A model generated the notes under the pieces. The model did not search any database. It was not told the origin of the DNA and was given only the letters and a program-made list of their open reading frames with translations. A DNA stretch of 64,000 nucleotides from Microcoleus sp. (GTDB lineage: Bacteria > Cyanobacteriota > Cyanobacteriia > Cyanobacteriales > Microcoleaceae). The stretch spans positions 1 through 64,000 of the forward strand of contig JAYFMW010000016.1 of assembly GCA_042408215.1 (NCBI GenBank). Direction: 5' to 3'. The translations under genes and the position numbers were made by a program. Positions 1 to 64,000 of the stretch are shown here, in pieces (the stretch's first letter is position 1; every line of letters begins with the position of its first letter).

Positions 1-3000
1 CTGCAAATTCCGATTGCACCGCTGATAAACTCGCGTAAGTACCGGAGAAAATCAGCAACTCTTTGCTAGTAATATCAGTTGTTGGACTGGTAACATTTAC
101 CAATTCAAAATTAGAGCTTTTGAAATTGCCAAATTCACTCGCAACAAACTCGAATTTATCAGTGCCAGACTTAAAGTCAGCAATTGTATCGCCGCCTTCT
201 TTTGTTGTCCTGTAAGCAAAGAGATTAGCACCGGAACCGCCACTCAGGACATCTAAGCCGAGGCCACCAGTAATGGTATCGTTGCCGTCACCGCCGTTGA
301 TGGTATCGTTAAAATTGCTGCCGATGATTTTGTCATCGCCTGCTAAACCATCGAAATTAATTCCCGCTGGTAAAGTGCCGAAATTCAAATTGTCAGGGCC
401 GGAAGTACCGACAGGAACAGTTAGCGTTGGGCCACTGAAGACAAAGTTACTGACTTTGAGGCTAATTTTCACCTTGAAACTAGCCACAATTTCAAAGCGA
501 GTCCCAAAGGAAAATACCAGCACAGAACGTTGAGTAGTTTCATCTGTAAACTGACAGAACACAGGCTTTTCACTACCACCGCCCAACTCTTTAAACCGCA
601 GTTTCAAAGAGTCGATGTTTTTAACCTTGGTATCACTGCTAAAGTCGAGTAAATTGTTGTCGCCGATGCTTCCAACAGCAGAATTATCAGTAATCGCAAG
701 TTGGGTGACAGCGCTGAGATTACCAAAAGCTCCGGCCGACAAATCTAAAACATCGTCATCGACATTGAAGTCATCAATTAAGTCAGCGTCTGCAACTGTT
801 TTAATCTCTTCACGGGAAGTGCGGTAAATAAATCGATCCTTCCCAGCACCGCCAGTCAGAGTATTTGTACCCTTACCGCCTTCTAGTTCGTCATCGCCAT
901 CATCGCCGGAAATCCGATCGTTTCCTTTCCCTCCTTTTACTTTGTCTTTGCCTTTACCGCCTTTAATGTCATCGCCGCCGTCGCCGCCTTTGATATCGTT
1001 ATCCAGGGACGAAGAACCGACAATAACTTGAGGAACTGTACTACCAACAAAGTCAAAGGTAGCGGGTACATTTCCCGTTGGGCCACTGAAGACAAAGTTA
1101 CTGACTTTGAGACTAATTTTTTCCTGAAAACTCGCCACAATTTCAAAGCGAGTCCCAAAGGAAAATACCAGCACAGAACGTTGAGTAGCTTCATCTGTAA
1201 AGTGACAGAACACAGGCTCTACACCACCGCCCAAAGCTTTAAACCGCAGTTTCAAAGATTCGATGCTGGTAACGGTGGTATCACCGCTGAAGTCGAGTAA
1301 ATTATTGCTGCCGATCGTGCCAGTAAAACTAGAATTAATCTCAATTTGGGTCAAGCTAGCAACACTGAACCCACCAAAAGCTTCGGCCGACAAATCTAAA
1401 ACATCGTCATCGACATTAAAGTCAGTAATTAAGTCAGCGTCTGCAACTGTTTTAATCTCTTGACGGGGGTTTTTGTAAACAAAGCTATCCTTCCCAGCAC
1501 CGCCAGTCAGAGTATTTGTACCTTCGCCACCTTCGATCGAGTCATCGCCATCATCGCCGGAAATCTGATCGTTTCCTTTCCCTCCTTTTACTTTGTCTTT
1601 GCCTTTACCGCCTTTAATGTCATCGCCGCCGTCGCCGCCTTTGATGTCGTTATCCAGGGACGAGGAACCGACAATAACTTGAGGAACTGTACTACCAACA
1701 AAGTCAAAGGTAGCGGGTACATTTCCCGTTGGGCCACTGAAGACAAAGTTACTGACTTTGAGACTAATTTTTTCCTGAAAACTCGCCACAATTTCAAAGC
1801 GAGTCCCAAAGGAAAATACCAGCACAGAACGTTTAGTAGCTTCATCTGTAAAGTGACAGAACACAGGCTCTACACCACCGCCCAAAGCTTTAAACCGCAG
1901 TTTCAAAGATTCGATGCTGGTAACGGTGGTATCACTGCTGAAGTCGAGTAAATTATTGCTGCCGATGCTTCCAACACCAGAAGTAGAAGTAATCGCAATT
2001 TGGGTGACAACGCTGAGCCCACCAAAAGCTGCGGCCGACAAATCTAAAACATCGTCATCGACATTAAAGTCAGTAATTAAGTCAGCGTCTGCAACTGTTT
2101 TAATCTCTTGACGGGGGTTTTTGTAAACAAAGCTATCCTTCCCAGCACCGCCAGTCAGAGTATTTGTACCTTCGCCACCTTCGATCGAGTCATCGCCTTC
2201 AGCGCCGGAAATCTGATCGTTTCCAACGCCACCTGTTGCTTTGTCATTACCTATGCCACCTTCGATCGAGTCATCGCCTTCAGCGCCTTCGATCGAGTCA
2301 TCGCCATCACCGCCGGAAATCCGATCGCTTCCAGCGCCACCTGTGATGGTATCTTTTTTATTACCGCCAGTAATGATGTCGCCGCCGGAGCCACCTTTGA
2401 GGTCGTTATCCAGGGACGGATCACCATTAATAGTTTGAGGATCCGTACTGGCAGTTTTGTCAATAGTGTTAGGAGCAGGCGTTGGAGTAGGAGCAGGCGT
2501 TGGAGTAGTAACAGGCGTTGGAGCAGTAGCTACCGGAAGGATGTTAGTTGTTCCCTGATTGTTGATGGCAGGAACATTACCCAAAAAGTTGCCAGCTTTC
2601 AGAATGCTTGCGTTGACATTCAACAATAGCGCCAGCACAAAGTTATTGCTGCCCCGAATTTCGGTATTGATGCCAACTTGAACAAACGACAAACTAAAAT
2701 TCAAGTCCCCAGACAGCAGAAACTTGTCATTCTCTGTGAAGTCACTGATGACTGAATTTGCCCCAGAGGTGCGATCGCTCATGACAAAAACGTCATCTCC
2801 AGCACCGCCGACACAGGTATGGTTGCCAGTACCGCCAACGATCGTATCGTTGCCTCCACTGCCCATCAGTGTATCGTCGCCAGATCCGCCGCCGACAACA
2901 CTGTCGTCACCGTCGCCGCCGTCTACCATGTCATTACCATCGCCAGCAACGACGGTATCCTTGCCGGCACCGCCGACAATGCTGTCGTCACCTGCGCCAC

Positions 3001-3898
3001 CAACAACGCTGTCGTCGCCGTCGCCACCGTCTGCTATGTCGTTGCCGGCACCCCCGATCAAGGAGTCATCGCCCGCGTCGCCAGCAACGCTGTCGTCGCC
3101 GTCGTCACCCATGCAAACGTCGTTGCCTATACCCCCAATCAAGGAGTCATCGCCAGTGCCACCAGCAACGCTGTCGTCGCCGTCGTCACCCATACAAACG
3201 TCTTTGCCGGCACCGCCTGTCACGGTATCGTTATCTTTGCCGCCGTTAACGTTGTCGTCGCCGTCGTCGCCACTAACGTTGTCGTTGCCCCGATCGCCCC
3301 TGACGATATCGTTACCTTCGCCACCCTTGGAGTTGTCGTTGCCTTTCCCGCCGTAGACGCTATCGCTGCCAATGCCGCCATCAACGTCATCGTCGCCGTC
3401 GTTACCGTGTACGAAGTCAGCGCCGTCATCGCCTTTGCAGGTATCTTTGCCGGCACCGCCAAACAGTCTGTCGTTGTCTTTACCGCCCTCAACCTTGTCG
3501 TCGCCGCTGCCGCCGTCGCAAATGTCGTTGCCGCCATCGCCTCTGATTTCGTCGTTGTCGTCGCCTCCTCCGCAATTGTCGTCATCTTTGCCCCCGTAGA
3601 TTTTATCTTTGCCGGGGCTGCCTGCGATGGTGTCTTTGCCTTTTTTGCCGAAGATCGACTTGTTACCGGTTGTGGCGACAATTAAGTCATCGCGATCGAT
3701 GCCTTCGATCGAGTCGCCGTTTTCTTTGATGCCACCTGCTGCGGGTACGCTGTTCAATTGACTCGCAACTTTGACATCACCGCCGGCAGGTTTTGAAGCC
3801 GTAGATGAGCTGGCGATCGCCATCCCAGCAATTTCTGTTTCATCTAGATCGGGAAAAAGACTTCCTAATACATTTTCCCACAACATTTCTTCTTTCAT
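1..3898 (-). CDS. Large RTX/hemolysin-type Ca-binding repeat protein (3' end outside window)
   Basis: ATG at 3898 (MKEEMLWENV...); same frame is open at the left edge; many GGxGxD nonapeptides, a Pro/Thr linker near 2470-2540 and C-terminal repeated modules. Absent from the ORF track because there is no stop in the window. Confidence 0.85.
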   Translation of the reverse strand, partial: MKEEMLWENVLGSLFPDLDETEIAGMAIASSSTASKPAGGDVKVASQLNSVPAAGGIKENGDSIEGIDRDDLIVATTGNKSIFGKKGKDTIAGSPGKDKIYGGKDDDNCGGGDDNDEIRGDGGNDICDGGSGDDKVEGGKDNDRLFGGAGKDTCKGDDGADFVHGNDGDDDVDGGIGSDSVYGGKGNDNSKGGEGNDIVRGDRGNDNVSGDDGDDNVNGGKDNDTVTGGAGKDVCMGDDGDDSVAGGTGDDSLIGGIGNDVCMGDDGDDSVAGDAGDDSLIGGAGNDIADGGDGDDSVVGGAGDDSIVGGAGKDTVVAGDGNDMVDGGDGDDSVVGGGSGDDTLMGSGGNDTIVGGTGNHTCVGGAGDDVFVMSDRTSGANSVISDFTENDKFLLSGDLNFSLSFVQVGINTEIRGSNNFVLALLLNVNASILKAGNFLGNVPAINNQGTTNILPVATAPTPVTTPTPAPTPTPAPNTIDKTASTDPQTINGDPSLDNDLKGGSGGDIITGGNKKDTITGGAGSDRISGGDGDDSIEGAEGDDSIEGGIGNDKATGGVGNDQISGAEGDDSIEGGEGTNTLTGGAGKDSFVYKNPRQEIKTVADADLITDFNVDDDVLDLSAAAFGGLSVVTQIAITSTSGVGSIGSNNLLDFSSDTTVTSIESLKLRFKALGGGVEPVFCHFTDEATKRSVLVFSFGTRFEIVASFQEKISLKVSNFVFSGPTGNVPATFDFVGSTVPQVIVGSSSLDNDIKGGDGGDDIKGGKGKDKVKGGKGNDQISGDDGDDSIEGGEGTNTLTGGAGKDSFVYKNPRQEIKTVADADLITDFNVDDDVLDLSAEAFGGFSVASLTQIEINSSFTGTIGSNNLLDFSGDTTVTSIESLKLRFKALGGGVEPVFCHFTDEATQRSVLVFSFGTRFEIVASFQEKISLKVSNFVFSGPTGNVPATFDFVGSTVPQVIVGSSSLDNDIKGGDGGDDIKGGKGKDKVKGGKGNDRISGDDGDDELEGGKGTNTLTGGAGKDRFIYRTSREEIKTVADADLIDDFNVDDDVLDLSAGAFGNLSAVTQLAITDNSAVGSIGDNNLLDFSSDTKVKNIDSLKLRFKELGGGSEKPVFCQFTDETTQRSVLVFSFGTRFEIVASFKVKISLKVSNFVFSGPTLTVPVGTSGPDNLNFGTLPAGINFDGLAGDDKIIGSNFNDTINGGDGNDTITGGLGLDVLSGGSGANLFAYRTTKEGGDTIADFKSGTDKFEFVASEFGNFKSSNFELVNVTSPTTDITSKELLIFSGTYASLSAVQSEFA
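430..2230. repeat. About three tandem ~650-bp intragenic repeats (~217 aa) in the RTX gene
   Basis: Shadow ORFs recur with 651-bp offsets (937/1588; 1263/1914) and near-identical DNA; the copy near 430-930 is more diverged. Confidence 0.9.
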
Positions 3899-5508
3899 TT
3901 TTGATAATTCCCAAAAACTACTGAGATTCTTGAAATGAATTTATCCGCAACTAGCAAGCATACATAAAAAAAAATTAAATTCATACTTCTGCCTGCTATA
4001 GATGCTTCTTACCCCCCTTTTTAGAGCACAAATTCCCTTGAAACTTTCAGGTTTTTCTTTCACTATTGCGAGTTTTTCATTCGGGATTTACACAAAAAAA
4101 TCAATTGAGACCCGATCTACAGGATCTGGTACGCATTCCACACCCCTAAGTTGAGAGCTTCTACGTAATTCCTACAGTAAAGTAGGTCTAAGCGTACCCT
4201 AAATTGAGCTCTTCTGCGTAATTTCTACAATTAAGTCGCTGTATTTCAACTCGCCACTCACAACTCCTCTAACTACCCAAAATGGTCAACCCTACAAGTT
4301 TACCATTGCCTTCGGTGAGATTTAGCAGACGCTGCATTCAAGTTGTGCAGCACTCCGAGCTCTTGTCAATCTCTCGGTCGGCAGGATTTTCTTTTTTTCC
4401 TAATTAACATGACTTCCAAGTCTTAATTGGAGTTCCCGGGTCTCAATTAAATTTTTAGATAAATCCCATATTTAAAGATTTTTTAACTATTGACATATGT
4501 GGCATTCAATGTTTAATAGCTTAAAACCAGGAGAGCTAGCTGCTGCTCCTGATGCAGTGAAATGCAACAACAGCAATGGTTTCAGCAATTAAGAACCTCC
4601 CGATCGCGCCTGGGTGGCCTTTATGTTGCTATATTTGCGGTTAAAGTTGGGATTTTGATTGGCATCGGGATGATAAAAACACTTATTGCTTGACAAATAT
4701 GAGCTATTTTATAGCTGTTTTGATCGGGCAAATTATTGACAAAATGAAGCCTCTTTTATCGCTAATAACCAATAATATATCGCCACAATTTATCACCAAT
4801 AACCCATCACAAATAACCCCGGAAAACTGACAAAAAAAAATTGTGGGCCCTCGGTACAGGCCGTGGAGCCATAAAAAAGCTCCCCATCCGATGGACCGAA
4901 AAACGGATTTATCCGTGGGGTCGCTTTCTTCAATTTTTTAATCTAAAATCTAAAATCTAAAATCTAAAATCGATTGACGGCTGACCAATTAATTAATTGA
5001 GACAGCATTGAGATTTCAATTGGGGGGTAGGTGGTAGAGGATAAGAGGTTAGGACTTCTCGACCTCGCCCACCCGGAAAGTTTTTCCTCAAAATTACCTC
5101 CGATATGGCCCTGAAACGCCTGTCCCTGAGCCGAAGTAATTTTAATAAGAACTGGAGATCCGCCTGGTAAAGTTCGTCAAAGTGAACTGTACTCAGCAAT
5201 AATCAACTCAAGTTCCCGGCGAATGTAAAGGGGTCTGTGGTAGAGGTGCAAAATGTCAAAAATAGCAATATTGGAGAAAAGTTGGCTTTCTTTTGGCCGA
5301 TCGGCAATCAAAACTAATAAACTATTATTAAACAACTTTTACACCCTCAAAGTGTTGAATCAAATATCAAGTAGCCCAGCGATCGCCCGATCGGGGGAAG
5401 CGCATTCAGAAACTTTTATTAACTTAGTAAAAATGAGTTTGCCCATCGCAGAAGCTGGTAGCAAAAACGCAGGCAAATTCAACATAGAGGCGGGGGGGCG
5501 CTAAACCG

Positions 5509-7218
5509 GTGAGCCAAGAATTTATACTGTCTGTTACCCCAGTTGGGGATGACGAATATCTAGTGCGGACAGAAAAGGTTGCACCCGGTGTACCCTTAGC
5601 AGAAGAACAAGTCCGCTGGCCGATCGACCAATGGCTTGCCCTGTCGAGTCAACTAATGAACGACCCCTTGCTGGGCGTGCTTCAGGCAAAAGCAGCACAG
5701 GGAAAGGGTTCTGCCAGCAGCGGGTCCTTGCTCGCTGCCAAAAACCCAGCGCCCAATTTAGTGGGTCTCGGTCAAGAACTATACAATGGGCTGTTTCAAG
5801 GCAACTTGCGCGATAGCTGGACTTGCGCTCAAGGCATAGCCCAGCACCGCAGGGAAGCGCTGCAACTGCGGCTGGGACTTAAAGGCAGGTGCTTGCCGCG
5901 GCTGCCGTGGGAAGTGCTGCACGCGGGCGATCGCCCCTTGGCCACCGGCACCGATGTTGTCTTTTCCCGCTATCAACCTGGTACTGGTTTATTCAAACCA
6001 ACCAGGCTACTCCCCAGTACCGGGCCTCTGAAAATTTTAATGGCGATCGCGTCTCCGAGCGATCGAGACAGCTTGCAGTTGATGCGAGAAGTCCGCCACT
6101 TACAACAAGAACTCCAAAACCGCATCGTCAACCCCCTTACTCACAGTCTGCACGCCCCGGAAATTCAACTGACTATTCTCGAACAGCCCGATCGAGAACA
6201 GCTTACCCAAGCCCTAGAACAAGGTAACTATCAAGTGCTGCACTACGCAGGCCACAGCAACTTGGGCCCCAGAGGCGGCGAACTCTACCTAGTCAGCAGC
6301 CGCACAGGCTTAACCGAAACCTTGAGCGGCGACGACTTAGCCGGCTTGCTCGTCAACAACGGCATTCAAATGGCCGTGTTCAACTCCTGCCGTGGCGCCT
6401 ACGGCGACTCCTCAGATCTCGCCCTGGACAGCCGGGAACGTAATTTAACAGAAGCTCTAGTCAAGCGGGGCATTCCGGCAGTGCTAGCAATGGCAGAACG
6501 CATCCCCGACGATGTAGCCCTGACTCTGACACGGCTGTTTTATCGCAACCTCAATCAAGGCTATCCGGTGGATCTCAGCCTGAGTCGAGCCAGGGCCGGA
6601 CTAATTTCTGCCTACGGTTCTCATCAGTTGTACTGGGCTTTGCCCATTCTCTACCAGCACCCCGAATTTGACGGCTATCTGACCGGCAAATCGGCCCAAA
6701 GCGCAGCGGGAGACTCTAGGGTGCAAAATTTCATGGCTACCGGATTGCAGCCGATTGCAGGGGCAGAAGGTCGGGCCCCGAAAGAGCTGGATGGGACTAC
6801 TAAAAATCAGGAATTATCAGTTTATGGCCCAGATCGGCCAGACATTCCTGACGGGAAAGGGGGCGATGATTCCCCGGCTCGGATTCAGGAGCATGATCCA
6901 CTGTCGGGTACCAATTCCCTCATTTCTACTTCTTCACCGAAGGTTGCTTCGGGAAGATCAACTCGCGCTGCTGTACCGCAGGCGAAACCGTTAAAAAAAT
7001 CGGGATTGAAAAAATGTCTGACTGTGACGCTTTGCTTGTTGTCGGTTGCTTTGGGCGCTGGCTTTTTGGGCTGGCGACACAGCCAACAAAAGAGCCCGAA
7101 ACCCGAAGAGTTACTGCCGACGGTACGGAGTCCCTTGTCGCAAAATTACAAACAAACAAAGCCGGTAAATCTCGATCGCACCCCTGACGGATCAGCTAAA
7201 GGCGATCGCTATGACTAA
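5509..7218 (+). CDS. hetF: HetF-like CHAT (caspase-like) domain protein with TM helix, apparently C-terminally shortened
   Basis: N-terminus SQEFILSVTPVGDDEYLVRTEKVAPGVPLAEE typical of HetF; CHAT dyad HYAGH and FNSC. Confidence 0.85.
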   Translation: MSQEFILSVTPVGDDEYLVRTEKVAPGVPLAEEQVRWPIDQWLALSSQLMNDPLLGVLQAKAAQGKGSASSGSLLAAKNPAPNLVGLGQELYNGLFQGNLRDSWTCAQGIAQHRREALQLRLGLKGRCLPRLPWEVLHAGDRPLATGTDVVFSRYQPGTGLFKPTRLLPSTGPLKILMAIASPSDRDSLQLMREVRHLQQELQNRIVNPLTHSLHAPEIQLTILEQPDREQLTQALEQGNYQVLHYAGHSNLGPRGGELYLVSSRTGLTETLSGDDLAGLLVNNGIQMAVFNSCRGAYGDSSDLALDSRERNLTEALVKRGIPAVLAMAERIPDDVALTLTRLFYRNLNQGYPVDLSLSRARAGLISAYGSHQLYWALPILYQHPEFDGYLTGKSAQSAAGDSRVQNFMATGLQPIAGAEGRAPKELDGTTKNQELSVYGPDRPDIPDGKGGDDSPARIQEHDPLSGTNSLISTSSPKVASGRSTRAAVPQAKPLKKSGLKKCLTVTLCLLSVALGAGFLGWRHSQQKSPKPEELLPTVRSPLSQNYKQTKPVNLDRTPDGSAKGDRYD

Positions 7219-7495
7219 CTTGAATTTTTGCTCCCTGATTTCACTGTTAAAATGTGCAATTCCCTGCCAATAAATCGACAGACCTCCAGGCCGAAATACA
7301 ACCCTGGTGGCCAGTCGAGTGGCTAGATGTCGATCGGGTGTCGATCGCTCCCCAACCCCAGTAGATCTCGCGCATCGACTGTTTGACGCTTGAAAATCCT
7401 TGAGGGTTGACTTGTGACGGTTGACGGTTAACTGTTCACGGTTGACTGTGGTCAGAAAACAGGGTTTAAAGCTGTAACGTGATTCTTGGACAAAG

Positions 7496-7666
7496 TTACC
7501 CATTGATGGAATTGTTGGGTAGCTCTCTAGCAAGTCTCTCGATCACGTCACTAAGACTGCTTGCGGTAAGCTGAACTCGTTTTTCCTCTAGCCACTTAGT
7601 AGCAGTCTCGGTCAGGCTGAGGTTGACTTTACGCTTAGGCTCGCTGTAAATCTTTTTTCTAGGCAT
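7496..7666 (-). CDS. Small ribbon-helix-helix (CopG-like) protein, divergent from tnpB
   Basis: 56 aa MPRKKIYSEPKRKVNLSLTETA...SLSDVIERLAR; alternating beta-strand pattern followed by two helices. Confidence 0.55.
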   Translation of the reverse strand: MPRKKIYSEPKRKVNLSLTETATKWLEEKRVQLTASSLSDVIERLARELPNNSING

Positions 7667-7727
7667 TTTGTTGTTCCGCATTAATTCCGCATACAATAAG
7701 AGTAAGGCAGAAATGAGGCAAAAGCAA

Positions 7728-8990
7728 ATGTTACTTAGTTTCAAGACGGAATTAAAACCTAACAACAAACAGGTAACTAGATTTCGGCAGCATTGCGGAG
7801 TAGCAAGACACGCTTACAACTGGGCGAATTCAATCATCCTTGAAACATTAAAAATCAGGGAGACGGATCAAAGCGTAAAGATCCCTTCTGCAATTGATCT
7901 ACACAAACGTTTAGTAGCGGAAGTCAAACCTCTGTATCCCTGGTATTACGAATCTTCCAAGGCAAGCCCACAGCAGAGTCTAGCTGAACTGAGGATAGCT
8001 TGGGATAGATGCTTCAAAAAGGTATCTAAACAACCTAGGTTCAAGAAAAAAGGTGTATCAGGTGACTCTTTTTATTTAGAGCAAGGAACCAAAGCAAAGC
8101 CAGGAATTAATAACGACGGCAAGCGCATCAAGTTACCTAAGATTGGTTGGGTTAGGCTGCACGAACCATTACCTATTACGGCGTTCCACAACTGCGTAAT
8201 CAGTCGAAAAGCTGACAGATGGTTTATTGCTTTTAAGTGCGAGATTGAGCAGCCCGCAACTCTACCTAGCCGTCCTACCGTTGGAGTTGATATCGGTATC
8301 AAAGAATTAGCTGTTTGTTCTAACGGCGAAGTCTTTGCCAACCCTAAAGCCTATGGTCGGATGAACCGTAAAATGAAACGTCTACAACGGCGTGTCAGCA
8401 AACGAGTCAAAGGTTCTAATAACCGCAAAAAAGCAGTCTCAAAACTAGCCAAGCTGCACCTAAAAGTATCAAATATCCGAAAAGATGCTATTCACAAGTT
8501 GACAACTTACCTCGCCAAAAACCACAGTGAGGTGAAGATTGAAGATTTGAATGTTAAGGCATTTTTGAAGAACCACAAGTTAGCTGGTGCGATCGCCGAT
8601 TGTGGAATGTATGAATTTCGCCGCCAGTTAGAATACAAAACTGAAAAGTTTTTGTCTAAATTGAGCTTGGTGGATAGATTCTTTCCTAGTAGTCAAATCT
8701 GCTCAAATTGTTGTAATCATCGGCACAGAATGCCCTTAAAACTTCGAGTTTTTGAATGCCCCAACTGTGGAAACATTCAAAATCGCGACCTAAACGCTGC
8801 GAAAAATATAGAACGTTGGTTTGAAGGAATATTTATTCCAGAACGTTCAGAATTGGCGGTGAGTTCCACCGTGTCAGCCTGGGGAGTAGACAAACCCGAT
8901 AGCAGTCATGCTGTCGCTACTGTGAAACAGGAAGTTAACACCACAAGCACTCATGTCCAGATAAGTCTAGATTTGGGTAGCTATGGGTAA
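7728..8990 (+). CDS. tnpB: RNA-guided endonuclease TnpB (IS607-type N-terminus)
   Basis: HTH N-terminus MLLSFKTELKPNN; RuvC GVDIG/IEDL/RDLNAA; Zn finger CSNC..CPNC. Confidence 0.92.
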   Translation: MLLSFKTELKPNNKQVTRFRQHCGVARHAYNWANSIILETLKIRETDQSVKIPSAIDLHKRLVAEVKPLYPWYYESSKASPQQSLAELRIAWDRCFKKVSKQPRFKKKGVSGDSFYLEQGTKAKPGINNDGKRIKLPKIGWVRLHEPLPITAFHNCVISRKADRWFIAFKCEIEQPATLPSRPTVGVDIGIKELAVCSNGEVFANPKAYGRMNRKMKRLQRRVSKRVKGSNNRKKAVSKLAKLHLKVSNIRKDAIHKLTTYLAKNHSEVKIEDLNVKAFLKNHKLAGAIADCGMYEFRRQLEYKTEKFLSKLSLVDRFFPSSQICSNCCNHRHRMPLKLRVFECPNCGNIQNRDLNAAKNIERWFEGIFIPERSELAVSSTVSAWGVDKPDSSHAVATVKQEVNTTSTHVQISLDLGSYG

Positions 8991-9211
8991 GTTTAATGGA
9001 ACGGAACAGTCAACAGTCAACAGCGAACAGCGCATCAATTTATTCAGCAAGCGATCGCCTCTTTGATAACACGTCGATCGCACCTAGCCAGTGCCGATGT
9101 TGAGTGCGGTTGGAACTAAAACCCTCTTCGATCGCATACCAACGGGCATCGTAAATTTTTACTCAACTTTTGCGGGTGATCCGTCCCCGTCGCCCTTTCT
9201 GTACAAGTTAT

Positions 9212-9670
9212 CAAAAAACTGGGTTGAAAACCCCGTCCTTTTAGGACGGCTTTAATTTCTTAAATCCCTTCCTAAAAATCAGGGAATTCCTGGTATTTGT
9301 GGTACACTAGGATACTCTAGGTTAAACTCCTTCGCCCAGAGTGAAACAGAGACTCAGACACACTTTTAGGCGTAAACCGGGGGACAAAGAGCGGCGAAAA
9401 CTCGCTATACAGCTAGAGGCTTAATACAGTCTCACAACCAGAAAAACAAACAATTTACTTTTGTTAGGTAGGGTAGGGCATACCCAAACTCGCTTGTCAA
9501 TATCCTAGTACGCTTTTGGAGATAGACCCTCTTTGGGTGACTGCGAATCAGACTCGTTAATTGGTAGGATTTCTACGGTTAAAAGGTTTGAGTATTGCCG
9601 TAAGGACGCAACACTTAAAGGTCAGTCGCTGAATTAAGAATCCCCATCCTTGATAGTTGGGGAGTGTCAA
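9212..9670 (+). mobile_element. Non-autonomous IS200/IS605 derivative (both ends, no ORF)
   Basis: Follows TTAT; left end with CCGTCC-TTTTA-GGACGG hairpin and right end AAGAATCCCC...GGGGAGTGTCAA both match the ends of the 18687-20037 element. Confidence 0.75.
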
Positions 9671-10300
9671 ATCTGGAACAGCTTAATAGAAGATTACTCC
9701 AACGGTAACAGAGCGAAGCCGAAGTGTCAGGCCATTCCAGACCCTCTCAAACTGGCTTTCCGAGTAGGTGGTGGCGACCAATGAGAACAAGTACCGCTGG
9801 CAAATTTGCTGGTAAAAGTTAACGGCCGGCAGCGAGATCCTTTCTACAGAATCGCTGCTGCGATCGCTCTAGGTATCAGTGCCCGATCGACCTAGCCCTC
9901 TTCGATCACATATTACCCTAACGGCAGACCGAATCGGCTGGGAGTGAATGGAGAAAAACGGTAACAGAGCGAAGCGCGGCGTCGCACGCGTGCGTAGTCG
10001 AAGTGTTCGACTACGCACGCGCCTACCATCGCATTTCGCGTAGTCGAAGTGTCGAAGTGCAAAAACGAAAGTATTTAATTCGCGAACATCCCGGACTCGA
10101 TCGACGATCGCGATGGTCCCATCAGGCGATCGCTGAAAATAGATCGCAGGTTGAGCATCCTTACTTTTACCCCAGGCCGATCGGCCGACCTAATTAATCC
10201 AAAATCTTATATTTAGAATTCTTAGTATTGACAGTGAAACAAAGTTCATCTAATGTGTTGTAATTGATATAAGTAAATTCCAATAAGCGAGGTACGGTCA

Positions 10301-10711
10301 ATGGCAGAAACAGCTACAGCACCCTTAACAGGAAAAGGTCTGCTTCAAAAAATCAAAGGCAGCGATTTGCCACGCAGAGAACTGGCAAAGCTTTGTGGCT
10401 ACTTCACAGTCAGCAAGAGTGGAGAAACGCGGATTAATCTGGCTGAGTTTTACGATGCAGTGCTAGCTGCTAAGGGAATTGAGCTAGAGAAGTCGAAAGC
10501 TGATGGACGCGGGCGAGAAGCGAGTTATCGAGCTAGCGTTCACAAGAATGGTTCGATCGTGATCGGGGCGAATTATACCCAAGAAATGGGATTAAAGCCA
10601 GGAGACGAGTTTGAAATTAAACTCGGATACAAGCACATTCGCTTGATTCAGATCGACGTGGACAGAGCTGATGTTGAATTAGATGATGAAGAGGAGGATA
10701 CAGAAGAATAA
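10301..10711 (+). CDS. Cyanobacterial AbrB-like transcriptional regulator (cyAbrB)
   Basis: PLTGKGLL...CGY...GRGREASYRASVHKNG...GLKPGDEFEIKLGYKHI signature. Confidence 0.9.
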   Translation: MAETATAPLTGKGLLQKIKGSDLPRRELAKLCGYFTVSKSGETRINLAEFYDAVLAAKGIELEKSKADGRGREASYRASVHKNGSIVIGANYTQEMGLKPGDEFEIKLGYKHIRLIQIDVDRADVELDDEEEDTEE

Positions 10712-10798
10712 CAGCAGCGATGCTGTCAGCCGATAACAAGGCGACGGGATTTCACATTCGCTACGTTAGTATTTGCGCGCAACCCTTCGATTTAACTG

Positions 10799-11266
10799 AT
10801 GAGCTGTCTCGACTATTTCTATTTTCTCTTGTCTCGCAAAGACTACAGTGCCTCTGAACTTCGCAAAAAGGGGCAAGAGAAAGGTTTTGGCAATGAGGAA
10901 ATATTGGAGGCGATCGCGCAAATTCAAGACCGGGGCTATCAGTCCGACACTCGTTTGGTGGCGAACTCGATCGCCTCTGCGGCAGGCAAATACGGGAAGT
11001 CTGCGGTGAAGCGCAAGTGCCTGCAAAAAGGAATTGCCAGCGATTTGTTCGAGCAAGTTTGGGAGGAGGAAATTTCGGAAAATCTGGACTCCTCAGCCGA
11101 AAAACTTGCCGGATTAAAAGCCAAAGTCATGCGGAAATACAAGATTGAGGATTGGGATCAAGTAGAACCAAAAACTAAGGGCAAAGTCTTGAATTACCTG
11201 CAATACAGGGGGTTTAATGCCTTTGAAATTTGGCTAGTTTGGCAAACGGAAGACTTGGACGAGTAA
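10799..11266 (+). CDS. recX: RecX-family regulatory protein
   Basis: LLSRKDYSASELRKK N-terminus and YLQYRGF C-terminus. Confidence 0.8.
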   Translation: MSCLDYFYFLLSRKDYSASELRKKGQEKGFGNEEILEAIAQIQDRGYQSDTRLVANSIASAAGKYGKSAVKRKCLQKGIASDLFEQVWEEEISENLDSSAEKLAGLKAKVMRKYKIEDWDQVEPKTKGKVLNYLQYRGFNAFEIWLVWQTEDLDE

Positions 11267-11289
11267 TTTATAGGGCAGCGCTGGCTATC

Positions 11290-11730
11290 GGCTGCCCCCC
11301 AGAATGCGATCGAAGAGATGGCAGCGGATTCTGCTTTCACCGGCTCGGCTTCTAGTGGCAAAATATCTTTTCAGGCTGCGGTTTGCTCTTCGACAGAGTT
11401 CATCTTCTGAGGGTTATGATGGTATTTTATGCCGATGAAAGTGGTTAGCGTAGTGGCGCGATCGAGTATAGCCCATCTGCAAGAACTTGCTCGACAGAGC
11501 CGCTCCCTACAAAAATCGCGGGCGATCGCTCCTCTAAAAACAAGAAGTAAATTTGGCTACTGGACTCGATCGCAATTTCAGGAGTCTTAAATCTCCAAAC
11601 AGGCAGAATTTCTCGTCGATCGGGTTCCACCAACAGCACTCCCTGTTATCCTTTCCCCACCGGCTCAAGTTGCGGGCGATCGCGATCGTCGATCGTCTTA
11701 AAATCCTCATCATAGTCAAACTGCTTCTTA
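11290..11730 (-). pseudogene. DUF4385-family pseudogene
   Basis: FDY..DF..ID...VGKG*QGVLLVEP..EILP.WRFKTPEIA, then LQMGYTRSR.YANH and PVKAESAAI fragments, with an in-frame stop and frameshifts. Confidence 0.7.
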
Positions 11731-12359
11731 GATAAAACGCCTAGGGATTACGATCGATCGAGGGCTTGCAACTGAATCAAAAAACTTACTCAAATTTCTC
11801 TCTATCTATAGGTGCGCCCATAAGCACCTTACCGCTAATCGTGTTGCAAAGCAGTTTTTGCGTCCTGGACTGAATAAACAGTCTCGATCGGATATTTTGC
11901 TGCAACGGCAAAAGTTCTGTTTTGCTCCTGCTGCTACTGCTGCTGACATTGCTTCCCCCGATCCTTTTTATACGTGGGAATAATTCTCAACTCTCAAATC
12001 TCAGATCTCAAATCGGCTGACTTGCAGGCGATCGCAGATTGATTATAGTCATTTGTCTAGGTTCTATAATTATTTAAGATTTGAGAATTGAGATGAATTT
12101 GTAGAAGCAATTGGGGAATTGTGTGGAATTAAAATTAATGTTGAAATTTGGGGTTTTCTGAACTTCCAAAAGATGTTAAAATAGCTCAAAACAGTCAAAA
12201 AAATATTAACCGCACTCCCCATAGCAACTGGCATACCACCCCGCTTAAATTAAAGATTGTCACGGACGGCAGGAACTTTCTTGCCACCAAATTATTCAAA
12301 AAGATTAAGCCTCTGTACGCAGTGCCATTTTATCTACACGCAAGCAATCACCTCCGACC

Positions 12360-12851
12360 ATGAACACCTTACTGAACACCTCTAAAATTCGCCTCAATCG
12401 AACGCTACGGCAATCCCTGCTAGCAAGCATCATCTCCGCCGCAGCCTTAGCTAGCGGATGGGCCCCCGGTTTGTACGGACAATCCCCAATCCCGGTTTTC
12501 GGAGCCGCCGCCCAAGCTCAAGAGATTAGCGCCGAGGAGATTACTAGCTATGCTCGCTCCGTCTTAGCAATAGAACCCAAACGGCTGGGAGCCTCTCAAG
12601 AAATTAAAGGAATAGCAGGTGGCTCCGTGCCGCGGGTGGTGTGCAACGAAACTAGCCAAATCAACAGGCTGTCTGGAAACGTTCGCGGTATCGTGGTAAA
12701 TTACTGCGATCAAGCTAAAAAGATTATAGAAAGTAATGGTTTGACAGTTGCTAGCTTCAACAAAATCACTCTGCTCCAGCAAGCTGATCCGGCTGTAAAA
12801 GCCCGAATTCAAGCGGAGTTGCTGCGGCTGCAACAAACTGGTAATCAATAG
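12360..12851 (+). CDS. DUF4168-like secreted protein
   Basis: Signal-like N-terminus; [12 protein letters not shown]...[19 protein letters not shown]. Confidence 0.7.
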
Positions 12852-12852
12852 T

Positions 12853-12958
12853 TATTGGTTATTGGTTATTGGTTATTGGTTATTGGTTATTTGTTGCTTC
12901 CAACTACCAATTCCCCATTACCAATTCCCATTACCAATTCCCCATTACCAATTCCCCA
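12853..12958. repeat. Heptamer STRR tracts (TTGGTTA)n / (CCAATTC,CCATTAC)n
   Basis: Visible tandem heptamers; similar STRRs at ~4940, 13405, 21745, 21835, 53476-53610, 56860, 63040, 63100. Confidence 0.85.
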
Positions 12959-12960
12959 GC

Positions 12961-13401
12961 ATGATACTAACTTTCACAAAACATTTGCCTGCAAATCCCG
13001 ATGCTGTTGTCAGCTTTGCCTTACCGATGACTGCTGCCGATCGCACTCGCAGTCGTCACCGATTTGAAACGGATGCCGGGGAAGTGGTACACTTGCGTTT
13101 GCCCAGAGGTACTGTATTGCGCGATCGAGATTTATTGCAGTCGGAAGACGGTAGCTGTTTGGTACTGGTGACAGCAAAACCGGAACCGGTGCTGACGGTA
13201 AGGGCTTCAACTGGGCTGCTGCTGATGCGGGCGGCGTATCATTTAGGAAACCGCCACGTAGTTTTAGAAGTTGCTGATAATTATTTAAGGTTTTCTCCCG
13301 ATGCTGTTTTGCAGGGAATGCTCGAAAAAATTGGTTTGGAAGTAATAGAAGAAGTTGTGCCCTTTCAGCCGGAAATGGGGGCTTACGGGCACAGCCATTA
13401 G
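12961..13401 (+). CDS. ureE: Urease accessory protein UreE
   Basis: DRTRSRHR...LPRGTVLRD...AAYHLGNRH...[12 protein letters not shown]. Confidence 0.95.
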
Positions 13402-13449
13402 TTTGATTTTAGATTTTAGATTTTAGATTTTAGATTTACTCCCACCCCG

Positions 13450-14193
13450 ATGATTGAAGAAGTGAACAGTCAACAGTCAACTGTCAACAGTCAACTTTTA
13501 TGTTTATTGCAGCTAGCTTTTGCACCTGTGGGGGCTTATAGTTATTCTGAAGGGATCGAAAGTTTAGTCGAAACAGGTGCGATCGCCAATGAAGTCACTT
13601 TGAGAAATTGGTTGCAAGATTCCCTGCAATTCGGGGCGATTCGAGTAGAAGCGGCCGTGGCGGTACGGGCTTTGAGGGCGGCTAAGATTGGGGATTTAAC
13701 AGCTTTGAGTTACTGGAATGGGTGGGCGACGGCGGCTAAGGAAACTGAAGAATTGCGATCGCAAAGTTGGCAAATGGGACGGACTTTGCTCAGGTTGCTG
13801 CTGGATTTGCGATCCTCTTCGAGGGCTTCGCTAACGCCCGCACCAACTCCATTAATCACAATTGTACAAGAATTCGTGGAATCTGGTGGCAATCCATGCA
13901 ATTTTGCGATCGGCTTTGGCATTGCCGCTGCTTGCTGGCAGATTGAAGAGGAAGCAGCCGTGTTAGGATATTTGTACAGTTGGGCGACAAATTTGGCGAG
14001 TGCGGGCGTGAAACTGATTCCCCTCGGCCAAACAGCTGGTCAACAATTGCTGTTAGATTTGCGATCGCAAATTAGCTGTACGGCGCAAGAAGTTTTAAAA
14101 TTAGAAGATGATGACCTTGCTAGTTGCAGTTGGGGATTGGCCCTAGCTAGTATGGCCCACGAAACTCAGTATACTCGGTTGTTTCGCAGTTAA
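13450..14193 (+). CDS. ureF: Urease accessory protein UreF
   Basis: [28 protein letters not shown]. Confidence 0.95.
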
Positions 14194-14349
14194 AAATCAG
14201 ACAATCCAAAATCTAATTAGTAAGGTGCGTCAGAACCCCAAAGCCTCGATAATCGTTCCATAACTCCGTCTGACGCACCCTACAACTCGGTTATTTCGCA
14301 GTTAAAAATCAGACAATCGAAAATCTAAAATCCAAAATCCAAAATAATT

Positions 14350-14952
14350 ATGAGTGCTTTTCGTGTAGGAATTGCTGGCCCGGTTGGTTCGGGAAAAACT
14401 GCTTTACTTGATGCTTTGTGCAAGTCGCTGCGCCAGCAGTACAAGATTGCTGTGGTGACTAATGATATCTATACTCAGGAAGATGCACAGTTTTTGGTTC
14501 GGAGTCAAGCTTTGGAGAGCGATCGAATTTTGGGCGTAGAAACCGGGGGCTGTCCCCACACGGCTATCCGCGAAGATGCTTCGATCAATTTAGTGGCTAT
14601 TGAACAATTGGAATCCAAATTCACCGACTTAGATTTAATCTTTGTCGAAAGCGGCGGCGATAACTTAGCGGCAACTTTCAGCCCGGAATTAGTAGATTTG
14701 ACAATTTATGTAATTGATGTGGCTGCGGGCGACAAAATTCCCCGCAAAGGAGGGCCAGGAATTACTAAATCTGATATGCTGGTAATTAATAAAATAGACC
14801 TCGCACCTTATGTTGGAGCAGATTTAGGAGTGATGGAACGGGATGCGAAAAAAATGCGTGGGGAAAAACCTTTTGTTTTTACTAATTTGAAAACCAGGGA
14901 AGGATTGGCTGCGGTAGTGAAATTCGTTGAGCTGTATGTTGGTAATAGTTAG
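14350..14952 (+). CDS. ureG: Urease accessory GTPase UreG
   Basis: [23 protein letters not shown]. Confidence 0.97.
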
Positions 14953-15155
14953 GCATTCCAGCCAAACTGAATAAGACTGTGAAAAAAGTTAGATCGATCG
15001 CCCCTGAGCAAACCCCCTGCGATCTTGAATTTCTGGAGATGTCTAATCAGGTACGGCTGGTAGTTGATAATTGGTAATTGATAGACAGGTACCTCCATTG
15101 TTTGAGAACCCCTAACAACTTCCCGATCGACAAAGAGTAGCTATGTTGCATATAG

Positions 15156-16403
15156 TTACAGGTTTTCTAGGCAAATATTACACTTGCCTCGGGCAACCAT
15201 TTTGTAAGGTGTGACCCTTACCGGAGGTACTAATACGCCCTGTATTCCCTCAGCAAAAGCGTTGGGAAATGCTTTTTTGACAATGTTAGCGCTGCCATTC
15301 ACATCCGCATTGATCAGTCTGCCATCACCAGCACGAAACAAACCTCGCTTAATTCGTTTACCTTTGTACTCTGAATGCTTGACACAAGGTTCATTATCTA
15401 AAAAAGAACACTTAGAAGTGTAACTTTCTTCAATAACCTTCACAACGATTCCTGCTAACTGCGCTTTATAAGTTAGCATTTCAATAAACCTTGCATGAGG
15501 TATTGCTACGAAGTTCTGATTATTCCGCTTGCCGAGATTTATTCCCTGTTTCCAGTTATCGTTTTTACCAATCACCAGTGTCCCGATGCGGTTAGCTGCC
15601 AGATGATTGACGATGAATCGACTTGCATTATGCAGGTAATTATCTACTTTTACATTACGCTTGTGAGTTAATTGTTCAATTTTGATTGATGTCTTTTTCT
15701 CCCCCTTCAAGTAGGACTGCAACAGTGCCTTTTTTTTGTGATAGTAGGCATTGATTGATTTGAGCGGTTTGCCATTTATTATCAGCGGGACCAACCCTTT
15801 TTGATGGGATGTAATTGTCGCTAAATTATTCAGACCAATATCAATCCCCGCTATCCCTTCAACACCTGATAATGATTGAGTTACATCCTTGGGTTCATAA
15901 ACTACCTCCATCGAGTAATGGTAAGTTTTTGGAACGATTCTGACTTGATTTAATTCGCTAACTTTAGTAGTCAGAAATATGTCGGTCAAAGAGAGATTGA
16001 TGATTCCTTTCTTGAGCCATGCTTTACTGATGGCTTGAGCGGTGTAAGTCAGGACATTTCTGCCTAATGTTTTGTGTTTGTATCTGGGTATTTTGGGTCT
16101 GGCTTTGAATTTATCTGGATGGAGGTTATATTCCTTGGTAGCTGCAAAAAATGATTGCCAGCTTTCATGTAATCTCAATAATACTTGCTGAGATACTTTG
16201 GCTGGTAATGCTAGATAGTCAGTCGTTCCCTGACATAGTTTCTGTATTTTGTAATAGTCGAGGTATTCTCCTGAGCTGATAAATTTTTGTCTGATTAAGT
16301 AGTTAGCGTAGTTGAAAAGATTCTTAGAAAGAAAGCACAAATTGTCTAGCCGCTTGTATAGCCAGTGGTTTCGATCGATAATGTGCTTGGAAACGAGCTG
16401 CAT
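15156..16403 (-). CDS. tnpB: TnpB, MQLV-type with displaced RuvC-II glutamate
   Basis: GIDIGLNN; VIGKN in place of IE; EESYTS; NADVNG; lacks the canonical CxxC-CxxC finger. Confidence 0.9.
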   Translation of the reverse strand: MQLVSKHIIDRNHWLYKRLDNLCFLSKNLFNYANYLIRQKFISSGEYLDYYKIQKLCQGTTDYLALPAKVSQQVLLRLHESWQSFFAATKEYNLHPDKFKARPKIPRYKHKTLGRNVLTYTAQAISKAWLKKGIINLSLTDIFLTTKVSELNQVRIVPKTYHYSMEVVYEPKDVTQSLSGVEGIAGIDIGLNNLATITSHQKGLVPLIINGKPLKSINAYYHKKKALLQSYLKGEKKTSIKIEQLTHKRNVKVDNYLHNASRFIVNHLAANRIGTLVIGKNDNWKQGINLGKRNNQNFVAIPHARFIEMLTYKAQLAGIVVKVIEESYTSKCSFLDNEPCVKHSEYKGKRIKRGLFRAGDGRLINADVNGSANIVKKAFPNAFAEGIQGVLVPPVRVTPYKMVARGKCNICLENL

Positions 16404-16539
16404 TGTTTTGCCGTCATTTTTGACTATACTATACTATACTATACATGGCTATTAATGGCTATAAAGTCAATGAAGTTTTACAATACCCCGCCTCCCTTTC
16501 CTCTCACCAGCCCAGTGCCGAGTACAGCTACTTGTACTG

Positions 16540-16670
16540 CCCTTCGACTACGCTCAGGAACCGCCCTTCGACTACGCTCAGGAACCGCCCTTCGACTACG
16601 CTCAGGAACCGCCCTTCGACGCAGTTTATCCTGAGCGTAGCCGAAGGGATCAGGATAAACGCCGCCGAAG
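16540..16670. repeat. Tandem 24-bp CCCTTCGACTACGCTCAGGAACCG repeats plus nested palindrome
   Basis: Three exact copies visible; same family at ~23640-23705, ~34050-34090, ~61437. Confidence 0.85.
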
Positions 16671-16700
16671 TATGGCGGGACTCAAGCGGGAGGAAGAAAG

Positions 16701-17378
16701 ATGAAAATTCTCATTGTAGAAGATGATGAGCGGACTACAGATGCTTTGGCAGAAATCCTGGTAGATAAGCAGAATTACATTGTTGATATTGCGGCAGATG
16801 GCGAGGCTGGATGGCAGTTTTTAGAGTCTTCATCCTACGATTTGGTTGTACTGGATGTCATGCTGCCTAAATTAGATGGTGTCAGCCTATGCAAGCGGTT
16901 GCGTCGTAAGGGGGTGCAGACGCCAGTGCTGATGTTGACCGCGAGGGATACCAGTAATGATAAAGTGATGGGATTGGATGCAGGGGCAGATGATTACGCG
17001 ATCAAGCCCTTCGATCTACCAGAGTTATTGGCTCGAATTCGGTCATTATTGCGCCGTGGAAGTACCCCTCTGCCGTCAGTTTTAGAGTGGGGACATCTGC
17101 GCGTTGACCCCAGCAATTGTCGGGTCACCTATGCTGGTAAACTGTTGCACCTGACTCCGAAAGAATATGGTCTGCTGGATCTATTTTTGCGAAATAGCAA
17201 TCGGATTCTCAGTCGCTCATTCATTATTGAACACCTTTGGTCCTATGACAGTCCTCCCACTGAGGACACGGTTAAAGTTCATCTAAAAGAGTTACGCAAG
17301 AAACTGAAAGCGGTTGGCACTCCTGAATTGATCGAGGCAGTCTATGGCATGGGTTATCGACTCAAACAACAGCCCTAA
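16701..17378 (+). CDS. OmpR-family response regulator
   Basis: REC domain (VEDD, LDVMLP, KPF) plus winged helix (YGMGYR). Confidence 0.95.
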   Translation: MKILIVEDDERTTDALAEILVDKQNYIVDIAADGEAGWQFLESSSYDLVVLDVMLPKLDGVSLCKRLRRKGVQTPVLMLTARDTSNDKVMGLDAGADDYAIKPFDLPELLARIRSLLRRGSTPLPSVLEWGHLRVDPSNCRVTYAGKLLHLTPKEYGLLDLFLRNSNRILSRSFIIEHLWSYDSPPTEDTVKVHLKELRKKLKAVGTPELIEAVYGMGYRLKQQP

Positions 17379-18690
17379 TCCGAAGACAAAAGCTCTCCGC
17401 TGGCATCTGTTACTGTCTTACCTGGCGGTGATGCTGGCAATTTTTAGTGTATCGACGATCGCGGTATATCATTTTTTTCGCCATAGTCTCTATGGACAAC
17501 TCGATCGGCGATTAGAGGGATTGGCCGGGGCCGCTTCCCACAACTTGATGGCAATTCGCAAGCAATCCAATGAGTCTCGTCAGCACGGTGGAAAAGCACC
17601 TGATGTCTATGCAAACGCTCAGCGTCACCTAGATAATGATGGCGATTTAGATATTCCCTGGCAAAATCTGCGGGAACCCAATCAGGGTGTTGAGTGGTTT
17701 GATCCAACTAGCCAACGGGTTGGTCATGCAGGAACGCTTTTGCCAGATGTACCGCCACGTCCTGGTTACCAAATGTTACATCAGGGACGGATTCGTACAG
17801 TTACGATCGCCGCCTATAGTTCTAACACTGGACAGCAACATCTGGAAGGTTACATTCGCACCAGTGAAGAAACGACTGAGGTAGAAGGTACACTTAACCA
17901 GCTTCGATGGGGATTGGGGTTAGGTGGAATTGTCGTCTTATGTTTGACGGGAATTGGTGGTGTGTGGCTGACTCGGCAATCGTTAAAGCCTATTGAACAG
18001 AGTTTTGACCAACTCAAACAGTTCACAGCCGATGCCTCCCATGAGTTGCGGAGTCCCTTGACGGCGATTAAAACATCGGTTGAAGTGCTTCAGGCGTATC
18101 CAGAGCGGATTCATCCCAAGGATGTGAAGAAGATTGCGGCGATCGCCTCGGCGGCTACCCAAATGACCCATCTTGTGGAAGATTTGCTGCTGCTAGCGCG
18201 AATGGATACAGCAACCTATCCAACACCAGATTGGACTGTGGTTCAGTTGAGTGACATCCTGCAAGAGTTGCTGGTACCGTTGGAGTTGCAGGCACTTGAG
18301 AAGCACATTGCTCTCAAAGTCGATCTGATTCCCGCTGTATGTGTTTTGGGAAATACCCAACAGTTGACTCGCTTGTTTGGGAATCTACTGGAGAATGGGT
18401 TGCAATACACACCAGATGGAGGAAGGGTAACGCTGTCCATGAAGCAGATTGAACGCGCTGTCATTGTTTCAGTCGAAGACACGGGAATTGGCATTGATCC
18501 CGAACATTTAGCGCTGGTGTTCGATCGCTTCTGGCGAGCCGATCGAGCCCGCTCTCGGCGAGAGAAGGGAAGTGGATTAGGATTGGCGATCGCCAAAGCT
18601 ATTGCTCAGCGTCATCACGGAAATATTACTGTCCGCAGTCAACCAGGGGTGGGAAGTTGTTTCCAGGTGTGCTTACCACAGGTTCATTGA
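17344..18690 (+). CDS. Two-TM sensor histidine kinase
   Basis: H-box ASHELRSP, N-box NLLENG, DTGIG, GSGLGL. Confidence 0.95.
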   Translation: MAWVIDSNNSPNPKTKALRWHLLLSYLAVMLAIFSVSTIAVYHFFRHSLYGQLDRRLEGLAGAASHNLMAIRKQSNESRQHGGKAPDVYANAQRHLDNDGDLDIPWQNLREPNQGVEWFDPTSQRVGHAGTLLPDVPPRPGYQMLHQGRIRTVTIAAYSSNTGQQHLEGYIRTSEETTEVEGTLNQLRWGLGLGGIVVLCLTGIGGVWLTRQSLKPIEQSFDQLKQFTADASHELRSPLTAIKTSVEVLQAYPERIHPKDVKKIAAIASAATQMTHLVEDLLLLARMDTATYPTPDWTVVQLSDILQELLVPLELQALEKHIALKVDLIPAVCVLGNTQQLTRLFGNLLENGLQYTPDGGRVTLSMKQIERAVIVSVEDTGIGIDPEHLALVFDRFWRADRARSRREKGSGLGLAIAKAIAQRHHGNITVRSQPGVGSCFQVCLPQVH

Positions 18691-20037
18691 CACTCCTCGG
18701 CCTGAAGGCACGAGGATTCTTGGATCAGCCAGTCGATTTGCTCGTTGATGTCACCACCAGCGAGTAGAGATCGGTCTGTCCACAAGCGTGAATTTCGGTG
18801 TGTCCCACCGTATTTAAATTAATTTTTGCCTGTTTCAACCCTTTGATTAAAATGTTTTTTGCAGCATTGTAATCGCGATCTAATACCGTACCACACCCAC
18901 AAATATGGGTTCGGGTTGACAGGGTTTTCTTGACTAGATTGCCACAATTTGAACACTCTTGTGACGTGTATTGAGGGGTGACAGCACTTATTATTTTACC
19001 GTATATTTTCCCAAAATACTCCAACCACTGAGCAAATTGTGACCAAGCTGCATCGCTAATTGATTTAGCAAGCTTATGGTTTTTCACCATATTCCTCATC
19101 TGAAGGTTTTCGTAGGCTATGAAATCACTAGATTTCACCGCGCACAACGCCGTCTTTATGGCGAAGTCTTTACGCTGCCGACTAACCTTCAGGTGCTTTC
19201 TTGCTAATTTGTTGATCGCTTTCTTTCGGTTTTTAGAACTTTTCTTTTTCCGGGAAACTCGCTTCTGCAATCTCTTCAGAGCTTTTTCGCTTTTGCGGAG
19301 ATACCGAGGGTTAGCAATCGTTTCACCATCGCTATCAGTATAGAAGTGGTTTAGCCCGACATCTAGTCCAATAACTTTACCAGTAGAAATGGCTTCCTCT
19401 TTCCGCTCCACGTTGATACAGAATTGTGCGTAGTAGCCATCGGCACGACGCACAATTCTGATTCGCTTTATCTCCTGGGGTGCATAAAAATGCAAGTCCC
19501 GACTACCGATTAGTTTGAATTTTCCAGCAGCAAAGCCATCTCTAAATGTCAAGCACCTTTTGTCGGTAGAAAGTTCCCATCCCGAAGTCTTGTACTCAAC
19601 AGAACGGGTATGCTTCTTGAACTGTGGGTAGCCCTTTTTTCCTGGTTTTTTAGCTTTACAATTAGCAAAAAAACGTTGGATAGCAAAAATGGCACGTTCC
19701 GCCGAAGCTTGACGCGCCGTTGAATTAAGTTTGCCCGCCCATTCAAACTCTTTTGCCATAACGGCACACTGTTTGTACAGGTCTACTAATTTAATTCCTT
19801 GATTGTCTATCCAATGCCTAAGAGTTTTGTTTCGGACAAATTGAGCCGTCCGAATCATGTCGTCAATGATCCGATATTGCTCTGCTTTGCCTTTCAATTT
19901 AAACTCTAATACTATCATTGGAATAGTTTATAATTTTTACTAGAACTTTTACTTGCAAATTTGTGTATTTAATAATTCTTCATATTCCTATAATTAAAGC
20001 CGTCCTATAAGGACGGGGCTTTAGACCCAATTTCTTG
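18687..20037 (-). mobile_element. IS605/IS1341-type element carrying only tnpB
   Basis: On the minus strand it follows TTAC, has a left-end hairpin CCGTCC..GGACGG and ends GAATCCTCG..CGAGGAGTGTCAA. Confidence 0.85.
18725..19918 (-). CDS. tnpB: RNA-guided endonuclease TnpB
   Basis: GLDVG/AYENL/RDYNAA RuvC triad; CSNC..CGC finger. Confidence 0.93.
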   Translation of the reverse strand: MIVLEFKLKGKAEQYRIIDDMIRTAQFVRNKTLRHWIDNQGIKLVDLYKQCAVMAKEFEWAGKLNSTARQASAERAIFAIQRFFANCKAKKPGKKGYPQFKKHTRSVEYKTSGWELSTDKRCLTFRDGFAAGKFKLIGSRDLHFYAPQEIKRIRIVRRADGYYAQFCINVERKEEAISTGKVIGLDVGLNHFYTDSDGETIANPRYLRKSEKALKRLQKRVSRKKKSSKNRKKAINKLARKHLKVSRQRKDFAIKTALCAVKSSDFIAYENLQMRNMVKNHKLAKSISDAAWSQFAQWLEYFGKIYGKIISAVTPQYTSQECSNCGNLVKKTLSTRTHICGCGTVLDRDYNAAKNILIKGLKQAKINLNTVGHTEIHACGQTDLYSLVVTSTSKSTG

Positions 20038-20206
20038 GTAAAACCCATGATAGTCAATATCTACCCTTGTTTCTTTACTTTCTTACCTTAGTCTTTATAG
20101 TATTCCCCCAACAGCACGGCAGAGGTGTATGGCTAGATGACATACCGATGCGGAATTGCGGTTAACCAAAAGAAGTACCAGCTTAATTATCACGGAGACT
20201 GAAGTC

Positions 20207-20962
20207 ATGAAAGTTAGTTCAATGTTTAGCAGAAACGTCATTATGATGTCCGTTGCGGCTTTGGGAGCCATCTCCCTCGCCAGTTGTTCTCCAACGCAGC
20301 CACCTGCTGCCAATGTTGAGTCAGCAACCTCAGCCGCTAAACAAGATTCCCAGTCCAAAACACAGCCTGCTACGTTAGAGGCGAAGCAACCTTCCACACC
20401 AGAAACACCGACGTTGAAGAATCTTCAAGCAGCTTACAACGGTGAGTCCAATGCCCACGTTATGTATTTAGCGTTTGCCAAGAAAGCAGATGAAGAGGGC
20501 TATAAAGATGTTGCCAGCCTCTTCAAAGCCGTAGCTCGCGCTGAAGAAATTCACCGAGACAACCACGCCAAAGTCATCCAAGCAATGGGAGCAACCCCCA
20601 AAAACAACATCACAACTCCCGATGTGAAATCCACAGGAGATAATCTGGAAAAGGCGATGGGAGGGAACCTCAGCCAAGCAATCAAGGGAGAATCTTACGA
20701 GCGTGACACGATGTATCCCAATTTCATCAAGCAAGCGAAAGCAGAAAGCAACCAAGCTGCTGTGCAGACATTTGACTATGCTCTGGCAGCCGAAACACAG
20801 CACGCCCAACTCTACACTGAAATCAAGAACAACTTGAACGACTGGAAACAAGTGTCTCGTCAATTCTATGTCTGTACTGTGTCTGGCGAAACATTTGTGA
20901 ACTCACCCCCTACCAGTTGTCCTCAAACTAAGACTGGTAAGGATGTGGAACAGGTGATTTGA
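20207..20962 (+). CDS. Rubrerythrin-family protein with lipoprotein signal
   Basis: GGAG RBS; LASC lipobox; di-iron motifs GES, EEIH, GE.YE, ETQH. Confidence 0.8.
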   Translation: MKVSSMFSRNVIMMSVAALGAISLASCSPTQPPAANVESATSAAKQDSQSKTQPATLEAKQPSTPETPTLKNLQAAYNGESNAHVMYLAFAKKADEEGYKDVASLFKAVARAEEIHRDNHAKVIQAMGATPKNNITTPDVKSTGDNLEKAMGGNLSQAIKGESYERDTMYPNFIKQAKAESNQAAVQTFDYALAAETQHAQLYTEIKNNLNDWKQVSRQFYVCTVSGETFVNSPPTSCPQTKTGKDVEQVI

Positions 20963-21194
20963 CGGTCATCTTGACTGTGTTTTTTCAAAAGTAGCTTTCA
21001 GGCTTTTGAGGGGAATGGTGGAACAAGAGCAGGTTTCTTCATTCCCGTACTTCTTGAGAGTTAGTCCTGGACGCACTAATAACCTAAATTATGTCATTCT
21101 GAGTAAAGCGAAGAATCTCAAACCTTTGCCACACCGTTACCATGCGTAAGTCATGAGAGTTCCAAATTGTCGTAACTTGATAGTGAATGCAAAA

Positions 21195-21644
21195 ATGATG
21201 AATCGTCGAGAATTTATTAGCTTAGTTGGGGTTGGAGGTGTGGTTAGTTCTCTCCCGGCAACACTGACTGCCTGCAATCCAAAAGTAGCAGACAACCCAT
21301 CAGTTCCATCTAGCAGTGCTGCCAGTTCAGATGGTTTTCAAGTCGTTGGCACCGTTATGGATTTGGACAAAAATGGTCAACTATTGAATGAAAAACTGGC
21401 GGTTGGGAAAGTGTTAGTCATTCGAGATATGACAAATGCAGGTCAACTCGTTGCTGTTAACCCAACCTGTAATCATGCCGGGTGTAGCGTAGCGTGGCAG
21501 CCGGGGGAAAAAGTTTTTGTCTGCCCTTGTCATGATTCCAAATTTGCCAGCAACGGCAAGGTAATGCAAGGTCCAGCAGATCAGCCTTTAGTGAATTACA
21601 CTGCCAAAATTGCTGGAAATCAGGTGCTAATTAAGGCTGGTTAA
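21195..21644 (+). CDS. Rieske [2Fe-2S] protein with Tat/lipoprotein signal
   Basis: NRREFI twin-Arg, LTAC lipobox, CNHAGC and CPCHDS. Confidence 0.9.
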   Translation: MMNRREFISLVGVGGVVSSLPATLTACNPKVADNPSVPSSSAASSDGFQVVGTVMDLDKNGQLLNEKLAVGKVLVIRDMTNAGQLVAVNPTCNHAGCSVAWQPGEKVFVCPCHDSKFASNGKVMQGPADQPLVNYTAKIAGNQVLIKAG

Positions 21645-22254
21645 GGCTCTTAGCTGACAGGGGAGTCACCCCGTCAGGGGAGAAGGTTTAGCCCTGAATT
21701 TTTCAGACTCATCGATTCCGGTTGCACTTGGAGATGATTGTTGATTGTTGACGGTTGACGGTTGACGGTTGACAGTGACAGTCTTGAACGCAGGCACACT
21801 ATAGCCTTTCTGAGGTTTCTGGAGGTGATCGTGGGCATTGGGCATAGGGCATTGGGCATTGGGCATAGGGCACTTGTACGCTCGCGTAGTCGAAGTATAG
21901 ATGTTTCCTTTTCAGAGAAGTGAATTGCCAATTACCTCCTGTACCTCACTTCATTCATAAAACCGCTATAAATCTAGTGTGCCTGCATAAATAGGAACTC
22001 TACTAATTGACCAAATATTGGCTCACAAGTTGGTCAGGATTCATAGAGAACCGTATAAGTACGATCGCGCAAGTTTACATGGAGCGCGCGGATCAGCGTG
22101 AAAGACGATCGCCCCTGCGTCACCCTTCAAAATTTTCAGTGCCTGGGCGATTCCTGCTAAAATAATTAGTTAACTATCGAGGCAAATATGTAAATATGTC
22201 ATTTAACCATGTTGATTATTGCCAATATTTACTTAGTAGTCAAATTAACTTTAA

Positions 22255-23346
22255 CTAATGACTTAAAAACTGTCTCACTAAATTTGCCAAACGTTCCGCA
22301 CTGTCTGTCACTGCTAATTGAGAAGCAGCTTCAGACATTTTTTTCAAATATTCAGCATCGGTCAATAAATGCAAAACTTTACTTTGTAACAGCTCTGAAG
22401 TCAATTCACTTTGACGACATACAAAAGCTGCTCCAGATGTGGCAAATACTTCGGCATTAAAACTTTGGTGGTCGTCAGCGGCGTAAGGAAAAGGAATTAA
22501 AATAGAAGGCATTCCCGTTACTGCTAATTCTGTCAGAGCACTGGCGCCCGATCGACTAATTGCTAAATTTGCCCGCTGCAACAAACCCGCCACATTATCA
22601 TAAAATGGCATCGATAAATATTGCGTGTGCTTCAAACTTGCAGCATCCGGGTCATTATTTCCGGTGAGGTGAACCACCCAAGCGCCCGCATCAAACCAAG
22701 CGGGTGCACACTGCCGCACTAACTGATTCACTGCGACAGCACCTTGAGAGCCGCCCATGACTAAAATTACGGGTACACTGTCAGGAATTGGTAAGTTTAG
22801 AGGTTCGCGAGTCAGGAATTGCGATCGGACCGGCGTACCTGTAACCACGGTTTTTGCGCGGGGTAAATACTGAGCAGTCGCCTCAAATCCGATCGCAACT
22901 GCACTGCAAAAAGGACTAAACCAACGAGTCACCTTACCCGGAAAAACATTAGATTCGTGGAGAATCACCGGCAAACCCAAAGAGCGAGCCGCCAGAATTG
23001 CGGGTGCTGCGATGTAACCGCCGGTAGTAAATACTCCGTGAAAATTTCCCCGTTTGAGCAATCGGCGCACCTGAAGAATTGCGCCGACGAGTCCACCCAA
23101 AATTCGCACAGTACCGAGTCCAAATCGCTGCTGAAAGCCTTCAACGGCGATCGTGTGGAGGGGGTAAAGGGAGGCAACTAACTGAGTCTCCATGCGGTCT
23201 GGAACACCCAGCCATTCGATGTGACAGTCGTGCAACTGCTGTGCGGTGGCGATCGCCGGAAATAGATGTCCTCCTGTGCCGCTAGCTGCAATCAACAACC
23301 GGATAGGGGCTTTTGTCAAGGTATTTGTCTCTTTTACAAGTTCCAC
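22255..23346 (-). CDS. murG: Peptidoglycan glycosyltransferase MurG
   Basis: SGTGGHLFP, HESN, GGSQGA, SRSGA, DHQ..NA. Confidence 0.95.
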   Translation of the reverse strand: MELVKETNTLTKAPIRLLIAASGTGGHLFPAIATAQQLHDCHIEWLGVPDRMETQLVASLYPLHTIAVEGFQQRFGLGTVRILGGLVGAILQVRRLLKRGNFHGVFTTGGYIAAPAILAARSLGLPVILHESNVFPGKVTRWFSPFCSAVAIGFEATAQYLPRAKTVVTGTPVRSQFLTREPLNLPIPDSVPVILVMGGSQGAVAVNQLVRQCAPAWFDAGAWVVHLTGNNDPDAASLKHTQYLSMPFYDNVAGLLQRANLAISRSGASALTELAVTGMPSILIPFPYAADDHQSFNAEVFATSGAAFVCRQSELTSELLQSKVLHLLTDAEYLKKMSEAASQLAVTDSAERLANLVRQFLSH

Positions 23347-23528
23347 AGGTCGAGGGATTTTAGATTAGAGGTTTTAGATTATTATGCTTATTGTTACGGC
23401 AGTTTCAGTCTATTTTAAATTAGCGATTTAAAATTAGATAGTGCCTTGCGAGTCAGTTGTCAGTCTTCGCAGTAGGCGAACAGTTGCCCGCGTCGCGAAG
23501 ACTGACAAATAACCAAGTTATCATCATA

Positions 23529-24506
23529 ATGCGTAATTTTTTGAATTTAGTGCCAAGTGTATCTCAGTATTTGACCAGCCATCGGGACAAAAAAGCCGAT
23601 CGGGCGATCGCAAATGCCAGCATCCGCCTGCCGGCGCCCCTGAGCCCAACGGCTGCGTTTACCCTGAGCGAAGTCGAAGGGCTCAGGATAAACGCAGTCG
23701 TTGGGTCGATCGCTCATTTTTTGATATGTTTAACAATTGTCAGTGGTAACATACTGCATCCGACTGCTGTGAGAGCTCAAGGAGTGCGATCGGCAAATCC
23801 CCAAGTGCAAGCTCAAACGGGAGAAACGGCACCAGCCCAATTGACAAAACTGCTAACCGAAATTGACGCAGCAGCAAATCGTCGCGATGTCAAAGCAGTC
23901 ATGGCATTTTACGGTCAAAATTTCACACATTCTGACGGATTGAACAGTCAGAATATGGAAAAAGCACTAACTCAACTTTGGCAGCGCTATCCCAGTTTAA
24001 ATTACCGCACAGAGATCAAATCTTGGAAAGCCGAAGGAAGTGCGATCGTTGCTGAAACCGTAACTAGAATCGCCGGCACTCACAAAAAAGACGGCAGAGA
24101 ATTAAATCTCAAAGCTACTATTCGTTCTCAGCAGCGCTTTGAAGGTCAAAAAATAGTCAAACAAGAGATTTTAGCCGAACAAACTCAGCTTACTTCCGGC
24201 AAAAATCCTCCCACGATTCAAGTAAATTTGCCAGAGCAAGTTAAAGTGGGTGAAGAGTACCATTTTGATGCAATTGTTAGAGAGCCGATCGGCGATGACA
24301 TTTTAATAGGAACTGCCTTGGAAGAACCAGTCACGGCAAAAACAATTTTTAAGTCCCCAGAAGTCGATCTAGAGTTGTTGAATTCAGGGGGAATTTTTAA
24401 AATAGGTAAAGCTCCAGCTACGCCGGAAAATCGCTGGATTTCAGCAGTGTTGATGAGACAAGGTGGCATCACGATGGTGACAGTGCGCCTGCGAGTAGTC
24501 AAGTAA
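23529..24506 (+). CDS. Secreted NTF2-like domain protein (conserved cyanobacterial)
   Basis: IDAAANRRD..AVM.FY..NF.HSDG and GGIFKIG; start codon uncertain. Confidence 0.7.
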   Translation: MRNFLNLVPSVSQYLTSHRDKKADRAIANASIRLPAPLSPTAAFTLSEVEGLRINAVVGSIAHFLICLTIVSGNILHPTAVRAQGVRSANPQVQAQTGETAPAQLTKLLTEIDAAANRRDVKAVMAFYGQNFTHSDGLNSQNMEKALTQLWQRYPSLNYRTEIKSWKAEGSAIVAETVTRIAGTHKKDGRELNLKATIRSQQRFEGQKIVKQEILAEQTQLTSGKNPPTIQVNLPEQVKVGEEYHFDAIVREPIGDDILIGTALEEPVTAKTIFKSPEVDLELLNSGGIFKIGKAPATPENRWISAVLMRQGGITMVTVRLRVVK

Positions 24507-24727
24507 TAAAATAGGTGTTATTGGTTATTTTAGTAATTTCTGTAGTGGCGGGTTCACTAAAATCTATAATACAAATGAGAGAACCAGTAAACCTGCCCCT
24601 ACAAGAATTATGGTTAATTGACCAAACTTGATTTTATACCAACTAAAAACCAACTGTTTCCCTCTTCCTTCCTCTCTCTGCGCCCTCTGCGCCCTCTGCG
24701 GTTAATACATCTTCCTTCTTATTAAAA

Positions 24728-25510
24728 ATGATTTCTCTCCAAAATCAAATTGTTTTCATTACAGGTGCAAGTAGCGGTATCGGAGCAGCCTGTGCCAAGA
24801 TATTCGCTAGGGGTGGCGCTCAACTAATTTTAGCAGCGCGCCGCATCGAAAAGCTCGATCGACTAGCAAAGGAACTGGTAGAAACCGGATTAATAGCGTC
24901 GGCGAACCAGATTCATTTGCTAGAGTTGGATGTGCGCGATCGCCTAAAAGTCGAAACTGCCCTAAATACACTTCCAGAATCTTGGAAGGCGATCGACATT
25001 CTGATTAACAACGCCGGATTGAGTCGCGGCTTAGACAAACTGCACGAAGGCAACTTTCAAGATTGGGAAGAAATGATTGATACCAATGTGAAAGGCTTGC
25101 TTTACATGACTCGCTACATAGTGCCGGGAATGGTAAATCGAGGTCGGGGTCATGTAGTCAATATTGGCTCCATTGCAGGCCGCCAAACCTATCCCAAAGG
25201 CAATGTTTATTGCGCTTCCAAAGCAGCAGTTAGAGCTATTTCTGAAGGGTTGAAACAAGACCTTTTAGGAACACCTGTCCGGGTGACGGAAATAGAACCA
25301 GGTTTAGTGGAAACAGAATTTAGTAATGTCCGGTTTCACGGCGATGCAGAAAAGGCGAAAAATGTCTATCAAGGATTAACCCCGCTGACACCCGATGATG
25401 TAGCCGATGTCGTGTATTTTTGTGCGACGCGATCGCCCCACGTCAATATTAGCGAAGTCTTGCTAGTGCCGACAGACCAAGCAGGTGCAACTCTCGTTCA
25501 CCGAAAATAG
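24728..25510 (+). CDS. SDR oxidoreductase (YdfG-like)
   Basis: TGASSGIG, NNAG, YCASK, EPGLVETEFS. Confidence 0.9.
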   Translation: MISLQNQIVFITGASSGIGAACAKIFARGGAQLILAARRIEKLDRLAKELVETGLIASANQIHLLELDVRDRLKVETALNTLPESWKAIDILINNAGLSRGLDKLHEGNFQDWEEMIDTNVKGLLYMTRYIVPGMVNRGRGHVVNIGSIAGRQTYPKGNVYCASKAAVRAISEGLKQDLLGTPVRVTEIEPGLVETEFSNVRFHGDAEKAKNVYQGLTPLTPDDVADVVYFCATRSPHVNISEVLLVPTDQAGATLVHRK

Positions 25511-25533
25511 TTTTGAGTTTTGAGTTGCGACTT

Positions 25534-27820
25534 TCCGGATTGCGATCGAATTCCCAGGAGACTTAATTGGTAGATGCACCCTGAATAATTAACTCCCGAC
25601 CAATTTTGGCCGGGTTTTTTTTGCCTATTGCAGCCACAACCACAAATTTTGCCAATTTTGCCAAACAGTCCTGAAAGAGGCGTGGAGATACCGGAGACTA
25701 AATTAGTAGATGCACCCTGATTGATTAACTCCCGACCAATTTTGGCCGGGTTTTTTTTGCGTATTGCAGCTAAAACCACAAATTTTGCCAAATTTTGCCA
25801 AACTGTCCTGAAAGAGGCGTGGAGATACCGGATACTAAATTAGTAGATGCACCCTGATTGATTAACTCCCGACCAATTTTGGCCGGGTTTTTTTTGGGCG
25901 ATCGCACTTTCGCCACAAATCCTATCGTTTACGGTTGTTTCGGAATGATTTAACCGCAGAGACTCTTCTAGGGCGCAGAGTCTCCAGAAGAGAGAGATGA
26001 ATCATTCGGATGAAGAGAGGATTTGAGCTCATTCCCAAAATCCACAAATATCCGTGTTAATCTGCGTCATCTGCGGTGAAAAATCCAAACTGTCCTGAAA
26101 GAGGCGTGGAGATACCGGATACTAAATTAGTAGATGCACCCTGATTGATTAACTCCCGACCAATTTTGGTCGGGTTTTTTTTGGGCGATCGCAGCCAAAA
26201 CCAGAAAATAGCACTCTCCCAACAAATATCCGCGTTAATCTGCGATATCTGCGGTGAAAAATCCAAACTGTCCTGAAAGAGGCGTGGAGATACCGGATAC
26301 TAAATTAGTAGATGCACCCTGATTGATTAACTCCCGACCAATTTTGGCCGGGTTTTTTTTGCCTATTACAGCCACAACCACAAATTTTGCCAAATTTTCC
26401 GAAACAGTCCTGAAAGAGGCGTGGAGATACCGGATACTAAATTAGTAGATGCACCCTGATTGATTAACTCCCGACCAATTTTGGCCGGGTTTTTTTTGCC
26501 TATTACAGCCACAACCACAAATTTTGCCAAATTTTCCGAAACAGTCCTGAAAGAGGCGTGGAGATACCGGATACTAAATTAGTAGATGCACCCTGATTGA
26601 TTAACTCCCGACCAATTTTGGCCGGGTTTTTTTTGCCTATTACAGCCACAACCACAAATTTTGCCAAATTTTCCGAAACAGTCCTGAAAGAGGCGTGGAG
26701 ATACCGGATACTAAATTAGTAGATGCACCCTGATTGATTAACTCCCGACCAATTTTGGCCGGGTTTTTTTGGGCGATCGCAGCCAAAACCAGAAAATAGC
26801 ACTCTCCCAACAAATATCCGCGTTAATCTGCGATATCTGCGGTTAAAAATCCAAACTGTCCTGAAAGAGGCGTGGAGATACCGGAGACTAAATTAGTAGA
26901 TGCACCCTGATTGATTAACTCCCGACCAATTTTGGCCGGGTTTTTTTTGCCTATTGCAGCCACAACCACAAATTTTGCCAAATTTTGCCAAACAGTCCTG
27001 AAAGAGGCGTGGAGATACCGGATACTAAATTAGTAGATGCACCCTGATTGATTAACTCCCGACCAATTTTGGCCGGGTTTTTTTTGCCTATTACAGCCAC
27101 AACCACAAATTTTGCCAAATTTTCCGAAACAGTCCTGAAAGAGGCGTGGAGATACCGGATACTAAATTAGTAGATGCACCCTGATTGATTAACTCCCGAC
27201 CAATTTTGGCCGGGTTTTTTTTGCCTATTGCAGCCACAACCACAAATTTTGCCAAATTTTCCGAAACAGTCCTGAAAGAGGCGTGGAGATACCGGATACT
27301 AAATTAGTAGATGCACCCTGATTGATTAACTCCCGACCAATTTTGGCCGGGTTTTTTTTGGGCGATCGCACTTTCGCCACAAATCCTATCGTTTACGGTT
27401 GTTTCGGAATGATTTAACCGCAGAGACTCTTCTAGGGCGCAGAGTCTCCAGAAGAGAGAGATGAATCATTCGGATGAAGAGAGGATTTGAGCTCATTCCC
27501 AAAATCCACAAATATCCGTGTTAATCTGCGTCATCTGCGGTGAAAAATCCAAACTGTCCTGAAAGAGGCGCTGTGGAGGCGGAGACTAACTTAGTAGATG
27601 CACCCTGATTGATTAACTCCCGACCAATTTTGGCCGGGTTTTTTTTGCGTATTACAGCCAAAACCAGAAAATAGCACTCTCCCAACCAATATCCACGTTA
27701 ATCTGCGTCATCTGCGGTTAAAAATCCAAACTGTCCTGAAAGAAGACCTTGAGACTGGAAAGTAAATAAAGATGCACCCTGATGAATCAACCCCAGCCAA
27801 TTTTGGCCGGGGTTTTTTTT
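25534..27820 (+). ncRNA. Tandem array of 14 NsiR1-like sRNA units (promoter-like box, ~55-nt RNA, intrinsic terminator)
   Basis: AGATGCACCCTGA core near 25571, 25707, 25844, 26131, 26309, 26446, 26583, 26720, 26897, 27034, 27171, 27308, 27595, 27769; each followed by a CCCGACCAA-TT-TTGGCCGGG hairpin and T7-8, and preceded ~30 nt upstream by TCCGGA or TCCTGA. Confidence 0.7.
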
Positions 27821-27848
27821 AGATCAAAAGCTGCATTCACCAATTCAG

Positions 27849-28070
27849 CTAAAGCGCCTCAAAAGATTGCACCTCAAGCACTGGCCCGATCATCGCAAAA
27901 GTCATAATGTCCTTACGCACTAAACCTTTGACACGGACTTTCAAACCCTCTTTTTTTAACTCAGAAGGAGCATCCTTAAGTTCATAAGTTTCTCCATCTT
28001 CGCCAACCAAAGCCCAAGTACCAGGGCCGAATCCTTGACGTTCAATTACACCTTTGACAGTAATACTCAT
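27849..28070 (-). CDS. Small conserved hypothetical protein, overlapping the S8 protease stop
   Basis: 73-aa ORF with a 4-bp overlap; beta-rich sequence. Confidence 0.7.
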   Translation of the reverse strand: MSITVKGVIERQGFGPGTWALVGEDGETYELKDAPSELKKEGLKVRVKGLVRKDIMTFAMIGPVLEVQSFEAL

Positions 28071-29836
28071 GCCGATCGCACCTCTGTTTTAATTGCTAAA
28101 CTAGCCAGTCCGAAACACATAAAAGCATTGACAATCAAGAACGTTTGTGCTACCAAACCAGTTCCTAATCCCCAAACACCCGGAGACACAAAAGCATTCA
28201 CCGCTAAACTGCTGGCAAAACCGATCGAAGTTGCGATCGCAATCCACTTCCACTGTTGATGTCCCAACAGCAAAACAATCAAAATCCCAGGAATCAAAAC
28301 GCTAGCAAAAATGGGATTCAGTAAACTACTGCCATTAATTGCGCCACCAAGTTCGGGAAGAGAACTACCCATCACCCGCAGCGGCCACTGCGGCAGGTCA
28401 AATACAAACAGATTTCGCAGGAAAAAGAACCCAGAACTGCCAGCAATCAAGCCGCCGGAAAAGCCCCAAGTCCAGGTGAACGGGAAATAATTCCGCAAAA
28501 AGAAAGCCAGCAGATAGGAACCGAGCACCATTGCAATCTTAGGTAACAGCGCCACAGCACCGCCGTCGATCCAGAAACGGGGACTGAGATAGCCGTTGTC
28601 GCGCAACCAGCGGAAGAAATCGCGGAAGTTGATTTGTCCTCGCTGGGCTAGCTGAACTGCTGCTGCTGCGTCGAGGTTTCCGGCACCAAAATGGTTTAGG
28701 GGATCTTCGCTGACTACTCGCGCCGATTGCAAGAGTACGCTGCGAATGGAGTCTGGTTCTGTGATACCGGAGGCTTTCACCAGCGCAGCAACGGCGGCAA
28801 CGTGGGGAGATGCCATGCTGGTACCTTGGTAGCCTGCAAAAATTTCTGCGCCGGTTTCTGGGTCGATCGTACTTTGGAGAATTTTCCCATTTTCAGAACC
28901 ACCGGGGGCGGAAATGTCAACACCCGGGCCGAAGTTGGAATAACCAGCTTTTTCGTCGTCGGGGCCGAGGGCGGAAACGCCGATGACGTGGGGATAGCGG
29001 GCGGGATAGGAAGCGGAACTTTCGCCAGAATTACCGGCTGCTGCAATGACCACAACGCCTTTACTGTGGGCATAATCGATCGCCTCTTCCATTAACTGAC
29101 TTTCGCCACCGCCGCCGAGACTCATGTTAATCACGTCGGCGCCGTTGTCAGCAGCAAATTTAATTGCTTCGGCGATGTCGGAAACCGTGCCGCCACCGCT
29201 GCTACTTAACACTTTTAGCGGCATTAAAGCTGCTTCGTAAGCGATGCCGGCAACGCCGTAATTGTTGTTAGTTGATTGGGCGACAGTACCGGCGACGTGA
29301 GTGCCGTGGCCGTTGTCGTCGTAGGCTTCGGCGCGATCGTTTACAAAGTCGTATCCCGGTACAAATTTGGTTTCTTTTAAGTCGGCGACGGGAGTAATTC
29401 CCGTGTCAATTATTGCTACTGTTGTGCCGCTGCCTTTTGTTTCATTCCAAGCTGCTTCTACGTTGATGCTACGCAGATTCCACTGCTTGTTATACATGGG
29501 GTCATTGGGAATCTCGAAAGCGTTGTAAACGTAGTTTGGTTCAATGTATTCGGTATCTTTAGCTAAATTTGATTTTTTCAGGGCGTTTAGCAAAGTGCGA
29601 TCGCCCTTGACAACATACACATTATCCCCTTTCGAGAATTCGCTGTTGAGTTGGGGCGCGACTTGGTACTGCTGGGCGATCGCCTCTACTTGTTTAGCAA
29701 TCTGGGCATTACCCACATCTTCGCGGAAATCCAGCACAATTGAGTCATAGGTGCCTCGAACAGCCAGTCCTGGGAAATTAGCAATCGCCCAGCCTAGACC
29801 GATTAAAAATAAGCACAGAAGGAAAAACTTTTTCAT
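28067..29836 (-). CDS. S8 subtilisin-like protease with C-terminal TM domain
   Basis: IIDTG, HGTHVAG, GTSMASPH catalytic triad; hydrophobic C-terminus. Confidence 0.95.
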   Translation of the reverse strand: MKKFFLLCLFLIGLGWAIANFPGLAVRGTYDSIVLDFREDVGNAQIAKQVEAIAQQYQVAPQLNSEFSKGDNVYVVKGDRTLLNALKKSNLAKDTEYIEPNYVYNAFEIPNDPMYNKQWNLRSINVEAAWNETKGSGTTVAIIDTGITPVADLKETKFVPGYDFVNDRAEAYDDNGHGTHVAGTVAQSTNNNYGVAGIAYEAALMPLKVLSSSGGGTVSDIAEAIKFAADNGADVINMSLGGGGESQLMEEAIDYAHSKGVVVIAAAGNSGESSASYPARYPHVIGVSALGPDDEKAGYSNFGPGVDISAPGGSENGKILQSTIDPETGAEIFAGYQGTSMASPHVAAVAALVKASGITEPDSIRSVLLQSARVVSEDPLNHFGAGNLDAAAAVQLAQRGQINFRDFFRWLRDNGYLSPRFWIDGGAVALLPKIAMVLGSYLLAFFLRNYFPFTWTWGFSGGLIAGSSGFFFLRNLFVFDLPQWPLRVMGSSLPELGGAINGSSLLNPIFASVLIPGILIVLLLGHQQWKWIAIATSIGFASSLAVNAFVSPGVWGLGTGLVAQTFLIVNAFMCFGLASLAIKTEVRSA

Positions 29837-30191
29837 GGGTAATTATCCATGTCAGGAAGGCTTGTTCACCACATTAACCCAATTTTCTACCCTGATGCCA
29901 CTTTTCACAGGCTGCGAGTTCTCCTAGAAGTCGCGCCCCCGCTTTTTCTATTTTTATGCGATCGCTATTTCTCGATCGTTCACAGCTCTAGTTTCCAGTT
30001 TGAATTGTCTAGCAAGTTTTAGCAGTTCAATCAATTGTATTATTAGATCAGGATTTACGCTACATGAGTCAATTTTTACACGCTCTGTAGTAGTAAGGTG
30101 CGCACTGCGCACCCTACAAGTAGAGTCTGTGCGTAAGTCCTATAGAGGAGAGTGCCAACATAACTTGGAATGTTTTTAATCAGGATCTTGC

Positions 30192-30608
30192 ATGGAAAGA
30201 GGTTTAATGTGGCTGCCGCTGCTGGCAATTTTTATTTCTCTGGCTTGGGCTGGATGGAACGAGTATCAAAAACTGGAAGCCTATCGCGTCTGGGCCCAAA
30301 AGTTCGATCGGGCCAAGTACGATATTTATGCCGTACTTGGTCAGGAAGCAGAGAATTTAACTTGGGGAAAGCCTACTCGCAGTGGGCCTGTGAATTTGCA
30401 AACTTTTTCCTTAAAAAATGTGCAGTCACTGCGGTTGTTAGTTAACGACTCTGCGGTAGATTTGGAAAATCCGCCGAATTCTGGAAGTGCGATCGTCCTA
30501 GAATTTTTGTTAAAAGATGCGGAGGCTGTGCAGATTCCCTTTACAGAAATTCCTCTAGCGACTAAATGGTGTCAACATTTACAGCAGGAATTGCAGCGCT
30601 TTTTGTAA
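30192..30608 (+). CDS. Conserved cyanobacterial membrane-anchored hypothetical protein
   Basis: MERGLMWLPLL...AKYDIYAVLG; N-terminal TM helix. Confidence 0.7.
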   Translation: MERGLMWLPLLAIFISLAWAGWNEYQKLEAYRVWAQKFDRAKYDIYAVLGQEAENLTWGKPTRSGPVNLQTFSLKNVQSLRLLVNDSAVDLENPPNSGSAIVLEFLLKDAEAVQIPFTEIPLATKWCQHLQQELQRFL

Positions 30609-30831
30609 TTGAAACGGTTTCCTTAAGTGGCAATGCTCGGTTTTTGGACATTATCGATAAATATTGTAGGACTAAGGCAAAAAACCCGGTTTCTGAACAA
30701 AATTGTGCATCTTTGTAATAGATATAGACATAGAAACCGGGTTTTTGACCTCTCGTGTGTAAATCCTACATTGCATTGACTTCTGCGCACCGTTATTTCA
30801 TACTATAGTATTCAAAAATATTCAATAGCAA

Positions 30832-31539
30832 ATGTTCTACTACTACGGCAGAAAAAAGCAAATAGCAAAACATTACCCTTCTCCTAACTTTGATGCCATC
30901 ATAGAACCATTTGCAGGTTCAGCAGCTTATTCACTCTATGGAGATCATTGGAAAAAGGCAGTTACTCTCATTGAGAGAGATGAGGGAGTTTCTAAAATTT
31001 GGCAGTGGTTGATCGATGAGGCGACACCATCAAAAATTAGTAGCCTCCCTGATTTAGCGGTTGGTGAAAAGAGTTCTGAGTTACTTCATATTATTCATGC
31101 TGCTACGAAAATGGCTTTTCATTACAAGACCATTAAAGTAACTCCTGTTTTAGCAAGAAATTGGGAGATTAGTAAACGATACATGGCAGAAAATCTCTTC
31201 AAAGTTAAGCATTGGAGAATTATTAGCGGGGATTATACACTAGCTCATGACGTAGAAGCAACTTGGTTTATTGACCCGCCCTATAAAGAAAATGCTGGTA
31301 AAGGTTACAGATACGGTAGCAAACTGATTGATTACAATAAATTGGCAGAGTGGGCAAAGAATAGAAAGGGAGAAGTTATATTTTGCGAAGGGCATTGCGG
31401 AGATTATTTACCATTCAAGCCATTACTAGATCTCAAGGGTGTTGCAGGTAAAACTAGCAAGGAAGTTATTTATTACCAATCTAATAAAGCAAGCAAACAA
31501 CTTGAGCTTTTTGAGATTGTTAAGTTTGCGATTAAGTAG
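30832..31539 (+). CDS. DNA adenine methyltransferase (Dam/D12-like, alpha order)
   Basis: YYGRKK, EPFAGSA (SAM motif I), DPPY (motif IV). Confidence 0.85.
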   Translation: MFYYYGRKKQIAKHYPSPNFDAIIEPFAGSAAYSLYGDHWKKAVTLIERDEGVSKIWQWLIDEATPSKISSLPDLAVGEKSSELLHIIHAATKMAFHYKTIKVTPVLARNWEISKRYMAENLFKVKHWRIISGDYTLAHDVEATWFIDPPYKENAGKGYRYGSKLIDYNKLAEWAKNRKGEVIFCEGHCGDYLPFKPLLDLKGVAGKTSKEVIYYQSNKASKQLELFEIVKFAIK

Positions 31540-32200
31540 AAAATTTCATAATTTTTTGGTAAATCTTTTTGTACTGCTGATCGTCAATTAGGGCTACCCA
31601 ACCTTGTGCCATCTTTTGTTTGCCACTGGATTTCATACCCGTCACTTTAGTGTTTCTTCCTTCAGTTCCACTGATCTGACCCCAATCATCAGTAACAAGA
31701 TTGTCAGCATGAAATATAGCTGTAATTTTCGGATAGTTGAAATCATGTTCACTCTTCACAAAGTCCCATACTAATCCCAGAAGTTTTTTGACTTCTCGAT
31801 GATGAGCTTGCCAAGTAATTCCTTCTAACGAACCAAATCTGGGTTGTCCTGCCCTCAAATTTGCACCTTTTGTTATGTTTCCAACAGTACATTTAATTTC
31901 CAAGCCCACAGGATAGTTGCGTAACAACTCCTCTGAAGAGTTTTCACCTGCTTCTTTAGGAATAACATCGGGATGTCCCTTTTCAATTGGGTTAACTATA
32001 GCCCCCGTTACATTTGCAATGGAGTGGCAGAACATTGAGCCAACAATTGAACTTGTAGTTTTATAGTCAATGTTCTTATAAACACTTGAAGGAATGATTT
32101 CTAATAACTCATTTGTTTGATCCAATGCAGATTCAATATGCTGAATATTCACTTCAAATCCACAAGAAATATTTAACTTAGGGTTAATGATATAAGTCAT
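31532..32200 (-). CDS. Putative type II restriction endonuclease
   Basis: HPD...LEIK PD-(D/E)xK motif; convergent with the MTase and downstream of a C gene. Confidence 0.7.
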   Translation of the reverse strand: MTYIINPKLNISCGFEVNIQHIESALDQTNELLEIIPSSVYKNIDYKTTSSIVGSMFCHSIANVTGAIVNPIEKGHPDVIPKEAGENSSEELLRNYPVGLEIKCTVGNITKGANLRAGQPRFGSLEGITWQAHHREVKKLLGLVWDFVKSEHDFNYPKITAIFHADNLVTDDWGQISGTEGRNTKVTGMKSSGKQKMAQGWVALIDDQQYKKIYQKIMKFST

Positions 32201-32423
32201 CTATATTTTGTTCCGCTTCGGCAATCAAGCTACTGACTGTGGTGTTTAAAGATTTTGAGATCTTAAGCAAAACGGACAAAGTAGGAGATTTCAAACCGCG
32301 CTCAATTTGGCTAACATAAGTGCGGTGAATCCCTGCTCTGTCAGCAAGTTCCTCTTGAGAGATCTTTGCGATCGCTCTGTACCTAGCTAAAACTCTACCC
32401 AGAGCCTGATTAATATCTGTCAT
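32184..32423 (-). CDS. R-M controller (C) protein, XRE HTH
   Basis: ISQEELADRAGIHRTYVSQIERG; overlaps the endonuclease start. Confidence 0.85.
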   Translation of the reverse strand: MTDINQALGRVLARYRAIAKISQEELADRAGIHRTYVSQIERGLKSPTLSVLLKISKSLNTTVSSLIAEAEQNIDDLYH

Positions 32424-32447
32424 GCCAAAAAGTATCTCAGAGGCAGA

Positions 32448-32473
32448 GACTCTGAGTCTACAGACAATAGTAT
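32448..32473 (-). promoter_or_regulatory. C-box operator
   Basis: Minus strand TACT-ATT-GTC-TGTA-GACT-CAG-AGTC resembles the PvuII-type GACT-N3-AGTC-TGTA-GACT-N3-AGTC; 24 nt upstream of the C gene ATG. Confidence 0.8.
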
Positions 32474-32840
32474 TCAATCCATAGCTGAGCGTCTTTATTC
32501 GATGATGGGGGAAGCGGTGCGGTTGGCGATCGCCCTTTTGTGGGCATGAATAGACATCCACCAATTAATCTCGTAGTTTAACAGTAAAATTAGGCAGCAA
32601 TTTCACCACCAGTTAATCTTTCTTACTACTGGGCGGCCTGGGCAGTTGTTTGATAATGGCGACGAGCGGCGATCCGTTTAGAAGAAGCCAAAGCAGCTTC
32701 AATTGCAACATAACCGCCACTCTTAAGAGCATGGGCAAGTTTCTGAACTTCGCTACCTGAGACTGATTTTGAAACTGTATGCAGTGGGTAATTCCTGACT
32801 AAATCTGATTCAATAACTCTATCATAACAGGGGCGATTCC

Positions 32841-32999
32841 CTAGGGCGTGTTTTCAAACTGCGACCTCAGATCCCGATCCCCCTCGCATCCCCCTTAAAA
32901 AGGGAGTAGGGTGTGAGTAGGGGTTGACGAAAGAGACTCTTTCTCCCCCCTTTTTAAGGGGGGCTGGGGGGGATCTAAGACTTTGAAAACACGCCCTAG
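32841..32999. mobile_element. MITE
   Basis: Inverted ends CTAGGGCGTGTTTTCAAA / TTTGAAAACACGCCCTAG with internal CCCCTT..AAGGGG hairpins. Confidence 0.8.
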
Positions 33000-33050
33000 G
33001 GGATAGCTACGCTTCACACTCCCCATTAAAAAGCTTCCAACCGTATCTCG

Positions 33051-33133
33051 ATTTAACGGTGCGGTTGAGCGACTGCAAATAACATTGGCAACAACACCAA
33101 CAGCTTTCGGCAGTTCGCTTCAACCAGTTAAAC
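33051..33133 (+). other. attC-like palindromic site
   Basis: ATTTAAC ... GGTTGAGCGACTGC / GCAGTTCGCTTCAACC ... GTTAAAC (RYYYAAC and GTTRRRY ends, bulged inner arms). Confidence 0.45.
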
Positions 33134-33161
33134 CGCTGACTACAGAGTTGTTAGTAGAAGC

Positions 33162-34271
33162 TTAATTAGAATATAGTTCAGTGTCCTCCTTCAAAAGCTT
33201 ACACAACTTATCCAAACTTTCCTGACGCTGTTCAATCAGTCTGTTACCGAGGCCCTCTAGGTACTCAATATTAGAGGGACTTGCGTTGTCCATTTGATCG
33301 TGAGCATTCTCGCCACTCAATTGAAGTTGAAAACGGTAGTAGTTTCTGTTCTCTCCTTCAGTCACCATGAGCTGATCGAGCTGATACGCAACAGATTCGC
33401 TTTGACCATCTAGAACAACGTTAAGTAAGGGAATTGCCCATTTGATTTGTCCCCAATTTTTCACATCACTATACTTATATTTCCTAGTTAGCGATCCCGT
33501 ACCCAAAGAAACAACAAGGGTATCAGCACGTCGGAGTTCTTCACCAGTATTTCTCTTGTAAGAAATCATCGCCTCCATCATTGCGAGTGAGGAAGGATTA
33601 TTTGCAAAAATTCCGCCGTCTACCAAAGCGTAATATCCCTCTGCGGTATGATGTACCGTTGGGAGTTTGTAGGGTGGAAAGAATGTCGGTGCAGCAGAAG
33701 TTGCCATTGCTGCCTCAATCATTTTGAATCCCTTACATATTTTGCGGCTATTACGACTCTCGGTTTCCTCTGCTTGCGGATTGCTTGTAAAAAAAATTGG
33801 TTCTCTCAGTTCGAGATCATAGCTCGTGATGAAAATTTCTCGTAATGCGTCTTCAACCTTAGCTTCACCTAAAAGCTCCTTTAAAACTTCTTGCCTACCT
33901 TGTGGGTTGTGCTTGGGTTGTAGCAAATCATCAACAGCACCTGGTATGTCCTCACTAAAAATCTTTTTTCCATATTTGCGATAGAAATTTACAAGTTCGG
34001 CAGATGTATACTTGGGCTCATTATTGATGCTAGAGTCTGGGTGGTTGGTGAGCCCTTCGACTTCGCTCAGGGGCCGCGTAGTCGAACCATTCCGTTTAGT
34101 TAAACCCAGTGCTAAAATTCCTCCTGTTGAAGTGCCTGCAATTAAATCAAACATTGTTGCTATTCGTTTTCCTGTGCGCTCTTCAATGTAGTTGAGAACC
34201 ATAGCAGGAATAATACCCCGAATACCACCACCATCAATTGAGAGAACTCTTCTCTTGAATTTAGTGCCCAT
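33162..34271 (-). CDS. Patatin-like phospholipase
   Basis: DGGGIRG, GTSTG, SAAPTFF, DGG. Confidence 0.93.
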   Translation of the reverse strand: MGTKFKRRVLSIDGGGIRGIIPAMVLNYIEERTGKRIATMFDLIAGTSTGGILALGLTKRNGSTTRPLSEVEGLTNHPDSSINNEPKYTSAELVNFYRKYGKKIFSEDIPGAVDDLLQPKHNPQGRQEVLKELLGEAKVEDALREIFITSYDLELREPIFFTSNPQAEETESRNSRKICKGFKMIEAAMATSAAPTFFPPYKLPTVHHTAEGYYALVDGGIFANNPSSLAMMEAMISYKRNTGEELRRADTLVVSLGTGSLTRKYKYSDVKNWGQIKWAIPLLNVVLDGQSESVAYQLDQLMVTEGENRNYYRFQLQLSGENAHDQMDNASPSNIEYLEGLGNRLIEQRQESLDKLCKLLKEDTELYSN

Positions 34272-34406
34272 AACAGGTGCTCCTTTAGATATTGGTTAAA
34301 TTGTGGTCAACAGAACTGAAGCAAATTCGTACACCATCAAATACCAACACCCAACGTCATCATCCGGAGCACCGCAGCAGATATCAAAGAACGGGATTGT
34401 TTCTGT

Positions 34407-36557
34407 TTACCACTCTTCGCTTTTGAGCCGGAGGCTGGCTAAGGCCCGCACTTGCTCGTCGGCGTCGGAAACTGCAAGCGATCGCAACAAAGCCAAAACA
34501 CCCGGCCTCTTTGACAACATATCGGGATAATGTTCGATAATCGCTTCGAGGGCTGTAAACCGGGGATTGTAAGGAAAAGAACCCTTTTGATTGTCAAAAT
34601 CGCTCAAAGCCCGATCGCGCAAAAACTCAAACATTCCCGGTTCATCCTTCCATCCCCGCACTAACTCTACCAGGGCGATCGCCCGCACCTGGGAATCTCG
34701 ATCATCTTGAGCTCTACTTTTGAGCCACTCAAAAATCTGCGACTCATCTGTCCCACCCCGCGCTAACTTTTGCAAAGCCATTTGTCTCACAGCCGGACTC
34801 TCATCGCCCTCTGCTTTAGCCTCCAACAGCATCCAAGTTTCAGCATTGTCGGGCCAGTTGCGAGCCAGTTCCTGCACCGCGGCTTGTCGAACAACCGCGT
34901 CCTCCGATCTTCGGTAACATCTAAGCTGAAGTTTCAGCCAAGGTAAGGTTTCCGCGTCATCGGGCCACCCCCGCACAATTTCTCGCACCAACACACTCAG
35001 CAGGTGAGAATCTTGCTCAGACTCCACCAGACTTTTAAGAAAAGGCAAGGTCTCGCCCAGGTAAGACCAGCGAGAGGCGATTTGTTTCACAGCAGTTTCT
35101 CGGACATTCAGGTGTCTGTCCGACTTGGCGAGATTTTGCAACCAGACAAACACTTCGAGACTCGCTGACGGTAGTGTGCCGGCGGCTTCCACTGCTACTT
35201 GTCGCACAGTCCAGACATCCTCCGAATCAGCTACTTTTTGCAGCAGGGGCAGGGTTTCCGGGCGATCGGGCCAACCTGCGGCTATCTGTTCTAGGGCTAT
35301 TTCTCGCAGGTCGGCGTCGCGATCGCCCGTAGCTAGATTTTGCAAAAAAGGTAGAGTTGCGGGGTTGTCGGGCCAGCCAGAGGCCACTGCTTGCACTGCC
35401 GATCGCCGGACGGTCGCACTCGTATCGGACTCGACAAGAGTTAAAAGCAAGGGGTAAATGTCTGCTTCGCCGGGCCAGTGGGAGGCCAATTCTGCGATCG
35501 CCGCAATCCGCACTTCTTTGCTGCTATCCTCTCGTGCTAGGGTTTTCAGCAGCAGACAAACGTCGGGCGCTGTCGGCCAACAGTCGGCCAACTCCCGCAC
35601 CGCTACTATTCGTAGAGTAGAACTTCCTGTATGGGCGAGGTTTTTGAGCAGGGAAAAAGTGCCTAAAACAGCGTGCCAACCAGAGGCTATTTCTTGCCAT
35701 GCTGCGACTTGGACTCCCAAATTTTCGTCTGTGTCGGCGATCGTTCTCAGTAGTAGCAAGGTATCTGTGCGATCGTGCCAACCAGAGGCCAACTGTTGCA
35801 GTGCTGCGGTGCGGACAGCGGGGCTGCGATCGGACTGAGCGAGGGTAGCCAGCAGTGGCCTGGTATCGTCCATCTCCGGCCAGCCCAGGGCGATTTCTCT
35901 GACTGCGGTCGATCGCACTGCCCAATTTTGATCCGATTTTACTAGGTTTTTCAGCATCAGGTAAATTTCTGGATCGTCTGGCCAACCACGGGCTATGGCT
36001 TCGACGGCGGTGGCTCGGATTTCGCCGCTGTCGTTGGAGTGAGCCAGTATTTTCAGCCAGGGCAGAGTTTGGGGGTCATTTTTCCAAGTTTTGGCGATCG
36101 TCGCGATCGCTTGGGAACGAATTTGATATGTTTCCTGCAATTCTTGGGCGCTTTCATAAAGAATCAGGAAACCCATGCCGTACTGCAATAACTTTTTTAA
36201 AGCATTTAACAGTTTTTTTTCGGTGATTTTATTGACACCATTTGGATTTTTTAACAGGCATTCGGCTGCTAAAAACAGATTAATAAATTTTTGCTCTTGA
36301 CCGTTTTGTTCCGTCAAGTATTCGACGATTTCGCTAGCTGTTTTTTGTTCTAGCTTAGCTGCAATTTCTTGTAGGAATTCCTGTGACAATTCGTCCCGCC
36401 AATGCTGCCCGAAAACTTTGGTCTTGAGTTCTGCTGAGGTGATTTCGCCAGTTTTGAGTTTGGCAATAATTAACTCTGCCACTGTCTGGGGATTATTTTC
36501 GGCAACAATTTTTTTTAACAACATACCCATATCCTGCGCCCTGGAGTTTGTTTGCAT
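34407..36557 (-). CDS. HEAT-repeat protein
   Basis: Many ~38-aa repeats of the form VR..AV..IA.GWPD...L..LA..D. Confidence 0.88.
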   Translation of the reverse strand: MQTNSRAQDMGMLLKKIVAENNPQTVAELIIAKLKTGEITSAELKTKVFGQHWRDELSQEFLQEIAAKLEQKTASEIVEYLTEQNGQEQKFINLFLAAECLLKNPNGVNKITEKKLLNALKKLLQYGMGFLILYESAQELQETYQIRSQAIATIAKTWKNDPQTLPWLKILAHSNDSGEIRATAVEAIARGWPDDPEIYLMLKNLVKSDQNWAVRSTAVREIALGWPEMDDTRPLLATLAQSDRSPAVRTAALQQLASGWHDRTDTLLLLRTIADTDENLGVQVAAWQEIASGWHAVLGTFSLLKNLAHTGSSTLRIVAVRELADCWPTAPDVCLLLKTLAREDSSKEVRIAAIAELASHWPGEADIYPLLLTLVESDTSATVRRSAVQAVASGWPDNPATLPFLQNLATGDRDADLREIALEQIAAGWPDRPETLPLLQKVADSEDVWTVRQVAVEAAGTLPSASLEVFVWLQNLAKSDRHLNVRETAVKQIASRWSYLGETLPFLKSLVESEQDSHLLSVLVREIVRGWPDDAETLPWLKLQLRCYRRSEDAVVRQAAVQELARNWPDNAETWMLLEAKAEGDESPAVRQMALQKLARGGTDESQIFEWLKSRAQDDRDSQVRAIALVELVRGWKDEPGMFEFLRDRALSDFDNQKGSFPYNPRFTALEAIIEHYPDMLSKRPGVLALLRSLAVSDADEQVRALASLRLKSEEW

Positions 36558-36582
36558 TGAAAATCGTGAACGAACCTGACGG

Positions 36583-38016
36583 TCAACTGAGTACAGTTAG
36601 ACCGCAGGCTTCTTTTTCCCTTTTTGCAAGGGCTTTTTTGAGTGACGGAGTTCCCCCGCCACTTTCGTGATTCAGACCAATTCTTTTGATCAGCTTGGCT
36701 GAATTTTCATCTCTATCTAAAGACTCACCACATTGACAAGAATGCCATCGGTCTGACAATTCTTTAGGTGCTTTATTCAGGCAATTCCAACAATGTTGAG
36801 ACGTACCCTTGGGGTCAACAAATAGAACACTTTTGCCTAATTTCCAGGCGACGTATTTAATCACAGTAGCGAACTGACCGTGAGCCGCGTCTAACATTGA
36901 TTTATTCAAACCGCTTTTAGCCGCCTGACCATTTGGCAAATAGACCACATTACCATCTTCAATATCAGTTTTGATTTTCGCACGTCTAGTTAGATTCTTT
37001 ATCCTCAAATCTTCGAGAATCAGAACATCACACTGTTCAAATAATTTCTGTGCGGTTTTGAATTGAAAATCGAGTCTCGCTCTAACTACAAATTGATGAA
37101 GTTTTGAGATTTTATCCTTGATGATTTTCCCAGGTTTAGAGCCTTTAACTCTTTTCGCTAATTTGGCTTGAAGTCTTGCTAAATTCTCGGCAGACTTTCT
37201 TAAGAACCTAGGGTTTTCGACAAGTTCACCATTAGATAAATAGACATAATTTGTGATTCCCAAATCAATACCAATACTATTCTTTTCGGTCGGTTGAATT
37301 TCTACAACCGATACGGTCACTGTTTTATCTTCTAGCGTCAGGGAAATATACCATCCGTCTGCTTCTCTGATAACTGTACCAGTCTTAACCTTAAATCCTG
37401 TTGGTATTGAACGATGGAACACCATCGGCACTTGACCTATTTTTGCCAGGTCAATACAAATCCGATTTTGCTCATCTTTGATAATGTTTAAATTATCAAG
37501 TTGTGGATAGGTGAAAGATTTGTAGTAGTGGAAACCTTTAAACCGAGGTTTGCCCCTACGATTACCATTCTTGTCGGGTGTCGTAAAATTTGAGAAAGAA
37601 GTTTCCACCCTGTTAACTACATCCTGTAAAACTTGGGAATCCAAGTTCTTGTATTCAGGAAATAAATTTTTGGTGTTTTTCAAGTCAGCTAACTGTACGT
37701 TCAACCATTGTACATATCCGCCGTCAATGTTTGAAAAAACATCCCCTTTTTGAGTTATGGGATTACCAGATTCATCCTTCTTTCTACCGTCTCTAGTTTG
37801 TATCCTAGTTAGAGGAATATTCTTGTAAATTTCCTCAATGGGGACTATCGACGCAGTTAAAGGACAGGAATTGATAGGTGTTCTAGTTGATTCCCACCAG
37901 TTGAATCTTTCTCCCAATCGGTAATTATATTGTCTTCGGCAAAGTTCTAAATGAGCCGATATCGTTACCAGTTGAGATTTCGTTGGTTTCAGTTTATATT
38001 TGTACGTCAGTTGCAT
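36583..38016 (-). CDS. tnpB: RNA-guided endonuclease TnpB (long, 477 aa)
   Basis: YKYKLKPT HTH; GIDLG/LEDL/RDENSA; CWNC..C.C; end hairpins near 36565-36610 and 38145-38185. Confidence 0.92.
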   Translation of the reverse strand: MQLTYKYKLKPTKSQLVTISAHLELCRRQYNYRLGERFNWWESTRTPINSCPLTASIVPIEEIYKNIPLTRIQTRDGRKKDESGNPITQKGDVFSNIDGGYVQWLNVQLADLKNTKNLFPEYKNLDSQVLQDVVNRVETSFSNFTTPDKNGNRRGKPRFKGFHYYKSFTYPQLDNLNIIKDEQNRICIDLAKIGQVPMVFHRSIPTGFKVKTGTVIREADGWYISLTLEDKTVTVSVVEIQPTEKNSIGIDLGITNYVYLSNGELVENPRFLRKSAENLARLQAKLAKRVKGSKPGKIIKDKISKLHQFVVRARLDFQFKTAQKLFEQCDVLILEDLRIKNLTRRAKIKTDIEDGNVVYLPNGQAAKSGLNKSMLDAAHGQFATVIKYVAWKLGKSVLFVDPKGTSQHCWNCLNKAPKELSDRWHSCQCGESLDRDENSAKLIKRIGLNHESGGGTPSLKKALAKREKEACGLTVLS

Positions 38017-38493
38017 GATACATCTTTTTTTTTCGACCTTTTTTATGATAGTTGATGTAGGTCAAATATGCACACTTCTTTGAAGAAAGATTGATGCTCC
38101 AGAAGTATAATTGGCGGACTCCGTACCTACGTCCACCACGCCTTTCATCCCCTCGGTGATTTATTCGGGGTACTGCGGCGCTTGCGCCTCCGAGACATCC
38201 CCTCTAAATACACGCCTTGGACTTCCCGGCGGTTAGTTAAATCTGCGAGGCTATTAGTAGACATCTCCAAAAACTCTTGTGGGGAGTAGGGGTTAGGCAT
38301 CCAGCCAGCCCAAGACTGGCTGTTCACTTCTATGTCTAGTTTATAGTTTTTTGAGCGAGCTTGGAGTAAGGAGCCGATCGCTCTATTTTAGATCAAAGTC
38401 CCCTGCTCTGGATCGCCTTGATGCAAAATCCGCCATCATTCAGAAAAATCTGAGGTAGCGGCGGATGGCGATCGAATAATTAAATGGGACAAT

Positions 38494-38853
38494 CTAGCTA
38501 ATCGCTACCTGCACGCGATCGCCTGCAACCCGAACCGCAAAAGTTGGAATCTTTACCGTTTCATCATCCAGACATTCCCCGGTAATCAGGCTAAAATTTT
38601 GCTTGTAAATAGGAGAAGCAACTTTGAGAGTGCCGTTGCGATCGCCCACAAGTCCCCGCGACAACACAAAAGCCTTACTAAACGGCTCGTAATTGCTCAG
38701 AGCATAAACTTCATCCCCATTTCCCACCCGGAAAATCGCCACTTGTGCGCCCGCTACTAAAGCGCAAACTCCTGTATTGGGGGCGATCGCATCGAGGGAA
38801 CATACATCTACCCAAGTTGTTACTGTATCGCAAACTGGTAATGATTGAATCAT
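38494..38853 (-). CDS. nirD: Nitrite reductase (NADH) small subunit
   Basis: QVAIFR, VLSRGLVGD, VASPIYKQNFSL.TGECL. Confidence 0.93.
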   Translation of the reverse strand: MIQSLPVCDTVTTWVDVCSLDAIAPNTGVCALVAGAQVAIFRVGNGDEVYALSNYEPFSKAFVLSRGLVGDRNGTLKVASPIYKQNFSLITGECLDDETVKIPTFAVRVAGDRVQVAIS

Positions 38854-39086
38854 GTTTTTTTCCTATTAATTTACTTCAATCTAGTGGGAGGGTAGGCACG
38901 GGGAGTAGGGGTCGCACTACCCCTACAAAAGCCTGGTTTTCCTGAGAATGAAACAGCCCTGCCTGATTAAGCGGGGTTATAGCAAGGGTGTTTCATTCTC
39001 TTCTAGGAGAAGCCCCCCGTGACTGCCCCAATTCCTGAAACACCTGTAGGGGCAATCCCCCCGTGGTTGCCCTCGTGGCTGGGGGG

Positions 39087-41651
39087 TTATTCCGAAACTC
39101 CAACCAGAGATTTTTCATATTCATAAGCCGGCCGCATTTGTCCCCGTTCCGCAACACGAACAATACTCGGATCTGGCAAATCGGAATTCACAAAATGCTG
39201 GAACCGCTGCACCTTTTGCGGGTCTTCAATCGTCGTTTTCCACTCACATTGATAAGTATCCACCAAATGCTCCATCTGCGCTTCCAACTCAGCACAAATG
39301 CCTAGAGAATCCTCAATAATCACCTGCTTCAAGTATTCAATGCCCCCCTCAAGTTTATTAAACCAAGTAGCAGTGCGTTCCAGGCGATCGGCAGTGCGGA
39401 TATAGAAAATCAAAAAGCGATCGACATACTTAATCAAAGTTTCCTTATCAATATCCGTCGCCAGCAAAACCGCGTGCTGCGGCTTCATACCACCATTACC
39501 ACACACATACAAATTCCAACCATTCTCCGTCGCAATTATCCCAAAATCCTTACTTTGAGCTTCCGCACATTCGCGAGTGCAACCAGAGACAGCAGACTTG
39601 AATTTGTGAGGAGCACGCAAACCACGATAGCGCAATTCAACCTCGATCGCCAAACTCGTAGAATCCTGCACCCCAAAACGACACCAGGTGCTACCAACAC
39701 AAGATTTTACAGTACGCAAAGCCTTACCATAAGCGTGTCCAGACTCAAATCCCGCATCAATCAACCGACGCCAAATATGCGGCAACTGATCCACACGAGC
39801 CCCAAACAAATCAATCCGCTGCGCGCCAGTAATCTTAGTATAAAGTCCAAATTCCTTAGCAACTTCCCCCAAAACAATCAACTTATCGGGAGTAATTTCT
39901 CCCCCCGGCACTCGCGGCACCACCGAATAAGTACCATCCCGTTGAATGTTAGCCAAAAAGTAATCATTCGTATCTTGCAAACCGACATGAGACTTCTCTA
40001 AAATATGCTCATTCCAAGTAGAAGCCAACATCGAAGCAACAGCAGGCTTGCAAATTTCGCAGCCCTTACCTTTGCCATGTTTTGCGATCGCCTCCTCAAA
40101 GGTTTTGATGCTTTGAGATCGCACTAAATGATACAATTCTTGACGGGAATATTCAAAATGTTCGCAGAGGTGATTTTTCACTGCAAACCCGGCTTTCTTC
40201 ATCTCCGACTTGAAGATATCCGTCACCAAAGGCACGCAGCCACCGCAGCCAGTACCAGCTTGGGTGCATTTCTTGACGCTGGCGACATCAGTTAAATTGC
40301 GATCGCGAATAGCGGCACAAATCTGCCCTTTAGTCACATTATTGCAAGAACAAATTTGAGCAGAATCCGGCAAACTATCCACTCCCAAACCAACAGGTGA
40401 TCCGCCCGATCGCGGTGGCATCAACAAATCTTCAGGATGAGGAGGCAGAGCAATTTCATTTTGCATAAATTGCAACAAAGTGCCGTAAGCAGAAGCATCT
40501 CCCACGAGAATTCCGCCTAAAATCCGGCTACCATCTTGATTCAAAACTAATTTTTTGTAAATACCTTGGAAGGTATCAGCAACAACAATTTCTTTAGCAT
40601 TAGCCGACTTAGCAAAAGCATCTCCAAAACTAGCAACATCCACCCCCAAAAGTTTGAGTTTAGTGGACATATCCGCACCAGTAAAAGTGCTTGTATCCCC
40701 CGCATCTTCACCGCCATCGGCTGCACTGCTTAAAAGATCCGCTGCTACTCCAGCCATTGTATAACCCGGAGCAACTAAGCCGTAAATCCGATTTTGATAA
40801 AGCGCGCATTCTCCGATCGCATAAATGTCAGAATCAGATGTTTGGCAACTATCATTAATGACAATACCACCACGTTCTCCTACTTCGATACCACAACTTC
40901 TCGCAATTTCATCACGAGGGCGAATCCCAGCCGAAAACACAATCATATCTGTTGCCAATTCCGAACCATCAGCAAACAGCATTTTAGCAACTTTGCCATC
41001 TTCGCTAACAATTTCGGTAGTAGACTTACTGGTATGAACCGAAACTCCCAACTCTTCTATTTTGCTACGGAGAATCGCACCGCCAGCCTCATCAACTTGT
41101 ACTGGCATCAGTCGTGGCGCAAACTCAACTACATGAGTTTTCAAACCCATATTTTGCAGAGCATTCGCACATTCTAAGCCCAACAAACCGCCGCCGATTA
41201 CTACGCCAACTTGGCAATTTTTAGCGTAATCTGACATCGCTTCCAAGTCATCAATTGTCCGATAAACAAAAGTACCCTGAGCATCTTTGCCTTTAATTGA
41301 CGGTACAAATGGATAGGAACCGGTGGCTAGAACAATTTTGTCATAGGGAACTTCTAAACCATTGGCTGAAGAGACTGTTTTTTGTTCCCGATCGATCGCA
41401 ACTGCTTTGTCGCCGATGTGAATCTTAATCTCATTTTCTTGATAAAAGCCCGGTGCAACTAGAGATAAATCTCCCGCTGTTTTGCCAGAGAAAAAGCCGC
41501 TGAGGTTTACGCGATCGTAAGCAACGCGCGCTTCTTCGCAGAAAGTAATTAAATTCCAGTGTTCCGCCGCTCCTTTAGCAACCATTAACTCTAAGAACTT
41601 GTGGCCCACCATGCCATTGCCGATTACAACGAGGTTTTTTTTTGCTGTCAT
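39087..41651 (-). CDS. nirB: Nitrite reductase (NADH) large subunit
   Basis: GNGMVG FAD motif, GGGLLGLE, BFD-like CSC/GCGGC, KSCVGSTWCR, SGCTRECA. Confidence 0.96.
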   Translation of the reverse strand: MTAKKNLVVIGNGMVGHKFLELMVAKGAAEHWNLITFCEEARVAYDRVNLSGFFSGKTAGDLSLVAPGFYQENEIKIHIGDKAVAIDREQKTVSSANGLEVPYDKIVLATGSYPFVPSIKGKDAQGTFVYRTIDDLEAMSDYAKNCQVGVVIGGGLLGLECANALQNMGLKTHVVEFAPRLMPVQVDEAGGAILRSKIEELGVSVHTSKSTTEIVSEDGKVAKMLFADGSELATDMIVFSAGIRPRDEIARSCGIEVGERGGIVINDSCQTSDSDIYAIGECALYQNRIYGLVAPGYTMAGVAADLLSSAADGGEDAGDTSTFTGADMSTKLKLLGVDVASFGDAFAKSANAKEIVVADTFQGIYKKLVLNQDGSRILGGILVGDASAYGTLLQFMQNEIALPPHPEDLLMPPRSGGSPVGLGVDSLPDSAQICSCNNVTKGQICAAIRDRNLTDVASVKKCTQAGTGCGGCVPLVTDIFKSEMKKAGFAVKNHLCEHFEYSRQELYHLVRSQSIKTFEEAIAKHGKGKGCEICKPAVASMLASTWNEHILEKSHVGLQDTNDYFLANIQRDGTYSVVPRVPGGEITPDKLIVLGEVAKEFGLYTKITGAQRIDLFGARVDQLPHIWRRLIDAGFESGHAYGKALRTVKSCVGSTWCRFGVQDSTSLAIEVELRYRGLRAPHKFKSAVSGCTRECAEAQSKDFGIIATENGWNLYVCGNGGMKPQHAVLLATDIDKETLIKYVDRFLIFYIRTADRLERTATWFNKLEGGIEYLKQVIIEDSLGICAELEAQMEHLVDTYQCEWKTTIEDPQKVQRFQHFVNSDLPDPSIVRVAERGQMRPAYEYEKSLVGVSE

Positions 41652-41716
41652 TAGAAATTATTTAATCCATATATTAGTTGTTGTTTTATTAATATAAGAA
41701 ATTTCCATAAATTTTT

Positions 41717-41730
41717 GTGTTTCACGATAC
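41717..41730 (-). promoter_or_regulatory. Possible NtcA site upstream of nirB
   Basis: GTA-TCGTGAAA-CAC (one mismatch to GTA-N8-TAC) in A/T flanks; TATATT 20 nt downstream, slightly shorter than the usual spacing. Confidence 0.35.
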
Positions 41731-41950
41731 AAAATATTGATTGTATATGCAATTGTTGAATGCTAGCGATTGCATTTTTGCATGATGTAAGTAGGGTGCG
41801 TCACGGAGGTTTTTTTTGACATGAAGAGCGAGATTTTTGCTGCGGGGCACCTTACAGTTAAGTCTGGTGCGTCTCTGAAGTCTTTTTGACATGAAAATTT
41901 ACATTTTTTTCATTGACGCACCCTACAGGTTTCAAATTTTTAATTATTAT

Positions 41951-42739
41951 TTAAGCTCCCATGCCCGAATACTGTTTCAAACCCTGTCGCCACAGCCACC
42001 GATTCCACACAAAAAACACCGCACTCCAACCCAACATTACCAACAAACCGCGCCCTACATCGACAGGTAATCCGATCAAAATTGAAGCGGGAAAATGAAT
42101 TAAATAAGGAAAAGGTGTCCACAAAACTACTTCGCGCACGGATGCGGGAAATACTTCCAGTGGCGCAACAAGTCCCGATAAAAATAGGTAAATTAACAAC
42201 CAGAATTGTTCGATCGCACTTGCCCTCTCTATCCAAAAAGCAAACAGCGCAAAAGTATACTGTATCAGAAAGCGCAGACAAAAAGCCAATACAATTACCA
42301 GCAAAAACAGCAAAAATCTCCCCGCACTCGGCAGCCAAAAAGACTGCGGGTAAAGTGCAAAAAACAGCAGCACCAATCCGCAGACAAACGGCAACCGGGC
42401 CAACCTTTCGGAAACGTGAGAGGCAAAGTGATGCCAGACGGGATCTAGAGGCTGCAACAACCTATTAGATAATGTCCCTTGCACGACTTCTTTTTCAAAT
42501 TCCCAAATCACCCAGACGACATTGGTTTGTCGGACAATGAAAGCTGCTAAAAAATAACGGGCAAAGTCGATCGGCTTTAACCCAAATTCCCCAGTTTGAG
42601 CCGCCTGCATCCAGACACCCATCAAGATAAACGGCAAAGCTCCCGACAGCGCCCACAAAAACAATTCTGCTCGGTATTCGAGCATATAAGCGTAGTAGGT
42701 AATTAGCAAAGTTTTAGCAATTCTGATGGATTTTGTCAT
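41951..42739 (-). CDS. ABC-2 transporter permease
   Basis: YMLEYRAE, G.LS..LLQP, SG...PL..FP; multiple TM helices. Confidence 0.9.
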   Translation of the reverse strand: MTKSIRIAKTLLITYYAYMLEYRAELFLWALSGALPFILMGVWMQAAQTGEFGLKPIDFARYFLAAFIVRQTNVVWVIWEFEKEVVQGTLSNRLLQPLDPVWHHFASHVSERLARLPFVCGLVLLFFALYPQSFWLPSAGRFLLFLLVIVLAFCLRFLIQYTFALFAFWIERASAIEQFWLLIYLFLSGLVAPLEVFPASVREVVLWTPFPYLIHFPASILIGLPVDVGRGLLVMLGWSAVFFVWNRWLWRQGLKQYSGMGA

Positions 42740-42752
42740 ATTTTAGATTTAA

Positions 42753-42915
42753 TTTTTCGGTGTTAGCAACGGGCTAGAAGCCCGTTCCACAAAAACATTG
42801 AAACTCTAGTGGAACAGGCCGGAAAGCCTGTTCAGTTTTTCGGTGTTAGCAACGGGCTAGAAGCCCGTTCGACAAAACATTGAAACTCTAGTGGAACAGG
42901 CCGGAAAGCCTGTTC
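42753..42915. repeat. Two tandem ~80-bp palindromic repeats; third copy at 49369-49450
   Basis: TTTTTCGGTGTTAGCAACGGGCTAGAAGCCCGTT...GTGGAACAGGCCGGAAAGCCTGTT. Confidence 0.9.
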
Positions 42916-43133
42916 AAGGTGAGTTCGACGGCTGAAATCCGAATCAACTAAAAGTGTAAATAGGAGCCTCAATATCATACAGAGATGGCTAATGTAGGAG
43001 CAATTGCGGAGTTGACCCTAGAGCCTTTCGTTCCTCAAGGTAAACTCCACGAAGGGCATTGCCTCAATATAGCTTCTGGTCAAAGTTTGAAGAATTTGAG
43101 AAGCAATGACCACCCTACATTTAATTCTAATTC

Positions 43134-44532
43134 TCAGTTCGCTAATTGTTGTTTGACATATTCCTTAATCGCAGGTTGAATAGTAAAAAATGTCTCTCCC
43201 GTTTCTGAATTTTTCTCTATCAATGAACGCCTTAATAGAGATTGTAAAGCGTTGAGTAATTCTGATTGGGGTATATAGGCTAAGATTTGGGAAATGGTAA
43301 TGCGATCGATCGCCCAGATTAGCCATAGTTGAGATCGCCTTTTTTTCAAGGGCTGATAATCGCTTAAACTGCTGATTTAATTTATATTCCAAATCTGCAA
43401 ATAAAAACGTGCTTTCCTGTTGCCATAAATCGGTAAAGCCTAAATCTTGAATAATTCTAGCAACCATTTTTAACCATAAAGGATTACCACTATATTGATT
43501 AATCATCTCTTGCCATTTTTCCTGAGTGTCTAAACCTTGTGATTTCAGAATTTCCCAAGCTGCATCCACATCTAAACCAGCTAATTGTAATGATTTACAG
43601 CTTTGATTTTCTGCTTCTAAGTCGGCAATTTCTAAGGGTTGATATCCACTCAGTAAGACAACGCAACTATTACGATCCGATTCTCCTATTTGTTTGAATA
43701 GTGAGGCATAATCTTCATATCCAGATTCATATTTACCTGCTAATTCTCCACTTTGAAAAAGCATCTGCACATCATCTAAGATGATTAAACAGCGATGTTT
43801 TCGCAAGGTGTCTATTAGGTGCGTTATGGAAGTTTGTTTCAAGTTTTGTTGATTATCTGTATTGACACTTCCAGACAGGAATTGTAAGAAGTTTGTTTGA
43901 ATTATCTCTAAACTAGGTTGATTGCGTAAGCTGCGCCAAAAGACATAATCAAAATTATCGGCAATTTGTTCGATTAATTTGACAGCGATCGCAGTTTTCC
44001 CAATACCAGATATACCTAATATTGTCACTAAGCGGCATTTTTCTTGAAGAATCCATTTTTGTAATGTAGTTAATTCTTGATAGCGCCCATAGAAGGTAGA
44101 AAGATTAGGCATTTCGCTTAAATCTTTTTTATTTGTAGCAGAGACATCTGGCTTGTGTATATTCGGATTTTTAGGGTCAGTTTGTGATACATTTGGGCAA
44201 TGTACAATTGTAGAACCACAATTAAAACTATTAACCTGTGCAAAGTCTGTTGCAGAATTTGATAAATCAATAGCTAATTTAGTTTTTTCCATAACTGCGC
44301 GAAAATTAGATTGATTCATATCTTCTTTTAATATATCTGAGAGAAGATTCCATAATTTAAAGCCTACACCTTTAACATATTTTGCCGATCTGATTTCAGT
44401 CTTAGCAATTTCGGGATATTTTAGATTTTGCCAAGTACCGCGCAAAATCGCTTTTTGCAAACTGTTTAAGCGTTTTCCGGTTTTGGTATAAACCAGATCA
44501 TCAAGAAAGGCTATGCCATTTTCAACTTTCAT
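43134..44532 (-). pseudogene. HTH + NB-ARC/STAND ATPase regulator, frameshifted near its 3' end
   Basis: GISGIGKT Walker A, IILDD Walker B, GNPL; the C-terminus (ITISQ...LQSLLRRSLIEK) lies in another frame after GCGATCGATCGC at 43302. Confidence 0.8.
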
Positions 44533-44723
44533 AGATTAGCTGAGGGCGTAAGTGCATTTTACTACTATAGCATAACTAAATGTGACTTTTGATAACTTTA
44601 GTCGAAAGAGGTAACTTTTTGTAACTTAAAGATCCTTTCAAAATAGCTACTTTATGTAACTTGGTTAGGCTAGACACGCATTAAATTATGAATTATAAAT
44701 TACCTATGGTTGGTTGAAAACGA

Positions 44724-45785
44724 TTGAGGATTCTTTTGATGCAGCCCGAATTGAAGTCATATCAATACAATTATCCTTTAAGGAAAAATGATGTGCTTGT
44801 TTGCCTTATCGATCGACATAGAATATATCCAGAACTTTCGCAAGAGATCTTATTAGCATCAAACAAATATGGCTTTACTTATTGCGAAAATATTGATTGT
44901 TCACTTCAATCTCATTCAAATTATATCTTGAGCCATTTAATCGTTGTTGATGGATTAGATCATCCAGAATCAACAACGTTCGACCATATGGATGTTATCA
45001 ATAATTTTACGTCTGCTACGATTGCAATGTCTTATTCATCTAAACAGTCTTTTGACTCGGCAAGTCCGACTGTAGAAAAAATGAAAAAGAATTATAGTCA
45101 AATTAATTTTCTCCTCCCTACACAGCATGGAGATAATTATATACCATCTCTTGATAAGTTGGTAGACAATGCTATTTGTGATTCTGTTAGAATCAAATAT
45201 GAGCCAAAATGTATTAGCAAAAATATAGACAAAATTCTTACCGAACATATTAGAGATTTTTTTGGGAATGTAAGTGCCTTCGTTGGGAAAAATAGTCTTT
45301 TTCATCGGGCTGAGACTGATGGATTTATCTCTTTAAGATGCCCAGATGGAGAAGGTTTTTTTATTACATCCACGAAAACGAGTAAGACTAATATTGATTT
45401 AAGTCGCATAGCCTACGTTCATTTTTACGATGAGTCATCCAATTTGCTGGCATACTCAGGCAATTTCCTTCCTTCATCAGATAGCGTAGAAGCTTCTGTA
45501 ATATATTCAAAAATGCTCAATGTTAGTGCAATTTTGCACACACACGCGAGTCGTCAATTCACTCGTAATCCCATGTTTTCCGATAAAATTGCAGTTCCAC
45601 CAATGAGGTACGGTGAGAAAGAACTTGGCGATAGTTTAGTTAGTTATTTTAAATCTAAAGAGGAAATTGATATGGCTATTATGGAAGATCATGGTGAGTT
45701 GTTCTTATCAACTGAGAGTCAGCCACATCTGGCTTATCAGGAAATCAAAAGAACCATAGAAAGTAATTTGCGTAAAGCGAAATAA
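44724..45785 (+). CDS. Unknown N-terminal domain fused to a class II aldolase/adducin domain
   Basis: G.ISLR, FFIT, PSSD, ILHTHA, MEDHG metal-binding His pattern. Confidence 0.7.
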   Translation: MRILLMQPELKSYQYNYPLRKNDVLVCLIDRHRIYPELSQEILLASNKYGFTYCENIDCSLQSHSNYILSHLIVVDGLDHPESTTFDHMDVINNFTSATIAMSYSSKQSFDSASPTVEKMKKNYSQINFLLPTQHGDNYIPSLDKLVDNAICDSVRIKYEPKCISKNIDKILTEHIRDFFGNVSAFVGKNSLFHRAETDGFISLRCPDGEGFFITSTKTSKTNIDLSRIAYVHFYDESSNLLAYSGNFLPSSDSVEASVIYSKMLNVSAILHTHASRQFTRNPMFSDKIAVPPMRYGEKELGDSLVSYFKSKEEIDMAIMEDHGELFLSTESQPHLAYQEIKRTIESNLRKAK

Positions 45786-45827
45786 CAGTAAGCCAAATAA
45801 CAGTGAAATCAGAGGAGTAACATAGAT

Positions 45828-46772
45828 ATGTCACATGAATTATATTTTAATTATGCTGAACTTTATGGATTAATAGCCGATGACCGGAATTTTATAGAAG
45901 AGCTAAACCGTCTTAGAGCGTTTACGCTTCCGTCAACTGGTCTCTTTGTCGAACTTTTTGCTGGACCAGCATATCATGGCACTCATCTTCTGAATGGTGG
46001 TTGGAATGGAAAAGTTGTAGCAATTGACAATTCTCCTGAAATGGAAAAAGTTGCTTGTAATAGAGGTTTTAACGGCAACTATCTGTGCGCTGATGCAATC
46101 ATTGGTTTAGAGCAAATTGTCAATGCATATTTGATATTTATTCCAAGATACTCAATTGTATTAGTTGACAAAGAATATGCGGCTAACTTATTTAACCAAG
46201 CCGCAAAATCTCTCCATACAAATGGCGTATTCTTTGTGGAAATCCATAAAGATGCAAATATTGAAAATCAGTTATATATTGGTGGAAGATGGGACGAACT
46301 CAGTATTCATAAGCGTATCCTAGAAACGCCTTTAGGTAAAATAGAGTGCATTTGGCCCTATAAAACTGAAATAGTGGACTCAGATCAAAAAATTGTGGAT
46401 ATGGATGTCAGAATCACCATTGCCAAAGATAATTTAGTTGATGAGTACATATTTACTTCCAGAGAACATCTCCATACAAAGGCTGATATCCTAAACTTTG
46501 CGGATGAAGCAGGTCTTAAAGAATTAAGAGAGCGAAGTTGCGAACTCGTGGATTCTTATCTTCTGGCGTTTGGTTTAAAGGAGTGCGACACAAAAACTAA
46601 CAGTCCCATATTGGCTGATACATTTCAATCAGACAGTTTAGAAGTGTTATCATTTAATAGACTCTTTGACATTAGCTCTGTTGATGCTTGCTCTGTTCAA
46701 TTAAAGAAGTCTGGTCTTGATGCAGACGCACATGATTCTCCCCTTTCTCTTCATGTATATAACCTACTATGA
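45828..46772 (+). CDS. Class I SAM-dependent methyltransferase
   Basis: GGAG RBS; YAELY N-terminus, VELFAGPAYHG, AIDNSPEM, L..NGVFFVE. Confidence 0.8.
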   Translation: MSHELYFNYAELYGLIADDRNFIEELNRLRAFTLPSTGLFVELFAGPAYHGTHLLNGGWNGKVVAIDNSPEMEKVACNRGFNGNYLCADAIIGLEQIVNAYLIFIPRYSIVLVDKEYAANLFNQAAKSLHTNGVFFVEIHKDANIENQLYIGGRWDELSIHKRILETPLGKIECIWPYKTEIVDSDQKIVDMDVRITIAKDNLVDEYIFTSREHLHTKADILNFADEAGLKELRERSCELVDSYLLAFGLKECDTKTNSPILADTFQSDSLEVLSFNRLFDISSVDACSVQLKKSGLDADAHDSPLSLHVYNLL

Positions 46773-48322
46773 AAACTATGAATAAACAAACGATCGCAAT
46801 TGTCCGTGTACCCTATTTGTCCGTATATAATCTGCTTGATGTTCGTGAAGAGCCGATTGCATCTTCATTGGCAGGATATTTAGATAGTGTAGGTGCCGCT
46901 TTTGAAGTTTTTGATTTCCACCTCGATCGTTCTGTAAACGTAAATACTTTAATCGAATTTGGAGCCAGTATTTACATATTATGTGTTCGTGGCACAGGGC
47001 TGCATTGGAAATATGCTCTTAAAATTTCACAACATCTTCTTTCAAAAACAGAAGCAAGGGTGATTTTTTATGGTCAAACTGGCAAACTTCAATATTGGAC
47101 AAGTCCATATCCTGAACGAACAGCAGTTATTCTGCACGACGAGCGAACTATTGCGAAAGAACTCGGACTGCCAGCCGATGGGCCTGATTTTAGTTCAAAC
47201 TTAACACATTATCCTTATGGATTGAAGTATATCAACGATCTCGGAACTAGACGCAAATTTTTTAAGGCAACAATAGAAACTACTCGTGGTTGCCACTATA
47301 GTTGCAAGTTTTGCTTCATCAATCACGGCACAAATTATGTTAATAGATATAGTCGCTGCCCTGCTGAAGTCGTAGTTAGGGATATTCAACAATACCTCGA
47401 TAATGGAATAAATAAGTTCTGGTTTTATGATGCTGAATTTATTGGCGCGGATCGAGAACATTATCCAGAGGTAATAAATTTATTGACAGGATTACGAGAT
47501 CAATTCTGTGGAAATATTGAAATAATGATATATAATCGAGCCGATACATTGGAGAGATTTGGGAACTACGAATTACTGGCAGATGCGGGTATTAAATCAA
47601 TCTTATTAGGCATAGAATCATTGCATGATGATGATTTAAAAGGGATGCGAAAAGGACAAACCAGTGCCACTGCTATAAATGCAATTAGAAAATTGCGAGA
47701 AAATCAGATATTTTGTAATTTATCATTTATTCTCTTTAACAAAACAGCAACTATACAGAGCTTACAAGAAAACATTTCTAGGTTGGCTGTTCTATATAAT
47801 GAAGAGAATTTTATCTATTTAGGCCAGACACTTTATTTTAGCTATGCCTTTGAATCAGATTGGGCACCAAATAGCCAAATGAGGTCACTTTCTAATAAAA
47901 CTAAGTTGTCTGGATCGACAGGCTCAACGATATCACCGTCAGAAGGTGTAACTTTCGACCCGTCTCTTGAACCTTTCGCTGAAATCTGCCGTATTATAAA
48001 CTATGAACAAATTCGGAAGCTTTGTGAACTTAATCTTAGAAAAGAAGATGGTGGACTTGCTGAGAAGCATAAAATTCACGAATGGGCAACGCTCCTCAAT
48101 TTATTAACATTGAATTTGATGCAGGTTGCTTTAGATGAATTTAAGTCTGGCTCTCTCACAATACATACTGTGCCATCTTATGAAAAATGGGTATATGCTT
48201 CATTCCAGAAATTTAATAATTCAATTTTGCCGAATGAAATAGCATATACTATTACTGATAAATGGGGTGATTTTGAGGGTGACTGGAACGGATGGGAGCA
48301 TCAGATTCCATCAATTTTTTAA
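46769..48322 (+). CDS. Radical SAM enzyme with B12-binding-like N-terminal domain
   Basis: TRGCHYSCKFC (CxxxCxxC), FYDAEF, LGIES, KG motifs. Confidence 0.85.
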   Translation: MKTMNKQTIAIVRVPYLSVYNLLDVREEPIASSLAGYLDSVGAAFEVFDFHLDRSVNVNTLIEFGASIYILCVRGTGLHWKYALKISQHLLSKTEARVIFYGQTGKLQYWTSPYPERTAVILHDERTIAKELGLPADGPDFSSNLTHYPYGLKYINDLGTRRKFFKATIETTRGCHYSCKFCFINHGTNYVNRYSRCPAEVVVRDIQQYLDNGINKFWFYDAEFIGADREHYPEVINLLTGLRDQFCGNIEIMIYNRADTLERFGNYELLADAGIKSILLGIESLHDDDLKGMRKGQTSATAINAIRKLRENQIFCNLSFILFNKTATIQSLQENISRLAVLYNEENFIYLGQTLYFSYAFESDWAPNSQMRSLSNKTKLSGSTGSTISPSEGVTFDPSLEPFAEICRIINYEQIRKLCELNLRKEDGGLAEKHKIHEWATLLNLLTLNLMQVALDEFKSGSLTIHTVPSYEKWVYASFQKFNNSILPNEIAYTITDKWGDFEGDWNGWEHQIPSIF

Positions 48323-48351
48323 AACAAGGTCAAAATCTAGAGGTTATTATC

Positions 48352-49044
48352 ATGTCTGAAAATAGAGTCGTATTTCTTACTGGCGCATCAAAGGGGTTAG
48401 GCGAAAATATTTGTGGACACTTGTTAGCAAGTGGTTTCAAAGTATTTGCAACTGCCAGGAACATTCCTGATAGTGCCAAAACAAAGAACAATGACCAAAT
48501 CATGTGGCATTCTCTTGATATATCTAGTTACACTCAATGCGAAACCGCTATAAATTCATGTCTGGAAAAGTTTGGTCATATTGATATCCTTATCAATAAT
48601 GCGTCTGCCTGCACAGGTGGAGTTACCATTGCTGATATTCCACACGCAGGTATAGATATTGAGATTGATACAACCTTTAAGGGAGCCGTCTATCTTTCAA
48701 AAATATTCATTGCAAAGATGTGTAAACGTCAGCAGGGAAAGATATTTTTCATTTCTTCAACATCTGGACTTGCTGGTGAACCAGGCAACAATTTTTACAG
48801 CATTTATGCTGCTTCTAAAGCAGCAATTATTAGATATTCAGAATGTTTGAATCAAGATATTTCTCAATATAATATGCAATCCCATGTTATAGTTCCGTGC
48901 AATATGAGAAGTAGCAACTTTGAACGCGAAGATGCTGTATCTTATTCAGATGTATCCGATCTTTTAATCAAAATGATAAAAATCGGTGATAATATTTCCC
49001 TTTCTCAAGTGATCCTAAGACCTGCCATAACGGATAACGTATAA
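48352..49044 (+). CDS. SDR oxidoreductase
   Basis: TGASKGLG, LINNA, YAASK; GAGG RBS before MSEN. Confidence 0.85.
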   Translation: MSENRVVFLTGASKGLGENICGHLLASGFKVFATARNIPDSAKTKNNDQIMWHSLDISSYTQCETAINSCLEKFGHIDILINNASACTGGVTIADIPHAGIDIEIDTTFKGAVYLSKIFIAKMCKRQQGKIFFISSTSGLAGEPGNNFYSIYAASKAAIIRYSECLNQDISQYNMQSHVIVPCNMRSSNFEREDAVSYSDVSDLLIKMIKIGDNISLSQVILRPAITDNV

Positions 49045-49476
49045 GCCGGAACGCAGTAAGGCGCCATATATTACTCAGTAGTCATGCCAAACATTGCGCT
49101 CCGCTCCGCCGCCCTCGGTTCACCGTTAAACGCAATCCCAACCTAAACTAACCCATAGTGCGAGGTTGAGGGTTCCAGCTTATCCCGAATTCATGCTAAG
49201 TTAACGTGAGTTCGATTGAGTCCGATCGCCTCACCGACACTCGGATTGGGCGGAAACGTTAAACCTGACAAGCTAATTTCCTGTCGCCCTTGGGAATTAT
49301 AGCTTGTGGTATTTTTATGTGAATTCTGACCACCCAATAGGCTTAATTTTCCCATCGAACTCACGTTGAGTTTTTCGGTGTTAGCAACGGGCTAGAAGCC
49401 CGTTCCACAAAAACCTTGAAACTCTAGTGGAACAGGCCGGAAAGCCTGTTATGGAGAATGAGCAGAACCAAAAAAA

Positions 49477-50457
49477 TTACACTTTTCCCGTGCGAAAAAC
49501 CCTGCCAATTACTTCTTCAATTGGCGGATCGGTAACAGTCAAATCCACCACTTCCAACTCCGCCAACATCTTCGCCACCCCCACCATCAATTCCTCCCTT
49601 TTTACCAAAAAACGCACCGACAGTCCCTCAATTGATTCTACCTCCCCGTAAGCAGAAGCACAATCTTTAGACAGCGGATTGGCTAATTCTACTTGAACTT
49701 CCCGATAAGGTGCAAATCTGTCGAGCAATCCATCTAAATTGCCATCATAAACTAATTGCCCTTCATGAATTAACAAAACTCGCTTGCACAAAGCAGTAAT
49801 GTCAGCCATATAGTGGCTCGTCAACAGCACCGTTGCTTGATAGCGTTCGTTATATTCCCGCAGAAATTTCCTAACACTAAACTGTGCGTTTATATCCAAA
49901 CCTAATGTCGGTTCATCTAAAAATAATACCTCCGGTTGATGCAGCAGCGCCGCCATCAATTCAGCTTTCATGCGTTCACCCAAAGACAGTTTTCGCACCG
50001 GCTGATTTAACTTGCCTTCTAGGGATAACATTTCGGTTAATTCCCCGACTCGCTGTCGATAATCTCGATCGGGAATGCCGTAGACAGCCGCATTGATTCT
50101 CAGAGAGTCGAGGACTGGCAAATCCCAGATTAACTGCTGTTTTTGACCCATGACTAAGGTGATTTTTTGCAAAAAATCAGCTTCGCGGCGGAAAGGAGTG
50201 CGATCGCACACACTTACCGTACCAGCAGACGGATAAATTAAACCAGTCAGCATTTTCAGCGTCGTAGTTTTGCCCGCACCATTAGCCCCCAGAAACCCCA
50301 CCACCTCCCCAGCTTCAATACTGAAAGAAACTCCCTCAACTGCTTTCACATTGCGATAAGTGCGGTTGAAAAAGTGCCGCAGCGTTCCTTTCAGTCCCGG
50401 TTCTTTAATGGCGATCGGATAAACTTTGCTCAAGTCTTCAACTAAGATAATTGGCAT
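49477..50457 (-). CDS. ABC transporter ATP-binding protein (partner of the 41951 permease)
   Basis: GANGAGKT, LSLGE, LFLDEP, TSH. Confidence 0.95.
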   Translation of the reverse strand: MPIILVEDLSKVYPIAIKEPGLKGTLRHFFNRTYRNVKAVEGVSFSIEAGEVVGFLGANGAGKTTTLKMLTGLIYPSAGTVSVCDRTPFRREADFLQKITLVMGQKQQLIWDLPVLDSLRINAAVYGIPDRDYRQRVGELTEMLSLEGKLNQPVRKLSLGERMKAELMAALLHQPEVLFLDEPTLGLDINAQFSVRKFLREYNERYQATVLLTSHYMADITALCKRVLLIHEGQLVYDGNLDGLLDRFAPYREVQVELANPLSKDCASAYGEVESIEGLSVRFLVKREELMVGVAKMLAELEVVDLTVTDPPIEEVIGRVFRTGKV

Positions 50458-50583
50458 CTGCTTAACTTTTAACTTTTAACTTTTATAGTCTGGACGCAAA
50501 AACCCGGTTTCTGAATGTAATTGCGTCATTTTAGGTTGACGACGATCGCGAGAAACCGGGTTTTTCAGGTTGATAGTGCGTAA

Positions 50584-50747
50584 TACCAATTTAATGGGTC
50601 GTTGCATATATCTCGCTCCCCCTAAATCCCCCTTAATAAGGGAGTAGGGTGTGAGTAGGGGTTGACGAAAGAGCAGAATCTTGTTCCCCCCTTATTAAGG
50701 GGGGTTAGGGGGGATCAGATTCTATGCAGCCTCATAAAAAACTGGTA
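50584..50747. mobile_element. MITE with TACCA ends and TAA duplication, nested inside another repeat
   Basis: TAA|TACCAATT...ACTGGTA|TAA splits TGCGTAA/GTCCT; related copy at 63847-63988. Confidence 0.8.
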
Positions 50748-50906
50748 TAAGTCCTCTTTTATTTTAATCTACGATATTCCCGTCAGGCTTGTGCCAAGAT
50801 GGAATCGTTAAAAATTTTGCCATATTTTCCCAGAATCAATCAGCGCGGACTGTAGAATCAGAATATTGCAAGATCTTCATTATTACATCTCACAAAGTTT
50901 ACAACT

Positions 50907-51725
50907 ATGGCACTCCAAGCAGATAATTCCGGCATCCCTCATTTGGTAGGAGACAATTCTCCAGAAAATATTACACTTACACCGGGACAAGTTGCTAACT
51001 TTCCGGGGGGAGTTTGGTTGCTGGGCGGCAATGATACTATTAGAGGTTCATCGGATGCAGAACGGATTTTTGGCAACGATGGCCAAGACAGTCTGTTAGG
51101 TGATGCCGGCAATGATTCTATTTACGGCGGCAAAGGCGATGACGATATTTTAGGAGAAATTGGCAATGATTTCCTCACAGGGGACAGCAATAGCGATTTC
51201 ATTGATGGTGGTGCAGGAAATGATTGGCTGCGCGGGGGTCAAGGGAGTGACTTGTTAGTTGGTGGTGAGGGCAATGATACTTTAATTGGCGACAGAGATG
51301 TTGATATTTACAAAGGTGGTGCGGGGAGCGATATTTTTGTGCTTCGAGTCGATCAAGCGGGAGCAAGAATCCTTGGCTTTGAAATTCCTGACGCAGTAAT
51401 TGTTGATTTTGATAAATCTAACGATTCGATTGGAATCAGTGTGGCATTTACTAACAGCAATATCTCCTTTGAACAGGTAAATTATAGCCTGAACGACCCC
51501 AGACTTTTGCTGATAGATACTGCAACTATAACCAATGGAACTAGCTTATTAGCCAAGGGCGGCATCTCCCAACGAGACCTCGATCCCGATGGTAATGGTC
51601 GTGTTGAAGCTACCAATATTAGATTCGGTGTTACGAATGCTTTGTTGGGGACTGTGTTGAATGTGACTCCGGCAGATTTAACTGGCCGTTTTATAAGCAA
51701 TACCCTGAAAACCCTGCGACTTTAG
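50907..51725 (+). CDS. Small RTX Ca-binding protein; its 3' end comes from an inserted element
   Basis: GGxGND nonapeptide repeats. Confidence 0.88.
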   Translation: MALQADNSGIPHLVGDNSPENITLTPGQVANFPGGVWLLGGNDTIRGSSDAERIFGNDGQDSLLGDAGNDSIYGGKGDDDILGEIGNDFLTGDSNSDFIDGGAGNDWLRGGQGSDLLVGGEGNDTLIGDRDVDIYKGGAGSDIFVLRVDQAGARILGFEIPDAVIVDFDKSNDSIGISVAFTNSNISFEQVNYSLNDPRLLLIDTATITNGTSLLAKGGISQRDLDPDGNGRVEATNIRFGVTNALLGTVLNVTPADLTGRFISNTLKTLRL

Positions 51726-51988
51726 TCCAGGGATGAAAGGGCGTTGCAGGATTTATCCTGCCTGCCCCATCTTGACAAACCGATTTTGGTTTGATAAAGT
51801 TGTTGAAACCTAGTTGGTGAAAAACCCGACAGTTGCAAGCCGTTAGGCAAAAAAGTAGCCATAAACTCAGCAATGAGCGAGTGGGTAGCGGGTATCTGAC
51901 TTACCCTTTAAGAACCGAAGTTTGGGTGGATTCATCCCCCAAAGTTTGTCCTTAAGAATCCCCGCGTCTTCAGACCGGGGAGTGTCAA
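51695..51988 (+). mobile_element. Non-autonomous IS200/IS605 derivative
   Basis: Follows TTAT; left hairpin CCCTG..CAGGG; right end AAGAATCCCCG..CGGGGAGTGTCAA. Confidence 0.75.
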
Positions 51989-52346
51989 TAATGCTAGTTC
52001 TTTGCTTTGAATTACAGTCTTGGAGGCAGAAACCGGGTTTGTTTACGAAAATACTGGACTTGAACCTTTAACGGTCGTGAAAAACCCGGTTTCTTTGTTA
52101 TATCCAATCCTCTCTTCATCGGAATTATTAATCTCTCTCCGATCTCCCTCTGCGTTCTCTGCGTTCTAGAAAGGTTAAATCATTCCGATGCAACCGGAAC
52201 TGATAATATTTATGCGTCCAGGACTAAATTAGCTAAAGGACTCTCGCGCGGGGTGGGGGCGGGTTTATTTAACCTTTCTGCACTGTTTCAAGCTCAAGAG
52301 TGAACCCGCCCCTACAGGTTTTTGAGAATGGTGGAAGATGTGAGTT

Positions 52347-53354
52347 TTAACTGACAGTTAAAACTGCTCGGTAGCGTACTTGATTGTCGCGCACTTTCTG
52401 CATTGCTTCCTTCGCTTGGGCGATCGGGAAAACTTCCACAATCGGCTCAATCCCAAACTTTTCTGCAATTGACAGCATTTCATTAATCATAGCGCGACCG
52501 CCGATCGGCGAAGCCACAATTCGGCGACGCTTCATCAGCAGCGGAAATAACGGAATACTCAAAGGTGCGTCGGGAACTCCCACAAAAGCAAGCGTACCGT
52601 CAGAATCGAGAAAATCAATGTATGGAACCCAATCTAAAGCAGCAGGAACTGTGCTCAGCAAGATATTTAATTTGCTGCTGGGCGATGCAGGAATTTCGCC
52701 TTTTCCTACTACAATAGCTTCGTCCGCCCCCATCTTCGCAGCAAATTCTGCTTTGTCTGCGGAGGTGGTAAAAACTGTGACGCGGTTGCCCAATTTTTTA
52801 GCAAATTGCACGGCCATGTGTCCCAAACCACCGATGCCGAGAATGCCGATTTCTTGACCAGAACTCATGCCGGCATTCCGCAAACCGGCGTAAACAGTAA
52901 TTCCGCCGCACAGCAGCGGCCCTGCTGCTTTGGAATCTATGCCTTTGGGAATAGGAAAAGCAAAGCGGGAATCTACCATTAAATAGTTGGCAAAACCACC
53001 AGGCCCTGTGACAATTAATCCTTGGTTGTTATCGCAGAGATTTTCGTTGCCGCGCAAGCAATCGCGACACTGCAAACAAGATGACCTTTGCCAGCCGACA
53101 CCGACGCGATCGCCCACTTTTAAATGTGTCACTTGCGGCCCTATTTCCGCCACTTCTCCGATCACTTCGTGGCCGGGAACTAGGGGATATTTCGATTGAC
53201 CCCAATCGTTGTCAATCATGTGTAAGTCGGAGTGACAAATGCCACAAGCTAAAACTTTGATCAGGCACTCGTGTACTTTTGGCGATTCGACCTCGAAGCT
53301 GTATTCTTCAAGTATTCCGCCTTTTTTCTTAACTGCTAGTGCTTGAATTTGCAT
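52347..53354 (-). CDS. Zn-dependent alcohol/aldehyde reductase (CAD/Ahr-like)
   Basis: GICHSD, GHE, structural Zn cysteines, GIGGLG. Confidence 0.93.
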   Translation of the reverse strand: MQIQALAVKKKGGILEEYSFEVESPKVHECLIKVLACGICHSDLHMIDNDWGQSKYPLVPGHEVIGEVAEIGPQVTHLKVGDRVGVGWQRSSCLQCRDCLRGNENLCDNNQGLIVTGPGGFANYLMVDSRFAFPIPKGIDSKAAGPLLCGGITVYAGLRNAGMSSGQEIGILGIGGLGHMAVQFAKKLGNRVTVFTTSADKAEFAAKMGADEAIVVGKGEIPASPSSKLNILLSTVPAALDWVPYIDFLDSDGTLAFVGVPDAPLSIPLFPLLMKRRRIVASPIGGRAMINEMLSIAEKFGIEPIVEVFPIAQAKEAMQKVRDNQVRYRAVLTVS

Positions 53355-53609
53355 GGTTTAGTTTTATTGGTTTGTTGATTGCTACAGTGAATGTTAATTC
53401 ATTCCGGGGCGGTTTGACCATTTTCTTTAGTTACTGACAGATATTCTGGTAGCCCGCCCCTACAATTTATCTGTCAATTCCCAATTCCCTATTCCCAATT
53501 CCCTATTCCCAATTCCCTATTCCCAATTCCCTATTCCCAATTCCCTATTCCCATTCCCTATTCCCTATTCCCTATTCCCTATTCCCTATTCCCTATTCCC
53601 TATTCCCAA

Positions 53610-54409
53610 TTACCTCTGCTGCATTGCCCACTGCATCAAACCGGGGAATAAGCGATAAGCTTCCGATGCTAAAAAGGCTGGCCCGACGGTGACATTTCAG
53701 AACGCTTATTTTTAACAGCATCCCAGATAGCTTTGGCAATATCTTCTGGCTGACTTACCCAATTAGATTTCAGCATTTCGCTCATTTGCTGGCGACGCAA
53801 TTCGACTGCTGGTTCGGAGCGATCGCGAAATTGAGCTCTTTCTAAAAAATCGCTGTTAATCACACCCGGATGCACGGCGCAAACGTGAATGCCTTGAGGT
53901 GCTAATTCCAACCGCAAAGTTTCAGTTAAACCCGTTACCGCATATTTGCTAGCGCAATAAGCAGTCATTTGAGGCAAAGGCATTTTGCCGCCAATGGAAC
54001 CGACATTAACGATTGTACCAGTTTTTCTTGATAAAAAATGTGGCAAAAGTTCTTGAATTGTGTTAACGCAGCCCCAAAAATTCGTATTCATTAATTGCTG
54101 CCAATCTTCAGCGGTAGTTTGCTCGATCGGTCCACTGAGGCAGATGCCGGCATTGTTAACTAAGACATCAATATGGCCACAAGAATCTAGTGCTTTTTCA
54201 ACGAGCGATCGCACTTGTTGAACATCGCCAACATCCGCAGGGATAGCTAGCACCAAATTGCCTTCACGTTGCACGCTTTCCGCCGCTGCTGCCAATCTTT
54301 CTGGCTGGCGAGCTGTCATCACTACATCGTAACCTGAACGAGCAAATAAAAGTGCCGTTGCTTTGCCACTTCCTTGAGAAGCGCCTGCGATCAAAACTGT
54401 AGGAGCCAT
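53610..54409 (-). CDS. SDR oxidoreductase with a probable frameshift near the 3' end
   Basis: AGASQGSG, NNAG, YCASK; current stop at 53669, while a plausible tail VTVGPAFLASEAYRLFPGLMQWAMQQR continues in another frame to 53610. Confidence 0.8.
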
Positions 54410-54568
54410 AGATCCTTGTAATTTATGAGTAGTGATATCATTTCTATTTTAACTATAAGTATAAAATTAATTGGGTAAAATTTTATACTTCCAATTGCTT
54501 ATTTCCAATTGTCTATTCCCAATTACCGATGACCGATTACCAATTACCCATTACCAATTTCCCCAAAA

Positions 54569-55507
54569 ATGAATTTCCCCCAAAAAATGCCGAATTGGCT
54601 AATGGCCATCATCTTAATTATCGGTGTTTTAGCCGTCTCAACTGCCTCAATCTTAATTCGGCTGGCAAACATTTCCGCCGGCACCAGCGGCATCGGTTTC
54701 AGTTTGGTACTGGCAGCCTCTCGCCTCACTTTGTCCGCAATAATTATACTTCCCGCCTGGCCGAAACTGCTGCGGCAGACTTTGCAACCGGGAGCTTGGC
54801 TCTATGCAAGCGCTGCTGGTTTGTGCCTCGCCCTGCACTTTGCTCTCTGGATTACCTCAATTTCTTATACTTCGATCGCAGCTTCGACAGCTCTCGTCAC
54901 CACAAACCCCGTCTGGGTAGCGTTGTTATCTTGGTTCTGGAAGGGCGAAAAACTCAGCAAAGTGTCGGCAATCGGCATTGTAGTAGCGCTGCTGGGAGCA
55001 ATGACGATCGCCGCCTCTAGTGCGGGCGACACCAATGTCGGCAACAGCCAACTGCTGGGCGACTTCCTAGCCCTGGCGGGTTCCTGGGCTGTTTCGCTGT
55101 ATTTGCTCTTGGGCCGGGAAGCCCAGCGGCGGGGGTTGGGCATTGGTGGCTATATTGCGATCGCCTACACTGTCGCCGCGATCGTCCTGCTACCTCTGCC
55201 CCTCGCTTTCAACACCAGCTATACAGGCTATCTACACATTGTATATTTTTACATTTTGTTAACGGCGATCGTGCCTCAACTAATCGGCCACACAGTTTTG
55301 AACTGGACTGTGGCGCGGATCTCCCCAACTCTGGTAACTCTTGCTATCTTATTTGAACCAGTCGGCGCCAGTTGTTTAGCTTATTTGCTGTTTCGGGAAG
55401 TACCAGCGCCGACGGTACTTGCAGGTGCTGCGGTGTTGCTGTTTGGAGTTGCGATCGCCACTTTCGGCACCCAAAAATCACCCTCAAAAATCGACTCAAA
55501 AGTATAA
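54569..55507 (+). CDS. DMT/EamA-family transporter
   Basis: About 10 TM helices; ALHFALWITS, PQLIGH, LFEPVGA. Confidence 0.9.
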   Translation: MNFPQKMPNWLMAIILIIGVLAVSTASILIRLANISAGTSGIGFSLVLAASRLTLSAIIILPAWPKLLRQTLQPGAWLYASAAGLCLALHFALWITSISYTSIAASTALVTTNPVWVALLSWFWKGEKLSKVSAIGIVVALLGAMTIAASSAGDTNVGNSQLLGDFLALAGSWAVSLYLLLGREAQRRGLGIGGYIAIAYTVAAIVLLPLPLAFNTSYTGYLHIVYFYILLTAIVPQLIGHTVLNWTVARISPTLVTLAILFEPVGASCLAYLLFREVPAPTVLAGAAVLLFGVAIATFGTQKSPSKIDSKV

Positions 55508-55909
55508 AATATCAGCCTTCTGACCAAGGCCTTCTGACCAATGCCTACGATCGGCAGGATAGAACAGATTAAGGAGCGAAAACAGAAATAACTCATCTGT
55601 TAAAAATCGACTCAAAAGTATAAAATGTCAGCCTTCTGACAAATGCCTTTTGACAAATACCTTATTCCCTCTTCCTTCATCTGGATTTTAGATGTGAGAT
55701 TTAGATTTGAGATTTTAGATTCCTGGGAGTGGGAGAGATGGGGAGAGTTGGAGAGTGGTACATGGGGAGAGTGTTCGAGTAGGAGAGATCGGGAAACACA
55801 GTTAAATTCATCCCTGTATCCCTGTCCGAATCACTCTAAAAGTACCCCTTCCCTTTTCCCTCTTCCCTTTTCCCTCTTCCCTTTTCGGGTGCCTTTCGGA
55901 GAATAAATT

Positions 55910-56767
55910 ATGCTACCAGAACAACTACAGCGCATCATCGGTTACTTTCTCGAAGAAGCCACAGAACACCTGCAAACCATCCAAGAAGGTTTGCAGAATC
56001 TGCAAAACACCGTGGAAGCTCCCCAAACGCTGCACCAGCTCATCCGAGCCTCGCACTCGATTAAAAGCAGAGCCGCTATGCTCGGATTTAGCAGCATTCA
56101 GCGAATTGCTCATCGCTTCGAGGATTATTTAAAACTACTCAGAGAATGTCCGATCGCCGTTGACAGGCGGCTGCAATCGCTGTTACTGCAAATTTTTGAT
56201 ACCGAAGTCGCCCTCGTGCACAAGGTTTCCCAGAGTTTTGGACTCAACCAGGAAGACGCAAACCAAATACTGTCCCTCGCCGAACCAGTTTTTGACGAAC
56301 TCGACGCTTACTTGAGAGTGCTAATTCCCACTCGTCTGACTGTCAGGGCTACCAGCGACGAACACATTCACGTTTTCTGTGGTTACTGCTACTCCCTGAG
56401 CGGATTTTCGCGCAGCCTTGCCGAACAGCTTGGTTTGCTCGGAGGCCGCATTACCCGCCACCAACAGCAAAGCCCGGATCTTCGCCTGGCTATTGACATT
56501 TACCTGCCCCCTTACACCAGCATCGAAAGTATCCGCCTCGCCGTCGAACTCTCAGGCGCTGTCATCGGAATTGTTCAGACGCAGCGAGACTTTTCGCTGT
56601 TTTCGAGTACAGAGTATCCCTCTTACAAAAATGCGATCGAACGCCCCGCAATTTGCAACGGATGTCGCTACTACTACGGTCGGAGGGACGGCGGCTACCT
56701 GCTCAACTGCACAATACATCCCAGTGGCCCGGAAGCAGAAGAATGTCGCGATCGCGAATCAGAATAA
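55910..56767 (+). CDS. Hpt-domain protein with Cys-rich C-terminal domain
   Basis: FLEEA.EHL...RASHSIK (CheA-type Hpt); C-terminal CNGCRYY..NCTIHPSGP..EC.D. Confidence 0.75.
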   Translation: MLPEQLQRIIGYFLEEATEHLQTIQEGLQNLQNTVEAPQTLHQLIRASHSIKSRAAMLGFSSIQRIAHRFEDYLKLLRECPIAVDRRLQSLLLQIFDTEVALVHKVSQSFGLNQEDANQILSLAEPVFDELDAYLRVLIPTRLTVRATSDEHIHVFCGYCYSLSGFSRSLAEQLGLLGGRITRHQQQSPDLRLAIDIYLPPYTSIESIRLAVELSGAVIGIVQTQRDFSLFSSTEYPSYKNAIERPAICNGCRYYYGRRDGGYLLNCTIHPSGPEAEECRDRESE

Positions 56768-56871
56768 TTAGCAGAAACACCGAAGTTAGAAGGCTTGCTT
56801 TCGCAAGAAGGCATTCGTCAGAAGGCATTAGTCATTAGGCAGAATTTTTTATTCTTCCTAATGACTAATGA

Positions 56872-57261
56872 CTAATGACTAATGACTACTGACTTCTTCC
56901 TTCTAAAAACCCCTAAACCTCTTTTCAAAGCTGATACCGCAACCCCGATTAATTGCACCATGCTCGATGGATGCCCGATCGCCCAGACATTGATCGCCAG
57001 ACAAGTGATAGCCATGAATAGCAAGATGTATGTTGGAAGCATTACTACCCCAATTGCGAACCAGGTAAAAACGTGAAATATCATTGCTGTAGCGCAGAGG
57101 CTGGCAACCACCACAGACGCCCCGACTTGCCTTCGAGGTCGGTTTAGTCCTGTCAAAATCCCTGTCTGCAAAGTTGTCAGCAAGTTGGCGGGCACCAAAA
57201 ATGTGCAAATAGCAATGCAGTAGGTATGGGAAAACTCAGTAATTGTATTGAAGTCGAGCAT
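56872..57261 (-). CDS. Conserved cyanobacterial membrane protein
   Basis: EFSHTYCIAICTFLVPANL...HVFTWF.IGVVM. Confidence 0.7.
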   Translation of the reverse strand: MLDFNTITEFSHTYCIAICTFLVPANLLTTLQTGILTGLNRPRRQVGASVVVASLCATAMIFHVFTWFAIGVVMLPTYILLFMAITCLAINVWAIGHPSSMVQLIGVAVSALKRGLGVFRRKKSVVISH

Positions 57262-57756
57262 CAGTCTAATTGTCACGCCTGTTGAATATACTTAGAAAGT
57301 TTAACTTGACTTGACTTTTAGATCATGTCACTATCACCTTAACTTAATATGGAAGCAAGCAGGTCGCCCCCAAGACACATTTTCCTCCCCTTCTTCCTGC
57401 TGGCAAACTTTCACCAACTAATTTTAATTTTTGTTAAAAATATTTAAATTAGTTGGAGCATTGGCACAATTTCTGTAATAATTATGATGGGAACTTAATA
57501 AAAAAGCATAACCCAGCCCATCGAAATCTCCAAAAATCTGGTGATCTAAAGCAGCAAAACGACTGTCAGTTGATTGGCGAGTCACTCATTTTTGACTCAC
57601 TGAATCTCTTACTGATTGATGACTGGCGGGAGTGAGAGGATGTAGCCGTCATGCACCCGATCGCACAGGATTAAATTATGGAAAAGCCGATTTGAGATTG
57701 CATCGAAAATCGATCGATCCATCTCCAAATTTCACAAAGCACAAAAAATAGAAAAA

Positions 57757-60285
57757 ATGGATATGCCAATCACCATCACAGCACTCCCAGAAGTTGATTT
57801 GACCAACTGCGAGAGAGAACCTATTCACAAATCCGGTCACATTCAGCCACAGGGGGTGCTACTTGTTATACAAGAACCTCAGCTAGAAATACTGGGAATC
57901 AGCCAAAATGCCTTAGATTTATTGGGAGTCGAGCCAGAAAGCGCGATCGGTCAAGATGTGAGCTTATTATTCGATGAAGTTCTGCTCGAAAAGCTCAAAT
58001 ATTGTCTGCTGAATGAAAACTTAAAAACCGTCAATCCCATTAAATGGTCGCTAGAAAAAGCCGGCAAATCTTTAGACTTTGACTGTATACTCCATAGGTG
58101 GGAAGGAGTCTTGATTATTGAGTTAGAATTGGCAACCACAACAGAAAATCTTTCGGTTTTTAGCTTTTATCATTCAGTAAGGAACACAGTCGCCAAAATC
58201 CAAAGCGCAAACAACCTGAAAAACCTCTGTCAAATGACTGTAGAAGAAATCAGAAAACTCACAGGATTTGACAGAGTGATGGTATATCAATTCGATGCAG
58301 AAGGCAACGGAGCTGTGATTGCTGAAGACAAAGCAAAAAGTCTGATTCCTTTCTTAGGATTAAACTACCCCAGCTCAGATATTCCCAAACAAGCCAGAAA
58401 ACTTTATACCTTAAATTGGCTGAGGTTGATCCCAGATATTAACTACAAACCAGTTCCGCTGCTTCCCGGCAACAATCCTGTTACCAACGAACCTATTGAT
58501 TTGAGCTTCAGCGTTTTGAGAAGCGTTTCTCCCATGCACAGAGAATACCTGGTAAATATGGGCGTTGTAGCTTCTATGTCAATATCATTAATCAAAGATC
58601 AAAAACTGTGGGGATTGATTGCTTGCCACCACTACACCCCAAAACATCTCAACTGTGAACTGCGCGCGGCTTGCGAATTTATTGGGCAAGTAATGTCCTT
58701 AGAACTGCAATCAAAAGAAGGCAACGAAGACTCGGATTACAAACTACATTTAAAATCGATTCAAACCCAGATTTTGGAAGACATATCCACCTCAGAAAAC
58801 TTGTCAGAAGTGTTAGTTAAGTGCCAGCATAATTTGCTGGAAGCAGTCAATGCGTCTGGAGCGGCAATAGTATTTGGAGAAGCCTGCTATCAAGTAGGTA
58901 AAACACCTCATATATCAGCACTAAAAGGCTTAACTGATTGGGTGCAAAATCACATTAAAAAAGAAATATTTCATACAGATTCACTCACCAAATGCTATCC
59001 CAAATCTGAGCCATTTAAAGCTCTAGCCAGCGGCTGTTTAGCTATAGAAATATCGCCGATTCAGAAGATCTACTTTTTGTGGTTTCGCCCGGAAGTAATG
59101 AAAACCGTAACTTGGGCTGGCAACCCCAATAAACCAGTAGAAATAGACGAAAATGGCAGCGAAAAAATCAGTCCTAGAAAATCCTTCGAGTTGTGGAAAG
59201 AAACTGTTAGGTGCAAATCTTTGCCTTGGAAAAAATGCGAAATTGACGCCGCATTGGAACTGAGAAAAGCAATAATTAATATCGTGCTGCGTCAAGCAGA
59301 CAAACTTGCAAAATTAAATACAGCACTGGAAGCATCCCTCGCCAGAGAGCGCGAAAAAGCCGCCCATTTAGAAACAGCAATGTCCGAACTCAAGCGCGCG
59401 CAAACTCAACTGGTACAAAGCGAAAGAATGTCAAGTTTGGGACAGTTAGTGGCGGCGGTAGCTTATGAAGTCAACAACCCGATTAACTTTATCTACGGCA
59501 ATCTCAGCTATGCTAACGAATACAGCCAGAGATTAATTAATTTACTACATCTTTACCAGCAGCACTATCCGTCGCCACTGCAAGAAATTCAAGCAGAAAT
59601 AGAAGCAGCAGAATTAGAGTTTCTAGTTGAAGATTTGCCGAAATTGCTGGGTTCAATGAAAGTAGGCTCTAACCGCATCCGGGAGATAGTTCAGTCGCTG
59701 CGAAACTTCTCTAGAATTGACGAATCGGAGATTAAACCAGTTGACATTCACGACGGATTGGATAGCGCTTTGCTGATTTTGAGTAATCGACTCAAGCCCA
59801 AGCCCGATCGACGCGCAATTCATCTGATTAAAGAATATGCTTCCTTGCCATTAGTCGAGTGCTATGCTGTTCAGATAAACCAAGTATTTATGAACATATT
59901 GGCAAATGCAATTGATGCTGTAGAAGAGGCATTTGCTAACAAAAATTTGTCGCCGCACTGCGGCTACGAGTCAAGCCCCGTCAAGTCTGGACAAATTCGG
60001 ATTAGGAGTGAAGTTTGTGCGGGGGAAAAAAGCGTGGCAATTCACATTGCTGATAACGGTTCAGGTATGACAGAAGCACTCCGCCAGCAAATATTTGAGC
60101 CATTCTTTAGCACAAAACCTGTTGGTAAAGGTGCAGGGATAGGTTTGACTATCTGTCATGAAATTGTCGTTGAACAACATGGCGGCCAACTGACTTGCAT
60201 TTCAGCCCCCGGAGAGGGAACCGAGTTTGTAATTGAGATTCCCTTGAAGAAAACCGAGCAAAAATTGAGTGCGGCAGGGAAATGA
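57757..60285 (+). CDS. Bacteriophytochrome (PAS-GAF-PHY-HisKA-HATPase) with degenerate H-box
   Basis: DLTNCEREPIH, SDIP.QAR, LRSVSPMH, WAGNP, PRKSF; H-box reads AYEVNNP. Confidence 0.92.
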   Translation: MDMPITITALPEVDLTNCEREPIHKSGHIQPQGVLLVIQEPQLEILGISQNALDLLGVEPESAIGQDVSLLFDEVLLEKLKYCLLNENLKTVNPIKWSLEKAGKSLDFDCILHRWEGVLIIELELATTTENLSVFSFYHSVRNTVAKIQSANNLKNLCQMTVEEIRKLTGFDRVMVYQFDAEGNGAVIAEDKAKSLIPFLGLNYPSSDIPKQARKLYTLNWLRLIPDINYKPVPLLPGNNPVTNEPIDLSFSVLRSVSPMHREYLVNMGVVASMSISLIKDQKLWGLIACHHYTPKHLNCELRAACEFIGQVMSLELQSKEGNEDSDYKLHLKSIQTQILEDISTSENLSEVLVKCQHNLLEAVNASGAAIVFGEACYQVGKTPHISALKGLTDWVQNHIKKEIFHTDSLTKCYPKSEPFKALASGCLAIEISPIQKIYFLWFRPEVMKTVTWAGNPNKPVEIDENGSEKISPRKSFELWKETVRCKSLPWKKCEIDAALELRKAIINIVLRQADKLAKLNTALEASLAREREKAAHLETAMSELKRAQTQLVQSERMSSLGQLVAAVAYEVNNPINFIYGNLSYANEYSQRLINLLHLYQQHYPSPLQEIQAEIEAAELEFLVEDLPKLLGSMKVGSNRIREIVQSLRNFSRIDESEIKPVDIHDGLDSALLILSNRLKPKPDRRAIHLIKEYASLPLVECYAVQINQVFMNILANAIDAVEEAFANKNLSPHCGYESSPVKSGQIRIRSEVCAGEKSVAIHIADNGSGMTEALRQQIFEPFFSTKPVGKGAGIGLTICHEIVVEQHGGQLTCISAPGEGTEFVIEIPLKKTEQKLSAAGK

Positions 60286-60419
60286 AAAAGTTCGATCGCT
60301 CAACCCTAAGAAACATTTGCGATCGACTTGCGCGCCTAAAAAACCGGGTTTCTTAAATAGTCTCATAAATTTAACAACAGCATAGACCTCAAGAAACCCG
60401 ATCGCTGTCTAATGTTCAA

Positions 60420-61118
60420 TTAAGATTCTTCAAGGGTGGGTTTAATCAAATTATAAGCCAAAACGCCGATAATGCCACCAACGATCGGAAACACAACAAA
60501 CGCCCACAACTGCTGTATTGCCCATCCTCCTTGAAAAAGTGCCACACCGATACTTCTAGCTGGGTTAACTGAAGTGTTGGTGACAGGAATTCCGACTAAG
60601 TGAATCAACACCAACATCAAGCCTATCGGAATTCCGCCCAAACCTGGGGGATATTTGGGATGGGTAGTACCCATGATTGTAAATAACAGAAAAGCAGTCA
60701 GTACAACTTCTGTCAAAGCGGCGGCCAAAAGTCCATAACCTGTGGGAGAATGTTCTGCAAAACCGTTAGAAGCAAAACCTGAAGCCGCTGCATCAAACCC
60801 CGGTTTTCCTGATGCGATTATGTACAAAACAAGACCACCTAAAATTCCTCCTAAAATCTGACCTCCTATATAATAAGGAAGCAAAAGTGCATCGATCAGT
60901 TTGCCAACTACTAAACCTATGCTTACCGCCGGATTAATGTGACAACCGGAGATCGGGCCGATCGTATAAGCCATGACTAACAGGGACAAGCCAAAGGCGA
61001 TCGACACTCCTAAAAAGCCGATTTTGTCTCCTGCTAAAACCGCACTACCGCATCCACCTAAGACCAATACAAAGGTGCCTAGAGCTTCCGCCAATCCAAT
61101 CTTGATTTTGTTGTTCAT
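60420..61118 (-). CDS. aqpZ: Aquaporin Z
   Basis: SGCHINPA and TSVNPARS NPA motifs; GGCGSAV. Confidence 0.93.
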   Translation of the reverse strand: MNNKIKIGLAEALGTFVLVLGGCGSAVLAGDKIGFLGVSIAFGLSLLVMAYTIGPISGCHINPAVSIGLVVGKLIDALLLPYYIGGQILGGILGGLVLYIIASGKPGFDAAASGFASNGFAEHSPTGYGLLAAALTEVVLTAFLLFTIMGTTHPKYPPGLGGIPIGLMLVLIHLVGIPVTNTSVNPARSIGVALFQGGWAIQQLWAFVVFPIVGGIIGVLAYNLIKPTLEES

Positions 61119-61997
61119 ATTCACAAACCTCTGAAGTTTCAGATATGTCAACTTCGCAGCCTGAAAAATGCTATATCTCAAAAATAGAGCCACAAACTGT
61201 TTCCTGTAATCCACCAACGCTTGGGTAAACATTGATCGATCTGTAACTCAATTTTCCAGAAATGGTATTTTATAAACTGAGACTGCGAAATTTTGGATAT
61301 TAAATGATCTCATTTTACAACCTGCGGGAAAAAATGTCAATACTTAGCTAATTCTTTGTATAAATTGTTAGATCGAGTAACACTCGATATAGGTATAGCA
61401 ACCGCCAAGGCTGTTAAGGTGCTTTAGTCATTGCTCCCTTCGACTCCGCTCAGGGAGCAATGACTCTCATCGCCTTGGCGACTGCTATAGCAGCTACTTA
61501 GAATCAAAAAGAATTTTTTGAATTTCTCCCTTAATTCAGAGTCAGGGTAAACAATTAAATTCGAGGGAAAATGTTCGGCTGTTTTTGTAGCCTTGAGCCG
61601 TTAAATTTAACAGGACTTACGCAAAGCCTCTGCATATAGCGTTTTGTAGGGGCAATCCCCCCGTGGTTGCCCCCCGTCTATGGTGATGTTGCGTAAGTCC
61701 TATTTAATTAAGTATTTGTTGGGAAAACTCAAGAGTACGCTCTTCTTTTAGCTCCCCGCAGCACTTCCAGAAGTCGGGTAGTTGAGTATTCGGTTTTTTG
61801 AGGTTGGCTTACTTAGTGCTATTAAACACAGCGATTCGGGATGGCGAGCGGGAAATTGCCATCCTGACGGGTATACCTCAAACTGTTGATAGTACACAAG
61901 TTCTGAGAAATTAAAAAAAAGTTATGAGTCTTAAGTCTTGAGTAGAATAAATTTCTTCATTCACAACTCAGAACTCAAAACTCATAACTTTCTTAAA

Positions 61998-62071
61998 TGG
62001 GCTTGGAGGGATTCGAACCCCCGACCTCATGGTTCGTAGCCATGCACTCTATCCAACTAAGCTACAAGCCC
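61998..62071 (-). tRNA. tRNA-Arg(ACG)
   Basis: GGGCTTG acceptor stem, CATGG-CTACGAA-CCATG anticodon arm, GGTTCGAATC T-loop. Confidence 0.97.
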
Positions 62072-62149
62072 CTGTTGAGTTCAGATTTAATCTAAAATTG
62101 ATTAAGTTCTTTTCTCACAGAATCTAACAGTAACACCTTTACCAAAATA

Positions 62150-62671
62150 ATGCAAGACCTTTCGCCAACTTTTTCTAAATTGCCTGTTACCGGGCAACTA
62201 ACTCACCTCGACAACAGCGGTGAAGCCCAAATGGTGGACGTTTCGGCGAAAGTACCGAGTTTTCGGCAAGCTGTGGCCGCTGGCCGCGTGCGGATGCTGC
62301 CGGAGACGTTTGCGGCGATTGAAGCGGGGAATGCGCCCAAAGGCGATGTGTTGGGTACTGCTAGGCTGGCTGGAATTATGGCGGCTAAGCAGACGGCGCA
62401 TTTGATTCCGCTGTGCCATCCCCTGGCGCTGACTAGCGTGGAAGTGCAGGTGACTCCTGACGGCGAGTTGCCGGGGTATCAAATCCGGGCTACCGTGAAA
62501 ACTAAGGCGGAAACTGGGGTGGAAATGGAGGCGCTGACGGCGGTTTCGGTGGCGGCGCTGACGCTGTACGATATGGCGAAAGGTTTGTCCAAGTCGATCG
62601 AAATTGAATCGATTCGGCTGGTGAGTAAAAGCGGTGGCAAGTCGGGAGATTATGAAATCGGCGACGCATAA
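62150..62671 (+). CDS. moaC: Molybdenum cofactor biosynthesis protein MoaC
   Basis: [34 protein letters not shown]. Confidence 0.96.
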
Positions 62672-62759
62672 ATTTCCAGCCTTCAGATGGATGCAGCATT
62701 CAAAAAGCTGCACTTAAGATTAAAATAACGGCAGAACTACTAACTTAAAGTGAAAAGCT

Positions 62760-63017
62760 ATGCCTCCTCGTTGGCCCCGCAAACCCGATCGCCAAGATCC
62801 AGAGTACCGCCGTTTAGACGATCGAATGAATTTTGCCATTCACGTCGGTCTTTTTTCGGCTTCCAATTCTGTTTTGTGGTTTGTTCACAATTTGCAAAAG
62901 GCTGATTGGCCTTGGGCAGTTTCGGTAACGGGTGGGTGGGCACTGTTAGTGTTGACCCACGCGATTTACATTTTTGCGATCGCCGATTATTCGCCCCTCA
63001 CTAAAGATTCTGGCTGA
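62760..63017 (+). CDS. 2TM-domain protein
   Basis: MPPRWPRKPDR.DP.YRRLDDRMNFA.H plus two TM helices. Confidence 0.8.
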   Translation: MPPRWPRKPDRQDPEYRRLDDRMNFAIHVGLFSASNSVLWFVHNLQKADWPWAVSVTGGWALLVLTHAIYIFAIADYSPLTKDSG

Positions 63018-63295
63018 AGGGAGTTATTAATTAATTCCGAATTACGAATTACGAATTACGAGTGGATATAGCAGTTCTCAATCTTGGTGAGGTATGCCCT
63101 GCCCTATGCCCTATGCCCTATGCCCTATATCAAGCGTGCACCGCACTGTTACTGAGAAAGGCTATAATTCGTGATTCGTAATTTTTAATTCGTAATTCAT
63201 TGAACCAAGAATCCCCGTCCGTTCACGGCGGGGTGGATGTCAACGGCGATTTGTTAACTCTTTTAACCGATCATAAATAACTGGCTTTTTTAGAT

Positions 63296-63598
63296 ATGGC
63301 TAATACTACACAGGCGATCGAATCCTTAGCCGCTGAAATCGGCGAAAATGTCTACATTGACATTGCCAAGTGGCATTTGTATCTCAGAGATGCTCACCTG
63401 CATACAGTTGTTGCCGAACAACTTTATGCGATGCTGGAAGATGGCAATTTAGATGACGATCGAGTTGGACAAGTTTTGCAAAGTATTCCAGTTAAGTTGG
63501 GCGCCGGTAAACTGGAAGTTCCGCTGTTCGATTTGATTCCGATGCAATGTCAAGTTAAATTGATGGATGTTTTGGAGGAATTTCAGCGAAATATGTGA
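63296..63598 (+). CDS. DUF3181-family protein
   Basis: LAAEIGENVYIDIAKWHLYL.DA. Confidence 0.8.
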   Translation: MANTTQAIESLAAEIGENVYIDIAKWHLYLRDAHLHTVVAEQLYAMLEDGNLDDDRVGQVLQSIPVKLGAGKLEVPLFDLIPMQCQVKLMDVLEEFQRNM

Positions 63599-63846
63599 TC
63601 TCAATTGTTGATTTGGATTTAAGTGCGATCGCCTTTTTTGGTCTTTTTGGATCGAAGGGGCGATCGCACTTTTCTTGATTTCCTAAATTCACCGGAAATT
63701 AGCAGATATTATCCAATTCGCAATCACTTCAATCATAACACCTAACTCCTCCCCTGTCAAGGGGTTTTTGAGAATTGTTCCCTGATTATTTTGAGTGATT
63801 GCTAACAGTCCAAACAGGGAGGATTTCGCCTCCCTGTGATGACTTA

Positions 63847-63988
63847 TACCAATTTAATGTAAAGTTGCACATATTCCGATCCCCCTAAATCCCCTTAAGA
63901 AGGGGGACTTTGATTGGACTCTTGTCCCCCCCTTCTTAAGGGGGGTTAGGGGGGATCGAATTCTATGCAGCTTCATAAAAAATTGGTA
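63847..63988. mobile_element. MITE with TACCAATT ends and TTA duplication
   Basis: TTA|TACCAATT...AATTGGTA|TTA. Confidence 0.8.
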
Positions 63989-64000
63989 TTAGCAGTATCT

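Follow-up and report, generated by a model that had tools for sequence, protein, structure and literature searches.

A 14-copy NsiR1 array with predicted sigma-HetZ promoters in a Microcoleus-type cyanobacterium, and patU as a candidate target

Nostoc-type NsiR1 responds to nitrogen step-down with cell-specific, HetR/NtcA-dependent induction. In Nostoc/Anabaena sp. PCC 7120, NsiR1 is encoded by 12 tandem copies upstream of hetF; repression by the RNA involves base pairing across a start region, and pairing with the hetP-like alr3234 mRNA and the hetF mRNA was shown experimentally (PMC9045159). A review still calls NsiR1 a trait of heterocyst formers (PMC6596454). Of 89 genomes, 38 were listed as having BLASTn homologs; 27 of these are heterocystous and 11 are not, among the latter Tric_IMS101, Arthro_8005, Oscill_7112 and Micro_FGP-2 (Table S3, PMC4734099). 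The surprise that a sequence-only reading of the present locus had attached to a non-heterocystous NsiR1 was therefore overstated. In Limnospira indica PCC 8005, expression of the NsiR1-like RNA162 (57 nt) was measured (PMC8400943). The array described here, RNA162 and these homologs all represent NsiR1 in non-heterocystous filaments; the sections of the two papers drawn on here (PMC8400943, PMC4734099) describe no arrays, promoters, hetZ co-distribution or targets for such hosts.

The DIF1 motif was identified as the –35 element of promoters of the sigma factor HetZ, followed after a 16–17-nt spacer by a –10 element with G–12 and A–10; in the –35 hexamer TCCGGA, positions T–35, G–32 and A–30 are replaceable, and PatU3 is the likely anti-sigma factor of HetZ (PMC13342950). 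PatU3 inhibits HetZ and cell division and is cleaved by HetF (PMC9457339). The sequence-only reading had taken TCCGGA for a HetR-dependent motif; as the –35 of sigma-HetZ it depends on HetR only indirectly, not directly (PMC13342950). The promoter elements of our locus match those of the Anabaena sigma-HetZ/PatU3/HetF circuit, and the host has hetZ, hetZ', a gene at the patU position, hetR, patX and hetF. NsiR1 goes unmentioned in the main text of the paper on that circuit (PMC13342950), and the RNA arm directed at patU is a proposal made here only.

With NsiR1 of Nostoc PCC 7120 the locus shares the 5' seed, a length of about 55–60 nt, the terminator and a DIF1 promoter for each copy, as well as a tandem arrangement in which central copies are identical and peripheral copies diverged. 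Unlike Nostoc, the host has neither nitrogenase nor a heterocyst glycolipid synthase. The hetF leader lacks an antisense copy, TCCTGA and –10 elements of the CGGA/GGAA type are found in 13 of the 14 promoters, and the sole hetP-family gene is without a good pairing site. Among titles and abstracts we found none on Microcoleus NsiR1 arrays, on co-distribution with hetZ or on patU as a target, although target lists and supplements of earlier papers may include non-heterocystous copies, the HetR-box class or patU. The RNA family and its presence beyond heterocyst formers were already known; new here are the co-distribution of NsiR1 with hetZ and the candidate target patU.

Array units and their promoters

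The window, that is, the whole stretch of 64,000 nucleotides analysed, contains 14 head-to-tail copies of a 51-nt core on the + strand, at 25572–27820 (Table 1). Core identity is 94–100% among copies 1–13 and 78% for copy 14. The cores follow each other at 136, 137, 287, 178, 137, 137, 137, 177, 137, 137, 137, 287 and 174 nt; the copy number of the sequence-only reading was thus right, while its 137-bp base period fits eight of the 13 spacings (136–137 nt), the others (174–287 nt) resulting from inserted spacer DNA. The array has a higher-order period of 451 nt, and its two 287-nt steps are identical to each other, which points to unequal crossing-over. Inside these steps lies a dispersed repeat (25896–26090 and 27360–27555) with 157 blastn matches elsewhere in the host genome. 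A protein-coding repeat was considered and rejected, the open reading frames across the units being short and frame-accidental.

Table 1. Features in and around the array, with positions in the window; RNA ends are predicted.
Feature	Position	Strand	RNA	Remarks
hetF homolog	5509–7218	+		CHAT protease, 569 aa, ends past membrane segment; NF045509 631.6 bits
TnpB gene, IS605 family	7668–8990
TnpB gene, IS605 family	15156–16403
TnpB gene, IS605 family	18725–19918
Short-chain dehydrogenase gene	24728–25510	+		Upstream flank; adjoins array in 9/13 congener loci
Unit 1	25534–25622	+	25568–25622	–35 TCCGGA at 25534, 16-nt spacer, –10 nGnA; Rfam 45.6 bits
Unit 2	25669–25758	+	25704–25758	–35 TCCTGA, 17-nt spacer, –10 CGGA; Rfam 45.2 bits
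Unit 3	25806–25895	+	25841–25895	Rfam match and promoter pattern
Unit 4	26093–26183	+	26128–26183	Rfam 49.5 bits; sole unit with perfectly paired terminator stem
Unit 5	26271–26360	+	26306–26360	Rfam match and promoter pattern
Unit 6	26408–26497	+	26443–26497	Rfam match and promoter pattern
Unit 7	26545–26634	+	26580–26634	Rfam match and promoter pattern
Unit 8	26682–26771	+	26717–26771	T7 run; Rfam 42.1 bits
Unit 9	26859–26948	+	26894–26948	Rfam match and promoter pattern
Unit 10	26996–27085	+	27031–27085	Rfam match and promoter pattern
Unit 11	27133–27222	+	27168–27222	Rfam match and promoter pattern
Unit 12	27270–27359	+	27305–27359	Rfam match and promoter pattern
Unit 13	27557–27646	+	27592–27646	Rfam match and promoter pattern
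Unit 14	27734–27821	+		5' end diverged; 38.2 bits, just below Rfam cut-off
73-aa ORF	27849–28070	–		Convergent downstream flank; without NCBIfam family
S8 peptidase with DUF5942	28067–29836	–		Convergent flank, 13/13 congener loci; also G156, G255
TnpB gene, IS605 family	36583–38016
nirB and Rieske small subunit	38494–41651			NADH-type nitrite reductase
tRNA gene	61998–62071	–

Membership in NsiR1 was judged by the Rfam covariance model RF02399 with its gathering cut-off of 39 bits. Thirteen of the 14 units passed (42.1–49.5 bits), and unit 14, which is without the (A/G)GT 5' end, scored just under the cut-off (E 6.7e-6), so that the homology proposed from sequence alone withstood the model check. 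Four units were folded, and each centroid structure shows a hairpin ahead of the U-run. The stem carries an A–C mismatch in most units, a simple terminator scan of the + strand found one unit of 14 (unit 4), and for three of the four folded units the stability was no better than, or just about 2 SD beyond, that of shuffled sequences. The core as originally described is thus accurate for 13 units, but not for the 5' end of unit 14, nor does it mention the mismatch of most hairpins. The 5' seed (nt 3–18) has a mean unpaired probability of 0.74 over 237 NsiR1 copies, and a largely unpaired seed fits the expectation for a pairing RNA. Judged by covariance model and gene content, the array is a genuine Rfam NsiR1 member in a variant setting, without hetF linkage and without heterocysts.

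TCCGGA precedes the core of unit 1 and TCCTGA those of units 2–14, as had been reported before, and in 14/14 units nGnA follows after 16 or 17 nt. The hexamer starts 38–39 nt before the AGATG of the core (36 nt in unit 14). With a bipartite promoter in every unit and a hairpin and U-run in the four folded ones, the earlier description of self-contained transcription units holds. Assembled contigs from four of the 21 listed metatranscriptome runs cover the array in patches. The pattern extends to the congeners: across 13 loci, 101 of 103 distinct copies have a DIF1 hexamer (at most one mismatch), and all 101 of these have nGnA at a 16/17-nt spacer, with 12.8 expected from other offsets. Among the matches listed, 83 of the 84 DIF1 copies of named genomes show the same bipartite pattern (6.3 expected). 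No sigma-70 promoters were found within the array, compared to 3.7 in shuffled sequences. The array promoters have the elements described for sigma-HetZ, and hetZ is present in the host genome; at –11, G prevails among the units, and the part of PMC13342950 used here does not count it as a tolerated base. Based on these motifs, transcription of the units by sigma-HetZ is highly likely.

A second promoter class became apparent in a pattern scan that gave at least 80 loci, found, beside Nostocales, in Microcoleus, Symploca, Trichodesmium, Nodosilinea, Leptothoe, Chamaesiphon, Waterburya and others. A match in Clostridia (L060) was discarded as a chance hit without promoter and without hairpin. 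Among the loci listed, 85 of 135 copies have the DIF1 hexamer (3.7 expected) and 44 (0.4 expected) have a GGG-N5-CCC box, whose start is mostly at –38, two having both and eight neither; GGG-N5-CCC is the HetR requirement (PMC4192349). A TAnnnT –10 element is present in 39 of 41 box-type copies among these loci. The host genome contains three single box-type copies (C3:390947–391040, C20:703066–703165 and C28:170298–170394, – strand), in which a HetR-type palindrome lies over the –35 position and is followed by a TAnnnT –10, and also two more DIF1-type single copies (C6:355634 and C6:78703). Tandem HetR-box arrays occur as well, with seven copies in Scytonema sp. HK-05 (L088), four each at L078 and L109 and three at L075; going by these predicted promoters, both classes form arrays. 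A fourth exact HetR-type palindrome of the host genome is located at C6:184529–184541, 123 nt upstream of patX, and hetR is preceded, at a distance of 1.5 kb, by a second small RGSGR ORF that shows a TCCTGA promoter pattern.

Host genome, neighbourhood and distribution

The host genome (7.36 Mb, 99.98% complete), with the window on its contig C16, contains hetR, hetZ, hetZ' and patX, all over their cut-offs, and one HetP-family gene. In this genome nifD was absent, neither nifH nor a PfaA/HglE-type synthase gave a match over its cut-off, and the only two PF00148 matches have the size expected for ChlB/ChlN. By blastn, the best five named NsiR1 loci among the matches listed belong to Microcoleus (four) and Lyngbya (one), and the units of the Microcoleus sp. 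N9_A2 array are near-identical to those of the host. Most likely, the host is a non-diazotrophic filament of the Microcoleus type, in line with the non-heterocystous host assumed in the sequence-only reading.

The hetF homolog matched NF045509 over aa 1–401, below the cut-off of 1200 bits. It ends 18.3 kb upstream of the array on the same strand, which agrees with the earlier statement that the two are unlinked; therefore, the cis-antisense action on hetF known from Nostoc cannot operate here. Three of the four TnpB genes sit between hetF and the array. No NsiR1 core was found within 1.4 kb upstream of hetF in the 11 loci of the genus, including that of the host; a divergent core lies upstream of hetF in genomes G265, G232, G281 and G156. 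The convergent S8/DUF5942 gene is the neighbour in G255 and G156 too, and the array is therefore probably a positional ortholog of the Nostoc NsiR1 locus that was cut off from hetF. In nine of the 11 genus loci HetF ends soon past the membrane segment (554–569 aa), at differing stop positions, while full-length proteins have 773–774 aa in G009 and G012 and 812–832 aa in other families. On the evidence of the predicted proteins, the periplasmic TPR part of HetF has been lost lineage-wide. The CHAT domain alone complements in Anabaena (PMC9457339).

NsiR1 exceeded the cut-off in 60 of 60 genomes of the genus and in 100 of 100 genomes of the family (15 genera), with 2–19 Rfam matches per genome. 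The earlier notion of a circuit 'tuned by copy number' finds no support. At the same locus, 13 congeners have arrays of 6–10 copies, and the homologous locus has one copy in G073 and 12 in G108. Taken alone, the array is ordinary for its genus.

The survey of the class was one draw of 150 genomes, near all-or-none by family and thus equal to far fewer than 150 independent tests; in it, the hetZ family was found in 84 genomes, NsiR1 in 83, hetR in 82 and nifD in 47. NsiR1 was present in 83 of the 84 genomes with a hetZ-family gene and in none of the 66 without, as compared to 81 of the 82 with hetR; the two NsiR1 genomes without hetR (G136, 93% complete, and G140, 99%) carry hetZ-family genes. 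Only 30 of the 83 NsiR1 genomes of the draw have nifD, and 17 nifD genomes are without NsiR1 (compared by hand). NsiR1 hence goes with hetZ more tightly than with hetR, and not with nitrogen fixation.

The hetZ–patU junction

When 20 hetZ and 20 hetR loci were scanned for complements of the seed, a single site recurred, located at the 3' terminus of hetZ; no conserved site was found upstream of the 20 hetR genes. Here the hetZ stop codon and the start of the following gene overlap; we take this gene as patU on account of its position after hetZ and of homology, the Pfam and NCBIfam models giving no match. The junction has an invariant TCCGGA-N17-TGAA in 68 of 81 hetZ loci (C6:279387–279415 in the host), a sigma-HetZ promoter pattern whose –10 element overlaps the patU ATG. 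A transcript from this promoter would start past the ATG and could yield an N-terminally shortened, PatU3-sized product; the next Met of host patU is near residue 78.

Weighted by family, the consensus sequence of the 17-nt spacer forms a duplex of –23.1 kcal/mol with nt 2–17 of the seed, which none of 3000 shuffled seeds equalled, and the family-mean patU duplex is –12.7 vs. –6.9 kcal/mol (0/400). The candidate comes with a reservation: in the host the patU site ranked fourth of 5249 ORFs (–19.1 kcal/mol) in a window of –22 to +4 that was chosen after seeing the site, while in the first, wider scan (24-nt seed, –45 to +25) patU reached –20.9 and stayed outside the top 30. All 41 host-family genomes searched have the junction, and in 38 of the 40 that were fetched (14 genera) the duplex is –15 or stronger. 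Synonymous recoding shifted the family mean from –18.3 to –11.1, under a null that treats related genomes as independent. The Ala codon of the site ends in A (0.92) or G (0.08) in this family and never in C or T, and A and G both pair with the seed U; none of 16 Ala columns of the hetZ body is equally biased, and only 1.4% of its 70 four-fold columns are limited to purines or pyrimidines. In the family of G232, which we infer to be heterocyst formers, the exact 10-nt complement GTGCATCTAC is present in 34 of 47 junctions and missing from 13, seven of these through the pairing-breaking Ala codons GCT/GCC (counts by eye).

Class-wide, only 19 of 68 genomes (10 of 18 families) reach –15 at the patU site, and five families (f3, f9, f16, f17 and f33) average –6 to –10, yet carry NsiR1. 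The sequence of the patU site could also be constrained by any of three other roles, as Shine-Dalgarno region, promoter spacer and end of the hetZ coding sequence, and 8.5 kcal/mol are needed to open the site in naked mRNA. Weighing pairing and codon usage against these points, we put patU forward as a real target of NsiR1 only tentatively. No conserved site was found at hetF, patX, hetZ' or the hetP-family gene of the host genome; the duplex of hetF is –13.4 kcal/mol, and that of the sole HetP-family gene, at –12.5, is close to the genome average (–12.2). Seed-complement 8-mers were not enriched in host start regions (28 vs. 24 ± 15). The best hits of the wide-window target scan were a stretch overlapping a further NsiR1 copy in antisense and genes for a CHAD protein, a transposase-like product and an S8/SH3 peptidase. 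The host S8 peptidase/SH3/C39 gene at C29:143928 (– strand; L155:1262–4429) has a predicted 15-bp NsiR1 duplex just before its start codon.

Putative function and alternative explanations

We propose that the array comprises 14 NsiR1 genes driven by sigma-HetZ, whose trans-acting RNA would belong to a pre-heterocyst HetR–HetZ–PatU–PatX circuit with patU as its best candidate target; motifs and conservation make this reading fairly probable. Each unit would be transcribed from its own sigma-HetZ promoter into an RNA of about 55 nt that ends at its own hairpin and U-run and exposes an unpaired, invariant 5' seed. Pairing in trans over ribosome-binding regions would make NsiR1 a translational repressor, and base-pairing repression as such is a likely mode of action. 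As PatU3 inhibits HetZ, repression of patU would form a positive loop: sigma-HetZ makes NsiR1, less PatU would be synthesized, and more sigma-HetZ would be freed. The second promoter class, with its HetR box over the –35, might feed the same seed from a HetR-controlled input. The broadest version, that NsiR1 is the pre-heterocyst core of the sigma-HetZ switch and blocks PatU translation in heterocystous and non-heterocystous filaments alike, is conceivable but doubtful.

The invariant seed could instead be a protein-binding site, through which NsiR1 binds or titrates an RNA-binding protein such as PatR, with many copies providing the dose. CLIP-seq with PatR recovered NsiR1 in Nostoc (PMC11797042), families whose patU site pairs poorly likewise keep the seed unchanged, and the hetR, hetF and hetP-family genes offered no other conserved mRNA site. 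This explanation is unlikely, however, given the pairing demonstrated in Nostoc for alr3234 and hetF mRNA (PMC9045159) and the occurrence of PatR homologs in all types of cyanobacteria (PMC11797042), whereas NsiR1 is confined to hetZ genomes. The 14 promoters might also serve as a decoy, as so many bipartite elements within 2.3 kb could soak up sigma-HetZ, the RNA being incidental. A decoy has no need of the same seed behind HetR-box/TAnnnT promoters, as seen in 44 of the 135 copies among the loci listed, and NsiR1 has shown targets in Nostoc (PMC9045159), which makes a decoy very improbable.

A further explanation accepts NsiR1 as functional but regards the 14-fold array as neutral turnover by unequal crossing-over, or partly as a matter of assembly, with copy number untuned. 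The 451-nt period with its identical 287-nt steps would be expected from such turnover, as would copy numbers that vary among the congeners, between G073 and G108 and across the family. On the other hand, all 101 DIF1-bearing congener copies retain the two promoter elements despite a variable intervening spacer, so that each copy seems to be under selection for transcription, and arrays are found elsewhere too, at other loci and with HetR-box promoters; we regard neutral turnover as possible, though rather improbable. Finally, the host might be a heterocyst former or diazotroph and the array an ordinary Nostoc locus, as the presence of hetR, hetZ, patX, hetF and a hetP-family gene could suggest. 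In a genome of this completeness, the results for nifD, nifH, PfaA/HglE-type synthase and PF00148, and the Microcoleus and Lyngbya loci closest among the matches listed, reduce this to a negligible chance. The proposed trans-acting NsiR1 of the HetR–HetZ–PatU–PatX circuit is the reading we retain.

The role of HetR and HetZ in filaments without heterocysts was stated as an open question (PMC11298460). NsiR1, with its predicted sigma-HetZ promoter and its presence in nearly every hetZ genome searched, offers a reporter of when, and in which cells, this circuit fires. If NsiR1 represses patU, this would explain why the seed is invariant and why NsiR1 appears early. If NsiR1 indeed formed the core of the switch, an RNA arm would be added to the core circuit, and NsiR1 could mark cell states of a hidden differentiation in filaments of the Microcoleus type.

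Follow-up and report, generated by a model that had tools for sequence, protein, structure and literature searches.

What do four closely packed genes, encoding an aldolase-fold protein, a methyltransferase (MT), a radical SAM enzyme (rSAM) and an SDR, make in a Microcoleus genome, and from what substrate? The genes lie in a 64,000-nucleotide stretch of contig JAYFMW010000016.1 (the window, by which we mean the whole of the DNA analyzed). The best explanation, on which we judge the balance to be about even, is an undescribed RiPP-type pathway that would remodel, decarboxylate and N-methylate the C-terminal end of a peptide to give a small product.

A four-gene cassette of foreign origin

A preliminary description listed four ORFs on one strand and a divergent NB-ARC regulator, all of which were recovered at the positions given in Table 1, with the likely true starts of the aldolase-fold and SDR ORFs chosen by RBS position and family alignment. 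Aldolase_II (over the C-terminal half only), Radical_SAM, adh_short and NB-ARC score above the Pfam cut-off. All four cassette ORFs are intact in this strain. Compared with runs X3, X8 and X13, the NB-ARC gene has 4 additional bases near position 43303, and its 3' frame is shifted as a result.

Table 1. Features of the cassette and of the island that carries it.
Feature	Position	Strand	Remarks
Palindromic repeat of ~85 bp, two tandem copies	42748-42914		Left island boundary
NB-ARC regulator	43165-44532	-	Divergent; many paralogues of its family in the genome; island co-traveller
25-codon TTG ORF	44714-44791	+	Overlaps aldolase start in another frame; weak precursor candidate only
Aldolase-fold ORF	44724-45785	+	353 aa; likely true start ATG 44739
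MT ORF	45828-46772	+	314 aa
Last 14 residues of MT tail	46728-46769	+	Best-conserved stretch of the MT (0.81; whole protein 0.43)
rSAM ORF	46769-48322	+	517 aa
SDR ORF	48292-49044	+	250 aa; likely true start ATG 48352
Third copy of the ~85-bp palindromic repeat	49366-49450		96% identical; right island boundary

The AT-richness reported earlier is confirmed by a cassette GC of 0.361 against 0.451 for the genome (GC3 of 0.28-0.29), a value equally low in just 0.25% of 4.3-kb genome windows. The reported absence of HIP1 sites stands in so far as the cluster holds zero perfect sites, but it is weak alone as an argument for foreign origin, since 8.6% of equal-sized genome windows likewise hold none. 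Foreign origin is nevertheless supported by the empty site in congeners, where the two ABC-transporter genes split by the AT-rich island (GC 0.36) adjoin each other in 63 of 78 cases, by the different flanking context of the island in run X13, and by the absence of cassette carriers among 143 genomes of the family and 400 of the order. We conclude that the cassette was acquired horizontally. The repeat found at both island boundaries has 24 genome matches of at least 50 bp. An attC-like reading of positions 49027-49133 was rejected on account of unsupportive folding (z of -0.3) and a single copy.

The cassette recurs in unrelated bacteria. At least half of the island's words are present in 11 runs from several studies; no RNA data set was listed among the carriers, which carries no weight on expression. 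Near-identical intact homologues of the window proteins (95-97%) form clusters of 9-10 members, and 14 sequences make up the window's clade in an rSAM tree built by a quick method. The rSAM, aldolase-fold and MT genes form small, sharply bounded families that are inherited together. Family members number ~60 and include proteins of Marithrix (MFK5970604.1), Symploca (NER29492.1), Paracidovorax (ABM33355.1) and Myxococcus (MFP2961001.1). Contig pattern scans of genomes and metagenomes with a generic CxxxCxxC returned, among the matches listed, distant B12-rSAMs only and are uninformative on distribution. Scans of viral contigs using P0020, the alignment of the MTs, the rSAM of the window or the motif of the peptide were empty, plasmid and phage collections had no family member, and 19 genomes of one cyanobacterial family, aimed at a Symploca copy, yielded nothing.

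Four homologous loci were read directly, three in actinomycete genomes (G1114, G1190 and G1329) and one in a provirus, and the co-occurrence of the genes at these other loci, a synteny check that the preliminary description had proposed, supports a conserved compact pathway. The actinomycete order is peptide-rSAM-MT-aldolase-SDR-PhyH, with an APH-like kinase adjoining two of the three clusters, and that of the provirus is rSAM-MFS-MT-aldolase. The window enzymes share 36% (rSAM), 37% (aldolase) and 32% (MT) identity with those of G1114, with the invariant residues common to both, and judged by sequence these three are orthologues. The window SDR matches the actinomycete cluster SDRs at blastp E values of 1e-3 to 0.6, weaker than its matches to unrelated SDRs.

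Predicted functions of the enzymes

The rSAM consists of a cobalamin-binding-type N-terminal domain, a CxxxCxxC motif at residues 175-182 and a C-terminal helical bundle. Its place in the radical SAM superfamily (CxxxCxxC and a partial TIM barrel) is established by the motif, with C175, C179 and C182 invariant in 39 of 39 homologues, by the Pfam match above cut-off and by the structural model. As the Pfam B12-binding domain gave no match in the rSAM, the N-terminal domain was assigned by fold: it forms a five-strand alpha/beta fold (model pLDDT of 90), and whole-chain alignment to OxsB, TsrM and TokK begins at residue 1-6; phmmer with this domain alone gave no useful PDB alignment. By fold, the rSAM has a Class I B12-type Rossmann cobalamin-binding domain, with cobalamin binding itself predicted, and cobQ is present in the host genome. 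AprD4, which has the same fold, is listed as unrelated to B12 enzymes in PMC12931638.

OxsB is the best match of the rSAM both by sequence (E of 9e-15; next 4e-9) and by Foldseek (E of 1e-17, TMq of 0.62-0.65), with 469 residues aligned, helical bundle included, while AprD4 gives the highest VIA Z for the model (21.8, rmsd 3.9, 398 aligned). The VIA Z values of AprD4, OxsB, TsrM and MgmA all fall within 18.7-21.8 at 15-18% identity, and such a narrow spread at low identity means that the fold does not fix the substrate. Neither of the closest solved rSAMs acts on a peptide, OxsB taking a nucleotide and AprD4 an aminoglycoside, which counts against the RiPP reading. The family stands apart from all named families.

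The preliminary description also suggested, by implication, that the rSAM methylates carbon or phosphorus by a radical route; we find no support for this in the form stated. R74, located after strand 3, is invariant in the rSAM homologues (39/39 and 49/49) and, placed by end offsets, falls at TsrM 70 (R69), TokK 77 (W76) and OxsB 183 (N186). A hydrophobic lower-axial residue is used as a criterion for the radical (Csp3) B12 methyltransferases of the TokK/Mmp10 type in PMC12931638. R74, as placed by these offsets, points away from that type. Since the nearest structures, OxsB and AprD4, are non-methylating and the offsets would put the invariant arginine near the cobalamin lower-ligand position, radical methylation seems less likely than was implied.

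The aldolase ORF comprises two domains, a flavodoxin-like N-terminal domain of ~160 aa (CoaBC/HAL3-like at a borderline Z of 8.7-9.1) and a FucA-fold C-terminal domain. The latter belongs to the class II aldolase/adducin fold by a VIA Z of 18.4 (rmsd 2.3, 164 aligned) and by its three metal histidines and catalytic acid, with H272, H274, H323 and D253 invariant in 30 of 30 sequences and a PSSD motif. The invariant histidines make a metalloenzyme likely. The phosphate pocket of FucA is formed by Asn29, Thr43, Gly44, Ser71 and Ser72; of these the family keeps the Thr and the Ser-Ser pair, while nearly all members have Phe or Tyr for the Asn and most have Lys for the Gly. An anion site could be restored by several basic residues that are new and invariant in the family. 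A role in 5'-deoxyadenosine salvage was considered and rejected, there being no kinase-isomerase pair and DrdA ranking not above FucA.

The MT is of the class I SAM type, with an ELFAGPAYH motif and a Pfam match below cut-off (E of 0.028). Its C-terminal tail of ~60 aa is clade-specific, and the tail end, the block listed in Table 1, occupies the spot held by the peptide gene in the actinomycete clusters. The tail does not significantly resemble either the actinomycete peptides (p of 0.86) or the ORF upstream in the provirus (p of 0.34). It is a candidate docking tail or fused substrate, and the best local substrate candidate in this cyanobacterium. An arsinothricin (ArsL/ArsM) assignment was discarded at 60 bits against a cut-off of 450 and with no Cys-rich tail.

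A peptide gene in the actinomycete clusters

The preliminary description saw no evident precursor, which is true of the window but does not extend to the actinomycete homologues, where an acidic ORF of 23-25 aa lies directly upstream of the rSAM gene in all three clusters (found through three separate genus-level searches). A GGAG-type RBS precedes each ORF, and the peptides end in FVDEAIVP-stop and share 14 invariant positions, the last 8 residues among them. Over the last 19 codons, synonymous changes number 5, 4 and 7 in the pairwise comparisons against 4, 6 and 2 non-synonymous ones; third positions account for 23 of the 37 base changes, and the last 9 codons carry synonymous changes only. 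All three peptides accompany rSAMs of a single clade (100% support) and are thus not independent across the family, a point against the RiPP reading. A peptide gene ahead of an rSAM gene is the usual layout of a RiPP precursor, and this precursor-like gene, too short for routine annotation, is new here.

Hairpins occur 9-14 nt past the peptide stop (z of -3.3, -1.4 and -3.7); none carries a U-tract, and Rfam gave neither a leader nor a riboswitch for these loci. The TnaC arrest leader ends in Pro-stop. The Pro-stop ending of the actinomycete peptides resembles it, and this counts against the RiPP reading, as does the lack of a protease or RRE gene (by Pfam and ORFs) in the five clusters, namely the window, G1114, G1190, G1329 and the provirus.

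The RiPP reading is also weakened by the absence of a peptide homologue from the provirus locus and from this genome, window included: the best ungapped profile score is 35 against 86 for self, and the best local small ORFs score within chance. The ORF at 44714 resembles the actinomycete peptides weakly and without significance; it ranks in the top 0.6% of small ORFs in the genome, but 103 local candidates were scored, and strain variation there is non-synonymous in both frames. The 36-aa ORF upstream in the provirus is unrelated to the peptides (shuffle p of 0.44). Homologues of PhyH (by tblastn), the kinase and the MFS protein are absent from this genome, the lack of PhyH being a further point against the RiPP reading.

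Proposed pathway and alternatives

The RiPP-type explanation starts from direct observations: the co-inheritance of rSAM, MT and aldolase, the peptide gene with its conservation, the folds and the invariant residues. We infer the following order of steps. The rSAM would first remove a hydrogen atom from an aliphatic residue at the C-terminal end (Ile, Val or Pro in the actinomycetes) and rearrange or oxidize that residue with no methylation, cobalamin probably serving as an electron sink by analogy with the proposal for OxsB. The SDR would then oxidize a hydroxyl to a ketone, the hydroxyl being installed by PhyH where present, and the aldolase-fold metalloenzyme would decarboxylate the resulting beta-keto acid or perform a retro-aldol cleavage. 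Finally, the MT would N-methylate the freed amine, and a host protease would free the product, which may leave the cell through the MFS protein or be acted on by the neighboring APH-like kinase. Non-methylating B12-rSAMs do act in RiPPs, BipD being an example (PMC12707348), and daptides provide a precedent for N-methylation after a peptide C-terminus has been oxidized and decarboxylated (PMC11350588). A further step, that these enzymes define a new class of peptide-scaffold natural products, whose aliphatic C-terminus is remodeled by a non-methylating cobalamin-fold rSAM and a class II aldolase-fold decarboxylase, the MT tail having taken the place of a separate scaffold gene in the window's clade, we consider rather unlikely.

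A possible but distinctly less probable alternative to the RiPP-type pathway is that a free metabolite is converted by the cassette into a modified antimetabolite of the nucleoside or sugar type, the actinomycete peptide being a regulatory leader that is replaced here by the NB-ARC regulator. The chemistry would be, just as tentatively, an OxsB-like ring rearrangement or an AprD4-like dehydration, then SDR reduction, aldol cleavage and N-methylation. The first ranks of OxsB (sequence and Foldseek) and AprD4 (VIA Z) favor it, as do the sugar phosphates on which class II aldolases mostly act and the APH-like kinase beside two of the three actinomycete clusters, and it accounts for the lack of a peptide in the window. 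AprD4 is described as working with a reductase, AprD3, in PMC5461906. The rSAM fold, however, does not set the substrate at the Z values and identities given above, the phosphate-site Asn (N29 in FucA) is lost in nearly all members, and the clusters are without a phosphatase, nucleotidyltransferase, glycosyltransferase or aminotransferase; for the leader part, the hairpins lack a U-tract and Rfam offers no leader or riboswitch.

It is quite unlikely that the peptide pathway operates elsewhere and this copy is an orphan with no product, its precursor lost in transfer. The missing precursor, the frameshifted regulator and the genome's lack of PhyH, kinase and MFS homologues would fit, but the four ORFs and their near-identical homologues are intact, the island occurs in runs of several studies, and the window's clade counts 14 tree members. 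An anti-phage or nucleic-acid-modifying system is very improbable: one copy is provirus cargo, phage clusters appear among the ESM Atlas feature look-alikes of rSAM and aldolase, and the rSAM is a weak PADLOC candidate match (E of 1e-4), but rSAM and aldolase have no tblastn match in 50,697 phage records, the PHROG and viral-fold comparison is unconvincing, and the neighbors (exporter, dioxygenase, kinase) are typical of small-molecule clusters.

The system is small: a single peptide of 25 residues together with four or five enzymes. Should the RiPP reading be true, a class II aldolase-fold enzyme would join peptide maturation, for which the literature searched gave no precedent, and a cobalamin-fold rSAM family would gain a new reaction. 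Both leading readings predict that freshwater cyanobacteria, actinomycetes and plant-associated Paracidovorax export an unknown metabolite.

Comparison with known systems

The gene combination was unfamiliar to the preliminary description, and our searches likewise gave no match to a characterized pathway and no paper on this cluster in the open-license PMC and bioRxiv main texts. OxsB, which performs the ring contraction of oxetanocin A (PDB 5UL2-4), aligns with the window rSAM from the cobalamin domain through the rSAM core to the helical bundle, and by the offsets above both probably have a polar residue close to the lower face of the cobalamin. The two differ in that identity is 18% and the extra N-terminal domain of OxsB is missing from the window rSAM. 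The pathway partner of OxsB is OxsA, an HD-domain phosphohydrolase, and no OxsA-like protein is found in any of the five clusters read. AprD4/AprD3 (apramycin C3' deoxygenation) pairs a radical SAM enzyme with a reductase, as here, at 15% identity, with no match of the NCBIfam AprD4 model to the window rSAM and no aminoglycoside genes.

Among RiPPs, the daptides (MpaBCDM) share a weak MT similarity and the logic of C-terminal oxidation, decarboxylation and N-methylation. The daptide RiPP methyltransferase is the best NCBIfam match of the window and G1114 MTs, but membership was rejected at 22-27 bits against a cut-off of 175 (MpaM equivalog): the RRE adapter or RRE-dependent decarboxylase, the iron-type dehydrogenase and the aminotransferase are absent from the clusters here, and daptide peptides end in Thr where the actinomycete peptides end in Pro. 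Aminopyruvatides (ApyD/ApyS) and biphenomycins (BipD) are RiPP clusters in which B12-rSAMs act on short cores, Apy adding a methyltransferase; the cassette differs in having no MNIO, P450 or TldD, in an invariant C-terminal AIVP without an aromatic residue, and in an rSAM that the ApyD model does not match. In comparison to FucA, AraD, OtnC, MtnB and TqaM, the window aldolase scores far below cut-off with all aldolase-family equivalog models, has the extra ~160-aa N-terminal domain and replaces the phosphate-site Asn of FucA-type enzymes, while sharing with them the fold (Z of 14-18), the three metal histidines and PSS[D/E].

Features of the Cassette and Its Insertion Site

The positions of the four forward-strand reading frames and the divergent NB-ARC gene in the preliminary description were borne out. 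Among its domain assignments, Pfam recovered aldolase II (C-terminal half of ORF1), radical SAM (rSAM) and SDR, but the methyltransferase (MT) stayed below the cut-off and the B12-binding model gave no match. None of the cluster proteins matches any NCBIfam model at its cut-off, and no curated family accommodates any of the enzymes. Cluster GC is 0.361 vs. 0.451 for the genome, below 99.75% of equal windows; the absence of HIP1 sites, taken to suggest foreign origin, is real but common to 8.6% of equal-sized genome windows.

Coordinates of the island and of other features of the window
Feature	Positions	Strand	Remark
NsiR1 matches (Rfam)	25568-27646	+	thirteen in tandem, above gathering score, spacing mostly 137 bp
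TnpB-like ORF	36583-38016	-	477 aa; IS200/IS605 family by eye
ABC-2 permease	41951-42739		one flank of block
Match to X13 contig	43037-49156
NB-ARC regulator	43165-44532	-	4 extra bases near 43303 vs. three runs; C-terminus shifted
ORF1, aldolase fold	44724-45785	+
Duplication site	44734-44748		aldolase start; 15 bp, in frame, in strains of X16 and X18, versions differing
MT	45828-46772	+
VYNLL, MT end	46750-46769
rSAM	46769-48322	+
VYNLL, near rSAM start	46820-46840
SDR	48292-49044	+
Imperfect inverted repeat	49027-49133		right 3' of SDR stop; attC-like by eye
ABC ATPase	49477-50457		other flank of block

The edges of the block carry copies of an 85-bp palindromic repeat. By hand count, the two flanking ABC genes lie within about 0.5 kb on one contig in 63 of 78 congeners and are split across contigs in 8, while for 7 the permease is not among the matches listed. 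Searches did not find the rSAM in 143 other genomes of the family, nor the aldolase in 400 genomes of the order. In sequencing run X13 a single contig holds the island between flanks unlike those of the window, which means that the regulator and four genes move as a unit. At least half of the island words are present in eleven runs, mostly freshwater or sediment where labelled. The integron attC-like repeat folds no better than shuffles, and the X13 match ends 3' of it. The regulator has many paralogues in the genome (35–47% identity). The NsiR1 matches elsewhere in the window may merit attention, since NsiR1 arrays are known from heterocyst-forming cyanobacteria.

Conservation of the Cassette

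That the genes belong together was confirmed at four loci read directly, in the provirus L161 and three actinomycete genomes (1 of 401, 1 of 147 and 1 of 51 searched). Searching with the rSAM gave 39 relatives at E < 1e-67 and then a sharp drop to E = 8e-8 for the next, and a profile search confirmed that the family is small and bounded. For 9 of 29 aldolase relatives and 5 of 9 MT relatives, the length of the longest contig is exactly that recorded for an rSAM match, an indirect sign of pairing; one such case (66361 bp), later read directly, has the genes together. Accessions of rSAM and MT are adjacent in Marithrix, and those of rSAM and aldolase two apart in Symploca; further named carriers are Paracidovorax, Nocardiopsis, Saccharopolyspora, Amycolatopsis, Myxococcus and Roseivirga. 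Members P0088-P0098 of the rSAM family (cluster of protein P0020) come from dozens of contigs of three Paracidovorax species.

All three actinomycetes share the order rSAM-MT-aldolase-SDR-PhyH, with an extra MFS gene in G1114 and an extra convergent APH-like kinase gene in G1190 and G1329. Identity between the window and G1114 is 36% for rSAM, 37% for aldolase and 32% for MT. The SDR occupies the same slot after the core in window and actinomycetes, a match of position for which sequence orthology is unsupported. In L161 the order is rSAM-MFS-MT-aldolase, with MFS and MT frameshifted, and no SDR was found inside the locus. There the cassette (6290-11056), rich in AT, is carried as cargo where the tail module ends.

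A Small Acidic Peptide Precedes the Radical SAM Gene in Three Actinomycetes

The three actinomycetes each have, directly upstream of rSAM and 53–198 nt ahead of its start, a gene for an acidic peptide (MESTQFDQAGTVEDIFVDEAIVP, MEDSVVDFEQAADVEDVFVDEAIVP, MEDRITDFEQEADIEDVFVDEAIVP). Every one of these genes has an RBS of the GGAG type and, soon after the stop, a hairpin. The final eight residues are invariant with differing codons, and among the 37 pairwise base changes over the final 19 codons, 23 are at third positions, which together mean that selection acts on the encoded protein. RiPP clusters are usually laid out in this way, with a hairpin between the precursor gene and those of the maturases, and the peptides, as putative acidic scaffolds whose C-terminal core is short, are reminiscent of the precursors of mycofactocin and pearlin. 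Extending the peptide to the whole family is weakened because all three fall in one rSAM clade of the tree. A 36-aa RBS-led ORF precedes the provirus rSAM and is unrelated to the actinomycete peptides; another frame there holds an ExLFLxE stretch lacking a start codon.

Enzymes, Proposed Pathway and Alternatives

The rSAM model (pLDDT 90) finds OxsB as best match by both Foldseek and profile; its VIA scores for AprD4 (21.8), OxsB (19.9), TsrM (18.8) and MgmA (18.7) are close, so fold alone separates these poorly. According to the review PMC12931638, a hydrophobic lower-axial residue is a feature of radical methylases, with TsrM (Arg69) and OxsB (Asn186/water) having none. R74, an Arg after strand 3 invariant in 39/39 and 49/49 aligned members, would lie within 1–3 residues of the TsrM/OxsB lower-axial positions, judging from alignment end offsets. 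This makes radical methylation the less likely reaction of an enzyme whose cobalamin binding is putative. Proteins P0132-P0159, B12-fold rSAMs of 510–580 aa from unnamed sister families, show the same N-terminal pattern of motifs and likewise have a helical C-terminus.

In the aldolase model (pLDDT 92) the fold is that of FucA, with a PSSD motif and three His residues that are invariant; in nearly all members an aromatic residue replaces the phosphate-site Asn, and many basic residues are invariant. Both decarboxylases and dioxygenases are among the solved structures of this fold. The MT is similar to N-methyltransferases of small amines.

We give roughly even chances to a RiPP-type pathway, all of whose chemical steps we infer: an aliphatic residue at the C-terminus would be rearranged or oxidised by radical chemistry, the SDR would oxidise a hydroxyl, the aldolase-fold enzyme would use a metal to decarboxylate the intermediate or cleave it by retro-aldol, and after N-methylation a host protease would release the product. 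No homologue of the peptide was found in the window, whole genome or provirus, and this absence from the present genome is best accounted for by a less probable reading, a nucleoside or sugar pathway with the logic of OxsB or AprD4/AprD3 (the latter as in PMC5461906), the peptide being a Pro-stop regulatory leader. That the window holds an orphaned copy seems improbable. Two weak precursor candidates are left in the window. The first, an ORF of 25 codons, overlaps the start of the aldolase gene, and its likeness to the peptides is not significant. The second is the clade-specific MT tail, which sits before rSAM in the peptide gene's position; conservation within the MT is highest over the last 14 residues of this tail (0.81 vs. 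0.43). The VYNLL ending this MT recurs near the overlapping rSAM start, possibly by chance, duplication or mimicry. A role in defence is very improbable: ESM Atlas feature look-alikes of the products of 44724-45782 and 46769-48319 include clusters 56–100% viral, but neither phage sequence nor fold searches confirmed them.

Comparison with Known Systems

No description of the cluster was found in the literature searched, outside whose scope lay subscription papers and supplements, which could contain one; the accessible text of PMC11052375 is unrelated to it. Membership tests failed for daptide and oxetanocin identity. The best NCBIfam match of the MT is a daptide enzyme (22–27 bits vs. a cut-off of 175), and the N-terminal flavodoxin-like domain of the aldolase protein is weakly CoaBC/HAL3-like. 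The cassette is genuine, occurs in conserved form in several phyla and could be tested at little cost; it is a small biosynthetic cassette, probably of the RiPP kind, for which the reports on BipD (PMC12707348), aminopyruvatides (PMC10635010) and daptides (PMC11350588) offer precedent.
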